DNA of 64,000 bases from a virus (lineage: Duplodnaviria; Caudoviricetes): positions 3,308-67,307 of the IMG/VR virus record IMGVR_UViG_3300015050_000576; one strand, 5' to 3'. Below the pieces are notes generated by a model. The model did not search any database, was not told the DNA's origin, and saw nothing but the letters and a program-made list of their open reading frames with translations. Positions 1 to 64,000 of this stretch are shown piece by piece. The translations under genes and the position numbers were made by a program. Positions within the stretch are counted from its first letter, which is position 1, and each line of letters begins with the position of its first letter.

Positions 1-1
1 C

Positions 2-325
2 GTTCCTCCGCAGCTCGAACCGATCGCCATCCGCCTGCTCAAGACCGAGTTGCGGCCCGGCACCGCCATGAACGACGTCAATGCCATCCTCTCGACTCAG
101 GGCGGCATCCCCGACGGCTATCTGGTCTGGAACTATCTGACCTCGCAGTTCGCGTGGTTCCTCCAGACCAATCAGGACGGTTTGGTCTACATGAACCGCG
201 TTGCGTACGAAACGGACATGTCAGTCGAGTTCTCTACCGACAATTTGCTCGTCAAGGGCTACCAGCGCAACAGCTATAACTACAACGAGCCCCGCGCCCT
301 CTACGGCAGCAACCCGACTTCGTAA
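2..325 (+). CDS. Major capsid protein, C-terminal part (5' end outside window)
   Basis: Frame is open from base 2: VPPQLEPIAIRLLKTELRPGTAMNDVNA...AWFLQT..DGL...R...FSTDNLLVKGYQRNSYNYNEPRALYGS. This matches the C-terminal pattern of podovirus/pelagiphage-type capsid proteins. Confidence 0.85.
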   Translation, partial: VPPQLEPIAIRLLKTELRPGTAMNDVNAILSTQGGIPDGYLVWNYLTSQFAWFLQTNQDGLVYMNRVAYETDMSVEFSTDNLLVKGYQRNSYNYNEPRALYGSNPTS

Positions 326-333
326 CCTTCACA

Positions 334-359
334 CGGGAGAGATCGAAAGGTCTCTCCCG
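334..359 (+). terminator. Strong hairpin after the capsid gene (attenuator or mRNA stabiliser)
   Basis: CGGGAGAGATC-GAAA-GGTCTCTCCCG, 11-bp stem (one G-U pair) with GAAA tetraloop and no long U tract. Confidence 0.6.
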
Positions 360-416
360 CTTCCCATCGCACCCGAAGACTAGGGACGGGTCTATCCCTG
401 TATTAAGGAATCGAAG

Positions 417-1361
417 ATGGCTAACAACACCAACAATCAGTATCTTGTCGACCAGTTCGGAATGCCGCTTTACGGCGTGTCCGGCATGTTGCCGTTCACC
501 GGCAATTACTTCTGGGTCGACGAGACCAACGGCTCCGATGGCAACACTGGCGGCCCGCAGGATCCTTTCGCCACGCTCTCGCAGGCGCTGTCCAAGTGCA
601 CCGCGAACAACAACGACGTGGTGTTCCTGACCGGCTCGGTTCACCCGACCTCGCAGGTTGCATGGAGCAAGAACAAGACGCATCTGATCGGGCTTTCCCC
701 GCCGTCGCAGAACAGCCGGGCGCGCATCGCGGTTGCCAACACCGCGGCCACCACTGGCGCCATCAGCCCGTTCGTCAACGTCACGGCTCAGGGCTGTGTC
801 TTCCAGAACATCGAGGGCTTCGCCGGTATCAACCAGGCGACGACGCAGGTTACGTGGAACGAAGCGGGCGGTTCGAACTACTACAAGAACTGCAACTTCA
901 TCCAGACCGGCAACGCCACTGCTTCGGCTCAGGCCGGCTCCCGCGCGCTGACCATCACCACCGAAGGCGAAAACCTCTTTGAGGATTGCACGATCGGCGG
1001 CGATACGCTGGTTCGCGCCACCAACGCCAACGCCACGCTGGAACTCAAGTCCGGCACCCCTCGCAACGTGTTCAAGCGCTGCGTCTTCCAGTCTTGGGGC
1101 ACTGTCGCCGGCAATACCCAGGTTCTGGCTGGCTCGGGCGGCATGGATCGTTACGCGCTGTTCGAGCAGTGCACGTTCCACAACTTCGGCACGTCGCAGA
1201 CGGTGGCTATCACCAACTCAGGCGGCAGCCCGGCCGGCAACATCGTTCTGAACAACTGCATCGTGGTCGGATCGACCAAGATCGCCACGGCCGGCGTCTA
1301 CGTCAGTCAGATCAGCGCGGCGGGTGGCGGCACCACCTACCTCGGCGTTGCCGCTTCGTAA
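417..1361 (+). CDS. Right-handed beta-helix (pectin-lyase-like) virion protein, possible head decoration or fibre
   Basis: YFWVDETNGSDGNTG..QDPFATLSQAL N-terminal motif; repeated FxxCxF rungs (FKRCVF, FEQCTF, FEDCTI, LNNCIV); AAGGA RBS upstream. Confidence 0.6.
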   Translation: MANNTNNQYLVDQFGMPLYGVSGMLPFTGNYFWVDETNGSDGNTGGPQDPFATLSQALSKCTANNNDVVFLTGSVHPTSQVAWSKNKTHLIGLSPPSQNSRARIAVANTAATTGAISPFVNVTAQGCVFQNIEGFAGINQATTQVTWNEAGGSNYYKNCNFIQTGNATASAQAGSRALTITTEGENLFEDCTIGGDTLVRATNANATLELKSGTPRNVFKRCVFQSWGTVAGNTQVLAGSGGMDRYALFEQCTFHNFGTSQTVAITNSGGSPAGNIVLNNCIVVGSTKIATAGVYVSQISAAGGGTTYLGVAAS

Positions 1362-1384
1362 TCAATCGAGAAGGAAACACAGCA

Positions 1385-1642
1385 ATGAGCCGTGCACGTC
1401 ATGGAATGAGTTCCAAGCCGAAGGCCTACGACGCCAAGGGCTCCAACGTCATGAAAGAGGCGATGGAGAAGAAGCGCGGCGGGTCTGTCGGCAAGGAAGT
1501 CGACAAGCCGGAAGGCAAAAAGGCCAAGATGCGGATGGACAAACGCCCGCGTCGCGCTGCCGGCGGTCGCGTCGGTTCGGACAAGTCGCCGTTCAGTTCG
1601 GCGGCCCGTCCCGGTCAGAACACGGAAGCAGCCAAGCCGTAA
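1385..1642 (+). CDS. Small basic (K/R-rich) protein, head module
   Basis: ATG at 1385 after AAGGAAA; MSRARHGMSSKPKAYDAKG...KKRGGSV...RAAGGRV. Confidence 0.7.
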   Translation: MSRARHGMSSKPKAYDAKGSNVMKEAMEKKRGGSVGKEVDKPEGKKAKMRMDKRPRRAAGGRVGSDKSPFSSAARPGQNTEAAKP

Positions 1643-1839
1643 TGGGCAAGCTCTCGGCAAAGGCCCGCGACAGTCTGCCTAAAGGGGACTTCGCGGGGCC
1701 TGACCGGAGCTATCCCATCAACGACCGGAATCATGCGGCCAATGCTCTGGCCCGGGTCAGTCAACACGGAACGCCGGAGCTAAAGGCCAAGGTCACCGCT
1801 GCGGTTCATCGCAAGTATCCCGAAATGGGGAATTCCTGA
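1642..1839 (+). CDS. Small conserved basic phage protein
   Basis: TAATG overlap with the previous stop; MGKLSAKARDSLPKGDFAGPDRSYPINDRNHAANALARV. Confidence 0.7.
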   Translation: MGKLSAKARDSLPKGDFAGPDRSYPINDRNHAANALARVSQHGTPELKAKVTAAVHRKYPEMGNS

Positions 1840-1840
1840 C

Positions 1841-2167
1841 GTGCCGCTTTACCAGACCATTACCTACACGACGACAGGCACGAAGCAGTCGCTGAACCTG
1901 GATCCGTCGATTGTGCCGTTCAATGCCACGGTAGCGGTCACGCTTACCGCAGGCACGACCTCGTACAAAATGCAGTACAGCGTCACCCCGTTTGACACCG
2001 CGGACGCCAGTTCAAATTGGTTTGACTCCACGGATATTCCCGCCGCCACGACTTCGAGCGCGGTCAGTTCTCTTCCGTTCCCGGTATCTCGCGTCCGGCT
2101 CATTATCGCCGCTCTGTCTGGCGGCAACCTTGTCCTTGAAGTCAACCAGGGCATCAGCACCAACTAG
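1841..2167 (+). CDS. Small beta-rich virion protein
   Basis: GTG start, S/T-rich beta-strand pattern, contiguous with neighbouring genes. Confidence 0.6.
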   Translation: MPLYQTITYTTTGTKQSLNLDPSIVPFNATVAVTLTAGTTSYKMQYSVTPFDTADASSNWFDSTDIPAATTSSAVSSLPFPVSRVRLIIAALSGGNLVLEVNQGISTN

Positions 2168-2177
2168 GTTATCACTC

Positions 2178-3476
2178 ATGAAACAGATTTTGATAGCCTT
2201 CATCCTGTGGATGGTGGCCGGGACTGCTTTTGCCCAAAGCCCGCAAACAGTGAAGCTGTGCGTGTCGACCGGGGGCAACACATGCCCGCTGGTTACGGCA
2301 TCCGCTCCGCTCCCGGTCACGGGCTCGTTCTCGGCCACGCTGAGCGGGTTTACGCCAAACGGCAATTACGCCACGCTAACGGCGACCGCCGCATCCTCCG
2401 CGTCGACTGCCATGCCTGCGGGCGAGGTGGTGGCGTTCCAGAATACTTCCTCGATTGACCTGTCCTGCGTGATCTCCAGCGGGGCGGCGACTGCCACGAC
2501 CAACAAGATTATCCTCCGCGGCGGGGCCTCGGTGTTCCTCACGGTAGGGTCCAACGCCAACGCTGCTTGTATCAACCAGACGGGCTCGGCATCGAACGTA
2601 GTCGTCATGGCCGGCGGCACTGGGCTTGGAACGAACTTTGGTGGCGGCGGTTCTGGCGGTGGTGGAGGCGCGGTTACTCTGGCGTCTGGCGCCGTCGCAT
2701 CTGGCGCGTACTCTTCTGGGTCGATCGCCTCGGGGGCTGTTTCATCGGGCGCCTATGCTGCCGGCGCTCTTGCTGCGGGGGCCTTCGCTACCGGATCCGG
2801 TGTCGATGGCTGGGATATCACTCAGGGCGCCAAGGCGGATGCTGTTTGCGGTACGGCTACCGGCACATGCTCGGTTATCGCGCTGCTGAAATACCTCAAC
2901 AGCGCGGTCAACAGTTCGATCCCAGCCGGCACGGCGCTTATCGGCGACGTCAACCTCCGGCAGGGCGGTACAGCGCTGAGCGCGACGAATGGCGTCTTCT
3001 CCAACCTTCTGCAAGGCAATGCGGTCCTGTCGGCAACAAATGGTCTCTATGCCAACCAACTCCAGAGCAACGCTGTCCTTTCCGCTACGAACCCGACATT
3101 CTCGCAGTCGGTTGCGGGGACGGCCGGTGGCATCTCCAATTATTTCGTACAGCCAGCGGCCTCGGACAACCACGCCACGATCAAGAACGGGGCGGGGCTA
3201 GTTTACCACGTCTCCGTCACCAACAATTCCGCAACGGTGAATTATCTCAGGCTCTACGACGCCGGCACCGGGTTTAATGGTTGCAACAGCGCGACCAATA
3301 TCATCGGGCAGTGGGCTATTCCTGCCTCTACCAGCGTTGGCGGCATTACCTTCCCATTCAACCAGGGGCTAGCGTTCACAACCGGCATTTCGATTTGCGT
3401 CACGTCCGGCTACGCCACGACCGACACGACAAACGCCACGGCTTCAGCCATGAGCGTCAACGTCGGTTACAAGTGA
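2178..3476 (+). CDS. Signal-peptide-bearing S/T/G/A-rich fibre-like protein
   Basis: MKQILIAFILWMVAGTAFA|QSPQ Sec-type signal; GGGGSGGGGG linker; SGA(V/Y)x pentapeptide repeats; C-terminal beta-sandwich-like segment. Confidence 0.7.
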   Translation: MKQILIAFILWMVAGTAFAQSPQTVKLCVSTGGNTCPLVTASAPLPVTGSFSATLSGFTPNGNYATLTATAASSASTAMPAGEVVAFQNTSSIDLSCVISSGAATATTNKIILRGGASVFLTVGSNANAACINQTGSASNVVVMAGGTGLGTNFGGGGSGGGGGAVTLASGAVASGAYSSGSIASGAVSSGAYAAGALAAGAFATGSGVDGWDITQGAKADAVCGTATGTCSVIALLKYLNSAVNSSIPAGTALIGDVNLRQGGTALSATNGVFSNLLQGNAVLSATNGLYANQLQSNAVLSATNPTFSQSVAGTAGGISNYFVQPAASDNHATIKNGAGLVYHVSVTNNSATVNYLRLYDAGTGFNGCNSATNIIGQWAIPASTSVGGITFPFNQGLAFTTGISICVTSGYATTDTTNATASAMSVNVGYK

Positions 3477-3484
3477 GAATGGCC

Positions 3485-4645
3485 ATGAAGCGCTTCTTCA
3501 GGCTTGCAGCCTTCCTCGGGTTGCTGCTGGCCTCTTTCTGGGCCGCATCACCCGCATCGGCCGCGTGCGCGGGCGGGACTTGCTACGGGATTGCCACCGG
3601 CAACTGGAGCACTTCTGGAACGTGGTCCACGTCATCCGGTGGGGCGTCCTGCGCCTGCACGCCCGGCACGGGTGATAACATCGTTTTCGACGCCGGCAGC
3701 AGCGGCAAGACATTCACCATCGACACAAGTTTCAGCATTGGCAATCTGACGGGGACTGCGGCCACGACGGCGGCGCTCACTTACAACGCCGTCACCCTCA
3801 CGGTAACAGGGACGAATTTTACCCTGCTTTCGAGCATGACGGTAACCGCCGCGTCATCGTCTCGAATCACCTCGTTCAATCCTGCGTCCGGGACGCTTGC
3901 CGTTACCACGGCTGGGAAGTCTTTGGGGGCGGTAATCGTCAACGGGACCGCGGGAACGACTGTTCAGCTTCAAGACGATCTGACATTCCTCGCGGGTGGC
4001 AGCCTTACGCTAACCCAGGCTACGTTTGACGCCAATAATCATAACATCACTGGTGGCGCGTTTCTCAGCAATAATTCGAATACAAGGACCATCACGCTTG
4101 GGAGCGGGACTCATACCTTGAATGCCGCGAGCGGAAACGTTTGGGATACGACTACTACTACGGGCCTGACTATGACGCCAAACACTGCGTCGTTAGTCGT
4201 GTCGTCCACTGCCACGGCTGTTCGGAATTTCGTGACTGGTGGTTTGAATTTTCAGGGGTCGTCCTTGTCGCTAGTTAATTCAGGCGCAACGCCTGCTGTT
4301 ATAGCGATTTCTGGCGCCGGGATCATCGCAAGTCTTACCATGACCGCGCCGCTGAGCGTCACCTTCGCATCGGCGACGACATTCACAATCACCAATGCTT
4401 TCACGTTGGCTGGAACGGCATATAATAATATCTTGGATATCGCTACGAACGCCACGGGCGGCGCCTCGGCCATGATCTCTGTAGCGAGTGGGACGCCGAC
4501 GATTGCATGGGCGGCGATAAAGGGGATTACGTTTACGGGCGGCGCGACATTTTCAGCTACAAACTCTTTTGACTTGAAGGGCAATAGCGGGATCACCATC
4601 AGTGGCCCCGCTGGTGGCGGGGGCGGGAAAATCATTGGTGGATAA
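3485..4645 (+). CDS. Signal-peptide-bearing beta-helix / autotransporter-passenger-like protein
   Basis: MKRFFRLAAFLGLLLASFWAASPASA|AC signal; GNWSTSGTWS...PGTGDNIVFD motif; T/G-rich beta rungs. Alternative ATG at 3479. Confidence 0.7.
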   Translation: MKRFFRLAAFLGLLLASFWAASPASAACAGGTCYGIATGNWSTSGTWSTSSGGASCACTPGTGDNIVFDAGSSGKTFTIDTSFSIGNLTGTAATTAALTYNAVTLTVTGTNFTLLSSMTVTAASSSRITSFNPASGTLAVTTAGKSLGAVIVNGTAGTTVQLQDDLTFLAGGSLTLTQATFDANNHNITGGAFLSNNSNTRTITLGSGTHTLNAASGNVWDTTTTTGLTMTPNTASLVVSSTATAVRNFVTGGLNFQGSSLSLVNSGATPAVIAISGAGIIASLTMTAPLSVTFASATTFTITNAFTLAGTAYNNILDIATNATGGASAMISVASGTPTIAWAAIKGITFTGGATFSATNSFDLKGNSGITISGPAGGGGGKIIGG

Positions 4646-4649
4646 AAAA

Positions 4650-7600
4650 GTGACATTGTTTCGCAGTCTCATCGTCGGCGTCGCCGTTTTGTGGGCCAGC
4701 GCAGCCTCTGCGTGGCCTGTTCGTGGGGGTACATCGACTGCGTTTAACAACGGCGTCTACGAGATGCAGCCGAACTTTGTCGGCATCGGCGGCGATTATG
4801 CAACGCTCAACTACCTGAAGAACGCCTCCGGAAACTGGACATTTCGAGATAATCAAGGCACCCCTGCGCCCGATGCTTTGGACGCCTACGGATATTTGCT
4901 TCCTAACAGCGATCCAATCCTCAATCATACAGGCGCTCAATATTCGATCAGAATACCCGCTCTCAAGTACATTCAGGGGAACTGCCCGAACGGGATTACC
5001 GGCGTTTGCTGGGCGATTCCGGTAGAGGGGAAAGGCACGATCGGCAACCCGACAACGATACTTACGAGTTCAGTCGTTGGCGGTACTGCAACTGTTACCA
5101 CGGGCGCGACGACAAGGATCACGTTCTCCGCTCCACAGGCTTTTGAAGCTGGGATGGAGGTGCCGATAAGCGGCACCAGCGGCGTCACCATGACGAACTA
5201 CGTCGGCGGAACGTTCACCGCCCCCACCGGCACCACCACGGCTTGGACAGTGTGTGCCAGCGGGTTGACCACGACGACAATCGAGCTTTGTTTCAACGAC
5301 CAAACCACCAAGCTGCAAACCTCCGGAACCCCCGGCGGGACTACCGTTGTTACCTACGGGCGCAATGCGGTGGGCGTGGCGACAAACGGCGTCATCATCG
5401 GGCGGGTCACGACAAGCCCGGTTAGCATGAACCTTGGTATCGTCACTCAGGACGCTACTACGCCGATCACCTATCGCAACGGCAGGGATGGGTTGGGCCT
5501 TGTCCTGCTGGGTAGCGAATACACTCGCTGGAAAGCCGGGCAGAAGTTTGGTGCCGCTTATCGCGCGAAGACAGTCGCCGCCCGGCCGGGCGTGTGGCGA
5601 CACCTGAATACGATGAATTTGAATTTGGCCCAGGAGGTGAATTGGGCCGACCGGATGCCGGAAGGCTATGTTTCGTATAATTCCCAATACGACCGCCGCG
5701 GCACGACGACCTATGTAGGCACGACGACCAGTAACGGTAACGACTACTCCGCGACTTCTGCCGGCGGCGGTGCGCCGACCGACCGCAAGCAAATCATCCT
5801 ATCATTTGATGCCGCGTCGGTCAGCGTTACGTCAGGCGCGGGCGCTCTTGTCACATGGACGGGGCACGGCTTGTCGACAGGCAGTCCGTTCAATTTCTTT
5901 TTCACGATAGGCGGCGGAGCGTTGCCGGGCGGGGTTTCTTCTGTCCCGACTACATACTATGCGATTACCACATGCGGGAGCTGCGACGCAAATACAATCC
6001 AGTTCGCCACCTCGGTAGCAAACGCCGTCGCTGGAACTGCCGTCACTACGTCCAGCACTGGAACCAGCGTTCTCGCTCATGCCACGGTCATCTCGACCAG
6101 TGTCAGCGTCACGGCTAGCAATCCGAACGTCACATGGACACAGCATAACCTGAGCGTTAACGATCCTATTGCGGTGTCCGGTTCGCTTCCGGCGGTGTTC
6201 AACGATCAGTTCAATTACTACGTTGAGTCGGTCGTCAATGCGAACACGATCACCCTCAAGGGCTCGATTGGAGGGAGCGTCATAACTCCGGCTACGTCCG
6301 CGACGTTTTCCGCTGTTCGCAGCCCGACCCTCAACTTGGACGGCGTAACCTATCCAATCCGGAGCATCGCCAATCAAGGCGTAGGAGCCGCCACAACTTC
6401 CTATCCGATCCCGCGCAGTGCTGCTGGCGTCAAACTGTACGCCTCCATGGTCCTGGATCTGGTCATGGGCTCTTGGCAGAAAAACGGCGGTGACGTATCG
6501 CGCGGCACGCAATACTATTCAAGCGGCTGGCCCCCAGAAGTTGCTTTGCGGGATTGCATTGAGATCGGGGCGCACTGTTGGTTCCCGATGCCGCGCTATG
6601 TATTAGACGGCGTTAATGGGATCACTGATTATCCTGCCGGCCTTGCGGCGATGATCCGCAGCACCGCGCCAAGCTGGCATATCCCAAGATATGAAATTAC
6701 CAACGAGACGTGGAACGGCGCCGCGGATTTTCCGGCGACTCGAATTTTTACAGGCCACGCACTTATGTACAAGGCTACGGCTGGGTGGGTTGACGGAACG
6801 CTTAACCAGCTGGTGGGTAAAATCGGCTCTGTGATGGGGCAGTCCATCAATGCCGCCTATGGTGGCGGCGCCCCGGCCAACCGCTACAAAATGATGGTAG
6901 GCGTCCAGACCTTTAACTTCACGGGAGCGAATGCTGCTACAACCGTAGCGCCGCGCCTGACTGCAACAGACTACATCGGGCAGTCCACGTCGCCGCAGAC
7001 TGGCTATACCAAATCGGCGGCGTCAGATTGGGTCACCGGTATTGCGTCCGCGCAGTATTTCGCGCCGGGTTACACGGCCACCTCGGTCGCGACCACGCTG
7101 GGAGCTGCGTATTCGTCTGGGGTCATTCGCGCGCAGATTGCGGGGACCACACTCACTCTGAATTCAATCCGATCCGCCACAACTCCGGCGTTCGGGATTG
7201 GTTCTGTACTCACGCAGGGGCCAGGAATCACCCAAACAACCGTGCTTAGCGGAGGCCCCACCACTTGGACTATAGATGTCGATCAAGGGATCATCGACGC
7301 AAATACTGATATCGCCTACATCTCGTCGGGTAGTGATCCAGCGGCTCTCACGGAATATCTGGACTCGTCATACCGAACTGCGCAATTCAGCGGGTCGATC
7401 AGCGGGACGACCTTAACGGTTGCCCCTGGTGTGACCGGCTACATTTTCCCGACTGGCGGCAGTGGCGGTAATTTCTTGATGGGGCCAAGTGTTGCGCCGT
7501 ATACGCAGATCACAGCGCAAACCAGCGGCACGACGAACAAAGACGGCACTTACACAGTATCGGTCAGCCAGTCGGTGGCATCGGAGACGATGACCTCGCA

Positions 7601-8060
7601 TGGCGTGTTTGACGTACCGACCAACAATTTGATGTCACAGCGCGCGGTGACATTTGCCAACTCATATACAAATCAGTGGACGGTAGCGCTGGGGGTGGAC
7701 GGCTACGAAGGCGGATATTCCCCAGACTTTACTGCTGCTGGTCTGACTCCAGCAGAGCGAATGTACGCTGCCGGCAAGAACGTCGCCGTTACGCCGCTGT
7801 CGCCAACGGGTATCTACGGAATTGTCTTGGAGAATGCGCAGAACGCAAAGGACGCTGGGGTCAGTTTCCCGAGCCAGTTCAACTATACCGGCATCACCCC
7901 GGCCTCAAACGCATGGAGCGCGATTGACGACCTGTTCATGCCTGAACCGTACTTGATAATCGACGCCTACAAGTCCATCAACTTCCTGTTGAAGCGCGAC
8001 ATGCAGTTGCCTGGGTATATGAACGACAACAGCCCGATGTTCTTGGAGAAGTCCGCCTAG
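4650..8060 (+). CDS. Large signal-peptide-bearing fibre or depolymerase-like protein (about 1136 aa)
   Basis: GTG start after GGTGG; MTLFRSLIVGVAVLWASAASA|W signal; internal HCWFPMP...RYEITNETWN motif reminiscent of glycoside-hydrolase TIM barrels; repeated WTGHGLSTG / WTQHNLSVND beta domains. Confidence 0.65.
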   Translation: MTLFRSLIVGVAVLWASAASAWPVRGGTSTAFNNGVYEMQPNFVGIGGDYATLNYLKNASGNWTFRDNQGTPAPDALDAYGYLLPNSDPILNHTGAQYSIRIPALKYIQGNCPNGITGVCWAIPVEGKGTIGNPTTILTSSVVGGTATVTTGATTRITFSAPQAFEAGMEVPISGTSGVTMTNYVGGTFTAPTGTTTAWTVCASGLTTTTIELCFNDQTTKLQTSGTPGGTTVVTYGRNAVGVATNGVIIGRVTTSPVSMNLGIVTQDATTPITYRNGRDGLGLVLLGSEYTRWKAGQKFGAAYRAKTVAARPGVWRHLNTMNLNLAQEVNWADRMPEGYVSYNSQYDRRGTTTYVGTTTSNGNDYSATSAGGGAPTDRKQIILSFDAASVSVTSGAGALVTWTGHGLSTGSPFNFFFTIGGGALPGGVSSVPTTYYAITTCGSCDANTIQFATSVANAVAGTAVTTSSTGTSVLAHATVISTSVSVTASNPNVTWTQHNLSVNDPIAVSGSLPAVFNDQFNYYVESVVNANTITLKGSIGGSVITPATSATFSAVRSPTLNLDGVTYPIRSIANQGVGAATTSYPIPRSAAGVKLYASMVLDLVMGSWQKNGGDVSRGTQYYSSGWPPEVALRDCIEIGAHCWFPMPRYVLDGVNGITDYPAGLAAMIRSTAPSWHIPRYEITNETWNGAADFPATRIFTGHALMYKATAGWVDGTLNQLVGKIGSVMGQSINAAYGGGAPANRYKMMVGVQTFNFTGANAATTVAPRLTATDYIGQSTSPQTGYTKSAASDWVTGIASAQYFAPGYTATSVATTLGAAYSSGVIRAQIAGTTLTLNSIRSATTPAFGIGSVLTQGPGITQTTVLSGGPTTWTIDVDQGIIDANTDIAYISSGSDPAALTEYLDSSYRTAQFSGSISGTTLTVAPGVTGYIFPTGGSGGNFLMGPSVAPYTQITAQTSGTTNKDGTYTVSVSQSVASETMTSHGVFDVPTNNLMSQRAVTFANSYTNQWTVALGVDGYEGGYSPDFTAAGLTPAERMYAAGKNVAVTPLSPTGIYGIVLENAQNAKDAGVSFPSQFNYTGITPASNAWSAIDDLFMPEPYLIIDAYKSINFLLKRDMQLPGYMNDNSPMFLEKSA

Positions 8061-8827
8061 CGACGCGGGGTCGCAACGAAGTTAAATGCCCGGAACGGAT
8101 AGATCCCGCATTTCCTGAATTCGTCGTGACTCAAGGGGCCTTTCTCGTATAAAAAATCGATAAAGGTAAAAACATCGTAGTTGAGACTGGACGTCAGGTA
8201 GTCGAATAGCAAGTTCCGATCAAGGCCAGCATTGGCATCGGCGCCGCATTCGAAAATGATATTTGGCCGGCATCTCATAATGAAGTTTCTGCCGCCAGTG
8301 AGCGCGGCGAGTTCAGCACCCTCGATGTCGATTTTAACCAGATCAAAGGGGCCCAGGTCGAGAGCGTCGAGAGTGGTGATCTTCACCTCGTAGCGGTTTA
8401 CCGGGTCGGTTGACGGATTGTCGCCCTGCAAGCGGCTAAAGCCCGGCTTGGCTAGATTTTCTTCGAACACAGCGGCTCCAAGCCGATCTGAAACGGCGAC
8501 CTGTTTTACGCGCACATTAGGGAACTTGCGTGCGAGCCAGCCAGCCTTAGTCGGCGACGCTTCAATGGCGGCATGGTTGCCGCCGGGCGCAAACTTCATG
8601 GCGAGGCTTAGAAACGACCCGATATGACAGCCGACGTCCAAGACGTTGGATCTTTTGTTCAGCAGCCGCCCCAGCACCTTAGGAAGGTGCCGTTCTTCGT
8701 AAAATACTTCCGCTAGTTCCGGGTGCGCCGACCGATGGCGGGATGCGAGCACCCATTGGATATTCTTGGCGACGCCCTCAAGCGGAGACGCAACGAGCCT
8801 GGACTTCAGTTCGAGAGTCTTATTCAT
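8057..8827 (-). CDS. FkbM-family SAM-dependent methyltransferase (moron, antisense to late operon)
   Basis: VLDVGCHIG, AIEASP, VAVSD, DLVKIDIEGAELAALTGG, PNIIFE motifs. Start at MNKTLELK overlaps the upstream stop (ATGA). Confidence 0.85.
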   Translation of the reverse strand: MNKTLELKSRLVASPLEGVAKNIQWVLASRHRSAHPELAEVFYEERHLPKVLGRLLNKRSNVLDVGCHIGSFLSLAMKFAPGGNHAAIEASPTKAGWLARKFPNVRVKQVAVSDRLGAAVFEENLAKPGFSRLQGDNPSTDPVNRYEVKITTLDALDLGPFDLVKIDIEGAELAALTGGRNFIMRCRPNIIFECGADANAGLDRNLLFDYLTSSLNYDVFTFIDFLYEKGPLSHDEFRKCGIYPFRAFNFVATPRR

Positions 8828-8940
8828 GGTCGTTTGCGCCTTTTGGAGGTGTCGTCCGGCATCCCAAATCCAGTGAGAATGCAATAGAAAAGAAGCGCCA
8901 CCCAAGCTGCCATGAATAATCGGATAAACAGGACGTCCAT
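8824..8940 (-). CDS. 38-aa single-TM membrane peptide (not in ORF track)
   Basis: MDVLFIRLFMAAWVALLFYCILTGFGMPDDTSKRRKRP*; its TGA overlaps the FkbM ATG. Confidence 0.6.
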   Translation of the reverse strand: MDVLFIRLFMAAWVALLFYCILTGFGMPDDTSKRRKRP

Positions 8941-8953
8941 TTAAATCACATGC

Positions 8954-9073
8954 TCATTTGCGCCCGATTCCTCGTAGAAGGAACTTGCTGGCAAGGTAGC
9001 TAAGAAGGACCGTCGCGGCCAACGAAAGCCACGCGGCCAACCCGAAGTACAACGAGTTAAATTCAGAGTGCAT
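8954..9073 (-). CDS. 39-aa single-TM membrane peptide (not in ORF track)
   Basis: MHSEFNSLYFGLAAWLSLAATVLLSYLASKFLLRGIGRK*; a -10-like TAGCGT lies 6 nt before the ATG. Confidence 0.55.
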   Translation of the reverse strand: MHSEFNSLYFGLAAWLSLAATVLLSYLASKFLLRGIGRK

Positions 9074-9151
9074 CCCGCCACGCTACCCCACGTTGCCCAT
9101 CCCCGCCAAGGGTCAAGATAGGTCTCCGCAAGGGGATAAAGGTTCAAAGTT

Positions 9152-9174
9152 AACCGCCTCCGGGCGGTTTTTTG
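9152..9174 (+). terminator. Intrinsic terminator in the late operon
   Basis: AACCGCC-TCCG-GGCGGTT followed by TTTTG. Confidence 0.75.
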
Positions 9175-9190
9175 TTGGGAAATCCGAATA

Positions 9191-9877
9191 ATGACATCAA
9201 GCGGCACCACCTCATTCGCGATGTCGAATGCTAGCATTGCGGTGGCGGCCTACTCGCGCCTGAAAATTCGGAGGACGTCTTTGCTCGCCGAGCATATGCA
9301 GGACGCCTATACCGAATTCAACCTGATGCAGTCCAAGTTCTCAAATCTTCCTGTAAACCTCTGGACTGTAGATTTGGTCAGCGTTCCCTTGGTGGCGGGG
9401 ACGGCAACCTATGACGTCGACCCGGACACCATCCAGATCCTGGATGCTTACCTTTCGCTCAACTCCAGCACCGAGAACGACCGGCTCATCTTCCCGATAT
9501 CGCGCACGGAATACGCCTCCTATCCCAATAAGACGGCTCAAGGCGTGCCTTCCGTGTTCTGGTACGATCGCCTCATCTCGCCGACAATAACGCTCTGGTA
9601 CGTCCCTGACGCAACCAGCACCTACACCCTGAAATACTATCGATGCGTCCAGATCCAAGACGCTAACTTCCCCGGCGGCGAGACCCCGAACGTCCCATAC
9701 CGTTGGCTGGATTGCATGGTCGCTGAGCTGGCACACCGGCTCTCCCGCATATGGGCTCCTGAGCTTGAAGCCGTCCGGGAAAAGGACGCCGAGAAGGCGT
9801 GGAACATCGCGGCCACGCAGGACGTCGAGAATGTTGACTTGAACATCATGCCGCAAGTCGGGGGCTACTACCGATGA
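9191..9877 (+). CDS. Head-tail adaptor / connector protein
   Basis: MTSSGTTSF...FNLM.SK.SN.PVNLWT...GTATY...R.EYASYPNKT.QG.P...WYDR...P.RWLDC; family pattern and position. Confidence 0.7.
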   Translation: MTSSGTTSFAMSNASIAVAAYSRLKIRRTSLLAEHMQDAYTEFNLMQSKFSNLPVNLWTVDLVSVPLVAGTATYDVDPDTIQILDAYLSLNSSTENDRLIFPISRTEYASYPNKTAQGVPSVFWYDRLISPTITLWYVPDATSTYTLKYYRCVQIQDANFPGGETPNVPYRWLDCMVAELAHRLSRIWAPELEAVREKDAEKAWNIAATQDVENVDLNIMPQVGGYYR

Positions 9878-10530
9878 CAGGCGGGTGGAAAAGGGATTAT
9901 GACGCCCCGGCCGTCGTCTACATGGTGACCAACTCAACGAACGGGAAACGATACATCGGAGTGACCAGCAAGGGGACTGGACGTCGGCTGAGGGAGCATT
10001 TCTCAGCGGCGAAACGCTCGGGGAATGGTGCTTTTTACAAGGCAATTCGCAAGCATGGCCGGGGTTCTTTCACAATCCAAATTCTCAAAGAATGTCCATC
10101 CCTCCGAGATGCTTACGCCGAAGAAATAAAATCGATTGCGGATTTGAAGCCTGAATACAACAGCACTCTCGGGGGAGACGGCCAATTAGGTCGTCCACTG
10201 TCTGAAGAGGCGAAGAGGCGGATAAGCCTCGCGAATAAAGGGAAACAATTTCACCTTGGTAAGCGCCACACCGACGCGACCAAGACGCTCTTGCGTCAGA
10301 TGAACAGCACGCCTGAAGCTCAGGCTAGGTGGCGTCAGTTTTCGCGCATGGGGCCATCTGCCAGATCCCGCCGCGTTGTTTGTCTTGACGATGGTATTCA
10401 ATTTGAAAGCGCCGCCAGCGCCGCAACTCATTACGGCGTATCAAAAAGTTCACTTATTGAACTTTGCCGCGGGCAGAAATATCGCAAATCAGTCGGCGGC
10501 AGGCGGTTCGCATATGAGGAGGCGGCGTAG
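9874..10530 (+). mobile_element. Free-standing GIY-YIG homing endonuclease with NUMOD3/NUMOD1-type DNA-binding repeats
   Basis: VYMVTNSTNGKRYIGVT...R...H...YN; LSEEAKRRISLA; VVCLDDGIQFESAASAA. Confidence 0.85.
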
Positions 10531-10938
10531 ATGACTGGGCCGTGGCACCCTACCGGGCGCGCTCGCGTCAGCATGACGAGTCCGCAAGCTCACGCGATAT
10601 GCGATGATTGCGGATTTCGATATTTGCACGTCGACCTGCGTTGGAAAGTCCAGTGGGCCGGCGCCAAGGTCCAGAACCTGCGCTTGCTGGTCTGCAAGAC
10701 GTGCTGGGACAATCCGCAGCCGCAGCTCAAGGCCATCGTCATCCCCGCGGATCCTTTGCCGATCTACAACCCGCGCCCCGAGGCTTACGCCGAAACCGTC
10801 CCCAATTTTATAGCGACGGAATCCGAAACGTTCTCTGGGTCTGACCTGACGACCCAAGGCGGCGACAACATCATTTGGGAGCTGGGCGACACGCCTCTTC
10901 CCGATCCGAACAACCCCGCTCTCTATCCGGACTCCTGA
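10531..10938 (+). CDS. Conserved CxxC-CxxC head-tail region protein
   Basis: AICDDCGFRY...LLVCKTCWDNPQPQL. Confidence 0.65.
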   Translation: MTGPWHPTGRARVSMTSPQAHAICDDCGFRYLHVDLRWKVQWAGAKVQNLRLLVCKTCWDNPQPQLKAIVIPADPLPIYNPRPEAYAETVPNFIATESETFSGSDLTTQGGDNIIWELGDTPLPDPNNPALYPDS

Positions 10939-13386
10939 ATGTCCAATATCCCTATCACGTCATTGCCGCTGGCGATCAGTCTCAGCGGCAGCGAAGTCGT
11001 GCCCGGTGTTCAGGGCGGGACCACCAAGCAAATCCCGATTTCGCTGATCAACTCGTCGAACCCGGCCAATCTTCCTGCGGGAGGATTGACGGGGCAGGCT
11101 TTGGTCAAGCAGACCGACGCCGATTATGACACGGAATGGCTGACCGCGACCGGCATTGGCACGGTTCAGGAAGTCGATACCGGCACAGGATTGACGGGCG
11201 GCCCGATCACCCTGACTGGGACGGTCGCGCTGGCGTCGATCGCTACCGGGAACGTTCTTGCCAATGTCAGCGGCGGCAGTGCCGCGCCTACGCCCAATAC
11301 GCCATCGTCGGTTCTGGACGTCATCGGGTCTACCCGGGGAGACGTTCTTTACCGCGGGGCCTCCGGATGGTCTGCGCTGGCGCCCGGTACTGCCGGACAA
11401 ATCCTCTCAACGGGTGGGGCCGGGGCTGATCCTTCGTGGTCTGCAGCCGGCGCTGGCACAACCACGTCGGTCGGCCTTTCCCTGCCGGCCATCTTCACCG
11501 TCTCAGGAAGCCCCGTTACGACGTCAGGGACGCTCACTGGTACGCTGGCGAACCAGTCCGCTAATCAGGTGTGGTCGGGCCCGACGGCGGGCGCTGCGGC
11601 TGCCCCAGCCTTTCGTGCGCTGGTTGGTGCTGACCTTCCCAATCCTTCGTCCTCGTCGCTCGGGGGCATTCAGTCCACAACTGGAGCCGCTAGTCAGTGG
11701 ATTAGCACGATCTCAACCAGCGGCGTTCCGGGCCTTTCTCAGCCGGCGTTCTCCGATCTGTCCGGGAGCATTTCACTCTCGCAATTCGGCAATCAGACGG
11801 CAAACCGGGTTCTGGCCGGTCCTGCGAGCGGCGGTGCGACAACCCCGACGTTCCGGGCCATTGTCGGGGCTGATCTTCCCAACCCCTCGTCGACCACGCT
11901 TGGCGGCGTTCAGTCGCTGGCTGCCGTAACCAGCCGATGGATCAATACGATTTCGACGTCCGGCGTGCCGTCTGCCTCGCAACCGTCATTCACGGACATT
12001 TCCGGCACAGTACAGCCGTCTCAATTGCCTTCTATCGGCAACAACAACATTCTCGGAAACGTCTCCGGCGGCACTGCGGTTCCTGTCGGCATTACCGCAT
12101 CAAACATCCTCGATATTCTGGGGTCTACCCAGGGTGATGTGCTTTACCGGGGATCCTCGGGATGGGCCGCTCTGACTGCAGGGACCAACGGCCAGGTTCT
12201 GACGACCTCTGGAGCCGCCGCCAATCCGGCATGGACCACGGTTACGGGCACGGGCACCGTCACCAGCGTTGCCACCAATAACGGTATTACGGGCGGCACG
12301 ATCACGACCACGGGCACCATCGGGCTTGATGCCATCGCCAACGGCACGCTTCTGGCCAATACGTCAGGCCTTTCCCAGCACCCGACGGCTACGGCGCCGA
12401 CGGCTATTCTTGACGTCATCGGATCCACGCAAGGAAATCTCCTCTACCGCGGCGCGTCAAACTGGACCGTTCTTGCCCCCGGGACGAACGGGCAGGTTCT
12501 GACTCAGGGCGCATCTACGCCGTCATGGTCGAATGCCGGCACGGTTTCCACCATAACGCCCAGCAGCGGTCTTACCTCAACCGTTACGTCCGCTGCCCCG
12601 GGAAGCGCGATCACGACCACGGGCACGCTCTATGCCTCGCAGATAGTCAATGCGCAGACCGGCACGTCCTACGCCATTGTTGACGGCGATCGTGCAAAAC
12701 TGATCACGGCCACGAATGCGGCGGCGCAGGCCTATACCATCGCACAGGCGGGTGCAGCCTCGGCCTTTCAATCGGGCTGGCACACCAACATTCAGAACAA
12801 CAGCACGAACGTTGCCGGCGTCATCACGATTACCCCGACCACCTCAACAATCAACGGGGCGGCTACTCTTGTCATCCAGCCGGGTCAGTCGGTCCGCATC
12901 GTCTCCGACGGGACTAATTATCAGGCCTTTGGGCTTGGGAGCGGCAAGCAACTCCCGGGCACGACGACGAGCGATGCAGCCAATGCCGGGAACATTGGCG
13001 AGTATGTCGAGAGCGAACTTGCGATCGGTTCGGCTACATCCCTTGTTACGAGTATCGCGAAGACCATTACCAGCATTTCTCTTACTGCGGGCGATTGGGA
13101 CGTCCGCGGCAATGTCGGCATTTACCCCGCCAATACAACGAGCCTGACGAAAAGCCTTGGCGGCGTTTCCACCGTCACCAACTCAATCGGATCCGCCAGT
13201 GGGCGGGCTGTTGGTGGGCTCTTCCCCCCGACGGTGTTTGACGGGAATACGGCAAATTATTCGTCGATTGCTCCGTGCCGCTTCTCGCTAAGCACCACAA
13301 CCACGGTATACTTGGTAGGGCTGGCGACGTTCACCGTAAGCACATGCTCTGCCTTTGGCATCATTAGCGCTAGGAGGGTGCGATAA
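10939..13386 (+). CDS. Tail fibre protein with internal repeats
   Basis: 815 aa, G/S/T/A-rich, with repeated fibre modules (see repeat feature). Confidence 0.75.
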   Translation: MSNIPITSLPLAISLSGSEVVPGVQGGTTKQIPISLINSSNPANLPAGGLTGQALVKQTDADYDTEWLTATGIGTVQEVDTGTGLTGGPITLTGTVALASIATGNVLANVSGGSAAPTPNTPSSVLDVIGSTRGDVLYRGASGWSALAPGTAGQILSTGGAGADPSWSAAGAGTTTSVGLSLPAIFTVSGSPVTTSGTLTGTLANQSANQVWSGPTAGAAAAPAFRALVGADLPNPSSSSLGGIQSTTGAASQWISTISTSGVPGLSQPAFSDLSGSISLSQFGNQTANRVLAGPASGGATTPTFRAIVGADLPNPSSTTLGGVQSLAAVTSRWINTISTSGVPSASQPSFTDISGTVQPSQLPSIGNNNILGNVSGGTAVPVGITASNILDILGSTQGDVLYRGSSGWAALTAGTNGQVLTTSGAAANPAWTTVTGTGTVTSVATNNGITGGTITTTGTIGLDAIANGTLLANTSGLSQHPTATAPTAILDVIGSTQGNLLYRGASNWTVLAPGTNGQVLTQGASTPSWSNAGTVSTITPSSGLTSTVTSAAPGSAITTTGTLYASQIVNAQTGTSYAIVDGDRAKLITATNAAAQAYTIAQAGAASAFQSGWHTNIQNNSTNVAGVITITPTTSTINGAATLVIQPGQSVRIVSDGTNYQAFGLGSGKQLPGTTTSDAANAGNIGEYVESELAIGSATSLVTSIAKTITSISLTAGDWDVRGNVGIYPANTTSLTKSLGGVSTVTNSIGSASGRAVGGLFPPTVFDGNTANYSSIAPCRFSLSTTTTVYLVGLATFTVSTCSAFGIISARRVR
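11305..12510 (+). repeat. Diverged intragenic repeats in the tail fibre
   Basis: (I/V)LD(V/I)(I/L)GST(R/Q)G(D/N)(V/L)LYRG(A/S)S.W..L..GT.GQ(I/V)L three times (about 11310, 12105, 12405); NQ.AN.V..GP..G....P.FRA.VGADLPNPSS..LGG.QS twice, 240 nt apart. Confidence 0.8.
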
Positions 13387-14480
13387 CCCCATTTGGAAGT
13401 TCTTCGGTTATCCTCAATGCGGCGAATACGCTGCTCTATACCTGCCCGCCTGGATGCCGGGTTAAAATCACGGATATCGTGTTTTCGAACACGAATACCG
13501 TCTATGTCATCAAAGTTGGCATGTGGAAGGGGCCCTCGGTTGTAGTCAATGGCCATCCTGTCGGCCTGGTCGATAGCTGGCCATCTCCTTTCAGCGTCTA
13601 TTTGAATGAAGGGGAGTCGCTATACGGCACGGCCACGATAGCCGGTTGGGTAACGTGCACGTTCAATTACGAGAGTGTCGGCGGCGTAAATGCGGCCTTG
13701 CCAACGGATACGGTCAACTATGATCCGCCCGGGCTGTTTACCGACGTGACCGGCAAGACCCCGATGGGCTCAACTCTGGTAGTTGGGCAGAATACCATGA
13801 CGGGCCTGTTCCTCGGGCAGTCGATGGTTTCCAACAACGTCATCGGCGTATCGACGCCATACGTTGCGGGGCCGACGGTTGCGAACATGCACATCAACGG
13901 TGCGTTCTATCGCGCAGAAGGGGCCATGCTGGGGTGCGGCGGGAATAGTGCAGACAATCCGGCTTCGAGGTTCGGCGACAAGGTAATTGCCGGCGGCGCG
14001 GCCGATCGGTTCAACGTCATCAATCGCTCCATCGGGTCGACCAATCCGCAGCATTTCGCCAAGACCGGATATTTCGGCGGGCACATCAGCCTTGCGGCGA
14101 GCAACCTTCGGGCATCGGCTCAGCAGGCCAGTTTTGTCGACCTTGAATGGGGAAGCCTTGCGGCGGTTTCCGGAATGGCGGCAACGGACTTTCGCGATGG
14201 CATCCGCGCCGTTGTAGCGTGGCTCAGGGAATGCGGTATCTACGCCCCGGTGTTTGTTGCCAAGCACACGCGGTTCGGATCCCTCAGTCTTGCAGGCGCT
14301 CCTGCGGTGCGTTCTGGCGTCGATATGGCGCTGAGCAGCGCGCTTGGGATTTTCGATGGGCCGGACATGGACACCATCCCGGACTCTGAACGCAACGGCG
14401 GCGGGCATCTCCTGACTACCGGAGCAAATTCGTCGGCGCAGCTTCGCTATAACCATCATGCCGCATTCTTTGGCTGGTAA
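13383..14480 (+). CDS. Tail-associated protein with SGNH/SASA-like esterase domain; probable ATA start
   Basis: The frame is open from 13374. AGGAGG at 13372-77 lies 5 nt before ATA at 13383. LFLGQS nucleophile-like motif and GGGHL near the C-terminus. The track start at 13479 is internal. Confidence 0.6.
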   Translation: MTPFGSSSVILNAANTLLYTCPPGCRVKITDIVFSNTNTVYVIKVGMWKGPSVVVNGHPVGLVDSWPSPFSVYLNEGESLYGTATIAGWVTCTFNYESVGGVNAALPTDTVNYDPPGLFTDVTGKTPMGSTLVVGQNTMTGLFLGQSMVSNNVIGVSTPYVAGPTVANMHINGAFYRAEGAMLGCGGNSADNPASRFGDKVIAGGAADRFNVINRSIGSTNPQHFAKTGYFGGHISLAASNLRASAQQASFVDLEWGSLAAVSGMAATDFRDGIRAVVAWLRECGIYAPVFVAKHTRFGSLSLAGAPAVRSGVDMALSSALGIFDGPDMDTIPDSERNGGGHLLTTGANSSAQLRYNHHAAFFGW

Positions 14481-14624
14481 TCAGCACCCGGCCTGCTTTG
14501 TACCACCTATCATAAAAGGCGGCGGCTCGCCTCCTGTGCATACGGGAGGGGAAGCAATCATGGCCAGCGCGAACGCAGCGAGTGCGAGGATAGCAAGAAG
14601 CGCCAGTTTGAAGCTGATTGGCAT
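14481..14624 (-). CDS. 47-aa signal-peptide/TM micro-protein (not in ORF track)
   Basis: MPISFKLALLAILALAAFALAMIASPPVCTGGEPPPFMIGGTKQAGC*; exactly fills the gap after the 14480 stop; TG-A-TAGGCT lies 6 nt before the ATG. Confidence 0.6.
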   Translation of the reverse strand: MPISFKLALLAILALAAFALAMIASPPVCTGGEPPPFMIGGTKQAGC

Positions 14625-14680
14625 GGCAATAGCCTATCACCACAGCCGCAGCGCGTTCAATACCTAAAGGGAATGCCGAT

Positions 14681-15385
14681 TTGAACTATTCAGATTTCGT
14701 CGCCACGATCGCCAATGAAACGGTCATCACCGCGACGGACCCGAACTTTGTCCAGATTCTACCGCAGGCTATCGCTTATGCGGAAGACCGGATTTACCGT
14801 GAGCTTGATTTGCTCTCGACGGTAGTTCGGGACAGTTCGGCCCTGACCTCGGGCAACCGCAACTACACCTTGCCGCAAAACAATGGCCGGTTTGTCGTCA
14901 CCAACGCATTCAACCTGATTACGCCAGCAGCCACCACCATTCCGGATAACGGCACGCGAACCCAGATGATCCCGGTGTCCCGCGACTTCCTGGATGCGGT
15001 TTATGGGAGTTCAACGGGGGCAGGTCAGCCGACCTATTACGCGCCTATCACGGATCAGGACTGGATTGTCGGGCCGTGGCCGGACGCGGCTTATACCATC
15101 GAGGTGGTTGGCACGATCCAGCCTACGCCCCTTAGCGCGAGCAACACCACAACGTATCTCACGCTGTACCTGTCGGACTTGTTCGTCGCGGCGGCGATGA
15201 TCTTCATGAGCGGGTATCAACAGAACTTCGGCGCTCAGGCCGACAACCCGCAGATGGCGACGAGCTGGTCATCCGAATACGACAAACTGTTCGCGTCCGC
15301 CAACGTGGTTGAACAGCGCAAGAAGTACGCAGCGGGCGGATGGGGCTCGCTTTCACCAACTCCGGTGGCAACGCCAAGTCGATAA
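14681..15385 (+). CDS. Second head-tail adaptor-like protein
   Basis: TTG start; MNYSDFVATIA...F..ILPQAI.YAE.RIYRELDL...G.P.YYA...GP.PD..Y..E. Confidence 0.7.
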   Translation: MNYSDFVATIANETVITATDPNFVQILPQAIAYAEDRIYRELDLLSTVVRDSSALTSGNRNYTLPQNNGRFVVTNAFNLITPAATTIPDNGTRTQMIPVSRDFLDAVYGSSTGAGQPTYYAPITDQDWIVGPWPDAAYTIEVVGTIQPTPLSASNTTTYLTLYLSDLFVAAAMIFMSGYQQNFGAQADNPQMATSWSSEYDKLFASANVVEQRKKYAAGGWGSLSPTPVATPSR

Positions 15386-15410
15386 CCAAACCAGCACCAG
15401 CAGAACTCTC

Positions 15411-15434
15411 AGGCCCTTCACGGGGCCTTTTTTA
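15411..15434 (+). terminator. Intrinsic terminator in the late operon
   Basis: AGGCCC-TTCACG-GGGCCT followed by TTTTTA. Confidence 0.7.
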
Positions 15435-15447
15435 TTGGGATTAAGAA

Positions 15448-16359
15448 ATGCCAACAACCACCAACCGCGGGCTTGAAGTTCCGACGCACGGCTCGGAAGT
15501 CGACACCTGGGACGAGCCGCTTAACGAAAATTTCGGCTTGCTGGATACCATTGTCGGCGGCATCGCCAACATTGCAACGACTGGCGGGAACACGGTATTG
15601 AGCGCGGCGCAGGCCGCATGCGGTACGATCAGCATAACCGGCACACTCACCGCAAACGCTACAATTCAGTTCCCATCCGTTCAAGGTTGGTGGTCGATTG
15701 AAAATCTTACCGTCCCCGGCGCCTTCGCTGTTTACGCGCTCGGAAGTTCGCAATTCATCGGCATTCCCCCGGGAGAAATCACTGATATTCAGATCAATGC
15801 AGGCGTTGCCAAGTACCGCAACTTCGGCCGCGTGGGGTCGTACATGGATTTGGCGACTGCGACTGTGCCGGGATGGATAACTCTTTCGACCGTGCCGCCG
15901 TATCTTCTCTGTGACGGGTCAACCTTTAGCGCTGCTACCTATCCGGCGCTTGCCGCCATTCTTGGCACCACAACGTTGCCGGACGCCAGAGGGTCGGTAT
16001 TTGCCACTTTGAACCAGGGGACGGGCCGCATTACGACGGCCGGCTCTGGCATTGATGGAGACACAAGGTTTTCGCGCGGTGGCGCCCAAACCGTCACGCT
16101 TGCGACCGCTGATATCCCGGCGCATACGCACGCCAACAGTCTTTCTGACCCGGGGCATTTTCATAATGTCAATGCGATGAATGGGACGGGCGGCGTATTC
16201 GTCGCCTCTGGCGGTGGGTACACCTATCTTGGCGACAATCAAACAACTACGAAACTAACCGGCATCACTCTGACGAATGCGAGCGCGGGCGGTGGCGGGG
16301 CTCATAACAATATGCCTCCGACCTTGATTACGGGCATCCGCCTGATCCGGGCCGCATGA
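15448..16359 (+). CDS. Tail protein with phage tail-collar domain
   Basis: YLLCDGSTFSAATYPALAAILG...LPDARG...GGAQTVTL...IPAHTH...GGGAHNNMPP. Confidence 0.8.
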   Translation: MPTTTNRGLEVPTHGSEVDTWDEPLNENFGLLDTIVGGIANIATTGGNTVLSAAQAACGTISITGTLTANATIQFPSVQGWWSIENLTVPGAFAVYALGSSQFIGIPPGEITDIQINAGVAKYRNFGRVGSYMDLATATVPGWITLSTVPPYLLCDGSTFSAATYPALAAILGTTTLPDARGSVFATLNQGTGRITTAGSGIDGDTRFSRGGAQTVTLATADIPAHTHANSLSDPGHFHNVNAMNGTGGVFVASGGGYTYLGDNQTTTKLTGITLTNASAGGGGAHNNMPPTLITGIRLIRAA

Positions 16360-16360
16360 C

Positions 16361-18388
16361 GTGCCAATTGTCCCTCTAAGGCTTATCCCCGGGGTCAATG
16401 CAGATTTCACGCCTACGCTGAATCAGGCGGGCGTGTCTTCATGCGACCTGATCCGGTGGAAAGATAAACTTCCGCAAAAGCTCGGGGGCTGGGATAGGTT
16501 CTATCCGTACAATCTTTCTGGCGTGCCGCGCGATATCCACGGCTGGGCAGACCTGAATGCGGTTGATCATCTCGCGGTTGGCACCACTACGTCTCTTGTG
16601 GTCGTCACCAACGGGTCGTTGCAGGATATCACGCCGCAAACTCTGATCTCGGACTTTCCGCCGGACTTCACGACTACCAGCGCGGACGATACCGTCACGG
16701 TCGACGATCCGAATATCCTGAACGTCACGACTTACGATTCCGTTTTCTTCAACACGCCGGTTTCGGTGGGTGGGCTGATCCTGCAGGGGGTCTACCCGAT
16801 AGACGCTATCGGAGGGGCCACCAGCTACAACATCATTGCGGCGGCGGACGCGACGGCTTCCGAGAGTTCGGCTGGCGCAGTTCCGATATTCACCCCGGCA
16901 TCCGGTAGTTCGATTGTCTCGGTTGCACTCCCCGACCATGCCCTGTCAGTCGGCGATACGTTTGACTTTCCAATCCCAACCGTGGTCGGCGGGACCATCA
17001 CCATTGAAGGTGTTTATCGCGTTATCGGTGTTCCGAACACGGATAATTTTACCATCTCGGGAAGCGCGGAGGCAGCCAACAGCACGCCCGTTTCAATGAA
17101 CGGCGGCGAAGCACAGCTTGTCTATTACATTACGCTTGGTCCTGCCGCAGCGGGAACGGGCTATGGCGTTGGTGGCTATGGTGTTGGTGGGTATGGCACG
17201 GGCGTAGTCCCTGCATCCCAGACCGGGACGCCGATCACCGCCGTTGACTGGATGCTGGACAACTGGGGTGAAATCCTCCTCGCCAATCCGAAGGGCGGCG
17301 GCATCTATTACTGGCAGCCCAATTCGGGTTTCCAAACCGCGCAATTGGTTTCGACTGGCCCCGTCTTCAACAACGGCATTTTCGTTTCGATGCCGGCGCA
17401 AATCCTTGTGGCTTGGGGGTCTACTTCAATAGGCCAGCAGCAAGACCCGCTGATGGTGCGCTGGTCTGACAGCCAGGATTTTCTGAACTGGGCAGAAACC
17501 GCACAGACGCAGGCGGGTTCGTATCGTATCCCCACGGGGTCAATGATCGTCGGTGGCATTCAGGGACCGCAACAGGGACTGATCTGGACCGACCTCGACG
17601 TCTACGCGATGCAGTATATCAGCGTTCCCGGCGTATTCGGTTTCAACAAATTGTCTTCCGGGTGCGGGTTGATTGGCCCGCATGCCGTCACTTCAATGCG
17701 AGGCAACGTCTATTGGCTGAACGGCGGCAGCGTGTTTGTGCTGTCAGGCAATGGCGTGCAGCAAATTCCGTGTTCGGTCTGGGACGTGATCTTTCAGGAT
17801 TTGGATACGAGCAATCAGCAAAAGATCGTTGCCGCGGCGAATAGCCAGTTTGACGAGATCGCGTTTTATTATCCGTCGTTGTCCGGCGGTACGGGCGAGA
17901 ATGACAAATACATCAAACTGAACGTCTCGGAAGGATCTTGGGACTACGGCAATCTTGCTCGTTCGACATGGATGGATCAATCGGTGCTGGGCCAAGCCAT
18001 CGGGACTTCGCCTGCGGGCCTGATCTTCCAGCATGAAACCTCGCCGGATGCGGACGGGCAACCGCTCGTTTCGTCGTTCACCACGGGCTATTTCGTGCTT
18101 ACCGAAGGGCAGGATTTGGCCTTTGTCGACTGGTTTTTCCCGGACATGAAATGGGGGCTTTACGCTGGAACACAGGGCGCAACGGTCAACGTCACCATCA
18201 ACACGGTAGCTTATCCAAATGGCGATATTGAGACGTTCGGACCGTATCCGGTCACTCAGGCGGTGGACTTCGTGAACACGAGACTCCGCAATCGCCAGCT
18301 CAGCCTGACATTCCAGAGCAATGATCTCGGGTCGTTCTGGAGACTCGGTCAGATGCGCATTCGGGTATCCAAGGCAGGGCGTCGCTGA
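16361..18388 (+). CDS. Tail nozzle / DNA stabilisation protein (P22 gp10 / T7 gp12-like)
   Basis: 675 aa; W..DNWGE, RWSD.ED...W, W.D...Y.M, F....W.Y..... beta-propeller-type motifs; position before the ejection genes. Confidence 0.7.
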   Translation: MPIVPLRLIPGVNADFTPTLNQAGVSSCDLIRWKDKLPQKLGGWDRFYPYNLSGVPRDIHGWADLNAVDHLAVGTTTSLVVVTNGSLQDITPQTLISDFPPDFTTTSADDTVTVDDPNILNVTTYDSVFFNTPVSVGGLILQGVYPIDAIGGATSYNIIAAADATASESSAGAVPIFTPASGSSIVSVALPDHALSVGDTFDFPIPTVVGGTITIEGVYRVIGVPNTDNFTISGSAEAANSTPVSMNGGEAQLVYYITLGPAAAGTGYGVGGYGVGGYGTGVVPASQTGTPITAVDWMLDNWGEILLANPKGGGIYYWQPNSGFQTAQLVSTGPVFNNGIFVSMPAQILVAWGSTSIGQQQDPLMVRWSDSQDFLNWAETAQTQAGSYRIPTGSMIVGGIQGPQQGLIWTDLDVYAMQYISVPGVFGFNKLSSGCGLIGPHAVTSMRGNVYWLNGGSVFVLSGNGVQQIPCSVWDVIFQDLDTSNQQKIVAAANSQFDEIAFYYPSLSGGTGENDKYIKLNVSEGSWDYGNLARSTWMDQSVLGQAIGTSPAGLIFQHETSPDADGQPLVSSFTTGYFVLTEGQDLAFVDWFFPDMKWGLYAGTQGATVNVTINTVAYPNGDIETFGPYPVTQAVDFVNTRLRNRQLSLTFQSNDLGSFWRLGQMRIRVSKAGRR

Positions 18389-18789
18389 TGGCGGACGATT
18401 TTATCAATGCGCTCGGCGGCACGCCTCCGGGGCCAACTGCGTCTGCTCAGGCGGGCGGCGGCACGGCCGCGGGTACAACTGCCGATATCGTTCGCAACCA
18501 AATCCTCAATGGCCTGCTCAATGCGCTGCAGAATGGTTTCCCGCGCACGGTCGGCACGTTCACATTGACGGCGGCGGCCACCTTGGTCGTTCCTCAAACA
18601 GCAACGCAATCAACCAGCGTCATCACGCTTACGCCAACCAATGCAGGCGCGGCCACGCTGATGGGTTCGAATAAGTCACTTTACATCTCGGCACGAACGC
18701 AAGGTACGAGTTTTACGGTAGCGACGGCGAGCGGTGTTGCTGCGACGGGCGGGGAAACCTTCATGTATGAACTTTTGAACTTGGTATAA
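18388..18789 (+). CDS. Small tail protein
   Basis: Coupled to the previous stop; beta-rich C-terminal domain. Confidence 0.55.
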   Translation: MADDFINALGGTPPGPTASAQAGGGTAAGTTADIVRNQILNGLLNALQNGFPRTVGTFTLTAAATLVVPQTATQSTSVITLTPTNAGAATLMGSNKSLYISARTQGTSFTVATASGVAATGGETFMYELLNLV

Positions 18790-18791
18790 AC

Positions 18792-19178
18792 ATGCCCAAT
18801 CCCTTTGCAGGCTACATCCCCGGCGACACTGGCGGCAGAACCGACAACAAGCCAATAGAAGTTGAAGAAGGAAGCTACGTGATTCCAAGCGATATCATCA
18901 GCGCTCTCGGGGAGGGGAATTCCCATGCTGGTTGGGCTGCACTGCAAGCGCAGTTCGGGATGGACCAACCACCGACGAAAGCCGAGGGCGGAGCAATCGG
19001 AACGCCAATCCCGATCATCGCGGCGGCCGGCGAGGGGGTAATTCCCGCGAGTAAAGTGGCAGAGATCGGCGGCGGCGACGTCACGCGCGGGCATTCGATC
19101 TTGGACGCGCTGGTAAGCCATGTTCGCCGCAAGACTATCAAAACGTTGAAAAAGCTACCAAAACCCAGGAAAAACTGA
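18792..19178 (+). CDS. Small internal virion (ejection-associated) protein
   Basis: TGGRTD...EEGSYVIPSDIISALGEGNS.AG...GEGVIP..KV..IGGGD..RG...LD motif typical of this class of podoviruses. Confidence 0.6.
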   Translation: MPNPFAGYIPGDTGGRTDNKPIEVEEGSYVIPSDIISALGEGNSHAGWAALQAQFGMDQPPTKAEGGAIGTPIPIIAAAGEGVIPASKVAEIGGGDVTRGHSILDALVSHVRRKTIKTLKKLPKPRKN

Positions 19179-19239
19179 TATAAAGACGAAGCCTGCCAGT
19201 GTCTCACCACTGACAAGCTTCTGGCCAAACGAACGTTGG

Positions 19240-20007
19240 GTGTCCGTAATGGTTGTTGATGACAATAGTCATACCGTTGTTTCTCGTAAAGAAGCGAAGG
19301 CCAAGGGCCTTGCACATTATTTTACTGGGAGGCCTTGCAAGCGCGGGCATATTGCGCCGCGCGTCGTTGCAAAGGCAGCTTGCTCCGTCTGCTTAAAGGC
19401 AGAGTATGCTGCGTATAAGGCAAGAAATGTAGACGTCGTTTTAGCTCGAAGTCGCGCTTACGAGAAAAACAACAAGGCAAAGCGACTAGAAAAGAACCGT
19501 CGATACTATCGCGAAAACAAAGAGCGGCGGAACGCATACAGTAGGAAATGGTATCGAGAGAATACCGAGAAGGCGCTGGCTAACTCTGCCGAGTATATGA
19601 AGCAATACCGCTCTTCGCCGCGGTTCAAAGATGAGCACGCCAAGCGGTGTGAAAGTTATAATAAGCGGCATCCGGATAAAATCAAAGCTATAACTCGGGC
19701 GTGGAACCAAGAAAACAAGGGCAAGAAACGAGCGTATGAGCGAACGCGCAGAGCCCGAAAGCGGGGCAATGGGGGCACTCATACCGCAGAAGATATCGTC
19801 GATATATTCAAACAACAGCGCGGAAGATGTGCCATCTGCGCGGCATCACTTAAATCAATCACTCAACACGTGGACCACATTATTCCCCTCGTCGCTGGCG
19901 GGAGCAATGGCCGCAGAAACCTGCAAATCTTGTGCGAACCTTGCAATCTTCGTAAGGGGCGCCGGGACCCTATAGACGCAATGAGATCATTAGGAAGGCT
20001 GCTTTAG
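19240..20007 (+). mobile_element. Free-standing HNH endonuclease
   Basis: SRKEAKAKGLAHYFTGRPCKRGH N-terminus; CAIC...HVDHIIPLVAGGSNGRRNLQILCEPCNLRKG. Confidence 0.85.
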
Positions 20008-20556
20008 ATGGCGTGTGAATCTGTTGTCCGAGCCGCGACGGCCGCCGACAAGAAAGAAATCTGGCGGCTGTTTCGATTGCTGCACAAAGAAAATGGGCTG
20101 TCTTCAATGTCGGAGCGCAAGGTCGACTACTACATCGACCGGCTGCTCAATCCAGAAAATATTAGGGCGGACGACGCCGGACCGCGAGGCTTGATCGGGG
20201 TTATTGGTACGTCGGAACATCTTGAGGGCGCCATCATGCTGGCCTTTGGTTCGCAGTGGTACAGCGATGAAATAACGCTGGATGAATATCTCAATTTTGT
20301 CGACCCGGCACATCGCGCGTCTAACCACGCCAAGACGCTCATCCGCTACGCAAAGCATATGGTTGATCAACTGCAGCCCGCATACCCGACGATGCGGCTA
20401 ATCATCGGCGTGCTTTCGTCAATCCGGACGCGCCACAAAGTGCGGTTTTACGAGGGCGTATTTGGAACACCTTGCGGAAGTTTCTGGGCATATCCGCCTC
20501 CGGACGACGTGCCGGAACTGCGCCGCCCGATGAACCGATTAATGAAGGCTGGCTAG
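20008..20556 (+). CDS. GNAT-like protein of the tail/ejection module
   Basis: VRAATAAD start; F.FVDP.HR.S.HA..L; position before the first large ejection gene. Confidence 0.5.
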   Translation: MACESVVRAATAADKKEIWRLFRLLHKENGLSSMSERKVDYYIDRLLNPENIRADDAGPRGLIGVIGTSEHLEGAIMLAFGSQWYSDEITLDEYLNFVDPAHRASNHAKTLIRYAKHMVDQLQPAYPTMRLIIGVLSSIRTRHKVRFYEGVFGTPCGSFWAYPPPDDVPELRRPMNRLMKAG

Positions 20557-20557
20557 C

Positions 20558-23251
20558 ATGGGCGGCAAGACACAGACGGCGACCACCACCAATCAGTCGA
20601 CCACGACGCCAACCAACGTCGCAGGCCTGCAGAGCATCTTTGACAAGGTGCAATCGGCAGCGGCAACGCCGTACACGCCATATGGCGGGCAGTTGACGGC
20701 TGGGGTCAACGAACAGCAGAACCAGGGCATCGCCGGGATCAACGCCGGGGCCAATGTGGCTTCCCCGTATTACGCGCAGGCACAGCAGTACGCGACACAG
20801 GCCGGGGCCCCGCTGTCTCAGGCGGCCATTTCCAGCTATATGAACCCGTACCAGCAAAGCGTCATCGAGGCGACGCAGCGGAATTTTGCGGAGTCCAACG
20901 GCCAACAGCAACAGCAGGTAAAGGGCAATCTCGCTCTGTCCGGTGCGCTGGGTGGTTCACGTCAGGCCGTGGCTCAGGCCGAAACCGCACGGCAGCAAAA
21001 ACTGGCGCAGGATCCCGTCATCGCACAGATGAACGCGGACAACTACAAACAGGCCCTTGCTGCGGCTCAGGGCGACCGTAGCGCGGCGGGGAGCGCTGCG
21101 GGCACTCTTGGCCAGCTCGGCACGGGAGCGCAGGGAGCGGCCTTGCAGGGCGCTGGGGCGCAGATCGGCGCGGGCACCTTGCAACAGACCGCCGAGCAGG
21201 CCGCGCTTGATGCGCAGTACAAGCAATATCTGCAGGCGCAGGGTTTTCCGTATCAGCAGGCGCAATTCCTTGCGCAGTATGGGACTCCGGCAGCACTTGC
21301 TCAGGGCAGCACCACCAGCGGGACCGGAACACAAACCACGCCGGGCCCGAACCCGTTTGTTCAGGCGGCCGGACTTGGGTTGTCTGCAGCTGGCATGTTC
21401 CTCAAAGATGGGGGCCGCGTTGGGTATGCGGATGGTGGTTCACCTTACAATTTTGTCTCGGAAGCGCCGGGCTTTATTCCACTCAATGGCCAAGCCCCGC
21501 AAGTCTCAATGCCTCAATCGTCGGCTCCGCAAATGAGTATGTCGGGACAAGGCTCGGCGACGCAGGCCGACCCGTGGAAATCGGTCACGGCCGGGCTTGG
21601 ATCCATGCGCGGACGGTTCGCGGGAACGCCAGATTACGGCCAAACTTCCAACGTGGACATTGGAGGTTATTCCATGCCGATGTTTGGCAGCTCGCCAGCG
21701 AGAAACTTCGCGGAAGGCATCGCCCCGATGTCACACGGCGGCCTTGTCGAAGCCATTCACGGCATCCACAAGGCGATCAAGCATTCCCGGGGCGGGACAG
21801 TTGGGGGCACTCCGTTTGCGCCGTTTGCCAATGGGGGTGAACCACGGCAATACGCTGAGGGCGGGGCAACTTTTGACGACCGTTTTAGCGCGGCATTTCC
21901 CGCGCCCGAACCGCAGGAGGAGCCGTTCCGTCTTGCCGGCCCCGAGGCCATGGACGCATGGCGCAAGGACGTAGACAATCCGAATCCCGCGTTGGTAGCC
22001 GATGCCAGCATGCCGCCGGTGCCCGTGCCGCGGCCTACCGCCACTTCGGCAAACCCGATGCAAAGCGCAGCGCTGCCGCCGCAGATTACTGGACCCGATC
22101 AGGAAGAAGAAGATTCCGGTTCCGCCATGGCGTTTGATGCTACAGCTCCGCGCAACCCCATGAACCTCGTTCCGCGGGAGGCTTCGGCACAAGACCAGCC
22201 GCCCGAACAGCAGTTTGGCAAATCCCTGTTCGGCGTTAACCTGTCTGACAAAACCCGGCAGGCGATGGTAGCAGCCGGTCTCGGAATCGCTGCAAGCAAA
22301 TCCCCGTTTGCGCTTACCGCGCTTGGGGAAGGCGGTCAGCAAGGCCTGAAGACATATACCGAGGTTGGGGCGGCAGAACGGGCCGCCGCTAACACGAAAA
22401 TCTCTCAGGCCCAGCAGCAGCGTCGCGTGGATATGGAAGCGCAGCGACTCGCGCAGTCGGCGGAACAGTTCGCCAAGAATAATTCGCTGGCAGAGCGCCG
22501 GCTTAAGGCCGAAGAGAAGCGCAATAAGACGGCCGACGAACGCGGCAAGTGGACGTACCTTGGCCCATCTGATGACGGGAAAGGTTCCGTGTTCATGGAC
22601 GCCACAACGGGAGACACAGAGGTAAGGCCCATCAAGGTTGCGCCGAAGTCCGGCAGCAACAAGCCCCTGCCTTCTCCGGCGGTTAAGTCGCTGACTGAGG
22701 CCGGCTCAACATACGCCGACTTTGACCGGCTCGTCACCACGTTCAAACCGGAATACGCCGGAAAGACCATCGGCGTTATAGGAGAAGCGCAAAACGCCAT
22801 CGGGCGGAACGTCGGTGCTGGGTATGGCGAACAAGCGCAGTGGTGGCAAGACTACCAGATGCAGAAGAATGAAATCAGGAACCGCCTGTTCGGGTCGGCC
22901 CTGACTGCAACGGAAAAGGCCGAGTTTGACAAGGCGGCCATCACGCCGGGCATGACGAAAGAGACGGTCGAAGCCAATCTGGGCCGGCAACGGCTCCTCG
23001 CTCAACGCGCGGCAAGGAAGCTGGCACAAGTCTATCGCAAGTCTGGGTATTCAGAGGAGGCAATTGAGGCCGCAGTTGGGGTCCCGCTGTCTACTCTGGA
23101 GGAGCCCGCGGTCGCCGACAAGGCCAAGACCGACGCCGCGCCGCCCTCGCCCCCCAAAGGTATCCCGCCCGGTTCTGCCTACAGCCCTTCCCGCAAGCAG
23201 TGGAAGGCTCCTGATGGTACAATCTTCAACGCGGACGGCAGCAAAGCATGA
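20558..23251 (+). CDS. Internal virion / DNA ejection protein
   Basis: MGGK.QT.T start; YMNPYQQSVI; Q/A-rich helical repeats; low-complexity linkers; position. Confidence 0.7.
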   Translation: MGGKTQTATTTNQSTTTPTNVAGLQSIFDKVQSAAATPYTPYGGQLTAGVNEQQNQGIAGINAGANVASPYYAQAQQYATQAGAPLSQAAISSYMNPYQQSVIEATQRNFAESNGQQQQQVKGNLALSGALGGSRQAVAQAETARQQKLAQDPVIAQMNADNYKQALAAAQGDRSAAGSAAGTLGQLGTGAQGAALQGAGAQIGAGTLQQTAEQAALDAQYKQYLQAQGFPYQQAQFLAQYGTPAALAQGSTTSGTGTQTTPGPNPFVQAAGLGLSAAGMFLKDGGRVGYADGGSPYNFVSEAPGFIPLNGQAPQVSMPQSSAPQMSMSGQGSATQADPWKSVTAGLGSMRGRFAGTPDYGQTSNVDIGGYSMPMFGSSPARNFAEGIAPMSHGGLVEAIHGIHKAIKHSRGGTVGGTPFAPFANGGEPRQYAEGGATFDDRFSAAFPAPEPQEEPFRLAGPEAMDAWRKDVDNPNPALVADASMPPVPVPRPTATSANPMQSAALPPQITGPDQEEEDSGSAMAFDATAPRNPMNLVPREASAQDQPPEQQFGKSLFGVNLSDKTRQAMVAAGLGIAASKSPFALTALGEGGQQGLKTYTEVGAAERAAANTKISQAQQQRRVDMEAQRLAQSAEQFAKNNSLAERRLKAEEKRNKTADERGKWTYLGPSDDGKGSVFMDATTGDTEVRPIKVAPKSGSNKPLPSPAVKSLTEAGSTYADFDRLVTTFKPEYAGKTIGVIGEAQNAIGRNVGAGYGEQAQWWQDYQMQKNEIRNRLFGSALTATEKAEFDKAAITPGMTKETVEANLGRQRLLAQRAARKLAQVYRKSGYSEEAIEAAVGVPLSTLEEPAVADKAKTDAAPPSPPKGIPPGSAYSPSRKQWKAPDGTIFNADGSKA

Positions 23252-25827
23252 CGAAATCCGCCAAGTCCAAAGCGCTGGTTCTGGCGCGAATCAAGGACAA
23301 CAAGAAGGCCAAGCCTTCGACGTGGGACCACAGGAAAAAAGGCCCGTGGGACAAGCGCACCAAGAAAGCAGACGGCGGTGGCGTCGCCGGTCAACTTGAG
23401 TCCGGAAATATCGACCTTTCGCGCCGCCCGGTTGTCCACAACCCAGACGGTTCAATTAGCACCGTCCGCTCAATGGGCGTGAATTTCGACGGCAGGGAAA
23501 CCCTGATCCCGACAGTTAGCCATGATGGCGTCGTTCTTTCTGATAATGACGCCATCCGGCTTTATCGGATGTCAGGCAAGCACCTAGGGCAATTTGATAC
23601 GCCGGAGAACGCGAACGCATATGCCGAGCAGCTTCACCGCGACCAAGAGCAGATGTATGCACCAGAGAAAGCGGCCGGCGGCGCGGTGGACGACTGGATT
23701 ACGCCCCCGGCGGACGATTGGACGACCCCAAGCAAGCCCGCGGTCCCTGATAATGGCAAACTTGACGCGGCATTGCAGGGCGCAAAGGCTGGGTTGACGT
23801 TCAATTTCAATGACGAGATTGCCGGAGCGAGAGCCGCCGCACCAAAGATCCCCGGAACGGATTGGAATATCCCCGATTTTGTCGGGCCGATACCCGCTCG
23901 GACCATCGCAGGCGGAATCCGCACGGGCCTGAATGCCATCACAGGGAAAGACCCGGAAGCCGCGGCGGCCTATGAAAAGGCCCGCGACGAGGAGCGCGCA
24001 GCATCTGCGGCGGCCAAAGAACATCACCCCTACATGCATGTCGCAGGCGAAGTTGCAGGTTCTCTCCCGGCCATGGCGGCAATGCCGGAGGCGGCCATTC
24101 TCAAGGGGGCGACCCTTGGCAAGCGTATGATGCAAGGCGCTCAGGTGGGCGCTGAGTACGGGGCGCTTGCCGGCGCTGGCGACGGCAAGGACGGGACAGA
24201 ACGCGCTACAGGGGCCGCTACGGGCGCGGCAAGTGGCGTTGTCGGCGGTGCCGCAGCGCCAATCATCGGGTCGGCCGCTGGGCTCGTTTACGACAAATTC
24301 GGCAAGCCAATTGTCAACGCCGTTCGGGGCGCCATGGACCCTGCCGCGGAAGCCTCCAAGCGGCTCGCCACGGCCTTGAAGGCGGATCAGGAGATGATTG
24401 CCGCCGGCAAAGCGCAGGGCATGTCCCCATCGGAATGGACCGCAGCGCGGGCGGCGGGCGAGCCCGTGACGCTGGCGGACCTCGGTTCAAGCAACACGCA
24501 GGCTCTGCTTCGGTCAGCGGCCAACACATCTCCGGAGGGACGGGCCGCGCTGGAAAAGGCGTTCAACGACCGCTTCTCAGGCCAGACTGAGCGGGTGGCG
24601 GATGAGGTGAGGGGGCTTGTGACCGGCGGCGCTAATGCCCACAAGACCGGCGACCAGTTGGTGGCGGAATACGATATGGCCCGGGTGCCGGCGTACAAGC
24701 TGGCTTACCGGCAGGGCGACAAGGAAATAATTTCTCCGAAGATGGAGGAGTTGATGGGCAGCCCAATGTTTGAGGACGCCATGAAAGCAGCCGTTACCGG
24801 TGTGAAGGATCGCGCCATTGCGGGTGGTCATGCCGTGGTAACGAATCCTGGTGTCACGCTTGAAAACGGGATGCTCAAATTTACGCGCGCCAAACCTGAC
24901 GGCACGCCGATATATCCCAATCTCCAATACTGGGATGCAGTTCGGAAGGAACTTGACCGAGTTGCCAAGATGGCAAAGCGCTCCGGTGACCCGCAAGGAG
25001 ACGTTGCCGCAACGATGGCTAAAACTCTCAACAAAGAGCTGGACAAGGCTGTGCCGTCCTATGGCAATGCCCGAGGCATCGCAGCGCAATATTTCGGCGA
25101 AAGCAACGCACTTGAAGCCGGACAAAAACTAGCCGGCAAGAAAATAGACCCAAAGATCATCAAAGACATCATGGCCAAGATGAAGCCGGATGAACGTGAC
25201 CTGTTCCGCGAAGGCTACGCCTCTGACTGGGCGAACCGCGTCATTGGCAACATGAGCGACAGCCGGAACATCACCAAGGCGATGTTCAATTCTCCGAATG
25301 AGCGGGCAAGGGCTGTTGCCGTGTTCGGTCCTGCTGGCATGGCCAAGATGGAAACCCGCATGGCGTTGGAAACCATCATGGACGGCGCCAGAACGGCCAT
25401 GGGCAATTCTACCACGGCTCGGCAGCTTATTGAGGCTGGGTTGGCTGGCGGCGCTCTGGGTGGCTACCTAGACGGCGATTGGAAGGGCGCTCTTGCCGGT
25501 GCTGCATCAGGTGCAGGCGCACGCAAGGCACTCGGGACCGAAATGGCGGCCGGGGCGCGCAAACTGATCGGAAAGGTCGACGTCAGGACCGCGCGGCACG
25601 TCGCTGAACTACTGACATCCAATGACCCCGCCAAGCTCCAGAAGGGGCTACGGATGGCGCGGAAGAATCAGAAGATCGCTGACGGGCTTCGCCGCATCGC
25701 TGACCGGATGGCTCTCGCCGGGCAGAATAAGGCTATACCGCGAGTCGAAGTCGACACCACGGGATGGGGCCGCGCGCTTCAGGGCCCAGTGCCCGCAGGC
25801 GCAGAGAATGAACAGCAACAGCCCTAG
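23248..25827 (+). CDS. Large internal virion / DNA ejection protein with an N-terminal extra domain
   Basis: AGLTFNFNDEIAG, A/G-rich TM-like segments, helical body; N-terminal NIDL..RPVV.N.DGSISTVRS module. Confidence 0.7.
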   Translation: MTKSAKSKALVLARIKDNKKAKPSTWDHRKKGPWDKRTKKADGGGVAGQLESGNIDLSRRPVVHNPDGSISTVRSMGVNFDGRETLIPTVSHDGVVLSDNDAIRLYRMSGKHLGQFDTPENANAYAEQLHRDQEQMYAPEKAAGGAVDDWITPPADDWTTPSKPAVPDNGKLDAALQGAKAGLTFNFNDEIAGARAAAPKIPGTDWNIPDFVGPIPARTIAGGIRTGLNAITGKDPEAAAAYEKARDEERAASAAAKEHHPYMHVAGEVAGSLPAMAAMPEAAILKGATLGKRMMQGAQVGAEYGALAGAGDGKDGTERATGAATGAASGVVGGAAAPIIGSAAGLVYDKFGKPIVNAVRGAMDPAAEASKRLATALKADQEMIAAGKAQGMSPSEWTAARAAGEPVTLADLGSSNTQALLRSAANTSPEGRAALEKAFNDRFSGQTERVADEVRGLVTGGANAHKTGDQLVAEYDMARVPAYKLAYRQGDKEIISPKMEELMGSPMFEDAMKAAVTGVKDRAIAGGHAVVTNPGVTLENGMLKFTRAKPDGTPIYPNLQYWDAVRKELDRVAKMAKRSGDPQGDVAATMAKTLNKELDKAVPSYGNARGIAAQYFGESNALEAGQKLAGKKIDPKIIKDIMAKMKPDERDLFREGYASDWANRVIGNMSDSRNITKAMFNSPNERARAVAVFGPAGMAKMETRMALETIMDGARTAMGNSTTARQLIEAGLAGGALGGYLDGDWKGALAGAASGAGARKALGTEMAAGARKLIGKVDVRTARHVAELLTSNDPAKLQKGLRMARKNQKIADGLRRIADRMALAGQNKAIPRVEVDTTGWGRALQGPVPAGAENEQQQP

Positions 25828-25878
25828 CGGATAAGGGATCAGCAGCCACACGGCTGCGAGCGCAATTCGGAGAAGCAT
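25648..25878 (-). CDS. Candidate membrane protein (superinfection-exclusion-like moron)
   Basis: MLLRIALAAVWLLIPYPLGLLLFILCACGHWALKR...; TG-C-TATGAT lies 6 nt before the ATG; the 3' part overlaps the ejection gene antisense. Confidence 0.5.
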   Translation of the reverse strand: MLLRIALAAVWLLIPYPLGLLLFILCACGHWALKRAAPSRGVDFDSRYSLILPGESHPVSDAAKPVSDLLILPRHP

Positions 25879-25963
25879 TCTCCAATCATAGCACAGGTTT
25901 GTTTCAGGACGGTTTCGCGAGAAGCCGTCCTTTTCTGTTTCTGCACTGTTTCGAGGGATAACG

Positions 25964-26869
25964 ATGGCTGATCTGGTTAAATTGAAAGATGCGAATATCC
26001 GGCGTTGGAAAGCCGCCAAACTGACCCGAGGGCCGGAGTTTATCCCGGTCGCGAAGCGGCTGGTTGCGGCGAAAGAACGGTATCTAACCGTCTCAAAACG
26101 AACCGGCATCCCGTGGCCGTTTATCGCCGTGACGCACCAACGGGAATCCTCGCAGAACTGGGCCCGGTCATTGGCGCAGGGCGATCCGTGGAACGAGCGG
26201 TCGACGCATGTTCCGGCCGGGCGCGGTCCGTTCACGTCATGGGAAGAGGCGGCTTATGACGCGCTTGTAAATTGCGCGCCCCATGCCTCCCGCAACAAGG
26301 ATTGGAGCATCGGCGGCCTTCTCACGCTCTTGGAGCGGTACAACGGGGTTGGGTACGTCAACCGCGGGCTGCCGTCTCCTTACATCTGGTCCGGGACCGA
26401 TCAGTACAGCAGGGGCAAGTACGTTCGGGACGGCGTGTTTGATCCCAACGAGGTGGACAAGCAGCTAGGCTGCGCCGGTCTCATCATGGCCATGATGAAC
26501 CTGGATGCGTCGATCAAATTCGATGAAATGCCAGCCTCTGCCTCCGAGCCTGAGCGCGATGGCGCTTGGCTGCAGAACTCGCTCAACAAATTGGGCGCAA
26601 ATCCCGCGATTGAGGTGGACGGCATTGTCGGTCCCGCCACGCGCAATGCAGTTCGGGCATTCCAGCTTAGCCAGGGGCTGACCGTTGACGGCCTTGTGGG
26701 GCCCGCCACGTTCGCCGCGCTGGATAAGGCGCTTGATGCCGGCAAGCTCGTTCCAACGCTTCCTGTGCCGCCTGAGATCGTCCTGCCGCCGCCGGGAGCG
26801 GTGCGGGAGGGCCTATCCCCGACGTTCTGGGGCAGAGTATTCGACTTGTTCAAGCCAAAAGGAAAATGA
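25964..26869 (+). CDS. Endolysin: lysozyme-like domain plus C-terminal peptidoglycan-binding domain
   Basis: IPWPFIAVTHQRES...LERYNG.GY...SPYIWSGTDQY..GKYV.DG.FD; VDGIVGPAT..AV.AFQ...GL.VDG.VGP.T. Confidence 0.85.
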   Translation: MADLVKLKDANIRRWKAAKLTRGPEFIPVAKRLVAAKERYLTVSKRTGIPWPFIAVTHQRESSQNWARSLAQGDPWNERSTHVPAGRGPFTSWEEAAYDALVNCAPHASRNKDWSIGGLLTLLERYNGVGYVNRGLPSPYIWSGTDQYSRGKYVRDGVFDPNEVDKQLGCAGLIMAMMNLDASIKFDEMPASASEPERDGAWLQNSLNKLGANPAIEVDGIVGPATRNAVRAFQLSQGLTVDGLVGPATFAALDKALDAGKLVPTLPVPPEIVLPPPGAVREGLSPTFWGRVFDLFKPKGK

Positions 26870-26870
26870 G

Positions 26871-27113
26871 ATGCTTGGAATCAGCAATTGGGGCCGCGTC
26901 ATCGTTTCGACGATTGTCGTGGCTGGGTTCATCGGCGTTACCGTCCTTTACATGACGCAGAAAATCAATGGCGCTGCGGTGCCTGAGATCCTATCCATCC
27001 TTTTGGGGGCGCTGGCGACCAACTTTACCGCCGTTGTCGGATACTGGATTGGCTCGTCTGCCTCTTCGAGCGCGAAGGACGCAACGATCAGCGATATGGC
27101 GGCCAAGCCATGA
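26871..27113 (+). CDS. 2-TM holin-like protein
   Basis: Two hydrophobic segments, VVGYWIGSS motif, directly after the endolysin. Confidence 0.6.
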   Translation: MLGISNWGRVIVSTIVVAGFIGVTVLYMTQKINGAAVPEILSILLGALATNFTAVVGYWIGSSASSSAKDATISDMAAKP

Positions 27114-27613
27114 TCGCCCTTTTCGCAGCCCTGCCGGCCATCCTCGGCGCGCTCGCCGGCATGGTCCCGGCGATTGTCCAGCTATTCACATTGAAGGCCA
27201 ACAATGCCCACCAGCTCGCAATGGCCCAAGAGCAGCGTCAGGCTGCGAAGGAGGGCGTGGCTCTACAGGTTGATCTCGCAAACGCTCAAGCTGATATTCG
27301 CCAAGCCGATCATATTTACTCTTACGGTAACGGCACTTCTGGCAACAAGTTTGTGGACGCACTGGCCATTTTTGTCCGGCCCTACGTTACGCTGGTTTTC
27401 TTCCATCTCTGGATACTTCTAGAGATCTTCATGTTCATCTATGCGGTGAACAGCGGGTACGACCTTGGCCAACTCGTCAAGGTTCTATGGCCGGATGAAA
27501 CGCAGGCCATGTTCGGCGCCATCATGGGTTTCTGGTTTGGCGACCGAATGATGATGCGGGGCAATCAGCGCATGGCAGCAACTCTCTCAGTAACGAAAGG
27601 AACATCGAAATGA
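27110..27613 (+). CDS. 3-TM holin-like protein (GTA_holin_3TM-like)
   Basis: VRPYVTLVF...GAIMGFWFGDR pattern. Confidence 0.6.
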   Translation: MIALFAALPAILGALAGMVPAIVQLFTLKANNAHQLAMAQEQRQAAKEGVALQVDLANAQADIRQADHIYSYGNGTSGNKFVDALAIFVRPYVTLVFFHLWILLEIFMFIYAVNSGYDLGQLVKVLWPDETQAMFGAIMGFWFGDRMMMRGNQRMAATLSVTKGTSK

Positions 27614-27762
27614 CGCTATGGCTTATCTCAGGGACTCTAGGATTCGTCGCGGGCGGCGCTGTAATCTGGTTCGGACGCGAGCGCATTGAAAAGCTGGTAA
27701 TCGGCGGTAATGCCCTGTCAGCAAAACTGCACGCCAAGGCGGATGCTATTCTGAAAAAATGA
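27610..27762 (+). CDS. 50-aa membrane protein in the lysis cassette
   Basis: MTLWLISGTLGFVAGGAVIWFGRERIEKLV...; ATGA coupling on both sides. Confidence 0.55.
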   Translation: MTLWLISGTLGFVAGGAVIWFGRERIEKLVIGGNALSAKLHAKADAILKK

Positions 27763-27865
27763 CGAAGCGGGCCGCCATGTCGCGCGAACGGCATGACGAC
27801 CCTGACCCCCAACCCTTCGAAGAGGCTGACGATACCATGCCAAAAATGCGTAAAGAATTCCCTCA

Positions 27866-28156
27866 ATGACCCCAGATGAAATCAAGGAGGTCATCCGCGA
27901 GGTTCTAGACGAGCAACGCGCCCATGAGCCAACCATGGACACAGTTGCCCTCAAAACCATTGCAACGCTGCTGACATCGTTCGGCATCGAAGAGGAAGAC
28001 CGCGTAGAGCTGAGAGCCGATTTCCAGCATCTTCGACGGTGGCGCAAGAGCGTAGAGCAGGCGCAATCCTACACTTTCAAGGCGATCATAACCGTTATAG
28101 TGACGGGCTTCCTCGGGGCTCTCTGGCTCGGCATCAAGACGATGCTGGGGAAGTAG
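27866..28156 (+). CDS. C-terminally anchored small membrane protein (lysis-associated)
   Basis: Charged N-terminus and a single C-terminal TM segment, AIITVIVTGFLGALWLGIK. Confidence 0.6.
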   Translation: MTPDEIKEVIREVLDEQRAHEPTMDTVALKTIATLLTSFGIEEEDRVELRADFQHLRRWRKSVEQAQSYTFKAIITVIVTGFLGALWLGIKTMLGK

Positions 28157-28550
28157 CGAGATCGGGTCCCATCATGGGTTGCGGGGCCTGTTTTTCGTTC
28201 GGGCAGTCCGGGTCAAAGCATTTATATCCCAGCCCGCAAGCGTGACAAATTGCGCTTGGCATACCCGGAACTTGGTCACCGTCACACTCCTTTCCGGTCA
28301 CCTTTCCGATAACCGGGGCGCGCAACACGCCGAGCAACTGCTTGAGGTCCGTTACAGTGGATGCGGCTCGGTCGGCGCTAACGCCAAGAGCGCGGCACAA
28401 CTTTACGACCGTCGAAAATCCCGGATCTTTAATCTTCCCGGTTTCGATCTGCGAAATCAGCGCATTTGAAATGCCTGTTTCGCGTTCCATGTCGCGCAAG
28501 GTCCAGCCTTTGCACTCTCGGGCAATGGCAATTAGTTCGCCGATCTTCAT
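28134..28550 (-). CDS. XRE-family HTH regulator with Cys-rich C-terminus
   Basis: IAIARECKGWTLRDMERETGISNALISQIETGKIKDPGFSTVVKLCRALGVS; C-terminal C...CHAC...C...C; GGAGG RBS. Confidence 0.75.
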   Translation of the reverse strand: MKIGELIAIARECKGWTLRDMERETGISNALISQIETGKIKDPGFSTVVKLCRALGVSADRAASTVTDLKQLLGVLRAPVIGKVTGKECDGDQVPGMPSAICHACGLGYKCFDPDCPNEKQAPQPMMGPDLATSPASS

Positions 28551-28611
28551 CTCTCAATCCTCCAATTCACTACCAGAATAGCACATTCCTTGAATCGCTG
28601 CACGAGGTTTA

Positions 28612-28833
28612 ATGATTATTCCCCGACGAGCTTTCACAATTCCCGCCATTGCTGGAATCCTTATCGCCAGCATTGCGAGCGCATCGGAAGAAAAGCCATC
28701 CACATGGTTCTGCGTCAAAGCCCGCCAGCATAGGGCGCTCTTCACAAGCGATAGAGCGGCGGAAGAATCTGCAATCGCACATGGCGCAACGAGAGAAGAC
28801 ATCGCAAAAGCCAAAAGGTGGTGCCGACGATGA
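28612..28833 (+). CDS. Small exported protein
   Basis: Hydrophobic N-terminal segment ending ASIASA; two Cys. Confidence 0.55.
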   Translation: MIIPRRAFTIPAIAGILIASIASASEEKPSTWFCVKARQHRALFTSDRAAEESAIAHGATREDIAKAKRWCRR

Positions 28834-29258
28834 ACGCTGAAGATCGAATGAGCCGAGCAATCCTAAGGGCCATTGGCCTCGGTGCGTTGGCATTGGTGCT
28901 GTCAGGATTGCTCATCTTCGCGCTAGTAAAAATGGCGCTGGCGCAAGAGCATCACCACCCCGACGAGACAATATCCGACAAGCGGGTATCCGAGTTCTAC
29001 GATAGCTGGAAGAGGCCGCCGGCAAGGCTGGTGAGCTGTTGCCATCGCAAAGACTGCTATAGCGCACAGATCCGGCGCGGCCCCGGCGGCCTGCAATACC
29101 TGCACAAGTGGTCAGGAACATGGGCCGCGCTACCGTCCAGCATAATTGAATCGAACCAGCCCGATCCGCGGGAGTCCCCTGATACCGACAACCACGTTTG
29201 CGCGAGTGAGATGTTCCCCGAGATTGTGTACTGCGCGGTTCTCGGCGGTGGCACCTGA
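28830..29258 (+). CDS. Exported Cys-rich protein
   Basis: Signal/TM then ALA|QEHHH; SCCHRKDCY...HVCA...YCA. Confidence 0.65.
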   Translation: MNAEDRMSRAILRAIGLGALALVLSGLLIFALVKMALAQEHHHPDETISDKRVSEFYDSWKRPPARLVSCCHRKDCYSAQIRRGPGGLQYLHKWSGTWAALPSSIIESNQPDPRESPDTDNHVCASEMFPEIVYCAVLGGGT

Positions 29259-29259
29259 A

Positions 29260-30195
29260 ATGGTGAAACCTACTACGACGGATCAAGAGTTCATGGCTGT
29301 TTTCGATGCCATGGGAGCGACAAAAGCCTCGATCTTCCTGGGCGTCACTGAGCGCAATATCTATGCAAGGCGCGAGCGGCTGGAGAAGGTTCATGGCCGC
29401 ATCACAGCGCCAGCCAAGCAATCCAGCACCAAGGAATACCCGCATCGGGCATTGCTGGAGGTCAAGAATGGTGTTGTTATTGTTGGGAGCGATCTTCATA
29501 TTTGGCCTGGTGCGGAGTCTACGGCACTACGAGCGTTCAAGAGGCTCTGCAAAGACTTGAAGCCGTCCGCGGTAATCCTCAACGGCGACGTGCTTGATTT
29601 TCCGCAGATCAGCCGTCACCCGCCGATCGGCTGGGAAAGCGCCCCATCCGTCAAGGATGAGATCGAGGCGGCGCAGGATCATCTTCACGACATCGCACAG
29701 GCGGCCGGACGATGCCGTAAAATCTGGACCCTTGGAAACCACGACGCCCGCTTTGAAACGCGGCTGGCGACCGTGGCAAGCGAATACAAGGGCCTCGGCG
29801 GCATCCACCTGTCCGACCATTTCCCGCTCTGGGAGAAGGGCTGGGCGGTCTGGATCAATGATTCCGTAGTCTGCAAGCATCGCTGGAAGGGCGGGGTCCA
29901 CGCCACGCATAACAATGCGGTTGGCTCCGGCAAGACGATGGTCACGGGCCATCTGCACTCCCAAAAGGTGACGCCGGTCACGGACTACAACGGGACGCGC
30001 TACGGCGTGGACACTGGCTGCGTTGCTGACCCGAACCATAAGGCTTTCGTCGATTATACCGAGGATGGGCCCAAGAATTGGGTGTCAGGCTTCGCGGTCC
30101 TGAAGTTCAAGGATGGCCGGTTGATGCAGCCGGAGTTGTGCAGCGTGTGGGATGAAAAGCACGTTCAATTCCGTGGCGAGGTCATCAAGGTATGA
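29260..30195 (+). CDS. Calcineurin-like metallophosphoesterase with an N-terminal HTH-like segment
   Basis: SDLH, NGDVLD, GNHD, H, GHLHS metal-binding motifs. Confidence 0.85.
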   Translation: MVKPTTTDQEFMAVFDAMGATKASIFLGVTERNIYARRERLEKVHGRITAPAKQSSTKEYPHRALLEVKNGVVIVGSDLHIWPGAESTALRAFKRLCKDLKPSAVILNGDVLDFPQISRHPPIGWESAPSVKDEIEAAQDHLHDIAQAAGRCRKIWTLGNHDARFETRLATVASEYKGLGGIHLSDHFPLWEKGWAVWINDSVVCKHRWKGGVHATHNNAVGSGKTMVTGHLHSQKVTPVTDYNGTRYGVDTGCVADPNHKAFVDYTEDGPKNWVSGFAVLKFKDGRLMQPELCSVWDEKHVQFRGEVIKV

Positions 30196-30395
30196 AGCGG
30201 GGCTATTACCACGTTTCCAGCGGGGAATGGATCACCGTTCCCCGCCGCGGCTTCAAGGAGCAATGCTGCGACTGCGGACTCGTGCATCGGCTCAATTTCA
30301 AGATCAACGACAAGGGGCAGATTGAGATTCAAACATTCCGGGATGAGCGGTCTACATCTGCAGTTCGTCGCGCGTTCAAGTTTGAGAAAGACTGA
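30192..30395 (+). CDS. Small Cys-containing protein
   Basis: CCDCGLVH motif; coupled to neighbours. Confidence 0.6.
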   Translation: MKRGYYHVSSGEWITVPRRGFKEQCCDCGLVHRLNFKINDKGQIEIQTFRDERSTSAVRRAFKFEKD

Positions 30396-30556
30396 TGTCG
30401 TGGGCCATGTGGTTCGTCGCCCTTATCGGGGCTCAGTATGCCGCCGTTTGCGTGCTGCTGCTCTGCTCCGGTAAGCCGTTTCAGGCTGGGGTTTACTTCG
30501 CCTACGCCCTTGGGAATGTGTTTTTCTGTTTGGCGTGGGCGTACAACGAAGCGTAG
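30395..30556 (+). CDS. Small 2-TM membrane protein
   Basis: MSWAMWFVALIGAQYAAVCVLLLCSGKPFQAGVYFAYALGNVFFCLAW; TGATG coupling. Confidence 0.55.
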   Translation: MSWAMWFVALIGAQYAAVCVLLLCSGKPFQAGVYFAYALGNVFFCLAWAYNEA

Positions 30557-30631
30557 GAAAGTGCTTATTTTGTAGCACCAAACGCGATTCTATGGTAGTG
30601 TTCATTTGCGAAAACAACTGAGGAATTTTGC

Positions 30632-30982
30632 ATGAAAGTCTACGTCGCAGGACCGATGCGCGGCATTCCAGAGTTCAATTTCCCCGCCTTCCATGCCGCC
30701 GCTGCGCAGTTGCGCGAGATGGGGCATTTCGTTTTCAGCCCGGCCGAGAAAGACAATGAGCGGCACGGGACCGATATCTCAAAGGGCAACGCCAGCGGCT
30801 GCGAGGATGTGGCCGCGAAAGAGCATGGGTTTGACTTGCGGGTCGCCCTAGGCGTGGACCTCGGATGGATTTGCGCCGAAGCTGACGCGGTGGCGCTTCT
30901 TCCTGGATGGGAGAAAAGTAAGGGGGCCATGGCAGAGCGCGCGGCGGCAATTGCGTTGGGGCTGGAGATCATTGAACTGTGA
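30632..30982 (+). CDS. DUF4406-like (nucleoside deoxyribosyltransferase-like fold)
   Basis: MKVYVAGPMRGIPEFNFPAF..AA..LR..G..V.SPA...LLPGWEKSKGA.AE...A..LGL. Confidence 0.8.
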   Translation: MKVYVAGPMRGIPEFNFPAFHAAAAQLREMGHFVFSPAEKDNERHGTDISKGNASGCEDVAAKEHGFDLRVALGVDLGWICAEADAVALLPGWEKSKGAMAERAAAIALGLEIIEL

Positions 30983-31350
30983 GTCGCCCAGAGTTGATCC
31001 AAGGTCATAAGGACGACGCCGGCAAAGACCCGTGGTCGCTTGCGCCGTTCGATGCTTTTAGCGCCATCGTCAAGGTGCTGAAATTCGGGGCAGAGAAGTA
31101 CGCCCCGCGCAATTGGGAAAAGGGGATGCTTTGGTCGCGCCCCTTCGACGCCCTGATGCGGCACCTCACGGCGTGGTGGGATGGCGAGAAAGCAGACGCC
31201 GACACGGGATATAGCCACCTATGGCACGCCGGATGCTGCATCGTCTTCCTCATTGCATATGAGATCCGCGGCGTCGGAAAGGACGACAGGCCGTCCACTG
31301 CCGAGCAAGATCGCAAGGACGAGAGTTGGGCGAAGGCGGCGAACGAGTAA
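30979..31350 (+). CDS. DUF5664 / dATP-dGTP diphosphohydrolase N-terminal family protein
   Basis: KDDAGK..WSL.P...V.KVL.FGA.KY..RNWEKG...ALMRHL.AWW.GE..D.DTG..HL.HA.CC. Confidence 0.8.
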   Translation: MSRPELIQGHKDDAGKDPWSLAPFDAFSAIVKVLKFGAEKYAPRNWEKGMLWSRPFDALMRHLTAWWDGEKADADTGYSHLWHAGCCIVFLIAYEIRGVGKDDRPSTAEQDRKDESWAKAANE

Positions 31351-31353
31351 GAT

Positions 31354-31677
31354 TCACTCCGGCGCTGCTTGGCCAGGAGCGGGGATGACGTTTGCAAGCT
31401 CGATCAGCACGTCGGCATGGCACGGCTGGTCCAGGCGGCACCAGCAGGCCAAGTCCTTACCGCGCAATTTGTCCAGCGTTGATGTCAGAACGAGCCGCCC
31501 AAGCGGGTGCTCCAGTCCCCACACCCAATCAGCCCTAAACTTCCGGACGCATTCAGCGGCGTCCCCATCCGTTCCTACGCGATACTTGTTGCCGTGGTGG
31601 CTGGGCCGGCCGACATAGATAGCACCCGCCGGCATCGTCCAGCCCTTCGAGCGCTTCCGTTGAATCCGCTGTGGCAT
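31354..31677 (-). CDS. DUF4326-like protein
   Basis: PQRIQRKRSKGW.MP.GAIYVGRPS..GN...LRGKDLACWC....CHADVL..LAN. Confidence 0.8.
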   Translation of the reverse strand: MPQRIQRKRSKGWTMPAGAIYVGRPSHHGNKYRVGTDGDAAECVRKFRADWVWGLEHPLGRLVLTSTLDKLRGKDLACWCRLDQPCHADVLIELANVIPAPGQAAPE

Positions 31678-31724
31678 CAGAACTCCTCGCTTATCAATCG
31701 GCAACCTGTAAGCCCCTCTTCTGC

Positions 31725-32312
31725 TTAAGAGCGATTACCGCTGCCTTGCGAGAATATAGCCATAGCAATATCGAATAGGCCCGCGATCTCATTACCCTCC
31801 CTTACTCTGATAAACCTATACCCAAAAGCGCTTTCTATTTCCTTCTGCCGTGCTGCATCTAGTGCAATATTCAGTGTCTTGCCATGGTGCCCTTCATCGT
31901 ATTCGACCGCAATTTTAAATTTCGGGACGAAGAAATCGACCACGTATCCACCAATCCGGTGTTGGGGAAAAATTTCATACTGAGGGATGAAGGCGGACAG
32001 CAGGTCGCTAAATTCGGATTCTTTGCGCCTCACTATGAGATCAACCTTCTGAATTCCGTGCGCCTCGCATAGATCGTGATAGACTTTAATTTGGTGGGTC
32101 CGGACTGCCAAAATATATACAGCGTCCAAACCGTAAGTTTTGATCTGCCGCCTAATTGTTCGCTTTCCTTCTTTGGCGGCGCGCGCTTCGATTTCGCCGG
32201 GGTGGCCTCGCAGCAGCATAGTTATGGCTTGCGTGGTTTTTGAGAACATCACGGACAGTTCTGCTTGGGAAAATCTCATGTATAATTTGCCGCTGTTACA
32301 AGTTTCGTCCAT
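31725..32312 (-). CDS. DUF559 / Vsr-like endonuclease domain protein (AT-rich)
   Basis: QHRIGGYVVDFF...IAVEYDEGHH...D..RQ..I....Y.FIRV. Confidence 0.7.
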   Translation of the reverse strand: MDETCNSGKLYMRFSQAELSVMFSKTTQAITMLLRGHPGEIEARAAKEGKRTIRRQIKTYGLDAVYILAVRTHQIKVYHDLCEAHGIQKVDLIVRRKESEFSDLLSAFIPQYEIFPQHRIGGYVVDFFVPKFKIAVEYDEGHHGKTLNIALDAARQKEIESAFGYRFIRVREGNEIAGLFDIAMAIFSQGSGNRS

Positions 32313-32326
32313 TACAGGTTCGGTTG

Positions 32327-32500
32327 CTATGATCTCCTAGCCGGGCTTTCGAACTCGGCCGCGATCCGCGTGAAAACGTCGGCGGCAGAATACCACCTTG
32401 CGGCTTCCTCATAGTTCTTTGATTTGGCATATTTTGCCGCAAGTTTAGCTCTGTCGATCGCCAGATCTCGGTATCGCGCGGCCTTCTCTTTTTTTGTCAT
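32327..32500 (-). CDS. 57-aa hypothetical protein
   Basis: MTKKEKAARYRDLAIDRAKLAAKYAK..., preceded by GGAG; not in ORF track. Confidence 0.5.
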   Translation of the reverse strand: MTKKEKAARYRDLAIDRAKLAAKYAKSKNYEEAARWYSAADVFTRIAAEFESPARRS

Positions 32501-32523
32501 GCTCCGCCCTTACAGGTTCGAGT

Positions 32524-32542
32524 TGTCAAGGATTCCTTGACA
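32524..32542. promoter_or_regulatory. Perfect palindrome of back-to-back TTGACA elements
   Basis: TGTCAAGG-ATT-CCTTGACA. Confidence 0.5.
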
Positions 32543-32670
32543 GGTGGCTGTTTAACTGTGCAAGACCCAAAGCAATATAGTCCATGCGCAAAGTAAGGCG
32601 CATATTACAAGGCCGGGTGCGTTAGGGCTTGTTATGAACCATTGTTTCATTGCTGCCTGCTCAAGACTGG

Positions 32671-34455
32671 TTATGCGGTTCTGGCATATAAACCCTGATA
32701 GTCGCAGCCCTTCGCCTCGGCTTCAGCGCGCGCCGCTTCTTCGTCACTGAATAGTTGCCACTCCGTCGCGGACAGTACGCCATCCACAACGCGGGGTACG
32801 CGGAAGGCAACTGGCCGTTTTTGCCATTCTGACGTGGCTTCGGATTTCTTTGGGAATGTACCCTCCCGGATGTCATGGGCTATCTGCTCCATGATGGACG
32901 GGGGCTTGCCAAAACCAAGATCGCGGTGCTGGCGTCCGCACTTCGGGCATTCGCAGATCACGTCTGTCATTGTTTGGGTTCCTTTATCAGCAGTCCATAT
33001 TGACGGGGCACGGGGCACTGGTCGGCTTTCCATCGTTCCGAGCAGGGGAACATGACCGTCGCGCCGCAAAACTTGCAAAGCAGACTGGATGGCTTCACTT
33101 CGCTCATTGTTATCCTCGTTGTTCGGTCAGGATCGGGCAACGCCGGCCATCAAAAGCGCGTCACGCAGCCTAGCTATTTCAATATGACAGTTACCGATCT
33201 GGCTTTTGAGTAAGCTCTTCTCCTGCTTGAGCTTTGCGATGGCGCGCAGCAGGGCCTCGTTGTCATACTCGCAACCAGCCTCGTCGCAGGCCTCACGGAA
33301 TGCTGTCAAGGCGTCAATGCTTTCCACTGTGCTCACTTGCGCTCTCCATTCGAGACCGTGGGAATCTTGTCTCCGCATCCGATGCAGCGGCATATCGGGC
33401 CGCTATGCCAGACGCCCTGGCCTCGATGCCGGCGGACCAGCCTACACCACAGCACGACTGGCCAAGCCGCGTATTTCTTATATCTAGTCATCATGATTTC
33501 TATTCCTTCGTGGTCTTGAGTATGTCGCCTCGCGCGCTACGCGGTCTGCCGTCAGCCTTGGTCAGAAGGGCGGCTGAAACGCTGTCATCACACCATGCAA
33601 CAGTGTGATCTTCTCTTTCCCATGTCCTCCAATAGCTCGGCAGCACACCATCGACAGGCCTACATAGAACCGTCATTTCGTCGTATCGCGGCTCGAACCC
33701 GACGATTTCCCACTCTTTTTGCTTATCAATAAACTTGTCGCCGATGTTGGCGGTGGCAGCGCCGCTCTGACACTTCAACTGCATTGACTTTTCCATGGGA
33801 TGTCTCTCGCGTTGTCTACTGATCACTGTGGCAGAGAGGGCAGATCTTTGGCCCCCATCGATCGCGTCATATTCAGCAGGTCATCGTGCGCCCGCTGGCG
33901 CTCGCCCTCCGTATCGAACGGGCCAATGCTGCCGTATGGCTGCCGGTTCACCCGAATATCAATCCAGAAGTCGCCGGCCGCCATGTCGCGGAATACGTAC
34001 TCCGCGACGACCTCCGTCTTTTGCGTCGGCGGCTTCGGGCAGCCGCCGCTGTAGCCATGGAATTTGAACATCTCCTCGCCAGATGGCATCGGCTCGCCGC
34101 ACAGTCCGCATCGCGCCACGGTCATGAATGCTCTCCTTTGGGGATCGATGGTGGCAGCTTCTCGGCCGCGCGGACGAGATCGTGAGCCATCCAAACTTCT
34201 CGCCCGCCGCGCGAATCGAACGTGCAATCCAGCAGCATCTCGTAAGGGGAAACGAGAATCCCCGTGACCGTTGCAACCTCGCCATTGGGCATCTTCCAGC
34301 GCGAGTCTATCTCAATCGAAGGCATGTCATGCTCCTTTGGGCAGCGAGGGCGACATCGCGGCCAGGTCGCGGACCCAGCCCGCAATGCTGGCGTCAATCC
34401 GCTTCAACTGGTCGCCCGTGGCGCGCTCCCGGTTCAGTGAACGCGGCTGTGTCAT
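32671..34455 (-). other. Distal early-left cluster of small hypothetical ORFs (32671-32970, 33127-33393, 33500-33796, 33823-34125, 34122-34325, 34327-34455)
   Basis: Tightly packed minus-strand ORFs with RBSs; two carry CxxC pairs. Confidence 0.55.
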
Positions 34456-34883
34456 GATCTCGCCTCCCGGAATGTAGTCGCGGCGAATACCGCTGATTCT
34501 CGTGTATCGTGCAGCCCAAGAGAGACGAATTTGCCGTTCTCTCCGCGCAACTGGGCCCGCCACTTGCCGGACTGTTTATGAAAATGAACCCCGGCTTCCT
34601 TCCCGTCGTAAGCATAGATCAGGTTTTTCCGGTTGGTCGTCACTTCGAGGTTCGCTCGCCGGTTATCCAGCCCGTCGTTGTTGATGTGATGCACCACCAT
34701 GTTGGCTGGTGCGTTCATCAGGAGCCTGTGCATCCGGACGCGAACCTTCGACCCACGGACGCGCGCGGCAACGTAGAGGCGGCCAGATCCGGACCGGCAG
34801 AGATACCAACTATATGGGCGCAGAAGCTCCGCGTCGGCATCGTCAGCTAACGCGACGTGACCGCTGATAAGATCAATTTTCAT
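34452..34883 (-). mobile_element. HNH endonuclease with AP2-like domain
   Basis: MHRLLM...VVHHINNDGLDNRRANL; GVHFHKQSGKWRAQL...SLGLHDT.E.A. Confidence 0.8.
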
Positions 34884-34889
34884 GAACGC

Positions 34890-35130
34890 ACCGGGAACAG
34901 ATGGCGTGTCAATGGCGTGTCAAAACCCGCCTGCGTTCCCGAGTCGTTCACGGCGGTTTGTTCCGGTTTGGCGACTTCCATATTCTGCGTCTCCTTATTT
35001 GCTGGGGCTTTTTGCCCATGTTCTGGTTTAGCCCTGTTCCATTGAAGGGGACCGGGTTAAGTCAGGATACCACTATTTTAATAGGCTTTCCGCAACTTTC
35101 ATTGGTCGGCGTGTCATTTCTGCGTCAACC
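34890..35130. other. Putative attP with arm-type integrase sites
   Basis: ATGGCGTGTCA tandem twice (34901-34922) and TCGGCGTGTCA-TTTCTGCGTCA (35106-35127), both with 11-bp period, flanking a non-coding AT-richer core at the 3' end of int. Confidence 0.6.
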
Positions 35131-36074
35131 AAAACGTCTGTCAGCGTGATATCGTTGATGGCGTGGCCGTAGGTCTTGAGCACCTGGGCCGGCGTCTTCC
35201 ATCCACCGAGCTTCGCGACCGTCACCACGTCGATGCCCCGGCGCAGCAATCCGGTGGCGAACCCGTGGCGGCAGGAATGCGGGGTCAGGCGCTTGACGCC
35301 AGCCCGCTTGATAGCGCCGTGCCATGCCCTCACGATGTCGTCGGCGTGCTGGTAGACGAACACGGGCCGCTCATTGATGCGCGGCAGGTTGGATAGCATC
35401 GCGACCAGTTGGGTCGGGAGATGCGAGATCCGCTCGTTGGCCACCTTCGATTGCTTGATCAGCACCGTGCCCTGATTGAGGCTCACGTCTTCCCAATGCA
35501 CCGCGATAGCCTCGCTGATCCGCGCCCCGGTCAGGAACATGAACCACGCCAGCGCCTCGATCGGCGGCGAGGCATGAGGGCTGAATGCGCGTAGCCATTC
35601 CAGCGTCACGGGCTCTTTGACCTTTGCATCGACCTTGAACCGCCTGACCCGGATCGGCGAGCACAGTTCGGATTCCGCGGCAAAGTTGATGACGGCTTGC
35701 GCGGGGCAGATGCCCTGCCGGTTGCGGGTCGCGCCCGTGCAGTCGGGGAAAAGGTCGATGGCCATCTGCCTGACAGCGCCGGCCGTGATGTCCTTCACCA
35801 GCGTATCCTTGAAATGCCCCTCGACGGCCGACAGGAACCGCTCCGACTTGCCGGCCGCGCGGTATAGCTGCGCAGCCCTGCGGAATGTCAGGATCGCGCC
35901 TGGGCCATCGAAATGACCTTTCCAGTAAGCGGTTTCGATCTCGACAATCTGACGCGCCGCGATATTTTTGTCCGCGGTTTTGCATGAGCCTCGGATGCGC
36001 GATCGGCGCTCAGTTGGGCCAACTGTGCCGCGGTAATGCCAGACCCCGCTGCGCATGTAGAGCTTGAGGGGCAT
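35073..36074 (-). CDS. int: Tyrosine integrase
   Basis: LTGARISE (R), HSCRH (HxxR), LGGW, YGH (Y); N-terminal arm-binding-like MPLKLY.R.GVWHYRGT. Confidence 0.92.
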   Translation of the reverse strand: MPLKLYMRSGVWHYRGTVGPTERRSRIRGSCKTADKNIAARQIVEIETAYWKGHFDGPGAILTFRRAAQLYRAAGKSERFLSAVEGHFKDTLVKDITAGAVRQMAIDLFPDCTGATRNRQGICPAQAVINFAAESELCSPIRVRRFKVDAKVKEPVTLEWLRAFSPHASPPIEALAWFMFLTGARISEAIAVHWEDVSLNQGTVLIKQSKVANERISHLPTQLVAMLSNLPRINERPVFVYQHADDIVRAWHGAIKRAGVKRLTPHSCRHGFATGLLRRGIDVVTVAKLGGWKTPAQVLKTYGHAINDITLTDVLVDAEMTRRPMKVAESLLK

Positions 36075-36238
36075 CGCTGCGACTCCATGATTTTGAGAAC
36101 GTCGTCTTTTGTGAGCGTCATACAATCGCCCGAAATCAAGCACGCGCCAAGGGCTTTAGCTATCCTGCGCACACGTCTTTCCGGCCAGTTCAGGTGCTGG
36201 GCGAGCGCTGCGGGCGTGGTGACTTCGGGCAGGATCAT
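35888..36238 (-). CDS. Excisionase-like protein overlapping int
   Basis: TTPAALAQHLNWPERRVRRIA winged-helix-like start; position immediately upstream of int; 187-nt out-of-frame overlap. Confidence 0.55.
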   Translation of the reverse strand: MILPEVTTPAALAQHLNWPERRVRRIAKALGACLISGDCMTLTKDDVLKIMESQRCPSSSTCAAGSGITAAQLAQLSADRASEAHAKPRTKISRRVRLSRSKPLTGKVISMAQARS

Positions 36239-38486
36239 TTCTCAGATCCTGATTGTGACGGGGAGAGTGGGGATGAGACGCCCGGATACGCGCAGCCGTT
36301 ATCGCATTCGTGGCCGTCGCAGCCGGGGCAGGGCGCCGCGCGACTTTCGACAGCGGCGAGGATGCGCTTGGCGTGAGCGACCGTATCCCAGCACTCAGTT
36401 CGTCCTGGGCTCGGCGCCAGATTGTTCACGCGCTCGTAATCGTTGATGTTGTCGACCAGCGCTTGAAGGGCGCTAACCAGCACGTCGTGATTATTCACCG
36501 CCTTGACGATGAAGGTAGCGTTCGGCTCGTATGGGTCTTTCCCCGCCGCGCGATACTCATCGAATTGCTCGGACCAAACTCTGCCATCGCGCGCCGTGGC
36601 TGCTAGTCCGCCATCGGCATCCCTGATCCAGCCCCAATCGTCATGCTTTTGCGGGCGATAGGCCCAAGGCGTCGGCGTATGTTCGGTCACAGTTTCTCTC
36701 CTCCGACAACACCGTGCATGAGGGAGGCTCGCGCCTGCCACCAGCGCCATGCCCTGTCTTTGTCCGCTTCTTCTTCCGTGACCCACGGACGAGCGTTCCA
36801 CGCCCGATCAAATTCTTTTTGCTCGTCCAGCGGAGCGGCGAGATATTTCAGCACCTCGTCAAGCGCCTGCCGGCTGACTTGGATCATCACGCCATCCTCG
36901 TCGCACTGCACTTGGTGGCTGGTCAGAGCGTCGATTGCCGCATCGGGGCGCGTCATAGCGTCATCTCCTCTAAATCCTCAAGCGTTACCGCCTGCACCTC
37001 GACTTCGACCACGCATTCCCCGTTGCAGGCCGGACAAATGCCGTTGTCAATTTCATACGGGCCGCCGTCGCTCGTAAGGATGCGGCCTTCGGTCTGGCAA
37101 ACCTCGCAGTTGATGAAACGGGTTTTCATCGGGGTTGCCCCACAGATTTTCCCACAGGAACGATGATGCGAACTTTGACGGCGCGGTCACCTTTGGCCTG
37201 CATCTTGCGCCAAAGCTGGAGTTGCCCTGCGCTCAGTCCTCTTTGCCAAGTCCCGGCGACACCGTACCTGGCTCGGATGTGGTCTGAGATAGCGTCTTTG
37301 CGCGTCAGATATTGCCCGACGTAAAGCCCAACCTCGCCGACGATGGCCCAGCGCGTGTATTCCTTGGTTTTAGCCATGATCGTCTCCCTGTGAGTGTCGC
37401 GACGAGAGCGCGGATGTGAGGCAGGCCCTCGCCATTCTCCGCCATACGTTTTTCATTTCCTCGCCAGGCATTTTCTCCGGCGGTCCATCCCAATGTTTGC
37501 CGTACATGCCGCGGCAACCGTTCTCTACCATCTCGTCGGGGACTTCGATAACGTCTCTTTCCTTGTCTCCGACAAGAACGCTGGACTCCGGCTCGCAATG
37601 GTTCTTGTTGCACCCGACAGGGTGTTTGCGGCCATCCCTTAGAACCATCCACCAACGACCATTACGGCCCTCTCCGGTAATTGTGCCATTGAATGGCGGG
37701 CGCCCGTCGCCCCAATTCACGGTCACGCGGTCGCCCCTCTTAAGTTCGCTCATGTCACTTGCGCTCCTGCAAAAGGATTGGTTGACCGCCGCAATAGGGG
37801 CACTTGTCCGGCCACGGGGCACAGTCACATTGCGTGGGATGCGCCAGAGCGCCTTCAACGAACGCTGTGATTGGCTTGGCGGCTTCGTCCAGCTTGCGCG
37901 GGCTTCGGTAATCGATTTTGGTGCAGCCGAGCGCCGCATAGATTGCAGCCTGGATACGCTCCTGACGATCTGGCGCGACTATAACGAACCCGGATTCTTC
38001 AAGACTGGCCAGCATCCGGTCAACCTCCTGCTGGAAATGCTCGGCGGGCAAGTCGTGGCCATAGTCGCCTAGCATCCACGCTCGCAAGCTGTCGATCATT
38101 ACTTTGCGCGGTGTCATGAATGCTCCTGCGAAGACAGTGAAAGTGATGTCATCGCGTTAATCCGGTTTCTTGCAGAACGGGCTATGCGATCCGGCGCGGC
38201 TTGCCAGCTCGGCGACATCGTTCGCGTATTCCGGGTCATCAGAGGACGCCAGCGCGGCATATCTTGCCAGCGCGGAGTCCGCGTACCTGTCCTTGAGCTT
38301 GATGACAAAGAACTCATTCTCCGACCCAACCTCGCCGTACTCGATGAGGCCGTTCGTCTCCAGGATGCGGAGCGCGTGCGCTATATCTGGGTTATGGCCC
38401 ATAGCGACCCCGCCAATCCGTTCGATCTCGCGGAGATTGACGATGGCGTATTTCCCGCGTCCGTTAATGTTGCGATCAAGTTTCAT
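36235..38486 (-). other. Early-left small ORF array (36235-36690, 36687-36956, 36953-37129, 37126-37377, 37370-37753, 37755-38117, 38157-38486)
   Basis: Mostly stop/start-coupled minus-strand ORFs; HTPTPW motif in the first, a CxxC pair in the third. Confidence 0.6.
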
Positions 38487-39135
38487 TTTCAGATCCTTGA
38501 TGTGTGGAGGAGAGCGAGGGCGCCCGCTCGAACATCACGCCGTTGAAGCGGCCCTTGACGCCGACGAACTCGATGCTGTGGCTGAAGTCGCCGACTTCGC
38601 AGTCATGCACGCGGTACTTTTCGCCGGGCGTGAAGATCTTGAGGGCGGCTTCAAGCTGGTACGGGTATCCGTTCTTTCCGATGAACGTCATCGTGTCACC
38701 CTTCGCGGGCCAACGGGCCGGTTCAGGCTTGGCGGGTAACGGCTCTGCCGATGGCAGTGCAAGTGACGGCGGCGCCGGTAACGGTTGCCAATGGGTGGCT
38801 TGGCCATCAAGCCAGCCGCCCCGCGTCGATCCCGCCCATCCGCTTTTGATTTCCCAGACGCCATCGTAAAGCCACGCCAAAAGAACGGTGGTGTCTTTCG
38901 GCGCAGTCTCGACCAGTTGCCACGCATCGCCAGTCTGCACCCCACATCGAGGACGAGAATTCCAGCAGGCGATGAGTTCGGCCTCGTCACTTACCGCGCC
39001 GGGCAAGAAGGCCATGCACGCCGGGCAGTTGATGCAGCCATAGAGGTGTTCGTTGGACGGCCCGTTCAGGCATATCCGTTTTTCGCCGCAGAAGGGGCAC
39101 GGCAACAGTTCTGAGGCTGTCTTGGGGGTAGTCAT
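38476..39135 (-). CDS. Lar-like restriction-alleviation Zn ribbon fused to a DUF551-like domain
   Basis: LLPCPFCG...CPAC...WNSR; WQLVETAPKD..VLL...THWQPLPAPP. Confidence 0.65.
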   Translation of the reverse strand: MTTPKTASELLPCPFCGEKRICLNGPSNEHLYGCINCPACMAFLPGAVSDEAELIACWNSRPRCGVQTGDAWQLVETAPKDTTVLLAWLYDGVWEIKSGWAGSTRGGWLDGQATHWQPLPAPPSLALPSAEPLPAKPEPARWPAKGDTMTFIGKNGYPYQLEAALKIFTPGEKYRVHDCEVGDFSHSIEFVGVKGRFNGVMFERAPSLSSTHQGSENET

Positions 39136-39319
39136 GGCGTTGGCTCCAATTTCTCTAGCCACTCCACAACGTCAGCAACGGCGCGAACATCATCGGCCCA
39201 GACATTCATTTGTTTATTTTCGCAGAGACGGGCAGCGCGCATCACGGAGAGAACATTCCGTAGTGCTGACGTGAGCGGTTGCCGTTGCGCAGTGCCTGGC
39301 TGGGAGTGGGGGTGCGAGG

Positions 39320-39673
39320 TCATGCCGATTCCTCGGGCTCGTCGGAGCCGGCGGCGTCCTCATCGACGGCAATTTCAATAGCATCGACGATGACCTTGGC
39401 GATGCGGTCAGATGCTCCCAAGAGGAAACGCTCCATCTTGATGGCCGTCTCGAACACATGCTCAAGGTGAAGGGTTTCGATATTCCGGCCCTCCAGCTTG
39501 TATTGCTGGTACAACTGGCCGTCCTTTATCATCCCCATGTCGTGGTATTTCAGGGCCATGTTGAGCGCGAGGGCCGCGATGCCGTGCGCTGGCGCGACTG
39601 GGAAATCGCCAGCGGGGGCGAGCGTCTTCATCTCGTCTGCGAAGTCTTGTTGAAACTCGCCAATATCTGTCAT
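39320..39673 (-). CDS. Hypothetical protein
   Basis: MTDIGEF start after GAGGA; acidic helical ORF. Confidence 0.55.
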   Translation of the reverse strand: MTDIGEFQQDFADEMKTLAPAGDFPVAPAHGIAALALNMALKYHDMGMIKDGQLYQQYKLEGRNIETLHLEHVFETAIKMERFLLGASDRIAKVIVDAIEIAVDEDAAGSDEPEESA

Positions 39674-39697
39674 CTCATCCTCACTGTGGTTGCCCAA

Positions 39698-40060
39698 CTA
39701 GCTATGCGATCGTCGTTCGATGGGGCGGCTGGCGCTACGTTGCGGAGCCGCCTTGCGGAATCCCGCGGATTGCAACCGGCTCGGTTTGCGGATGCCGTGG
39801 TGCTTATCCTGGATGCGTTTCGTTTTCGCGATCAGCGGGATGTCGTGCTTTGCGGTTTTCACGCCATGGCAGGCGTGACAAAGAACCTTGCAGTTCTCCA
39901 GTGTCGGCTCTCCACCCAAGCCGTCCGCGATGTCGTGGTCGAAATGAAACTTCATCCCGAACAGCGCGCCACAGCCTTCGCCCTCGCAGCGCTTGTTGGC
40001 CCGCTTGAGAGCTTCACGCTTGACCGGCTTTGAGAACTCGCGACGGCTCATAACGGCCAT
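39698..40060 (-). CDS. HNH endonuclease (recombination-module type)
   Basis: RCEGEGCG...HFDHDIADGLGGEPTLENCKVLCHACHGVKT. Confidence 0.8.
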   Translation of the reverse strand: MAVMSRREFSKPVKREALKRANKRCEGEGCGALFGMKFHFDHDIADGLGGEPTLENCKVLCHACHGVKTAKHDIPLIAKTKRIQDKHHGIRKPSRLQSAGFRKAAPQRSASRPIERRSHS

Positions 40061-40178
40061 ACTCCATGCTCATTCTGCTCCGCTACCGGGAGCCGTTCAC
40101 CGCCCCTAAGCCACCAACCCAACGCAACGCATCCAAAGGTGTAGAGAGCCCATAGAGCTATTACTGTTTGGGGAATGG

Positions 40179-40502
40179 TCACAGGCGCATCTCCGCTCGT
40201 TTGTTGGCGTTCTCAGAGGACCACTCCTGAAATTTCATCCGGAGATATTCCATCTGGACCTTGAGGCGGTTGGCGGCGCGCCGGGCATTTACGATTGCCT
40301 CGACGTGCCGCCTCCATTCAGGGGAAGCCTTCACAAGCGCTTCCGCACGGTTGACTGCCATATCCCCCAACCCGCAGACACGTTCGGCCATAACTGCGCT
40401 CTTGGTGTCCTCAAGAATGGTCGCGGCAGCGTCGGCATCGACCCATTGCTTGCTGACAATGCGAAACTGTTCGGACCACGGGAGGTTGGGGACTGCGTTC
40501 AT
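40179..40502 (-). CDS. Coiled-coil recombination-module protein
   Basis: W.DAD.AA..LE.TK.......AE....AS.EW..H...A.......K...EY..MK; position. Confidence 0.55.
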   Translation of the reverse strand: MNAVPNLPWSEQFRIVSKQWVDADAAATILEDTKSAVMAERVCGLGDMAVNRAEALVKASPEWRRHVEAIVNARRAANRLKVQMEYLRMKFQEWSSENANKRAEMRL

Positions 40503-40509
40503 TGTCGCC

Positions 40510-40749
40510 TCAATACGGTATGTCGTCGTTCATCGGTTCTGCGGCGGCCGGCGCTTGATCCTCGCGTGGCTTGGGTACGTAGAGAGAAATCCACGCTTGG
40601 CCGTCTGCGTTGGGCATCGGGAGCGCATCCAGGACGATGTTGAATCCTTCCTTGCCGTCTTTCGCCGGGAAGGCCGCGCCAATCTTGGTGTAGCGGATCT
40701 TGCCGTTCTTATCCTTGCGGCTGATCACTGCGTCGTATCGGTCGGTCAT
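40510..40749 (-). CDS. Small SSB-like protein
   Basis: YTKIGAAF..KDG...I.LDALP and acidic C-terminal DDIPY tail. Confidence 0.6.
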   Translation of the reverse strand: MTDRYDAVISRKDKNGKIRYTKIGAAFPAKDGKEGFNIVLDALPMPNADGQAWISLYVPKPREDQAPAAAEPMNDDIPY

Positions 40750-41429
40750 GCTGCTTTCTTTCCTGCGTCACGACGGTTCATGACGGCTTGTTTGAGTGCG
40801 TCTACTTGCGTTTGGTCGAGTTGGTGTTTGCGGCGGGCCTCCTTTTGATCTTCCGACATCCACCAGGCGACGACATCTTCCGGCGCCATTGCTGCGATGG
40901 CTTCGCGGCACTCCACCATGTACTCAACGCGGGCGGTGAAGTCGTCCGGCATGACTGACTGCTTGGCAGGTGCCGCCGGCCTTGCGGGCTTGCTGTCGTC
41001 CACCACGTTTTCCTGCTTCTTGTCGTAGAGCGCCAAGCCGAAGGGATTGCCGAAGGTCATCAAGGCGCGTTTCATGGCGTCTGTTTCCGCCTCCTTGATT
41101 GCGCTTTCGTGTGCGTCGCGGAGATCCCGAACGATGCCGGAGCCGTAGCCGGAGCCATCGCGAACAATGTTCCGGCCCTCAGTTCTGACTGTGATGCGAA
41201 CCCGGCAATGATATGCGACGCGCCAAAGCTGCTTTGCGTCCTGCTCAGGCTCGCCCAACATTTTCATTTCGACGGTTTCGCGGTCCCATCCGTCATGCCC
41301 AAAGATTCGGTTGGCTTCGGCGATTGCGTGCCAGCCCTCAACATAATCGAAGCCCTTCGGATTTTTCTTGACGTTGGCCTTGTTGAGCGGGGCCTGTAGT
41401 GCCGCGATCTGGTGTTCGTCCAACATCAC
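40746..41429 (-). CDS. Rad52/Sak-family single-strand annealing recombinase
   Basis: YVEGWHAI.EANRIFG.DGW...R.G.G.G...HE.AIKEAETDA.KRAL.TFGNPFGLALYDK. Confidence 0.88.
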   Translation of the reverse strand: MMLDEHQIAALQAPLNKANVKKNPKGFDYVEGWHAIAEANRIFGHDGWDRETVEMKMLGEPEQDAKQLWRVAYHCRVRITVRTEGRNIVRDGSGYGSGIVRDLRDAHESAIKEAETDAMKRALMTFGNPFGLALYDKKQENVVDDSKPARPAAPAKQSVMPDDFTARVEYMVECREAIAAMAPEDVVAWWMSEDQKEARRKHQLDQTQVDALKQAVMNRRDAGKKAA

Positions 41430-42208
41430 AGCTTCCTTTCGAATGTTGCGCGAACGCCGGGCGGCAGCTCGCCGTGAATCTTCCGGTAGTCGCGTGCGGA
41501 GCTTAGGATCGCATCGCGTACCTTGTCGTTCGGCCCGATGGCCTTGAGCGCTTGGCTGTAGCTGTCCAGGTGCAGCGTCTCCTCGTTGCGGAGAGATGCA
41601 GAGCGGCCGAACCCGCCGCCGATCTTGACCTTTGTGTCTCGCTCGGCGCGGGCGGCAAAACGTGACTGGCGCTCAAACTCTTCAAACGCGGCGTCGGCCT
41701 GTTGGGTGACTTCGGCCACGTCAACAACCTCGCCGGCCTTGGCATTCTCAAGCGCCTCGGCTTCGCGGGCCTCGGCGTCGCGGGCGGCCTGCTCTGCGGC
41801 TTCCTGAGCGAGGCGGGCAATCTCGGCCTCACGTTCGCGGCGCTGCTCTTCCTTGATCATGAAGGAGGCGACGCGGGCCTTAAGCTCGATCACAATCTTG
41901 TCGAAGAGCCCCGGCTTTTTCTTATCGACGTTATGCAGCGCCTTATATTTGGCGTTGATCGCGTCTACAGTCTCGTTCAGCGGGCGGACCTTGCTGTCGC
42001 GTTCGGCCTCGACTTCCTCAAGTGAGGCCTTGGCGCGATCCAGGAACGGCTTCGCCTCGCGGGCCTGCTCCTCGGTTTCAATTGTCGGATGGTCCGACAG
42101 CCAAGAATTGATGTCGTCGATCACGCTCTGAGCATGGTCAATAGGGCCGGGCGGGTGGTTTGAACCAATGCCGGGCGTGAACTCGATCTGTTGCAATGCT
42201 GTTTGCAT
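41426..42208 (-). CDS. Coiled-coil Gam/Gp157-like recombination protein
   Basis: Long E/A/R coiled coil ending LPPGV; adjacent to the annealase. Confidence 0.5.
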   Translation of the reverse strand: MQTALQQIEFTPGIGSNHPPGPIDHAQSVIDDINSWLSDHPTIETEEQAREAKPFLDRAKASLEEVEAERDSKVRPLNETVDAINAKYKALHNVDKKKPGLFDKIVIELKARVASFMIKEEQRREREAEIARLAQEAAEQAARDAEAREAEALENAKAGEVVDVAEVTQQADAAFEEFERQSRFAARAERDTKVKIGGGFGRSASLRNEETLHLDSYSQALKAIGPNDKVRDAILSSARDYRKIHGELPPGVRATFERKL

Positions 42209-42209
42209 G

Positions 42210-44010
42210 TTATGCGTCCACCGGCTTACTGGCGTATGCCTGCTGGGCCTCAATGATGTTTTGCAGGGCTTCGACCAGAACCGCGCGAGCCGCAGCCAGA
42301 TCGGCTTCCGCCATTGTTTCGAAGTCCGCCTTGCACGGCAGCTTGCGAGCATGACGCGCAGCCATCGCGGCGCCGGACGATATGAAATCCAGGTGAGGCC
42401 GGACCTTCACGCCCCAATCGATCAATTCCATCTTAGACATCGGCCATCTCCCTTTTTACGCCACGCATGTTTCGCTCAAATTCCAGGTCTTTCCTGATTG
42501 CATCGATCCGCTGCATTCGCTCGGCTGGCGGAAGGAACCAGAGGGCCTGCCAGTTGCGGAGGAGTTCATCTGCGAGCTGCTGGTTCGTCATGGCTGCACC
42601 TTGCGCGGCTTAATCGCAGCAGCGACGGCCTCCATCTTCTCGACAACATCGTCTGTGACGAGTTCCGAAAACTCGTTGCGCTCGATGACGCGCTTGGCTT
42701 CGCTAAAGCGCACGTATCGGAGGGCCACTGCGTTTTTCTGAGTAATATCGGCGGCGGTCGTCTCATCCCAAATGCGGAGCGTATCGCTGCATGATCCAGT
42801 CGCCCCAGCCCGCCACCATTTTTCCCAGCCTGACGACGGCGGGTATGGGCGCCATTGCTGCGGTGAACCCTCTAGGGTAAAGTTTCCGCTCTTGAGAACT
42901 TTCGCAACGACGCCGGCCCGGAACCCGATTGGACCCCGCCATCCGCTCTGGACTTGGATGGCCACCTTGGCGCCTGGAACGAATGGGTTACCGGTCATCC
43001 CCGTTACTCCTATTCAGCCGCTTGCAGGCGGCAAGCCTCATGCAGGATTTCGTCGGTCACCCTGAAAACGCTGGCGCCCTCGACACGATCGATAAACGAA
43101 ATGCTTTCCATCGGATATTCGCCGGAGCGGATGCGCGACACGACTTCCCGGCGGGTGATCTCGGGATCAACGATGGCTTCGCGACCGCGCCTGCCGTAAT
43201 CGATCATCACAACGAAATAGTTCATTTCCCTATCCCTTTGGGCTTGTGGATGGATGGATCAGGCGGAAAACTTCGCGAGGGCCTGACGTGCAATGCTGCC
43301 GCCGTCGCGAGTGACATCTTGGATGTAGACCTGATCCGGCTTCGCATGAGGATCGTTGGGGAGCGGATGCTGGTTCGGCCCCTGATAGCGGCGGGGTTCG
43401 GCGTAGAATTCCAGCGCCTTCACTAGCGAGGCAATCTCCGCTGATGACTGACTTCTCGACGGCGAGGCGTCGGCAGTGTTGCGGTTAATCATTCTCATTC
43501 CCCATGTATTTGCTTGCGGTAGATCGGAGGGGTGGGATCAGGCTGGTATTTTGTCGAACGAGATTCCGTGGGAAGCCGCGATTTCTCGCGCTCGCTCTAC
43601 AAGCCACGGCTGATCTTCGCTTTGGTCGCCAAGCAGGGCATCGGCGAGGTTGAACACCCCCTTGCGCCCCGCTCGCTGCGTTAAGCAAACCCCGCCCTTG
43701 ACCAGATCCCACATTCCTTCGTGACGATGGAAAATCTGGAAGCCGCGATATTCTGCCGGTGCCACTCTGCTGGTGTAGAACTCCGGCCCATAGTCGCCGA
43801 ACTCCTTGAACCAAGGATTGCGATAGCTGTAGGTCATGCTGCCACCTGCTGAGACTTGAGGTAGCGGGACCACTTCTTGCCGAGCAGAACGGCCTTGGCG
43901 CGGGAGGGGCAAACGCCGGTCTTGATGACCTCGTAGCTCTGGTACCCGATGCGCGAAATGATGAACTCGTATCCGGCGGCGGTCTTGCGGGTGTTCCAGG
44001 TGATGGTCAT
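42210..44010 (-). other. Promoter-proximal early-left small ORFs (42210-42440, 42588-42998, 43010-43225, 43259-43498, 43538-43837, 43834-44010)
   Basis: Minus-strand ORFs with RBSs downstream of PL. Confidence 0.55.
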
Positions 44011-44035
44011 TTGCTTGCTCCGTTCTGATGAAGCC

Positions 44036-44090
44036 AATGTACGCGAGGCGTACATCAAAGGTCAAGCAAAATCGTACGCAGTGCGTACAA
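44036..44090 (-). promoter_or_regulatory. PL promoter with two repressor operators
   Basis: TTGACC (44065-60)-18 nt-TACATT; palindromes ATGTACGC-GAG-GCGTACAT (44037-55) and GTACGC-AGT-GCGTAC (44074-88). Confidence 0.75.
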
Positions 44091-44142
44091 ATAAATTTCC
44101 TTGGTTTAGGGTCTTGCGAACGTACCGTGAACAAACCACATA

Positions 44143-44180
44143 AGAAAATGCCCGGCTCGATCCGCGACGACCGGCCGGGC
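44143..44180 (-). terminator. Possible terminator downstream of cI
   Basis: Minus strand GCCCGGC...GCCGGGC then ATTTTCTT. Confidence 0.4.
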
Positions 44181-44483
44181 TGATCTGGGTCAGCTTGATG
44201 GACAAACCCCAGACCCGTGGCGCAACCTATATAGGGCTTCACCCCCTATCGCGCAACGTCATTTTGTTCGGCCCGGTACAAAAAAGTACTGTCAGAGCCG
44301 CTGCCAACCAGCGTTCGCACGGCCCGGCGATTCCGGGGACGACGCGCGGGGGATCTTCACCTCAATGAGGGCTTCCGACCCGAGCAAACGCCGACGGGGC
44401 TATGCTCACATCTGGGACTTTTAAGGCAGTGTATTGCGTGCCGGGCGGCTGGCCCCCGATATAGGGCATCCCAGGTATACGCG

Positions 44484-44906
44484 CTATCCGATCTCCCCAG
44501 ACCGCTTGGCTCTCCTGCCGGGAATAGCGGAAGGCGGGCTATTGTCCCCAGCTCTAGCGCCCTCGCTCCACATGCGCAGGAGAGCTGCAGGATCGGGCGG
44601 AACAGGGTCACCGGGTTTGGGTGCCGGCGTCGTGATAAGCGTCGCCACGGGCACGCCTAGGGCCTCTGAGATGCCTTCCATGATGGGTTGGGAGTAGGGC
44701 ATCCGGCCGTTCTCGATCCGGCCGATACTGGCGTAGGTGTAGCCCTTTTCGCTGATCCCGTTCTCGCTCAGATACTCGCCGACGCGCTCCGCAAGTTCCT
44801 CTTGGGACATCTTACGGTATTCGCGCCACTGCTTGATAAACGTCCGCTGGTAGATCGGTCGCAGTCTGGACCCCGGATGGGGCTTTCTGGTGATTCTGGT
44901 AGCCAT
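44484..44906 (-). CDS. cI: CI-like XRE repressor lacking an S24 peptidase domain
   Basis: IKQWREYRKMSQEELAERV...YASIGRIENG.MPYS...EGISEALGV; divergent from cro. Confidence 0.8.
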   Translation of the reverse strand: MATRITRKPHPGSRLRPIYQRTFIKQWREYRKMSQEELAERVGEYLSENGISEKGYTYASIGRIENGRMPYSQPIMEGISEALGVPVATLITTPAPKPGDPVPPDPAALLRMWSEGARAGDNSPPSAIPGRRAKRSGEIG

Positions 44907-45001
44907 GTACGCACCATGCACCGTGGCGGCCGGGGATTGAACGGCGGGTGGCGTACAATTTGGCTTGACTATCACTGTACGCATGGCGTACAACATCCGT
45001 C
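44907..45001. promoter_or_regulatory. PR/PRM region with operators
   Basis: PR: TTGACT (44965-70)-18-TACAAC. Operator TGTACGC-ATG-GCGTACA (44976-92), half-site at 44951, degenerate site at 44907-21. PRM-like TTCAAT-17-CATGGT 6 nt before the cI ATG. Confidence 0.75.
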
Positions 45002-45214
45002 ATGCACCTTTCCGATTACATGACCCTTCATGGCCTTGACGACGACGCTGTGGCGTCCGGCATCAAGCGCGCCCGCGTCACTGTCAGCCGGATCCGGCGC
45101 CGCAAGGTTCGGCCGGACTGGCAGACAATCGAGGAAATCAAGCGCTTTACCAAAGGCGCGTCGACGGCTGATGACTATCAGTCGCTCGAACAACCAGCGG
45201 AGGCCGCTCAGTGA
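45002..45214 (+). CDS. cro: Cro-like HTH protein
   Basis: MHLSDYM..HGL.DDAVA..I..ARVTVSRIRR.KVRP.W..I..I...T.G.....D. Confidence 0.8.
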   Translation: MHLSDYMTLHGLDDDAVASGIKRARVTVSRIRRRKVRPDWQTIEEIKRFTKGASTADDYQSLEQPAEAAQ

Positions 45215-45459
45215 GTGGCCATGACCCCCGCCATCTGTTCGTGATTGAACACGGCGAGGGCCGCGTCCTCCGCGCGTCTGGCTGCGATGATCAGCGATTC
45301 CGCTGGCATGACGACAGTGAATTGCGGGATCAAAGTACCTCCGCGCTCGATGCAACAATAAATTCTGACACAGCCGCCGCCGGCCGCCTCGGTCTTTCCA
45401 ATGGTGGTGTAGAAGAATTCTGGAATGCCAACGCAGTCCAGCATTTCCCGTTCGCTCAT
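45208..45459 (-). CDS. Inverted small gene inside the rightward early operon
   Basis: MSEREMLDCVGIPEFFYTTIG..E.AGGGCVRI.CC.ERGG.LIP..TVVMP; GGGGGA RBS; converges on cro. Confidence 0.55.
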   Translation of the reverse strand: MSEREMLDCVGIPEFFYTTIGKTEAAGGGCVRIYCCIERGGTLIPQFTVVMPAESLIIAARRAEDAALAVFNHEQMAGVMATH

Positions 45460-45601
45460 GATTTCCCCCAGCCTCACAAGGTGAGGGGACATTGTGACAG
45501 TGATTTGGAACCATTCCAGCGAATTCGATTCCGCTCTGCGTCATGTCCGAAAACGAAACACGCGACCGAACATAAGTCGGTAGTTCACCGGAGTGCATCG
45601 C

Positions 45602-45820
45602 ATGGGTGAGTGGCAACCAATCGAGACTGCGCCGCGCGACGGGACGGAAGTTCTGATTTTCGAGGCGCGTCATTCGTTCGGGTATGACTACGCAGTAGGA
45701 AAGTTCGTTCTGCGATGGGACGGCGACACAATTGGCGGATGGAGCAATCGTAACTCGTCGTCTGCTTACAACCATCCCACCCATTGGCAGCCCCTTCCTT
45801 TGCCTCCGGTGCAGCCATGA
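45602..45820 (+). CDS. DUF551-like protein
   Basis: WQPIETAPRDGTEVL...PTHWQPLPLPP. Confidence 0.7.
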   Translation: MGEWQPIETAPRDGTEVLIFEARHSFGYDYAVGKFVLRWDGDTIGGWSNRNSSSAYNHPTHWQPLPLPPVQP

Positions 45821-46037
45821 ATCAAGCACGTTTCAATTCCTCTCCGCTTGCCTCTTCCCCGGCGAGCGCGAGGCCGGCAGCATCCCCAGCCCCCCAACCA
45901 GTGAGTGCTGCCGGCACCTCTTTCCGCATTCTTGCATCTGTCAGGAATGCCAAGGCGTCCCTCATCCTCGCGTTGAGCGAAATTTCTGAGAGCGCCTGCC
46001 AGGTTTCTTCTTCGTCCATTTCCGCAACCCATCATCA

Positions 46038-46610
46038 GTGAGAAGTACGATGGCCACAACATCCGCCAACACGAGCGATTTTCGAAATCTGACCGGGCAC
46101 AATCTGGGGCCACCAACGGCCCAAACCGGGGCCATCAACGAAGCCATCATTCGGATAATCAAAGAGATTTATCCGCAGGACACGATCAAGACGCTGGCCG
46201 GTTGGCTGCGCCTGACATGGAAGACCGCAAAGAACCGAGTGCTTGGTGAGCGCGAGTTTTCACTGGATGAAGTCGGCGAACTTCTCGGCTCCGAACATGG
46301 TTTCAAGGTTCTGACCGCGATCATGGATGCGGCATCGCAGCGCCCCGGCTATCGCGTCCCGGATTGGTGGGCCGTGTGTGAGCCCCTGATGGACCTTGCC
46401 GACGCCGAGCTACTTTGCGCCGCCGTTCGCAAGCGAACCGACAAAGCAATCCGCAAACGTGAGGATGTAGCCGATGCACTGGAGACAGAAATCAGGCGTG
46501 CCCAAGCCCTTGCTATTCACGGTCCGGGACCGGCTCGCGAACATGCTCGCGCGCTTCAGTCATACGCTGGCGCAGAGCGTCGCGTGGTGGTGGCCAAAAC
46601 CAAACGATAA
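46038..46610 (+). CDS. CII-like / phage transcription regulator
   Basis: IKTLAGWLRLTWKTAKNRVLGEREFSLDEV HTH-like segment; position after cro. Confidence 0.45.
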   Translation: MRSTMATTSANTSDFRNLTGHNLGPPTAQTGAINEAIIRIIKEIYPQDTIKTLAGWLRLTWKTAKNRVLGEREFSLDEVGELLGSEHGFKVLTAIMDAASQRPGYRVPDWWAVCEPLMDLADAELLCAAVRKRTDKAIRKREDVADALETEIRRAQALAIHGPGPAREHARALQSYAGAERRVVVAKTKR

Positions 46611-46622
46611 GGGGAAGTGAAC

Positions 46623-47171
46623 ATGGAATTTACAGCCTTTCCGAAGATCGCCCGTCTTAACCGTGAGTGCGTCATCACCGAAAAGATCGACGGCACGAAC
46701 GCCTCAATCTGCATCACCGAATCTGGTGAGATGTTCGTCGGCAGCCGCACGCGCTGGATCACTCCTGAGAACGACAATTTCGGCTTCGCCAAGTGGGTGG
46801 AAGCGAATAAGTCCGAGTTGATGAAACTCGGCGTCGGCCACCACTTTGGCGAATGGTGGGGTTCTGGCATCCAGCGCGGCTACGGCCTTCAGAAGGGCGA
46901 GAAGCGGTTTTCTCTGTTCAATACTGCCCGATGGGCTGACGATGCAACGCGCCCGGCGTGTTGCGATGTCGTCCCTGTGTTGCACCAAGGAAGGTTTGCA
47001 ACAACAGAAATCGAAAATTGCCTTTCGGTCCTTCGCGACGATGGCTCGTTCGTCGCCCCCGGCTTCATGAAACCAGAGGGCATCATCGTCTGGCATGAGG
47101 CAGCACGCCAACTTTTTAAGGTGACGCTTGAGAAGGATAGCGAGCCGAAGAGCATTTCGGCCGCTGCCTGA
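46623..47171 (+). CDS. RNA ligase-family nucleotidyltransferase (Rnl2-like)
   Basis: FPKIARL, ITEKIDGTNASI (KxDG), GSR, GEW.G, F.LFN, EGII, K motifs. Confidence 0.82.
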   Translation: MEFTAFPKIARLNRECVITEKIDGTNASICITESGEMFVGSRTRWITPENDNFGFAKWVEANKSELMKLGVGHHFGEWWGSGIQRGYGLQKGEKRFSLFNTARWADDATRPACCDVVPVLHQGRFATTEIENCLSVLRDDGSFVAPGFMKPEGIIVWHEAARQLFKVTLEKDSEPKSISAAA

Positions 47172-47219
47172 CTTTCTTGATGTGAACCAAATCCGCGGCA
47201 CAGACAAAAGGGGCAGGAC

Positions 47220-47414
47220 ATGAAGCGAATCCTTGATCTTGAAGATGGCGACTGCCGTTTCCCGTTCGGGGAATCGGCGCCGTATTTGTTCTGTGGTGAC
47301 CCGGCGCAGGAGAAGTCGAGTTATTGCCCGGCGCATCACGTCAAATGCTGGCATCGATTGCAGCCACGGCCGGTCAAAGCCCGCATCTATCACGGAACGG
47401 ATTTTGCAGCATGA
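47220..47414 (+). CDS. GcrA C-terminal (sigma70-interacting) domain-like mini-protein
   Basis: ILDLEDGDCRFPFGE.....FCG......YCPAH matches the L.L....C(K/R)(W/F)P.G...FCG...YC..H GcrA signature. Confidence 0.75.
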   Translation: MKRILDLEDGDCRFPFGESAPYLFCGDPAQEKSSYCPAHHVKCWHRLQPRPVKARIYHGTDFAA

Positions 47415-47722
47415 AGGGCAAAATCGCAGAGGTGGTGCGGGCCTACGCCGACGACCACATTTACACCGTCCGTGGGACTTACCGCCTAACGGATAAGGAG
47501 TTCCGCACTTCGAAATTGCCAATAGCAGTCCGGGCCAGAACACTCGTCATCAAAAGACTTTTGGCAGACGGGTTCAACATCAGGGAAGTGTGCACATTCA
47601 CCGGCATGGCGTTCGGTATGGTCGAGCGCCGAGTGTACCCGGATCGCCGGTTCCGCAACAATGAACTCCGGAAACTATACCGCGCCAGGGAGAAGCAGGC
47701 CACATTGGAGGTGAGGGCATGA
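47411..47722 (+). CDS. Small HTH protein, weakly DnaA domain IV-like
   Basis: IAEVVRAY...YRLTDKEFRTSKLPIAVRARTLVIKRLLADGFNIREVCTFTG; lacks the canonical DHTTV. Confidence 0.4.
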   Translation: MKGKIAEVVRAYADDHIYTVRGTYRLTDKEFRTSKLPIAVRARTLVIKRLLADGFNIREVCTFTGMAFGMVERRVYPDRRFRNNELRKLYRAREKQATLEVRA

Positions 47723-48075
47723 ATACAGATTCCCCCTGTCCCTGCTGCGGTCAGACCATCGCGCCCGTCAGCGCGCCCAAGTGGAATGAAAATTCTCGCA
47801 CGCTTTTAGTTGGGGTTCACGTCGCCGTGCTAACTCCAATGCAGGCGCGCATGTTTGCGATGCTCTGGAAGGCGTGGCCAACCGGGCGGTCGATATCGGT
47901 AGAGCAGATGATGGAACACCTCTACGCGGAAGATCCCAACGGCGGGCCTGAGTTTAATAAAACCATATCCGTGCAGATCAGTCACATGAGGAAAAAGCTG
48001 GAGCCGATGGGGCTGTCGATCAGCGGGCGGCATGGCTACGCAATCATTCGTCATGCCGATCAGGTGGCGGCATGA
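47719..48075 (+). CDS. Stand-alone OmpR/CtrA-type winged-helix DNA-binding domain with N-terminal CPCCG
   Basis: LTPMQARMF.ML...ISVEQMMEHLY.......EFNKTISVQISHMRKKL.P.G..I...GY.I; no receiver domain. Confidence 0.7.
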   Translation: MNTDSPCPCCGQTIAPVSAPKWNENSRTLLVGVHVAVLTPMQARMFAMLWKAWPTGRSISVEQMMEHLYAEDPNGGPEFNKTISVQISHMRKKLEPMGLSISGRHGYAIIRHADQVAA

Positions 48076-48545
48076 CTGTTATCATGGGTATCGATCCCGG
48101 CGTCACAGGTGCCATCGCCTTCTATTTTACGGAGGCCCCGGGCCGCATCGCAGTTGATGATGTCCCGGTTGCCGGCGGCGAGATCAATGCTTCCGAACTC
48201 GCCCGAATCATCCGCATTCACCGCCCCGCCATGGCGGTTATCGAGCGCGTTTCTGCCATGCCCGGCCAAGGCGTCACGTCCATGTTTAACTTTGGTCGGT
48301 CCTACGGCGACGTGCGCGGCGTCATTGGCGCGATGGATATTCCGCTGCATTTCGTGACGCCGCAAAAGTGGAAAAAGCATTTCGGCCTTTCGTCTGACAA
48401 GGATCATGCGCGACTCCGCGCTATCCGCATGTTCCCCGCCGTTGCCGAGCAATTCAAACTGAAGAAGCACGACGGACGGGCTGAGGCCGCGCTGATCGCA
48501 CTTTATGGCGCCGAAGTTTTGGACAGGACGGGGGTAGCAGCGTGA
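48072..48545 (+). CDS. RuvC-like Holliday junction resolvase
   Basis: IMGIDPG.TGAIA, VIE.V.AMPGQGV.SMF.FG..YG, P.KWK, DGRAEAALIA. Confidence 0.85.
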   Translation: MTVIMGIDPGVTGAIAFYFTEAPGRIAVDDVPVAGGEINASELARIIRIHRPAMAVIERVSAMPGQGVTSMFNFGRSYGDVRGVIGAMDIPLHFVTPQKWKKHFGLSSDKDHARLRAIRMFPAVAEQFKLKKHDGRAEAALIALYGAEVLDRTGVAA

Positions 48546-48733
48546 CCGACACTTGGCAAAAGCTAGGCGATGTTAACAAGCGAATCGTGGACCGCCTCAC
48601 TCCAGAAGGCTTCTCGGTCGTCCTGCAAGGGCCGCTGGCTGCGGCTGTACGCCGTGAGGCTGCGAAGGCAGGCAACCACCCTGAAACCATCATCGTTGAG
48701 GCTGTGAGGGCTTACCTGGGGGACGCCGCATGA
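48542..48733 (+). CDS. Small ribbon-helix-helix-like protein
   Basis: VLQGPLAAAVRREAAKAG.HPETIIVEAVRAYL. Confidence 0.45.
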   Translation: MTDTWQKLGDVNKRIVDRLTPEGFSVVLQGPLAAAVRREAAKAGNHPETIIVEAVRAYLGDAA

Positions 48734-49512
48734 GTGGGGGGGTGTTCGCAGTTCATCGCGATATCTTTGATCACCACATTTTTTCCGAGGAGCCGTACAC
48801 CGAGCGGCTGGCGTGGCTTTGGCTCGTTAGTGAAGCCGCGTGGAAGCCAAAGCGAGTTCGCACGCCGCACGGGATGATCCAGCTTGAGCGTGGACAGTTG
48901 TGCCACTCTCAAAGGTTCTTGGCTGAGAAGTGGCGGTGGGATCGGAGCCGCGTGCGCAACTTCTTGGCTCTGCTGGAGAGCGAAAAAATGGTGACCCAGC
49001 TTAGACCCAGCTTGGACCCAGCTATAGCCCAGCAAAAGGCCCAGGTAACGAACCTGCTAACCATTTGTAATTACGACAAACATCAGTTCGGGGGCCCCAG
49101 CAACGAACCCAGCTCTCCATATGAAGACAAACAGGAAACGAACCAAAATCAACCCAAAGAAGAAGAACTAATAACTAAAAAAGAAAATATAGGGGGCGCT
49201 GACGCGCCTGCCGCCGTGAAAACTTCTCGGAAGAAGCCGGCGAGGGCGATGCCCGACATTTTCCCGGCGAGCGAAGCCATGCGCGCCTATGCCGAAAAGC
49301 GTGGGTACAAGTTTGAGATCCCGCCGTGCTTCGCCTTCAACAAAACCAGACCTGGACCAGCTCAGGCGATGTTCGAGGCGTTCAAAAATCACCACGGGGC
49401 GAAGGGCAGTCAGTTCTCGGACTGGGAGGCCGCATGGCGGACGTGGGTCGATAATCAGGCCCGATGGGATACGGAGCGGGGCAAGCCTCCGGGATTGAGG
49501 CCGGCGATATGA
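48730..49512 (+). CDS. Replication initiator (lambda O / DnaT-like)
   Basis: N-terminal HRDIFDH...AWLWL..EAA...RGQ...S.RFLA.KW.W....V..FL..L; C-terminal F..H..KG....DWEAAWRTW. Confidence 0.75.
   Translation: MSGGVFAVHRDIFDHHIFSEEPYTERLAWLWLVSEAAWKPKRVRTPHGMIQLERGQLCHSQRFLAEKWRWDRSRVRNFLALLESEKMVTQLRPSLDPAIAQQKAQVTNLLTICNYDKHQFGGPSNEPSSPYEDKQETNQNQPKEEELITKKENIGGADAPAAVKTSRKKPARAMPDIFPASEAMRAYAEKRGYKFEIPPCFAFNKTRPGPAQAMFEAFKNHHGAKGSQFSDWEAAWRTWVDNQARWDTERGKPPGLRPAI
48993..49190. repeat. Putative replication origin: iterons plus A-rich tract inside the initiator gene
   Basis: CCCAGC at 48995, 49006, 49017, 49028 (11-bp period), CCCAGG at 49040, CCCAGC at 49096 and 49108, then an A-rich stretch at about 49128-49190. 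Confidence 0.7.
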
Positions 49513-49811
49513 CAGCCAACGAGATCCTTTCCCAGTTTCGAATCGTTATTCGCAGCCCCAAGCACGGCAATCAAAAAACGATGTGCCCGGAGTGTTCATC
49601 CGGTCGGCGTCACAAAAAAGACCCCTGCCTGTCAGTCCTGATCGACAACGAGGGCGTGTTCTTCAACTGCAAGCACTGCGGCCACAAAGGCGGGAAGTCC
49701 TACGATGCTAAGTCCAAAAGCGGAAGCATGGTTTACCGCTCGGGCGATCGACCCCGAGATCGTCGCACGTATGCAGATTTACTCCGCGAAGCGCGGCCAG
49801 GATGGCGTTAA
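49509..49811 (+). CDS. Primase zinc-binding domain encoded as a separate ORF
   Basis: KTMCPECSSGRRHKKDPCLSVLID...FNCKHCGHKG. Confidence 0.7.
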   Translation: MTANEILSQFRIVIRSPKHGNQKTMCPECSSGRRHKKDPCLSVLIDNEGVFFNCKHCGHKGGKSYDAKSKSGSMVYRSGDRPRDRRTYADLLREARPGWR

Positions 49812-51207
49812 GCCGGACCCGGCCGGGGATCTGATCGCCTTCCCGTTCTTTGAGGGCGGCAAGGTCGTCAAGGAGAAATACCGCGGCAGGCCCGGTCCGG
49901 ACGGCGCCAAGAACATCACGCAGCGCCCCGATCCGAAGTCCACGTTCTACAACGCGGACGTTTTGGACGATCCCGCTCTGATAGACGGCTCGCAGGCGCT
50001 TGTGATTGTCGAGGGGGAGCCTGATTGCCTCGCGGTCCTGACGGCGGGATATCCGTTTGTGGTTTCGGTCCCTGATGGAGCGCCTCCGGCTGATGGCGAG
50101 AGCAAGCCGGAGCCGCAGGCATTGAGCGAATACGTCGATGCCGAAACCGATTCCATGAAGTTCATTTTCAACAATTGGGACCGGCTGACCAAGATCAAGC
50201 GGTTTGTGCTGTTCGCCGACAACGACGCGCCAGGTTGGCGGCTGCGAGACGAACTAGCTAGGCGTTTAGGGGCCGTGCGGTGCTCCTACGTTCGTTATCC
50301 TGATGGCGGCGGCAAAGATGCCAACGACATCCTGATCAAGCTGGGCGCCCCCTCTGTGGTCGATACGATCGCTAATGCGGTGAGGATGCCGGTTCGCGGT
50401 CTCTACCGCATGAACGATTTTCCGCCGGAGCCGGCGATGAACCCGGTTTCGACGGGGTTTGGTCGGTTGGATCTTCCTGTGCAGCCGGGCATGGCAGGGT
50501 TGATGGTGGAGAAGGGCCTGTTCATGACGGTTCTGGGCGCGCCGGAATCGGGGAAGTCCACATGGACAACGCAGGTAGCCGCCTATCTGGCGAAGGTTCA
50601 TGGGTGGAATATCGCCATCGCGACGTTCGAGATGCGACGCAACGCGGTCTACAAGCTGTTGCAGGCGGCTTACACCGGGAAAGAGCACCTTAGCCGGCAG
50701 GAGTACGACGCGGCTGATAGGTTCATCAATGAAAAATTCACGTTCATTTACAACGATTCGCTAAAGTCAGAGGACGAAACCACGATCGACTGGGTTCTGG
50801 AGTGTGCGCAGGACGCAGTAATCCGGGACGGGACCGACGTGCTTCTGATCGACCCGTGGAACGAAATGGAGCACAACCGCAAGCACGGCGAGAGCCTGAC
50901 CGAATACACCGGCAAGGCCATCAAGAAACTCAAGCGGTTTGCCCAGACCTATCACATCCTGGTCATGGTGGTGATTCACCCAACCAAGGACGGCGGCCTG
51001 AAAGCGGCGGCTAACGAACTGTCGATGTACGACGCGGCCGATAGCGCCCATTGGGTCAACAAGGCCGATCTCGGCGTCATGGTTCACCGGGACTATGCCA
51101 ACGAGATGACCACGATCAAGGTCGGCAAGGTCCGCTATCGCCAGACCGGGCGCCGCGGCGACACGACGCTTTCGTACATCCCCGAACTGGAAATATTCAG
51201 CCAATAG
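49705..51207 (+). CDS. Toprim primase + SF4 (T7 gp4/Twinkle-like) helicase
   Basis: IVEGEPDCL, DNDAPG, KDANDIL (Toprim); GAPESGKST Walker A; LLIDPWNE; HPTK. Confidence 0.88.
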   Translation: MLSPKAEAWFTARAIDPEIVARMQIYSAKRGQDGVKPDPAGDLIAFPFFEGGKVVKEKYRGRPGPDGAKNITQRPDPKSTFYNADVLDDPALIDGSQALVIVEGEPDCLAVLTAGYPFVVSVPDGAPPADGESKPEPQALSEYVDAETDSMKFIFNNWDRLTKIKRFVLFADNDAPGWRLRDELARRLGAVRCSYVRYPDGGGKDANDILIKLGAPSVVDTIANAVRMPVRGLYRMNDFPPEPAMNPVSTGFGRLDLPVQPGMAGLMVEKGLFMTVLGAPESGKSTWTTQVAAYLAKVHGWNIAIATFEMRRNAVYKLLQAAYTGKEHLSRQEYDAADRFINEKFTFIYNDSLKSEDETTIDWVLECAQDAVIRDGTDVLLIDPWNEMEHNRKHGESLTEYTGKAIKKLKRFAQTYHILVMVVIHPTKDGGLKAAANELSMYDAADSAHWVNKADLGVMVHRDYANEMTTIKVGKVRYRQTGRRGDTTLSYIPELEIFSQ

Positions 51208-51216
51208 GAGCCGCCA

Positions 51217-51420
51217 ATGACTGAGCACTATACCGGGACGCAATGGACTGTGACCGATGACGGAATCGAGCAGCGCGACGGGGATTACTTTATTCGGGCG
51301 GAAGACTTGTCCAATGACATGGGCGAGGGCGGGTGGATTGGGCACATGGCCGAGAAAAGCTGGGTGGATATCGATGATTTTAAGCGGGCGTTCGCAATAG
51401 CGGTCCGGAATCAACAGTAA
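51217..51420 (+). CDS. Hypothetical protein
   Basis: AGGAG RBS; HMAEKSWVD..DF..AF..A. Confidence 0.55.
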   Translation: MTEHYTGTQWTVTDDGIEQRDGDYFIRAEDLSNDMGEGGWIGHMAEKSWVDIDDFKRAFAIAVRNQQ

Positions 51421-51471
51421 CAGCGTTCGACAGCGTGAGACTGAACCATCCTCCTGCAAGCGAGCATCACC

Positions 51472-52119
51472 ATGCTAGGAACGATTGACATGCCATCACC
51501 CAAGCAGCGCCGGATCCCAGAGAAGCCGACGGCTGTTCCGAGAACGGAAACGGCGAGGGTGGACCATCCTCGATTGGCAGGGCTTACCGAGTCTGTCGTC
51601 AGGGTAACGGATACCTTGGCAGCGATGTTCAAGCGCAAGCAAATCAGCGAGCGGGAGTACATGACGGCGGAGCGGATTAGAATGGCCCAGGAACGGCTTT
51701 ATGGCGCTGTGGGTGGGGTTATGGACATGGACCGGGCTCGGGGAGGGTCGACGCCGGGACAGCCTCCAGCGCTCGGCTATATGATTGCAGCGGAAACGAT
51801 GTCGGAGATCAGGAGATTCCTCTATCCGCAGGATTATGCGGTGGTGCATCGGGTTTGCGGGCTTGGCATGACGGTAGAGGAGGCGGCTGCGAATTTGTAT
51901 GCGGCTGTTCCGACGAGGGCGCAGAAAGAGGATTGCGGGCGGAGGCTTCGCGCTGGTCTGGAGGAAATGGCGCGGAGGTGGTTTCCGGACAACAAGGGCC
52001 AAGGCCATCGGATGCGTTCTCATGTATCGGAGCGGGCAGGGGTTACGGATGTTGAATCAGTTCCGAAGGCGGATACGGCCCATGCTACAAGGGACAAAAT
52101 TTACAGGAGCGGGAGATAG
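51472..52119 (+). CDS. DUF6456-like late transcription regulator (candidate Q/GafZ-like antiterminator)
   Basis: L..M.KRKQIS.REY.TAER.R......VVHRVCG.GMTV.EAA......G.RLR.GL..MA..W; located where lambdoid Q lies, after the replication genes. Confidence 0.55.
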   Translation: MLGTIDMPSPKQRRIPEKPTAVPRTETARVDHPRLAGLTESVVRVTDTLAAMFKRKQISEREYMTAERIRMAQERLYGAVGGVMDMDRARGGSTPGQPPALGYMIAAETMSEIRRFLYPQDYAVVHRVCGLGMTVEEAAANLYAAVPTRAQKEDCGRRLRAGLEEMARRWFPDNKGQGHRMRSHVSERAGVTDVESVPKADTAHATRDKIYRSGR

Positions 52120-52121
52120 TT

Positions 52122-54085
52122 ATGGAAAATCTGATTTGGGCGTTGATCGTTGTGTCGGGCTCGGCAAACGTAAGCCTCTCGACTGGCTACCCCAGCAAGG
52201 CACTCTGTGAAGATGCTATAAGCATAGCCAGAACCGGAATGACACTGGCGGAAAAGAAGGCGCATGACGAAGCTGAGAGGGATCGTCGCGCCAAGGAGTT
52301 GAAGGCCTATCAGGATGCGCACCCAGCGAGAGCCACAAAACCATCGGACAAGAAAGAGTGCTTCGATAACACCTCGGGCGACCGAGGGTACGGCTCGTCG
52401 GCTGCCTTTTGCGTAATGGAAAGCGATGGGATGACTCGCTTTTACCAGAACAATTCGGTGTGGTCATATTCCATCTCCACTAGTCCGGACCGCGAAATCA
52501 AATACGCCAAATGCGTCATGGTCGATACGAAAGATAAATGAGGGTTGCTTCAAGCGTGGTGCACGCGACGAGGGATAGGGTTTATCGGGGTGAGAAATAG
52601 GAGAGGGTGATGATGTCGTGGATTTTAGTTTTGATGTACGCGAACGCGGCAATGGTTGTTATCCCAGATCGCTATGGGACTTTGGAGGCGTGTCAGAAGG
52701 CGGGCGAAGCGTTTCTTTCTGACCGAGGCGGACGCCGTTTTGAATGCCTTCCGGGTTCTCCAAATTTCAAGTAATGCCCAATTCATAAGGGTTTCTATAG
52801 CATATCAGCGCGGAATGTGGTAGGGTTTTTTGACGAACACAGAGGATGACAATGGCAATCCCGCCACCAGGAACTGCCGAGCGATGCCCGAAGTGCCTTG
52901 GTCACGGATGGTCGCAGACCTATAGCCTTCGCCCGAGCCGGATCGGTGGAGACATCATTCAAAAAGTCGGAGAGCCGTGCCAGTGCACCGAATGCTGCGG
53001 GACTGGCTACCGGCGCGGCGTTACAATTCCAACGGGAGACGAATATGGGAACTGAAACATCCAGAGAAATGCTGTCCTTGATGGCCTCCCGCACGTGTCA
53101 GGGGCAAACGATGAGCGACCCAACATATGAGCAGCTTCAAGTGTTGGTTTCCAGACTGGTGGACGCGCTTGATGCATGGGAGGCGTTCGCCGACTGCCAG
53201 ATCGAGGAGAAGATGGACGATGCTCGCAAGCATTCCGATTATGTGCGGAGGCTTTTGCCATGACGCGCGACGATCTTGATCTTGAACGAAAGCGCGAAGT
53301 CCTACTCATTGCCCGTGTTGTGGCGATTTGGACCTTTGTTATTGCGGGAACGTTAGCGCTAGTATTTCGCCACTAACCCATTGAGGGATGAGCAGATGGC
53401 AAGACCGATTGAAGAGCCGACCGTCACCAAGGAGCCGTGGGCTGCGGATAAGGACCGCGAAGTGTCGCGCCACCCCGCCTATGCTCAGGTCGCTATCCAC
53501 CATGTCCAAGGGAGCGCCTGTCTCTACGGGTCTGACTTTGAACACCACAACTACGTTATTCTAACGATCAAGGGTAGCGAGCTGCACCGTGATTTGGCGC
53601 GGGATTGGCATTTTGAGCGAGAGATGATTGTGGAAATCGCATTGAGTGAGGCTCAGTACGCGACCATGCTGTCGGCGCCGAACCGGAGCGGCGTGCCATG
53701 CACCTTGCAATATCGTGGTCGCGATATGATCCCCGGATTGCCTCGGCGAGACAGCACCAAACTTTACGATGCTGAGATTGAGCGAAAGCTTCACGCGACC
53801 GTTGAGAGTTTGGAAAAACAGCGCGATGAGATTAAGGTCGCTGTCAGCAAGCTGCCCAAAAAGGTACAGGAGCAGGTTCTTGGGCCTATCGAGACGGCTA
53901 TCCGGGAGATTGCCAGCAACACGCCGTTTGTGATGAAGAGTTTTGACGAGCATATGGAGGCGTCGATTGAGAAGGCGAAGGTCGAGGTGAACGCCTACGT
54001 GACCAATACCGTAATGCGGGCGGGCTTAGAATCTATTCAGGGCGGGACGCCTCTGCTTGAACTTGCGCAACGCGCGGCGGAATAG
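52122..54085 (+). other. Nin-like region of small ORFs (52122-52541, 52610-52774, 52846-53055, ~53041-53263, 53260-53376, 53396-54085)
   Basis: Plus-strand ORFs with RBSs; the first two share a W(A/I)L(I/V)...Y.(S/T)...C..A pattern. Confidence 0.55.
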
Positions 54086-54098
54086 AACTGCACCCCCC

Positions 54099-54127
54099 TT
54101 GACAACCCCGGGGGTCCAAGCTACAAA
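54099..54127 (+). promoter_or_regulatory. Candidate late promoter (pR'-like)
   Basis: TTGACA-17 nt-TACAAA; the spacer contains the palindrome ACCCC-G-GGGGT. Confidence 0.65.
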
Positions 54128-54150
54128 AGCCGCAGAATCCAGAATTGACA

Positions 54151-54186
54151 GCGCGCCCCGGGAAACCGGCCGGCGCGTTTTTCTTT
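54151..54186 (+). terminator. Promoter-proximal terminator (tR'-like)
   Basis: CGCGCC-CCGG-GAAA-CCGG-CC-GGCGCG then TTTTTCTTT. Confidence 0.7.
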
Positions 54187-54408
54187 GCCCAGTTCGGGCG
54201 GCCTCAGCTAGTCACGACGCCTCAAAGCATCCCCTAGCTCCCCTGTGAGCCGAGCGTCTTCAGCGAGTGTCGCCCGATCCTCTTCCGACCGCGGCGTGGC
54301 AATGCTCCACGATAGGCGGGCTGCAGCGCTGATTGTGATATCGGGGTCGCGTCCGATCGGTCGGATACAACATCGGCAACCAACATCGGCAAGAGCGGAG
54401 ATTGCGGG

Positions 54409-54597
54409 ATGAAATTCGAGGTCTTTAAAGACTCGGGTGCGCAAACCATCGCCGTCCGCGTTGGCCGGGAGGTGGCGGTCATGTCGATTGGGGATTGGTC
54501 CAAGGCGATTGCGCGGCCTAAGAGCGCCAGCGAAATGTTTATAGGTTCGGATACGGCGCCAAGCGAATACTGCGCACCCATGAAAGACCCCGCTTGA
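54409..54597 (+). CDS. Small hypothetical protein, first late ORF
   Basis: MKFEVFKDSG...; coupled to the next gene. Confidence 0.5.
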   Translation: MKFEVFKDSGAQTIAVRVGREVAVMSIGDWSKAIARPKSASEMFIGSDTAPSEYCAPMKDPA

Positions 54598-55298
54598 AGA
54601 TCATAATCTTCGTCCCGACCTACGGCCATCAAATCTATTCCCAAACCGCTGTAAGCCTCGTCGCCCTCACCAAGGAATTGGCAGACAGACAAATCTTCGG
54701 CGGCTGCAATGCTCTCTCATTTCCCGATATTGAGGAATTGAGAAACGTAATGCTCTCGATCTGGTACGACGGCACCGACGCCACCCATATGCTGATGGTG
54801 GATTCGGACATGCAATTCGAGCCGGCGTTGATTGGCGATATGTTGCTCGCAGACGTGCCGTTAATCGGCTGTATTTACCCCACCAAGCGATTGCCCAGCA
54901 CATGGGTAGGATCTGCACTTACTCCGGAAGCCCAGCCCAAAGACGGTTTATTGGAGCTTGAAGGTATAGGCTGCGGCGTCATGCTGATCCGGAGGGATTG
55001 CGTCGACCAGATGATTGCCTCGGGTAACGTCGACATTCAGACCGACAAGACCAATTCGGCGATGTTCAATTTGATGCCGAAGCAATGTTCCAGGGTCATC
55101 AAGGCGTTCACCAAGACCGCGAACGATGAAGGCCGGGAGCTGAGCGAGGACTTCGCGCTATGTTATCGGCACCGCAAATCCGGCGGCAAGGTCTATGCGG
55201 CGATCGCACACAGGATAACGCATTTGGGCGTTTATCCGTTCTCCGGCAAATACAGCGATATGTTTGAAGCGAAGCCAATGGATGAGGCGGCAGAATGA
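54594..55298 (+). CDS. GT-A-fold glycosyltransferase-like protein
   Basis: IFVPTYG, RN......W, THMLMVDSD (DxD), GCG.MLI.R, LSEDFA.C.R....GG.VY...I.H.G. Confidence 0.7.
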   Translation: MKIIIFVPTYGHQIYSQTAVSLVALTKELADRQIFGGCNALSFPDIEELRNVMLSIWYDGTDATHMLMVDSDMQFEPALIGDMLLADVPLIGCIYPTKRLPSTWVGSALTPEAQPKDGLLELEGIGCGVMLIRRDCVDQMIASGNVDIQTDKTNSAMFNLMPKQCSRVIKAFTKTANDEGRELSEDFALCYRHRKSGGKVYAAIAHRITHLGVYPFSGKYSDMFEAKPMDEAAE

Positions 55299-55722
55299 AT
55301 GGCATGACCCGAGAAGTGATCGAGGCGGGGCTTTCCGCGCTGTGGACATGGGATACCGCGCCCCGTGATGACGAATGCGCGGTGGCTGCCCGGCGCCCTT
55401 CTCCTTCGGTCGATCATTCCCATATGCCGGGCTTCCTCACCTCCTCCACCGCCAAGATAACCATTGTCGGGAATACCCCGACGACGGGAGGGGTGGCGTG
55501 AACCAATCTCTGGTCAAGGCCGTGGCCTGTGCGCTTTGCGAGGTGCGCGGACACGACCCGGCACAAAAGGTTGTCGCCGGCTCCCCGTACCAGATCGACG
55601 GCAAGCAGTTTGCCGCGGTCAACTCGTTCTCCGAGCCGGTCCAGTTGTGGGAGCACTACCAGGCTGACGCCGAGGCGGCGATTAAGGCTGTTGCGTTGCA
55701 TATGGCTCCGGCCCGCGCCTGA
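55295..55722 (+). other. Two small ORFs (55295-55501, 55498-55722)
   Basis: Coupled stops and starts between the GT gene and terS. Confidence 0.45.
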
Positions 55723-56207
55723 TGCCCGTTCTCTCCAACCCAAAGCACGAGCGGTTCGCACAAGAACTGGCAAAGGGTAAAACTCAGGCCGAAGCATACC
55801 AAACGGCGGGTTACGCGGCCAGCGAAGCCAACGCATCCCGCCTGACAAGTAATGACAAGATTCAGGCCAGAGTTGCTGAGATTTTGGAGCGCGGTGCGAT
55901 TAGGGCTGAAGTCTCAGTGGCTTCCATCACCGAGCGCCTGATCCGGATATCCGAGAAGGCCGAAACCATTGGCGAGCCTGCTGGCCTTTCGGTCGCGCGC
56001 CAAGCCGCCATGGACGCCGCGAAACTCCATGGCCTGATTGTCGAAAAGAAGGAAACCGGGAAGCCGGGCGACTTCTCGCGGATGGATGAACATGAACTTG
56101 ATGCTTTCATCGCGGGAGAGAAAGCTACTCTTGGCGGAGGCGATAGCCGAGAAGCAGCGGCGGGTGGAAAAGCGGGAGTGCGAAGCAAGTCTAGCGGCCT
56201 TCATTAA
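55722..56207 (+). CDS. terS: Terminase small subunit
   Basis: MPVLSNPKHERFAQELAKGKTQAEAY..AGY...A..NASRL...I..R..E. Confidence 0.85.
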   Translation: MPVLSNPKHERFAQELAKGKTQAEAYQTAGYAASEANASRLTSNDKIQARVAEILERGAIRAEVSVASITERLIRISEKAETIGEPAGLSVARQAAMDAAKLHGLIVEKKETGKPGDFSRMDEHELDAFIAGEKATLGGGDSREAAAGGKAGVRSKSSGLH

Positions 56208-57717
56208 GTATGCGTGGCCTGTTCTGGAGCCTGGCCAGCCTTACATGCACGGATGGCATATCGATGCCATCTGCCAGCACATGGAGGCGGTTGAGCGGGG
56301 TGAGCTAACCCGGTTCCTGGCCAATGTTCCACCGGGTACGATGAAGTCGATGATCGTGTCGGTGTTCTTCAATGCGTGGGTTTGGGGGCCAAAAGGCAAG
56401 CCTCATGCCCGGTTTCTTGCTACATCGCACAATGAGCGGAATTCGACCCGGGATAATTTGAAGTGTCGGCGGCTGATTGAGTCTGACTGGTATCAAAAGC
56501 GCTGGGGCGACAAGGTAAAGCTAACCGGCGATCAGAACGCCAAGACCAAGTTTGAGAACACGGCGACTGGGTTTCGAGAGGCGGCGCCGTTTACGTCGAT
56601 GACGGGCGTTCGGGCCGACTACGTGATTCTGGACGATCCTATGTCGGTTGATGATGCCTTGTCGGACAAGACGCGGGATTCGATCAACCTGACCTTTCGG
56701 GAGGCGTTGCCGACCCGTTTGAACAACCCGGATAGTTCCGCGATCATCGTTATCATGCAGCGATTGCATGAGGACGACACAAGCGGGGTGATCCTGTCCG
56801 GCGACTTCGGCTACGAGCATCTTTGCCTTCCGATGCGGTTTGACCCGTCTCGCAAGTGCGAAACCTCAATAGGCTTTGAGGATCCGCGAACCGAGGAAGG
56901 CGAGTTGCTATTCCCCGAGCGCTTCCCTGAATGGGTGGTGCAGCGGGATGAGACGATCATGGGCCCCGTTGCGACCGCGGGCCAGATGCAGCAGATGCCG
57001 GTTCCTCGCGGCGGCTCTATCCTGAAACGGGATTACTGGCAGCTTTGGGAAGAAGAGAAATACCCGGCCTTTGAGTTTGTGCTGGCGAGCGCTGATACCG
57101 CCTACACGGAAAAGGAAGAGAACGACCCGACGGGCTTTACGATCTGGGGCGTGTTCCGGGAGGGCAAATACGGTTATCCGCGCGTCATGCTGATCTGGGC
57201 ATGGGCGAAACATTGCGAACTGCACGGCAAGCCACTGGAGCGGCTGCAGGGCGAAACCAAGAAAGCCTATGACGTCCGCAACATGAAGGCGGATGCCTGG
57301 GGCGTGGTGGAATGGATAGCCTATTCCTGCCGGCGCTATCAGGTTGACAAGCTCTTGATCGAAGCGAAGGCGTCAGGGCTTACCGTCGCTCAGGAGATGC
57401 AGCGGCTTTACAGGGAAGACGGCTGGTCGATTCAACTGGTCAAGCCGGTTGGGGATAAGGTTGCGAGGGCGCACGCTGTAGAGCCTTCCTTTGCGGCGGG
57501 GTTGATTTACGCGCCCGACACGGAATGGGCTGAGAAGGTGATTTCGCAGGCCGAGGTGTTTCCCAAGGGCAAGCACGACGATTTGGTCGACTCAAGCACC
57601 CAGGCCTTGCAGTTCTTGCGGCAGAACGGGCTGATTGCGCATAACTTTGAGGAAGATGCTGTCGATCGCGATGAGCGGTTGTTCAGGCCGGAGCCTAAAG
57701 CATTATATGACGTGTGA
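56086..57717 (+). CDS. terL: Terminase large subunit
   Basis: NVPPGTMKS Walker A, ILDDP Walker B, IMQRLHEDD, ADTA, IEAKASG, HDDLVDS nuclease motifs. Start may be 56086, 56092 or 56101. Confidence 0.92.
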   Translation: MNMNLMLSSRERKLLLAEAIAEKQRRVEKRECEASLAAFIKYAWPVLEPGQPYMHGWHIDAICQHMEAVERGELTRFLANVPPGTMKSMIVSVFFNAWVWGPKGKPHARFLATSHNERNSTRDNLKCRRLIESDWYQKRWGDKVKLTGDQNAKTKFENTATGFREAAPFTSMTGVRADYVILDDPMSVDDALSDKTRDSINLTFREALPTRLNNPDSSAIIVIMQRLHEDDTSGVILSGDFGYEHLCLPMRFDPSRKCETSIGFEDPRTEEGELLFPERFPEWVVQRDETIMGPVATAGQMQQMPVPRGGSILKRDYWQLWEEEKYPAFEFVLASADTAYTEKEENDPTGFTIWGVFREGKYGYPRVMLIWAWAKHCELHGKPLERLQGETKKAYDVRNMKADAWGVVEWIAYSCRRYQVDKLLIEAKASGLTVAQEMQRLYREDGWSIQLVKPVGDKVARAHAVEPSFAAGLIYAPDTEWAEKVISQAEVFPKGKHDDLVDSSTQALQFLRQNGLIAHNFEEDAVDRDERLFRPEPKALYDV

Positions 57718-57733
57718 AACGGGGGTGGGTCAC

Positions 57734-59001
57734 ATGAGCTTTACCGATTCTCTACAAGACATAGTTCGGACCACGCCTGACCATTTGCTCGTGGCTCTTG
57801 TGATGAAACTCACGGGCGGCTCTGCCAACCCGCATGTGATTAGGGCCCAGATCAAAAACTGGCGAGATGAAATCCGAGCCCCGACCGCGCCAATTCCAGA
57901 GTAGCCGAAGGCGCTGTATGATGTTTGAGGGATGAGCAATGAAAGAGCAAGAATACACGGTAGGCGAATTGATTGACGCCTTGGCTGCTTTGGCTCCGAG
58001 AGGGTCGAAAGTCAAACTTGAAGACGCAGACACATCATGGACGATCCCGAAGTTCAGTCTCCATTACGACGTAAAGGGTGATGTTCTCTGGATTAGCCCA
58101 TGTGAGTACAGCGAGATGAACAACGATTAGCCGCTCCTGACCGGGCGGCTTTTTCTATGGAGCTACCGACGGTAAGGCACTCCGATCGTTCAGCGTGGGG
58201 AACGGTTCAGCACAGAAAGCCATCCTGCGGGCTTACTGTCGGCGCTTGTCATGACGTTCAAGGATGGCGGCCCACGCGAAATTCGGATGAAGGAGGATGA
58301 GATGAGAGAAGTAAGGATAACCTGCGATCAATGTGGCGATGCCTTCGCAGACAACACACCAGCTGCCGGCGTTACGGGTGTTTGCGCCAAGATTGGCGGC
58401 AATGGAGCGGCTGAAAGCCATTTCGGGCCGGCTGATCTTTGCCGAGTTTGCTACAGCGAGGTGCATTTAGCGCTCAAGCTGGCTTTCCAGCGGGCGCCAA
58501 ACGGCGCCGAGACCCCGATCAAACGAGCAGCCGCATGACCGCGCAAACCCTCTCCCTCAACGCCCGCCAGTGGCGCGTCCTGATGAACGACCATCTGGAA
58601 GTGCTGAAGGCTGGCGTGGCCGCGGCTGAAACCCTGGATGAAAAAGGGCTGAAGGAAGTTATGCGCTTGCTCGATCAGGTCCGCCTGATGGCCAGCGCAT
58701 GGTATCAGAACAGCCCTGCGCCGGCCGCTGAAGCGGTTGCGCCCGAACCGCAGGCAGAGCAGCCCGTGGAACAGCAGGCCAATGGCGCGGCTCCCAAGCG
58801 CGGCGGTTGGCCGAAAGGCAAGCCGAGGAAGCGCATGAACCCGGCGGGGGCGGTGCAGTGATGATATTCGCCAAAGTCTTTGTGCTTTCATTCGCGCTCT
58901 GGTTCGCAATCATTTGGCTTGCGATCAGCGCCGTTACGGCTGCGTCGACCAAGAGCCCAATCACCAATTGCCTCACGTCGATCTACATGGATTGTCGCTA
59001 G
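57734..59001 (+). other. Small ORFs between terL and portal (57734-57904, 57939-58130, ~58290-58538, 58535-58861, ~58861-59001)
   Basis: Plus-strand ORFs; one has two CxxC pairs. Confidence 0.5.
58129..58155 (+). terminator. Intrinsic terminator in the late operon
   Basis: AGCCGCTC-CTGACC-GGGCGGCT then TTTTC. Confidence 0.7.
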
Positions 59002-59007
59002 CGCCTC

Positions 59008-61635
59008 ATGCCCGCATCCCCGTTCGCAGCATCCGTCCTTCCGTTTGTTAAACCGGAGGACGAGGAACTGCGCCTTGATCCCGTCGAAGTGGACCTTGCC
59101 TCTGGCGATGACGTCTCATTCGAGAACGGGGCCAAAAAGACCGAACTGCCTGACGGCTCAGTCGAGATTGACCTGAGCGGCGGGACAAGCGGAAAGGCCA
59201 AGTCCGACAAGTTCAACGCCAACCTCGCCGACGAAATGGACGAGGCTGAACTGAACAAGATCAGTTCCGAAATCCTGGAGGGCATCGACCGGGACAACCA
59301 ATCCCGTCAAGACCATCTGACCATGATTGCCGAGGGCATGAAGCTGCTCGGTCTGGTCATTGAAAGCAACAACGCCAGCGCGGCGACGTCATCGGCTCCG
59401 CTTGAGGGCATGTCGACCGTTCGGCATCCGCTGTTACTCGAAGCCTGCCAGCTATTCCAGGCCAACGCCATGGGCGAGCTATTGCCCGCGGCTGGTCCGG
59501 TCAAGGTACGAGACGACCGCCCTGAGAAGCCCAAGGGCGTTGACGGCATGATGGGCCATAATGGCGGGCCGCCCTTAGACAATCCTTTCACCCCTCCCGT
59601 TCCTCCTTCGCCGGGTGCGGGCGCCTCATCCCCACCGCCACCTGGCTTAGGCGCTCCCGGCGCTGGCGCTCCTACCGGCGCCGGGATGCAGCCTGCTCCT
59701 CTGCCTCCGGGCCCGATGCCGCCTGTAGCGCCGCCTATGCCCGGCTCAGACCCGGGCATGTCGTCCATGGCTGGCGCGCCGGCTGTTCCTCCGCCGCCCA
59801 TGGCCGCTCCGCCGATTGCCCCGCCCGAGCCGATCGTAGAACAGCGCGACAACCTCGCCAACGCGCTCGAAAAGGACTTCAACCATTACCTGACCTCAAC
59901 TGCCAAGGAATACGTTCCCGATACCGACCAGATGCTGTTCAAGGTCGGCTTTGGCGGCCTCGGCATCAAGAAGGTCTATAACTGCCCGCTGCGCCGCCGG
60001 CCGGTTTCGGAATCGGTCGACATCGAGGACTTCATTGTCTCGAACGCGCTGACCGACCTGAGCAACGCAGGACGCATCACGCATCGGATCAAGATGCGGC
60101 CTTCCACCCTGAAGCGCATGCAAATCCTCGGGGTGTATCGCGATGTGCCGATCGGGCAGCCGACGGCTCAGGCTGATTCGCCGAACGCGGTTGACCAGGC
60201 CAAGGCCGAAGTCGCTGGCGTTCAGCCGCAAGTGGCGGATCCCCGTGACGCGGATCATGAGCTTTACGAATGCTATTGCGAATTGGATCTGGACCAATAC
60301 GCCCCGAAGAAGTTCAAGGGCAAAGGACTGCCGCTTCCGTTCAAGGTTACAATTGAAAAGGAGAGCGAGAAGGTATTGGAGATCCGACGCAATTGGCGTG
60401 AGGATGACGAGGAATGCATGGCGAAGGAATACTTCGTCGACTTCCCGTATATGCGCGCGTTCGGCTTCTATTGCATTGGGTTGCTGCATCTTCTAGGCAA
60501 TACGACCAAGGCATTGACGGCGCTGTGGCGTGAGTTCATTGACGCCGGCATGTTCGCCAATTTCCCGGGCTTCCTGTATCTCAAGGGCGCCGGACGGCAA
60601 TTGACCAATCAATTCCGGGTCGCGCCTGGTTCGGGTGTGGGGCTGGATTCGAGCGTTACCGATATCCGTCAAGCCGTCATGCCATTGCCCTACAAATCCC
60701 CGGATGCGGGCTTTGTGCAATTCGTGTCGCATGTTGAGGAATTGGGCCAGCGTCTCGGTGGAACAGCCAACCAGCCGACGGCGGAAGGCCGCGGCGATGC
60801 GCCGGTCGGCACCACGCTGGCGCTGATCGAGCAGGCTTCCAAACCCGTAGGCGCGGTCAACAAGCGGCTGCACAACGCGCAGGCCCGTGAGTTCGCCCTG
60901 CTCAAGGAGCGCTTCAAGGACGACCCCGAGGCGTTCTGGCGGTTCAACAAGCGGCCAACTCTGCCTTGGGTGAAAGAGCAGTTCATTGCTGCGCTGAATG
61001 ACTACGATTTGGTCCCGGTATCGGATCCGAACAACCCGACGAAGCTGCACCGGCAGGCCAAGGCGGAGGCGTACAAGCAAGTCGTGGCAATGGCGCCGAC
61101 CTTGTTCAATCTCAAGAAGTCCACGCTGAAATACGCCGACGACATGGAAATCACCGGGGTTGAGGAAACCATGATCCCGGGCGATGCGCCGCCGCCCCAG
61201 ACGGATCCTGCGGAAGCTGCCAAGATGGCGGACATCCAGCAGAAGAACGAGAAGGCCAAGATCGACGCGGCAAGCAAAGCCGATGCGTCCAAGGCCCGGA
61301 TTGAAGAGCAGGCCATGGAAATGGCTGACCGGAAGGCCGATCGCGAATCCAGGGAGCGCATTGCGGAGCTTACGTTCAAGACCGAACAAATCAGGGCGGC
61401 TGCGAGCATTGCGGTTCACGCCGACAAGTCCGAATCTGCCGAGCGCACGCTAACCATGAAGCTGCTTTCAGAACATGCAGGCAAGGCTCACGCCATGGCG
61501 CATGAACTAGACAAGCTGGAAGCCGCGCAAGGGCATCAATCCGCGGAAGGCCAGACGCAGCACGAGCGGGCGAAGGAACTGGCGGAGCATAATGCGAAGC
61601 TGGCGCCGAAGAAGGACAAGGGGAAAGAGGGATGA
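59008..61635 (+). CDS. Portal protein with a Pro-rich insertion
   Basis: FNANLA......L..I...I......D..SR; HPLL.EA...FQA.A..ELLP..GPVK; G...KKVY; HRI; ...P.SDPN; position after terL. Confidence 0.85.
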   Translation: MPASPFAASVLPFVKPEDEELRLDPVEVDLASGDDVSFENGAKKTELPDGSVEIDLSGGTSGKAKSDKFNANLADEMDEAELNKISSEILEGIDRDNQSRQDHLTMIAEGMKLLGLVIESNNASAATSSAPLEGMSTVRHPLLLEACQLFQANAMGELLPAAGPVKVRDDRPEKPKGVDGMMGHNGGPPLDNPFTPPVPPSPGAGASSPPPPGLGAPGAGAPTGAGMQPAPLPPGPMPPVAPPMPGSDPGMSSMAGAPAVPPPPMAAPPIAPPEPIVEQRDNLANALEKDFNHYLTSTAKEYVPDTDQMLFKVGFGGLGIKKVYNCPLRRRPVSESVDIEDFIVSNALTDLSNAGRITHRIKMRPSTLKRMQILGVYRDVPIGQPTAQADSPNAVDQAKAEVAGVQPQVADPRDADHELYECYCELDLDQYAPKKFKGKGLPLPFKVTIEKESEKVLEIRRNWREDDEECMAKEYFVDFPYMRAFGFYCIGLLHLLGNTTKALTALWREFIDAGMFANFPGFLYLKGAGRQLTNQFRVAPGSGVGLDSSVTDIRQAVMPLPYKSPDAGFVQFVSHVEELGQRLGGTANQPTAEGRGDAPVGTTLALIEQASKPVGAVNKRLHNAQAREFALLKERFKDDPEAFWRFNKRPTLPWVKEQFIAALNDYDLVPVSDPNNPTKLHRQAKAEAYKQVVAMAPTLFNLKKSTLKYADDMEITGVEETMIPGDAPPPQTDPAEAAKMADIQQKNEKAKIDAASKADASKARIEEQAMEMADRKADRESRERIAELTFKTEQIRAAASIAVHADKSESAERTLTMKLLSEHAGKAHAMAHELDKLEAAQGHQSAEGQTQHERAKELAEHNAKLAPKKDKGKEG

Positions 61636-62208
61636 TTGAGAAAGTGACAGAGGCGATTCGTGTAGCAGAAAAGGCTTGGTGGGAATCCTCTAGCGAACCC
61701 ACCCTGTCTCTACAGGAGGCTCTAGCCAGAGCGGCAATGGCCGCAATGCGAGAGCCAAGCCATGCCATGTTCTTAGCTGGTCGCGATCTGGCGCTTTCCG
61801 GGAAGGAAGACGCACTCATGAATCGTGACAGCGTAAAGGAGCGGTGGCGCGTGATGGTCGACGCCGCACTTGAAGCGGCAGAAGCAAGGGAAATTGCAGC
61901 ATGAAACACCCCGACGAGAAGCAGGACAAGGCCCTGATCCGCTCCATGATGGTCCGGACCGACCCGTCCGTGAAGCAGTCCGAGATGGAGACGAGGGGCG
62001 AGCCGCTGGGCTGTGTTCCGATGTCCATCACCATGGGCAAGCCGATGGCGTATCGGCCGGCAAAGTCGGGGCCGAAGTGAGCAAGCCAGAAATCATTCTG
62101 GTGATCGCACTTCTCGCCGTCGGCTCGGTGCCGTTCATTTGGACCATCCGTGAAATGATGTCGCTCGACAAATTCATGCGAGAAATCAAAGAAAGGAACA
62201 TCCTTTGA
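61632..62208 (+). other. Small ORFs after portal (61632-61904, 61901-62080, 62077-62208)
   Basis: Coupled ORFs; the last has one TM segment. Confidence 0.5.
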
Positions 62209-62387
62209 AACACACAGGCGAATCCCAGAAACGCACCGCCGAAGTCAAGCGCCAGTACGGCAACTGCAAGGGCATGGCGAACGGGGGCAGGGTGAAATCC
62301 TATCCCGCAATGACCGCAGGCGCTGCCAGCGGGGTCGGCCGCATCGAAAAGGTGGAAAAGTACGGCGACAACGCGAAAAAGAAGTAA
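62205..62387 (+). CDS. Small basic head-module protein
   Basis: MANGGRV...MTAGAASGVGR.EK...YG. Confidence 0.6.
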   Translation: MKHTGESQKRTAEVKRQYGNCKGMANGGRVKSYPAMTAGAASGVGRIEKVEKYGDNAKKK

Positions 62388-62392
62388 CCGCC

Positions 62393-62602
62393 ATGAAGCG
62401 GGGATGGATCATGGCTCTCGCTGTCGCGCTCTCGGCGTGCGGCGAACAGAAGGCCGAGACGTCAATCTTTGACGACGCGGTAATTGTCAAGATATGCGCG
62501 GACGGTTCCCGGATATTCCGCCTGAATGATGGCAGGTTTATCGCTGGAGGCTGGGGCCAGCGCCTTGTTGAAGACCCTCAGACGGTTTGCGCCCCGAAAT
62601 GA
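62393..62602 (+). CDS. Small lipoprotein
   Basis: MKRGWIMALAVALSA|C lipobox. Confidence 0.7.
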   Translation: MKRGWIMALAVALSACGEQKAETSIFDDAVIVKICADGSRIFRLNDGRFIAGGWGQRLVEDPQTVCAPK

Positions 62603-62793
62603 TCATCGAATCCAAGCTAGTTGAACGCCTTACCGAGAAACTGGACGCGCAAGACGAGCGCGCCAAGGATGCTCTGGTCGACGGCAACCTGTCGGACTTC
62701 CCCTCCGTAAAAGAATGGCACGGTTACCGCCGCGCCATTGCCGCCTGCAAGATTCTACTCACCGAAACCTACGAAGACCTGATGAAGGAATAA
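62599..62793 (+). CDS. Small helical head-module protein
   Basis: L..G...DF......G...AI......L; conserved position before the GroES-like gene. Confidence 0.6.
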   Translation: MIIESKLVERLTEKLDAQDERAKDALVDGNLSDFPSVKEWHGYRRAIAACKILLTETYEDLMKE

Positions 62794-62796
62794 GGG

Positions 62797-63285
62797 ATGG
62801 CCACCAAGAAAACCTCTGAAGTCGCAAGGCTGGTAATGCCGAGCGCAAGTGACCTGAACGCGTTCGGGGCTCGCAAGTCCAAGATCGAAATGCTGGCCTC
62901 CGCCAAGGACCAGCGCGCCACCATGATGGAACTGGTTGGCGACCTCTCCGGCGTGAAGGTGATGGGCAACCGCGTGCTGGTCGGCATCTATATCGAGCCG
63001 GATCACAAGGGCGGGCTGTTCCTCGCCAAGGAGACGCTGAAGGAGAGCGTCTATCAGGGCACGGTCGGCCTCGTTATCAAGATGGGCTCGCAGGCCTTCA
63101 AGGACGATCCGGACAACAAGATCAGCTTCCACGGCGAATCCGCACAGATCGGCGACTACGTGGCCTTCCGTGCCGGCGATGCCAAGCGCTGCCAGATCAA
63201 CGGGCTGGACTGCCGTTTCGTGGAAGACACCCTAATTGATATGGTGGTGGCGGACCCGAATATCGTGACGCACGAGAAGATTTGA
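62797..63285 (+). CDS. GroES-like co-chaperonin
   Basis: G.RVLV......KGGLFL.......G.V...G..AF.D......GDYV.F..........G...RFV.D..I..VV.DP. Confidence 0.75.
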   Translation: MATKKTSEVARLVMPSASDLNAFGARKSKIEMLASAKDQRATMMELVGDLSGVKVMGNRVLVGIYIEPDHKGGLFLAKETLKESVYQGTVGLVIKMGSQAFKDDPDNKISFHGESAQIGDYVAFRAGDAKRCQINGLDCRFVEDTLIDMVVADPNIVTHEKI

Positions 63286-63315
63286 GGTATAGTTTCCGCT
63301 GATTTGGAGCGGGAT

Positions 63316-63910
63316 ATGCTGATAGGAAATCTTCAATTTGTTTTCTGGCCCAAATGGCATTGGGGCTGGATGGATATGCCGAAGCCGCTGCGCTCCGTTT
63401 ACGCCGACCACGTTTTTTGGGTCGGCCCATTGGAGATCAGGAGGTTTCGATAATGGGAAACGAAAACGACGGCGGCCCATATTCGCAAGAATGGTCGGTG
63501 GATCACAACCGGGAAGTTGACCGCAGGTTCGCGGCAATCAATGATCGCGACAAATGGATACGGGAAACGCGCAATTCAAAGCTCTCCCCGGATGAGTTAC
63601 GCCGAAAGGCGTTTCTGATGAGGCGGGACGGATGAGTATCATTATATCGAAGCTCAAGATAGGCGATGTAATTTACGACACCCAGACAGGCCGCAGCCTC
63701 GGCGTCGTATCTAGAAAATATCGGATGTGGGGCCAGACCCATTACGAATACGAGACTAAGCCGGGCACATTCGACAACACGTCGCGGCACGCCTTCACTG
63801 ATATCATCTTCGGCGCATTGAGCGATGTGCGTGACGAGCGCGCCCCAGCGGTAACCTTCTTTTTGGGCAAGAGTGAGCATCCCTGTAAAGCGGGATGGCC
63901 GCTCAAGTAG
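63316..63910 (+). other. Three small ORFs (63316-63453, 63453-63635, 63632-63910)
   Basis: Coupled plus-strand ORFs. Confidence 0.5.
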
Positions 63911-63938
63911 AATAGAACCGCAACTATCAAATCAGACC

Positions 63939-63966
63939 AAGCCGTCTCACCCGAGGCGGCTTTTTC
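63939..63966 (+). terminator. Intrinsic terminator in the late operon
   Basis: AAGCCGTCTC-ACCC-GAGGCGGCTT then TTTC. Confidence 0.7.
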
Positions 63967-63979
63967 ATTGGAGCAACGG

Positions 63980-64000
63980 ATGGCACTTAGAGCATTGAAA
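63980..64000 (+). CDS. Start of the next head gene (probably scaffold), truncated
   Basis: GGAG RBS then ATG GCA CTT AGA GCA TTG AAA; gene order portal to capsid. Confidence 0.45.

What the first reader, a model, noticed from the sequence alone, without database searches (positions are those of the whole stretch)
2178..8060. Three consecutive large fibre-like proteins with Sec signal peptides inside the head gene module
Seen: MKQILIAFILWMVAGTAFA|Q, MKRFFRLAAFLGLLLASFWAASPASA|A and MTLFRSLIVGVAVLWASAASA|W, each with basic N-terminus, hydrophobic core and AxA site, followed by S/T/G-rich Cys-containing beta domains. Established: tailed-phage structural proteins assemble in the cytoplasm and normally lack signal peptides. 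Inference: these are exported late in infection, fold oxidatively in the periplasm, and either dock on virions at lysis or are released as free matrix-degrading or adhesive factors. That would be an unusual periplasmic branch of virion assembly.
Basis: partly seen in the sequence, partly recalled or inferred. Interest (0 to 1): 0.75.

Follow-up and report, generated by a model that had tools for sequence, protein, structure and literature searches.

The report
Phage cassette of exported sugar-targeting proteins
A 67-kb tailed phage, probably of Bradyrhizobium-type soil bacteria, carries three adjacent late genes whose products (a trimeric fibre, a beta-helix-like protein and a large sugar-cutting enzyme) have genuine secretion signals, so they most likely act on the host's surface polysaccharide from the cell envelope and are not built into the virus particle.

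Summary
Observation confirmed. Window 2178-3476 (A), 3485-4645 (B) and 4650-8060 (C) are three tightly packed co-oriented genes, each starting with a textbook signal peptide. The signals are features of the families. In A, 109 of 114 full-length homologs have one, and 99% of those have an even number of Cys in the mature part. Relatives of C carry Sec signals, Tat signals or none.

The "fibre" label holds only in part. A is predicted to be a trimeric fibre with a jelly-roll tip. B looks like a beta-helix but was not folded. C is a single clan GH-A (beta/alpha)8 glycosidase with conserved Asn-Glu and Glu catalytic residues. C matches no Pfam family and no solved structure by sequence.

Bacterial relatives of C carry Tat signals and lie in polysaccharide-synthesis loci of Bradyrhizobium and kin. 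The genes occupy a hypervariable cargo slot after the major head gene. That slot is 1.4-6.4 kb in 51 relatives and 8.9 kb here, and the two nearest relatives lack all three genes.

Best reading (about 0.55): an accessory, exported module that degrades and binds host polysaccharide. Docking onto virions at lysis is not excluded (about 0.12). This scan has noted similar signal-bearing phage fibre and enzyme modules on other DNA. I found no paper that describes them.

The parts
2178..3476 (+). Gene A: exported trimeric fibre-like protein (432 aa). It has an N-terminal cupin-like beta domain (about residues 55-150), a Gly/Ala/Ser-rich shaft and a C-terminal jelly-roll tip (about 318-432). Its 8 Cys fall in 4 local pairs.
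   Evidence: Translation. More than 680 homologs, nearly all with a signal. AF2 model, both end domains at pLDDT about 90. VIA-align Z 7.1-7.6, generic jelly rolls including the Bd2133 fibre tip. Homotrimer model.
2178..2234 (+). Signal peptide of A (19 aa, AFA|Q)
   Evidence: A signal is present in 109 of 114 full-length homologs.
3485..4645 (+). Gene B: exported Thr/Ser/Gly-rich repeat protein (386 aa), probably a beta-helix. It has 4 Cys just after the signal.
   Evidence: Translation. 194 homologs, 44 with and 69 without a signal, sharing the same mature start motif (W-V-G-G...W). The nearest ESM Atlas clusters are viral. No Pfam or PDB relative. B was not folded.
3485..3562 (+). Signal peptide of B (26 aa, ASA|AC)
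   Evidence: homolog N-termini
4650..8060 (+). Gene C: exported clan GH-A type glycoside hydrolase (1136 aa). It is one (beta/alpha)8 barrel spanning residues about 33-1117, with several beta domains inserted in its loops.
   Evidence: Translation. 414 cluster representatives. AF2 mean pLDDT 90.6, pTM 0.90. VIA-align Z 23.4 (GH51 1pz2, 309 residues aligned, rmsd 3.5), followed by GH39, GH30, GH5, GH79 and others.
4650..4712 (+). Signal peptide of C (21 aa from the GTG start, ASA|W)
   Evidence: Homolog P0290 begins with a near-identical signal and the same mature W-P-V-R-G start.
6702..6707 (+). Asn-Glu pair of C (N684-E685 in P0003 numbering), just after the strand at residues 679-681. This is the expected acid/base position of clan GH-A.
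   Evidence: Glu is invariant and Asn at least 90% conserved in 141 sequences. Both are invariant in 89 sequences. Strand position. Coordinates.
7707..7709 (+). Glu of the G-Y-E-G-G motif of C (E1019 in P0003 numbering), inside strand 1014-1022. This is the expected nucleophile position of clan GH-A.
   Evidence: At least 90% conserved and invariant in the 9 closest sequences. Strand. Coordinates.
8057..8905 (-). Context: antisense FkbM-type methyltransferase gene abutting the end of C. It is probably further cargo directed at polysaccharide.
   Evidence: PHROG methyltransferase family; Pfam PF05050. An FkbM gene also lies in one bacterial locus that holds a C homolog (L022).
9152..9169 (+). 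Context: terminator-like hairpin followed by a T run at the end of the cargo region, just before the conserved 228-aa late gene (9191-9877).
   Evidence: a consensus match only

Best explanation
A, B and C form an accessory cassette carried in the late operon of a temperate podovirus-like phage. It is not part of the conserved virion.

Late in infection all three proteins are sent through the inner membrane by the Sec pathway. Relatives of C use Sec or Tat. Signal peptidase I cleaves them, and they fold in the periplasm with disulfide bonds.

C is a clan GH-A type glycosidase related to Tat-exported enzymes encoded in the surface-polysaccharide loci of Bradyrhizobium-like bacteria. It cuts the host's EPS, capsule or O-antigen-like polysaccharide while this crosses the periplasm, or after release at lysis or by the host's type II secretion. 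A (a trimeric fibre with a jelly-roll tip) and B (a beta-helix-like protein) bind or process the same glycan.

The likely benefit is twofold. The dying cell and its debris lose or mask the polysaccharide that would trap progeny or admit other phages. The surrounding slime is also thinned for progeny spread.

Shown here: the signals and their conservation, the fold and catalytic motifs of C, the genomic context of its bacterial homologs, the predicted trimer of A, and the dispensability of the cassette among relatives. Inferred: the substrate, the site of action and the benefit to the phage.
For: 1. Export.
- The three N-termini are canonical signals.
- In the A family, 109 of 114 full-length homologs are signal-bearing, and 99% of those have an even Cys count.
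- Close relatives of C use either Sec or Tat signals on the same mature N-terminus. The syntenic relative L031 has A (Sec), a 308-aa signal protein and C (Tat) in the same slot.
- On a tree of the C core, the export state needs at least 18 changes among 83 rows. The signal therefore behaves as a swappable module on an otherwise unchanged protein.

2. C is an enzyme, not a fibre.
- AF2 gives pLDDT 90.6.
- VIA-align gives Z 23.4 to a GH51 enzyme (309 residues aligned, rmsd 3.5 A) and Z 17-22 to GH39, GH30, GH5 and GH79 enzymes, with the barrel spanning residues 33-1117.
- The Asn-Glu pair after one strand and a Glu on a later strand are conserved.

3. Link to host polysaccharide. Nine bacterial homologs were found, in Bradyrhizobium, Afipia, Xanthobacteraceae and Ramlibacter. 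Most carry Tat signals. In the one locus scanned with Pfam (L025), the neighbours are a Wzx-type flippase, GT4 transferases, an acyltransferase, a carbamoyltransferase and a GspG-like pseudopilin. Other loci show look-alike neighbours by sequence only.

4. Accessory status.
- The interval from the major head gene to the conserved 228-aa late gene is 1.36-6.45 kb in 51 relatives and 8.9 kb here.
- The nearest relatives (head protein 91% and 81% identical) lack A, B and C.
- A was found in only 4 of 401 genomes of the Bradyrhizobium family (2 of them at E below 1e-12). It was found in none of the five genomes that hold a chromosomal C homolog.

5. No docking module was recognised. The N-terminal motif that the tail fibre (10939-13386) shares with fibres of relatives is absent from A, B and C.

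6. A as a trimeric fibre. The homotrimer model of residues 205-432 scored 0.78 (ipSAE), against 0.00 for the best of 3 controls. In the tool's calibration, 20 of 30 proteins solved as pairs of one chain reached the mark, against 1 of 23 solved as single chains. The runs agree in at least 81% of contacts, and the partner's pLDDT is at least 84. The tool notes that these counts hold only roughly here, because my own alignment and three copies were used.

7. Signal-bearing neighbours in related cassettes carry classic depolymerase or fibre domains: a right-handed beta-helix, and the endosialidase chaperone S74.
Against: - No experiment and no trained signal-peptide predictor stand behind the export call.
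- The substrate of C is unknown, and no activity was tested.
- In relatives the same slot can hold fibre-like genes without signals, including one with a tail-fibre C-terminal domain (L059). Position alone therefore does not prove the genes are not structural.
- Exported proteins in relatives share modules with the virion fibre. One is a signal-bearing protein 47% identical to the fibre's C-terminal domain (L040). Another is a signal-bearing gene in the tail-fibre position of L031, 51% identical to the fibre. This could equally mean that exported fibres end up on particles.
- A has both a conserved N-terminal and a conserved C-terminal domain, which would suit a docking end plus a binding end.
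- No promoter or terminator of its own sets the cassette apart.
Confidence: 0.55

Rival explanations
1. Periplasmic branch of virion assembly. A, and perhaps B and C, are true particle appendages. They fold with disulfides in the periplasm and dock onto cytoplasm-built particles once the holin opens the inner membrane, before or as the outer membrane breaks.
For: A is predicted to be a trimeric fibre with conserved N- and C-terminal domains. In L031 a gene in the tail-fibre position, 51% identical to this phage's fibre, has a signal-like N-terminus in place of the usual fibre N-terminal motif, and that motif sits on a separate 157-aa protein just upstream. Signal-bearing proteins elsewhere carry the tail fibre's C-terminal domain or an S74 fibre chaperone domain. 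From general knowledge: fibres can attach to finished particles in lysates, as in T4 in-vitro complementation, and holin lesions briefly mix the two compartments inside an intact outer membrane.
Against: The nearest relatives build virions without A, B or C. C is a whole-length TIM-barrel enzyme with free-living bacterial homologs and no recognised particle-binding domain. Signal-less and signal-bearing members of the B and C families share the same mature N-terminus, which argues against an N-terminal docking role. I found no precedent in the literature searches. A similar bold reading on another phage was later priced at 10/100 in this scan.
Confidence: 0.12
2. Receptor masking or superinfection exclusion. 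The exported fibre A, and B, are decoys related to receptor-binding proteins. They bind the polysaccharide receptor during its export or on the surface. This blocks other phages and stops progeny from adsorbing to the dying cell. C is a helper.
For: Exported proteins of relatives reuse the tail fibre's C-terminal, presumably receptor-binding, domain (L040). The A-B gene pair recurs in many contigs without C (L032, L036, L040, L041, L042). The antisense FkbM methyltransferase next door suggests that surface-sugar modification is a theme of this slot. Known analogues, from general knowledge: T5 Llp, and the O-antigen-modifying genes of P22-like phages.
Against: The genes lie in the late operon with no promoter of their own, so they would act only late, when exclusion matters less. 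A's own tip is not similar to this phage's fibre tip, and no match was seen between them. Binding was not tested.
Confidence: 0.15
3. Lysogenic conversion cargo. The cassette is expressed from the prophage and remodels the host's exopolysaccharide for the host's benefit (biofilm, symbiosis). This would be like the chromosomal Tat-exported homologs or WceF.
For: Bacterial homologs of C are cellular genes in polysaccharide loci. The cargo slot also holds an antisense methyltransferase that could be expressed in lysogens.
Against: A, B and C are co-oriented and tightly packed within the late operon, 10, 8 and 4 nt from the preceding stop codons. Promoter-like sites are no more frequent than in shuffled sequence. 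A is rare in bacterial genomes.
Confidence: 0.08
4. Lysis accessory. The exported glycosidase and its partners weaken a glycan layer of the envelope (periplasmic glucans, or polysaccharide anchored in the outer membrane) to complete lysis in a heavily encapsulated host.
For: In some relatives the signal-bearing block lies directly before the endolysin gene (L002). Export before lysis would put the enzyme where holin-independent action is possible.
Against: Here the cassette is 18 kb from the endolysin gene at 25964-26869. Relatives lyse without it. No known lysis system uses a clan GH-A enzyme or a trimeric fibre (general knowledge).
Confidence: 0.05

Closest known systems
Exported glycanases encoded in bacterial polysaccharide-synthesis clusters: Pantoea stewartii WceF (PMC7949094), the Vi-antigen periplasmic depolymerase VexL (PMC6003464), alginate lyase AlgL (PMC8829089), and the GH39-like PslG (the last from my own knowledge)
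   Same: They have an export signal (Tat in WceF). They act on the cell's own polymer in or beyond the periplasm. Bacterial homologs of C sit in such clusters with Tat signals. WceF also shows traffic of folds between phage proteins and cellular exported glycanases.
   Different: C is encoded in a phage late operon, not in a synthesis cluster. Its fold is a decorated (beta/alpha)8 barrel, not the beta-helix of WceF or VexL. It matches no Pfam family and no solved structure by sequence. Two further exported non-enzyme-like partners, A and B, accompany it.
Virion-bound phage depolymerases and tailspikes (P22, Sf6 and HK620 tailspikes, Klebsiella phage depolymerases, endosialidases), and soluble phage-induced depolymerases seen in lysates
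   Same: These are phage-encoded enzymes directed at host surface polysaccharide. They are expressed late, and their modules are exchanged between phages. Relatives of the cassette contain beta-helix and S74 chaperone domains.
   Different: Those enzymes lack secretion signals and fold in the cytoplasm. They are usually trimeric beta-helices with an N-terminal particle-binding domain. C has a signal and a TIM-barrel fold, and no such domain was recognised.
Bdellovibrio bacteriovorus MAT (mosaic adhesive trimer) fibres (PMC10769870)
   Same: These are signal-bearing exported trimeric fibres built from phage-fibre modules, with beta-sandwich, TNF-like or S74 tips that bind glycans. The tip of A aligns with the Bd2133 tip at Z 7.1 (103 residues aligned, rmsd 3.2 A, 15% identity).
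   Different: MAT fibres are cellular genes of a predator and are about 1000 aa long with a shared N-terminal domain. A is phage-borne and 432 aa long. The structural match is at the level of a common fold only.
Signal-bearing genes inside phage late operons: lambda lom and bor, T5 Llp, spanins and SAR endolysins (general knowledge), and the signal-peptide genes of unknown function in Porphyromonas phages (PMC10367356)
   Same: They show that tailed phages use the host Sec pathway for non-virion proteins encoded among structural genes.
   Different: Those are small membrane, lipoprotein or lysis proteins. Here the products are large fibre-like, beta-helix-like and glycosidase proteins arranged as a cassette, with Sec and Tat signals swapped among relatives.

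Membership tests
Sec/SPase I signal peptides | Positively charged n-region, an uncharged hydrophobic h-region of 7-15 or more residues, and small residues at -3 and -1 | tested here: met
   A, B and C have 1-3 Lys/Arg, no Asp/Glu, uncharged runs of 16-20 residues and Ala-x-Ala. This was my own heuristic, not a trained predictor.
Sec/SPase I signal peptides | The signal is kept across homologs while its sequence drifts | tested here: met
   A: 109 of 114. B: 44 of 113. C: at least 37 of 138, which is an undercount because some Tat signals were missed.
Sec/SPase I signal peptides | Cleavage and periplasmic location shown experimentally | not testable with these tools
   Needs N-terminal sequencing, PhoA fusions or cell fractionation.
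Bacterial lipoproteins (SPase II), considered for B | A lipobox with an invariant Cys at +1 | tested here: not met
   B has A-S-A-A-C, which fits a loose lipobox pattern. Many signal-bearing homologs have no Cys at that place, for example A-D-A|A-S-R-F.
Clan GH-A glycoside hydrolases | (beta/alpha)8 barrel fold | tested here: met
   Z 23.4 to GH51 1pz2 (309 residues aligned, rmsd 3.5 A). Fifty rows of clan GH-A families at Z 16 or above, on a model with pLDDT 90.6.
Clan GH-A glycoside hydrolases | An Asn-Glu acid/base pair at the end of strand 4 and a Glu nucleophile at the end of strand 7 | tested here: met
   N684-E685 follow strand 679-681, and E1019 lies in strand 1014-1022. E685 is invariant; N684 and E1019 are at least 90% conserved in 141 sequences. 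The numbering of the barrel strands and the distance between the two Glu were not measured, because no coordinates were available.
Clan GH-A glycoside hydrolases | Sequence membership of an existing family (Pfam/CAZy) | tested here: not met
   No Pfam hit for C or for 25 homologs. No PDB hit by sequence or by profile. CAZy itself was not searched.
Clan GH-A glycoside hydrolases | Glycosidase activity on a defined substrate | not testable with these tools
   Needs an enzyme assay on host EPS, LPS and capsule.
Virion-bound phage tailspikes and fibres | An N-terminal particle-binding domain shared with the phage's other fibres | tested here: inconclusive
   The N-terminal motif shared by the 815-aa fibre and the fibres of relatives is absent from A, B and C. 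An unrecognised docking domain cannot be ruled out.
Virion-bound phage tailspikes and fibres | Conserved presence in the virion module of close relatives | tested here: not met
   The relatives with 91% and 81% identical head protein lack A, B and C. The slot varies from 1.36 to 6.45 kb in 51 relatives.
Virion-bound phage tailspikes and fibres | Presence in purified particles | not testable with these tools
   Needs virion proteomics or cryo-EM.
Trimeric fibre architecture (for A) | A homotrimer with an intertwined shaft and a C-terminal knob | tested here: met
   Score 0.78 against 0.00 for the best of 3 controls. Calibration: 20 of 30 proteins solved as pairs and 1 of 23 solved as single chains reached the mark. 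At least 81% contact agreement; pLDDT at least 84. This is a model only, and the counts hold only roughly.
Polysaccharide-cluster exported glycanases (WceF, VexL, AlgL and PslG type) | The gene lies in a polysaccharide biosynthesis and export cluster | tested here: not met
   Met for the bacterial homologs (L025, with look-alike neighbours elsewhere). The phage gene itself lies in a late operon.
Morons (lambda lom/bor type) | Its own promoter and terminator inside a late operon | tested here: inconclusive
   Three promoter-like sites in 11 kb, against 4.5 expected from shuffles, and none before A. There is a terminator-like hairpin only at 9152-9169. The scan covers sigma-70 consensus promoters only.

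The most novel reading that the evidence does not exclude
Some tailed phages of Gram-negative soil bacteria route part of their host-recognition gear (trimeric fibres and polysaccharide-cutting proteins) through Sec or Tat. The proteins fold with disulfides in the periplasm and join the cytoplasm-built particle only in the seconds between holin triggering and outer-membrane rupture. That would be a two-compartment assembly pathway for a tailed phage.
Probability: 0.12. Interest if true: 0.9.

Novelty: new variant of a known kind. Interest (0 to 1): 0.62.

Why it matters
Phage enzymes that cut host polysaccharide are thought of as parts of the particle, or as cytoplasmic proteins freed at lysis. 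Here, a widespread set of uncultured phages puts host secretion signals, Sec or Tat interchangeably, on a fibre, a beta-helix-like protein and a glycosidase. The sets found are more than 680 relatives of A and 414 cluster representatives of C.

If the best reading holds, these phages attack or mask the host's surface polymer from inside the envelope during the late phase. That would bear on progeny release, on trapping by cell debris, on superinfection and on slime structure in soil and rhizobial systems.

C and its relatives also define a large clan GH-A-like enzyme family. It matches no Pfam family and no solved structure by sequence, and it is shared between phages and the polysaccharide loci of Bradyrhizobium-type bacteria. 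It is a candidate new glycoside hydrolase family and a source of specific depolymerases.

If the rival reading holds instead, the textbook rule that tailed phages assemble wholly in the cytoplasm would need an exception.

Tried and rejected
- Pfam and PHROGs gave nothing for A, B or C. The only hit was one weak PHROG match of unknown function for A. Pfam also gave nothing for 25 C homologs, and only one glycine-rich domain in 52 B homologs.
- The INPHARED phage collection gave no DNA match for 1-12000 and no protein match for C.
- Sequence and profile searches of the PDB found no relative of A, B or C.
- Foldseek against the PDB with the whole C model gave no match at E of 0.001 or better. The fold appeared only with the Foldseek-independent search.
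- For A, the structural matches (Z 7.6 or lower) are generic jelly rolls and cupins and do not identify a family.
Two alignments were too diverse for pattern scans.
- Lipoprotein reading of B: rejected, because homologs lack the +1 Cys.
- Homology between A and the signal-less 420-aa protein in the same slot of the nearest relative L059: none.
- The third gene of the L001 cassette (1169 aa, Tat signal) has an E-P-W-N-E motif. BLAST does not show it to be homologous to C (best E 0.028), so I do not count it as a C homolog. The second gene of that cassette is likewise unrelated to B.
- My any-start signal screen is loose and gave false positives on crude ORFs, so counts of signal-bearing neighbours in other loci are approximate. 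The stricter screen missed some evident Tat signals, for example P0259, P0260 and P0300.
- Literature searches found no description of signal-bearing fibre or glycosidase cassettes in tailed phages. The library lacks most subscription-journal papers.


Full report
**What is there**

The window is bases 3308-67307 of a single-contig 67,307-bp phage genome. The late genes run in this order:
- large terminase (56038)
- portal (59008)
- the major head gene, which crosses the genome start and ends at window 325. Its 91%-identical ortholog hits PHROG major head families.
- a 314-aa protein and small ORFs
- the three genes of the finding
- an antisense FkbM methyltransferase (8057-8905)
- a conserved 228-aa late protein (9191-9877, PHROG 12985, function unknown)
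- a GIY-YIG homing endonuclease
- an 815-aa tail fibre
- an SU10-type adaptor (14681-15385, PF24175)
- a tail-collar fibre
- a 675-aa virion protein
- ejection proteins
- an endolysin with a peptidoglycan-binding domain

Gene A is 2178-3476, B is 3485-4645 and C is 4650-8060. C starts at GTG after GGTGGA. The three are separated by 8 and 4 nt.

**The signals are real**

Each N-terminus has a short basic n-region, 16-20 uncharged hydrophobic residues and Ala-x-Ala. No trained predictor was available, so I relied on comparative evidence.

- **A.** A has more than 680 homologs in metagenomes. Of 114 full-length ones listed, 109 begin with a signal of the same design but unrelated sequence. Of those 109, 99% have an even number of Cys in the mature part. 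That is the signature of disulfide-bonded exported proteins. A's own eight Cys fall in four local pairs, and so do C's eight.
- **B.** The B family splits into 44 signal-bearing and 69 signal-less members, all sharing the same mature start motif. The signal-bearing ones have about twice the Cys content.
- **C.** C has 414 cluster representatives at E of 0.001 or better. Its closest relatives carry either Sec signals or clear twin-arginine signals in front of the same mature start, and many more distant ones have no signal. On a tree of the catalytic core, the export state needs at least 18 changes among 83 rows. The signal is therefore an exchangeable address label on an unchanged protein.

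A Tat label on the ortholog of a Sec-labelled protein is hard to explain unless export itself is the selected property.

**What the proteins are**

*Protein C.* With an 89-sequence alignment, C folds with mean pLDDT 90.6 and pTM 0.90. Only the signal and the last 20 residues are of low confidence. Foldseek on the whole model found nothing significant. The Foldseek-independent search gave Z 23.4 to a GH51 arabinofuranosidase (309 residues aligned, rmsd 3.5 A). It gave Z 16-22 to some fifty GH39, GH30, GH5, GH79, GH53, GH42, GH10 and GH44 enzymes, with the aligned barrel running from residue 33 to 1117.

C is thus one (beta/alpha)8 barrel with several beta domains inserted in its loops. It is not a fibre. 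The Asn-Glu pair (window 6702-6707) follows a strand, and a Glu in G-Y-E-G-G (7707-7709) lies in a later strand. The first Glu is invariant, and the others are at least 90% conserved in 141 sequences. This is the catalytic layout of clan GH-A. No Pfam family and no solved structure is detectable by sequence or profile, so this is probably an undescribed glycoside hydrolase family.

*Protein A.* A has two confident beta domains, residues 55-150 and 318-432, joined by a Gly/Ala/Ser-rich repeat region that is of low confidence in the monomer. The C-terminal domain is a jelly roll. Its matches, at Z 7.1-7.6, are generic: viral capsid jelly rolls, TNF/C1q-like domains, a phage cement protein and the tip of the Bdellovibrio Bd2133 fibre.

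Three copies of residues 205-432 are predicted to form an intertwined trimer. The score was 0.78, against 0.00 for the best of 3 controls. In calibration, 20 of 30 proteins solved as pairs and 1 of 23 solved as single chains reached the mark. Contact agreement was at least 81% and pLDDT at least 84. The tool says the counts hold only roughly for my alignment and three copies. So A really is fibre-like.

It has the repeat pattern of a parallel beta-helix. Its nearest ESM Atlas clusters are viral.

**Where the relatives live**

Nine bacterial homologs of C were found, in Bradyrhizobium lablabi, B. jicamae, two other Bradyrhizobium strains, Afipia, a Xanthobacteraceae MAG, two alphaproteobacterial MAGs and Ramlibacter. 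Most have Tat signals. In L025 the neighbours are a Wzx-type flippase, GT4 glycosyltransferases, an acyltransferase, a carbamoyltransferase, a GDSL esterase and a GspG-like pseudopilin. Other loci show look-alike pseudopilin, transferase and FkbM genes. The cellular form is therefore an exported enzyme of a surface-polysaccharide locus. It resembles WceF (PMC7949094; Tat signal, role in chain-length control), VexL (PMC6003464) or AlgL (PMC8829089). The pseudopilin neighbour suggests that type II secretion is possible.

A behaves differently. It was absent from the five genomes that hold a chromosomal C homolog. It was found in only 4 of 401 genomes of that family, 2 of them convincingly. It behaves as a phage gene.

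**The cassette recurs**

- A metagenomic relative (L031, head protein 53% identical) has, in the same place, A (Sec), a 308-aa signal protein and C with a Tat signal.
- A-B pairs recur in L032, L036, L040, L041 and L042.
- An unrelated 57.6-kb phage (L001) has an A homolog (Sec), a 336-aa signal protein and a 1169-aa Tat-signal protein after its internal virion proteins. The last two are not demonstrably homologous to B and C.
- Other viral contigs hold runs of up to eight consecutive signal-flagged genes around A or C homologs (L002, L008, L015).
- Some of those genes carry a right-handed beta-helix domain or the endosialidase chaperone S74 domain.

This scan has reported similar signal-bearing fibre and enzyme modules in other phages. 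Those notes are leads, not evidence.

**Structural or accessory?**

The conserved 228-aa late protein has more than 599 relatives in viral contigs. In the 51 loci that also hold the head gene, the interval between the two genes ranges from 1.36 kb (two or three small genes) to 6.45 kb. Here it is 8.9 kb. The two nearest relatives, with head proteins 91% and 81% identical, lack A, B and C. One of them instead carries two signal-less fibre-like genes in this slot.

The slot is therefore a cargo site, and the three genes are dispensable for building this kind of particle. None of the three has the N-terminal motif that the 815-aa fibre shares with the fibres of relatives.

Two observations keep the docking idea alive.
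- In L031 the gene in the tail-fibre position, 51% identical to this phage's fibre, has a signal-like N-terminus followed by two Cys in place of that motif. The motif itself sits on a separate 157-aa protein upstream.
- A signal-bearing protein in L040 is 47% identical to the fibre's C-terminal domain.

**Mechanism proposed**

- *Shown:* genuine, conserved export signals; an enzyme fold with conserved catalytic residues; kinship with exported enzymes of polysaccharide loci; a predicted trimeric fibre; accessory status.
- *Inferred:* late in infection the three proteins accumulate in the periplasm. C cuts the host's exported polysaccharide in transit or after release. A and B bind or process the same polymer. 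The net effect is to strip or mask the polymer on the dying cell and its debris, and to loosen the slime around it.

I give this 0.55. The rivals are docking on particles at lysis (0.12), receptor masking or exclusion as the main role (0.15), lysogenic conversion (0.08) and help with lysis (0.05).

**Novelty**

Exported polysaccharide-trimming enzymes are known in bacteria, and soluble or virion-bound depolymerases are known in phages. The nearest report on phage genes with signals that I found is one paragraph on Porphyromonas phages (PMC10367356). It names capsid, spanin and unknown genes. Exported phage-like fibres are known as cellular genes in Bdellovibrio (PMC10769870). I did not find a description of a late-operon cassette of Sec/Tat-addressed fibre, beta-helix-like and clan GH-A proteins in a tailed phage. 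I class it as a new variant of known kinds.

Noticed in passing
L031:11499-13913 (with L031:11045-11518): In a syntenic relative, the gene in the tail-fibre position (804 aa, 51% identical to this phage's 815-aa fibre over residues 103-564) starts with a signal-peptide-like N-terminus followed by two Cys. The usual fibre N-terminal motif is encoded separately on a 157-aa protein just upstream.
   Followed up: partly
window 13479-14480; L012:4019-4909: The 333-aa protein after the tail fibre has a homolog in another viral contig (26% identity over 236 aa). That homolog carries a twin-arginine signal and a sialate O-acetylesterase (SASA, PF03629) domain. The window's own copy has no signal and no Pfam hit.
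   Followed up: partly
window 417-1361: A 314-aa Cys-rich protein (7 Cys) lies directly after the major head gene. It is conserved in several relatives (L059, L066, L069, L114) and has no Pfam or PHROG family. From the sequence alone it looks like a right-handed beta-helix, possibly a head-associated spike or enzyme.
   Followed up: no
window 326-9190 and loci L059-L138: The interval between the major head gene and the conserved 228-aa late gene is a hypervariable cargo slot. It measures 1.36 to 6.45 kb in 51 relatives and 8.9 kb here, and its contents vary widely: fibre-like genes, a homing endonuclease and unknown 375-600-aa proteins.
   Followed up: partly
window 8057-8905 (-): An antisense FkbM-family methyltransferase abuts the stop codon of C, overlapping it by 4 nt. 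An FkbM gene 28% identical to it lies in the Bradyrhizobium lablabi locus that holds a C homolog (L022:18476-19282).
   Followed up: partly
L022:9875-11954: In Bradyrhizobium lablabi the chromosomal C homolog is split over three consecutive ORFs of 214, 352 and 152 aa. It may be a frameshifted or decaying copy.
   Followed up: no
L022, L025, L028 (about 9100-9800 in each): A GspG-like pseudopilin gene (PF08334 in L025) lies directly upstream of the Tat-signal C homolog in three bacterial loci. This hints that the cellular enzyme leaves the cell by type II secretion.
   Followed up: partly
window 14681-15385: This protein matches the SU10 adaptor family (PF24175, E 3e-19), so the tail is likely of the kuravirus/SU10 adaptor-nozzle type. 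The 228-aa protein at 9191-9877 has no assigned function.
   Followed up: no
A-family homologs P0004-P0122: In the list of N-termini, many A-family signals appear to end just before a Gln (for example A-L-A|Q or A-F-A|Q). My rough cleavage rule counted Gln at +1 in 29 of 109, which is probably an undercount. An N-terminal Gln can cyclise to pyroglutamate.
   Followed up: partly
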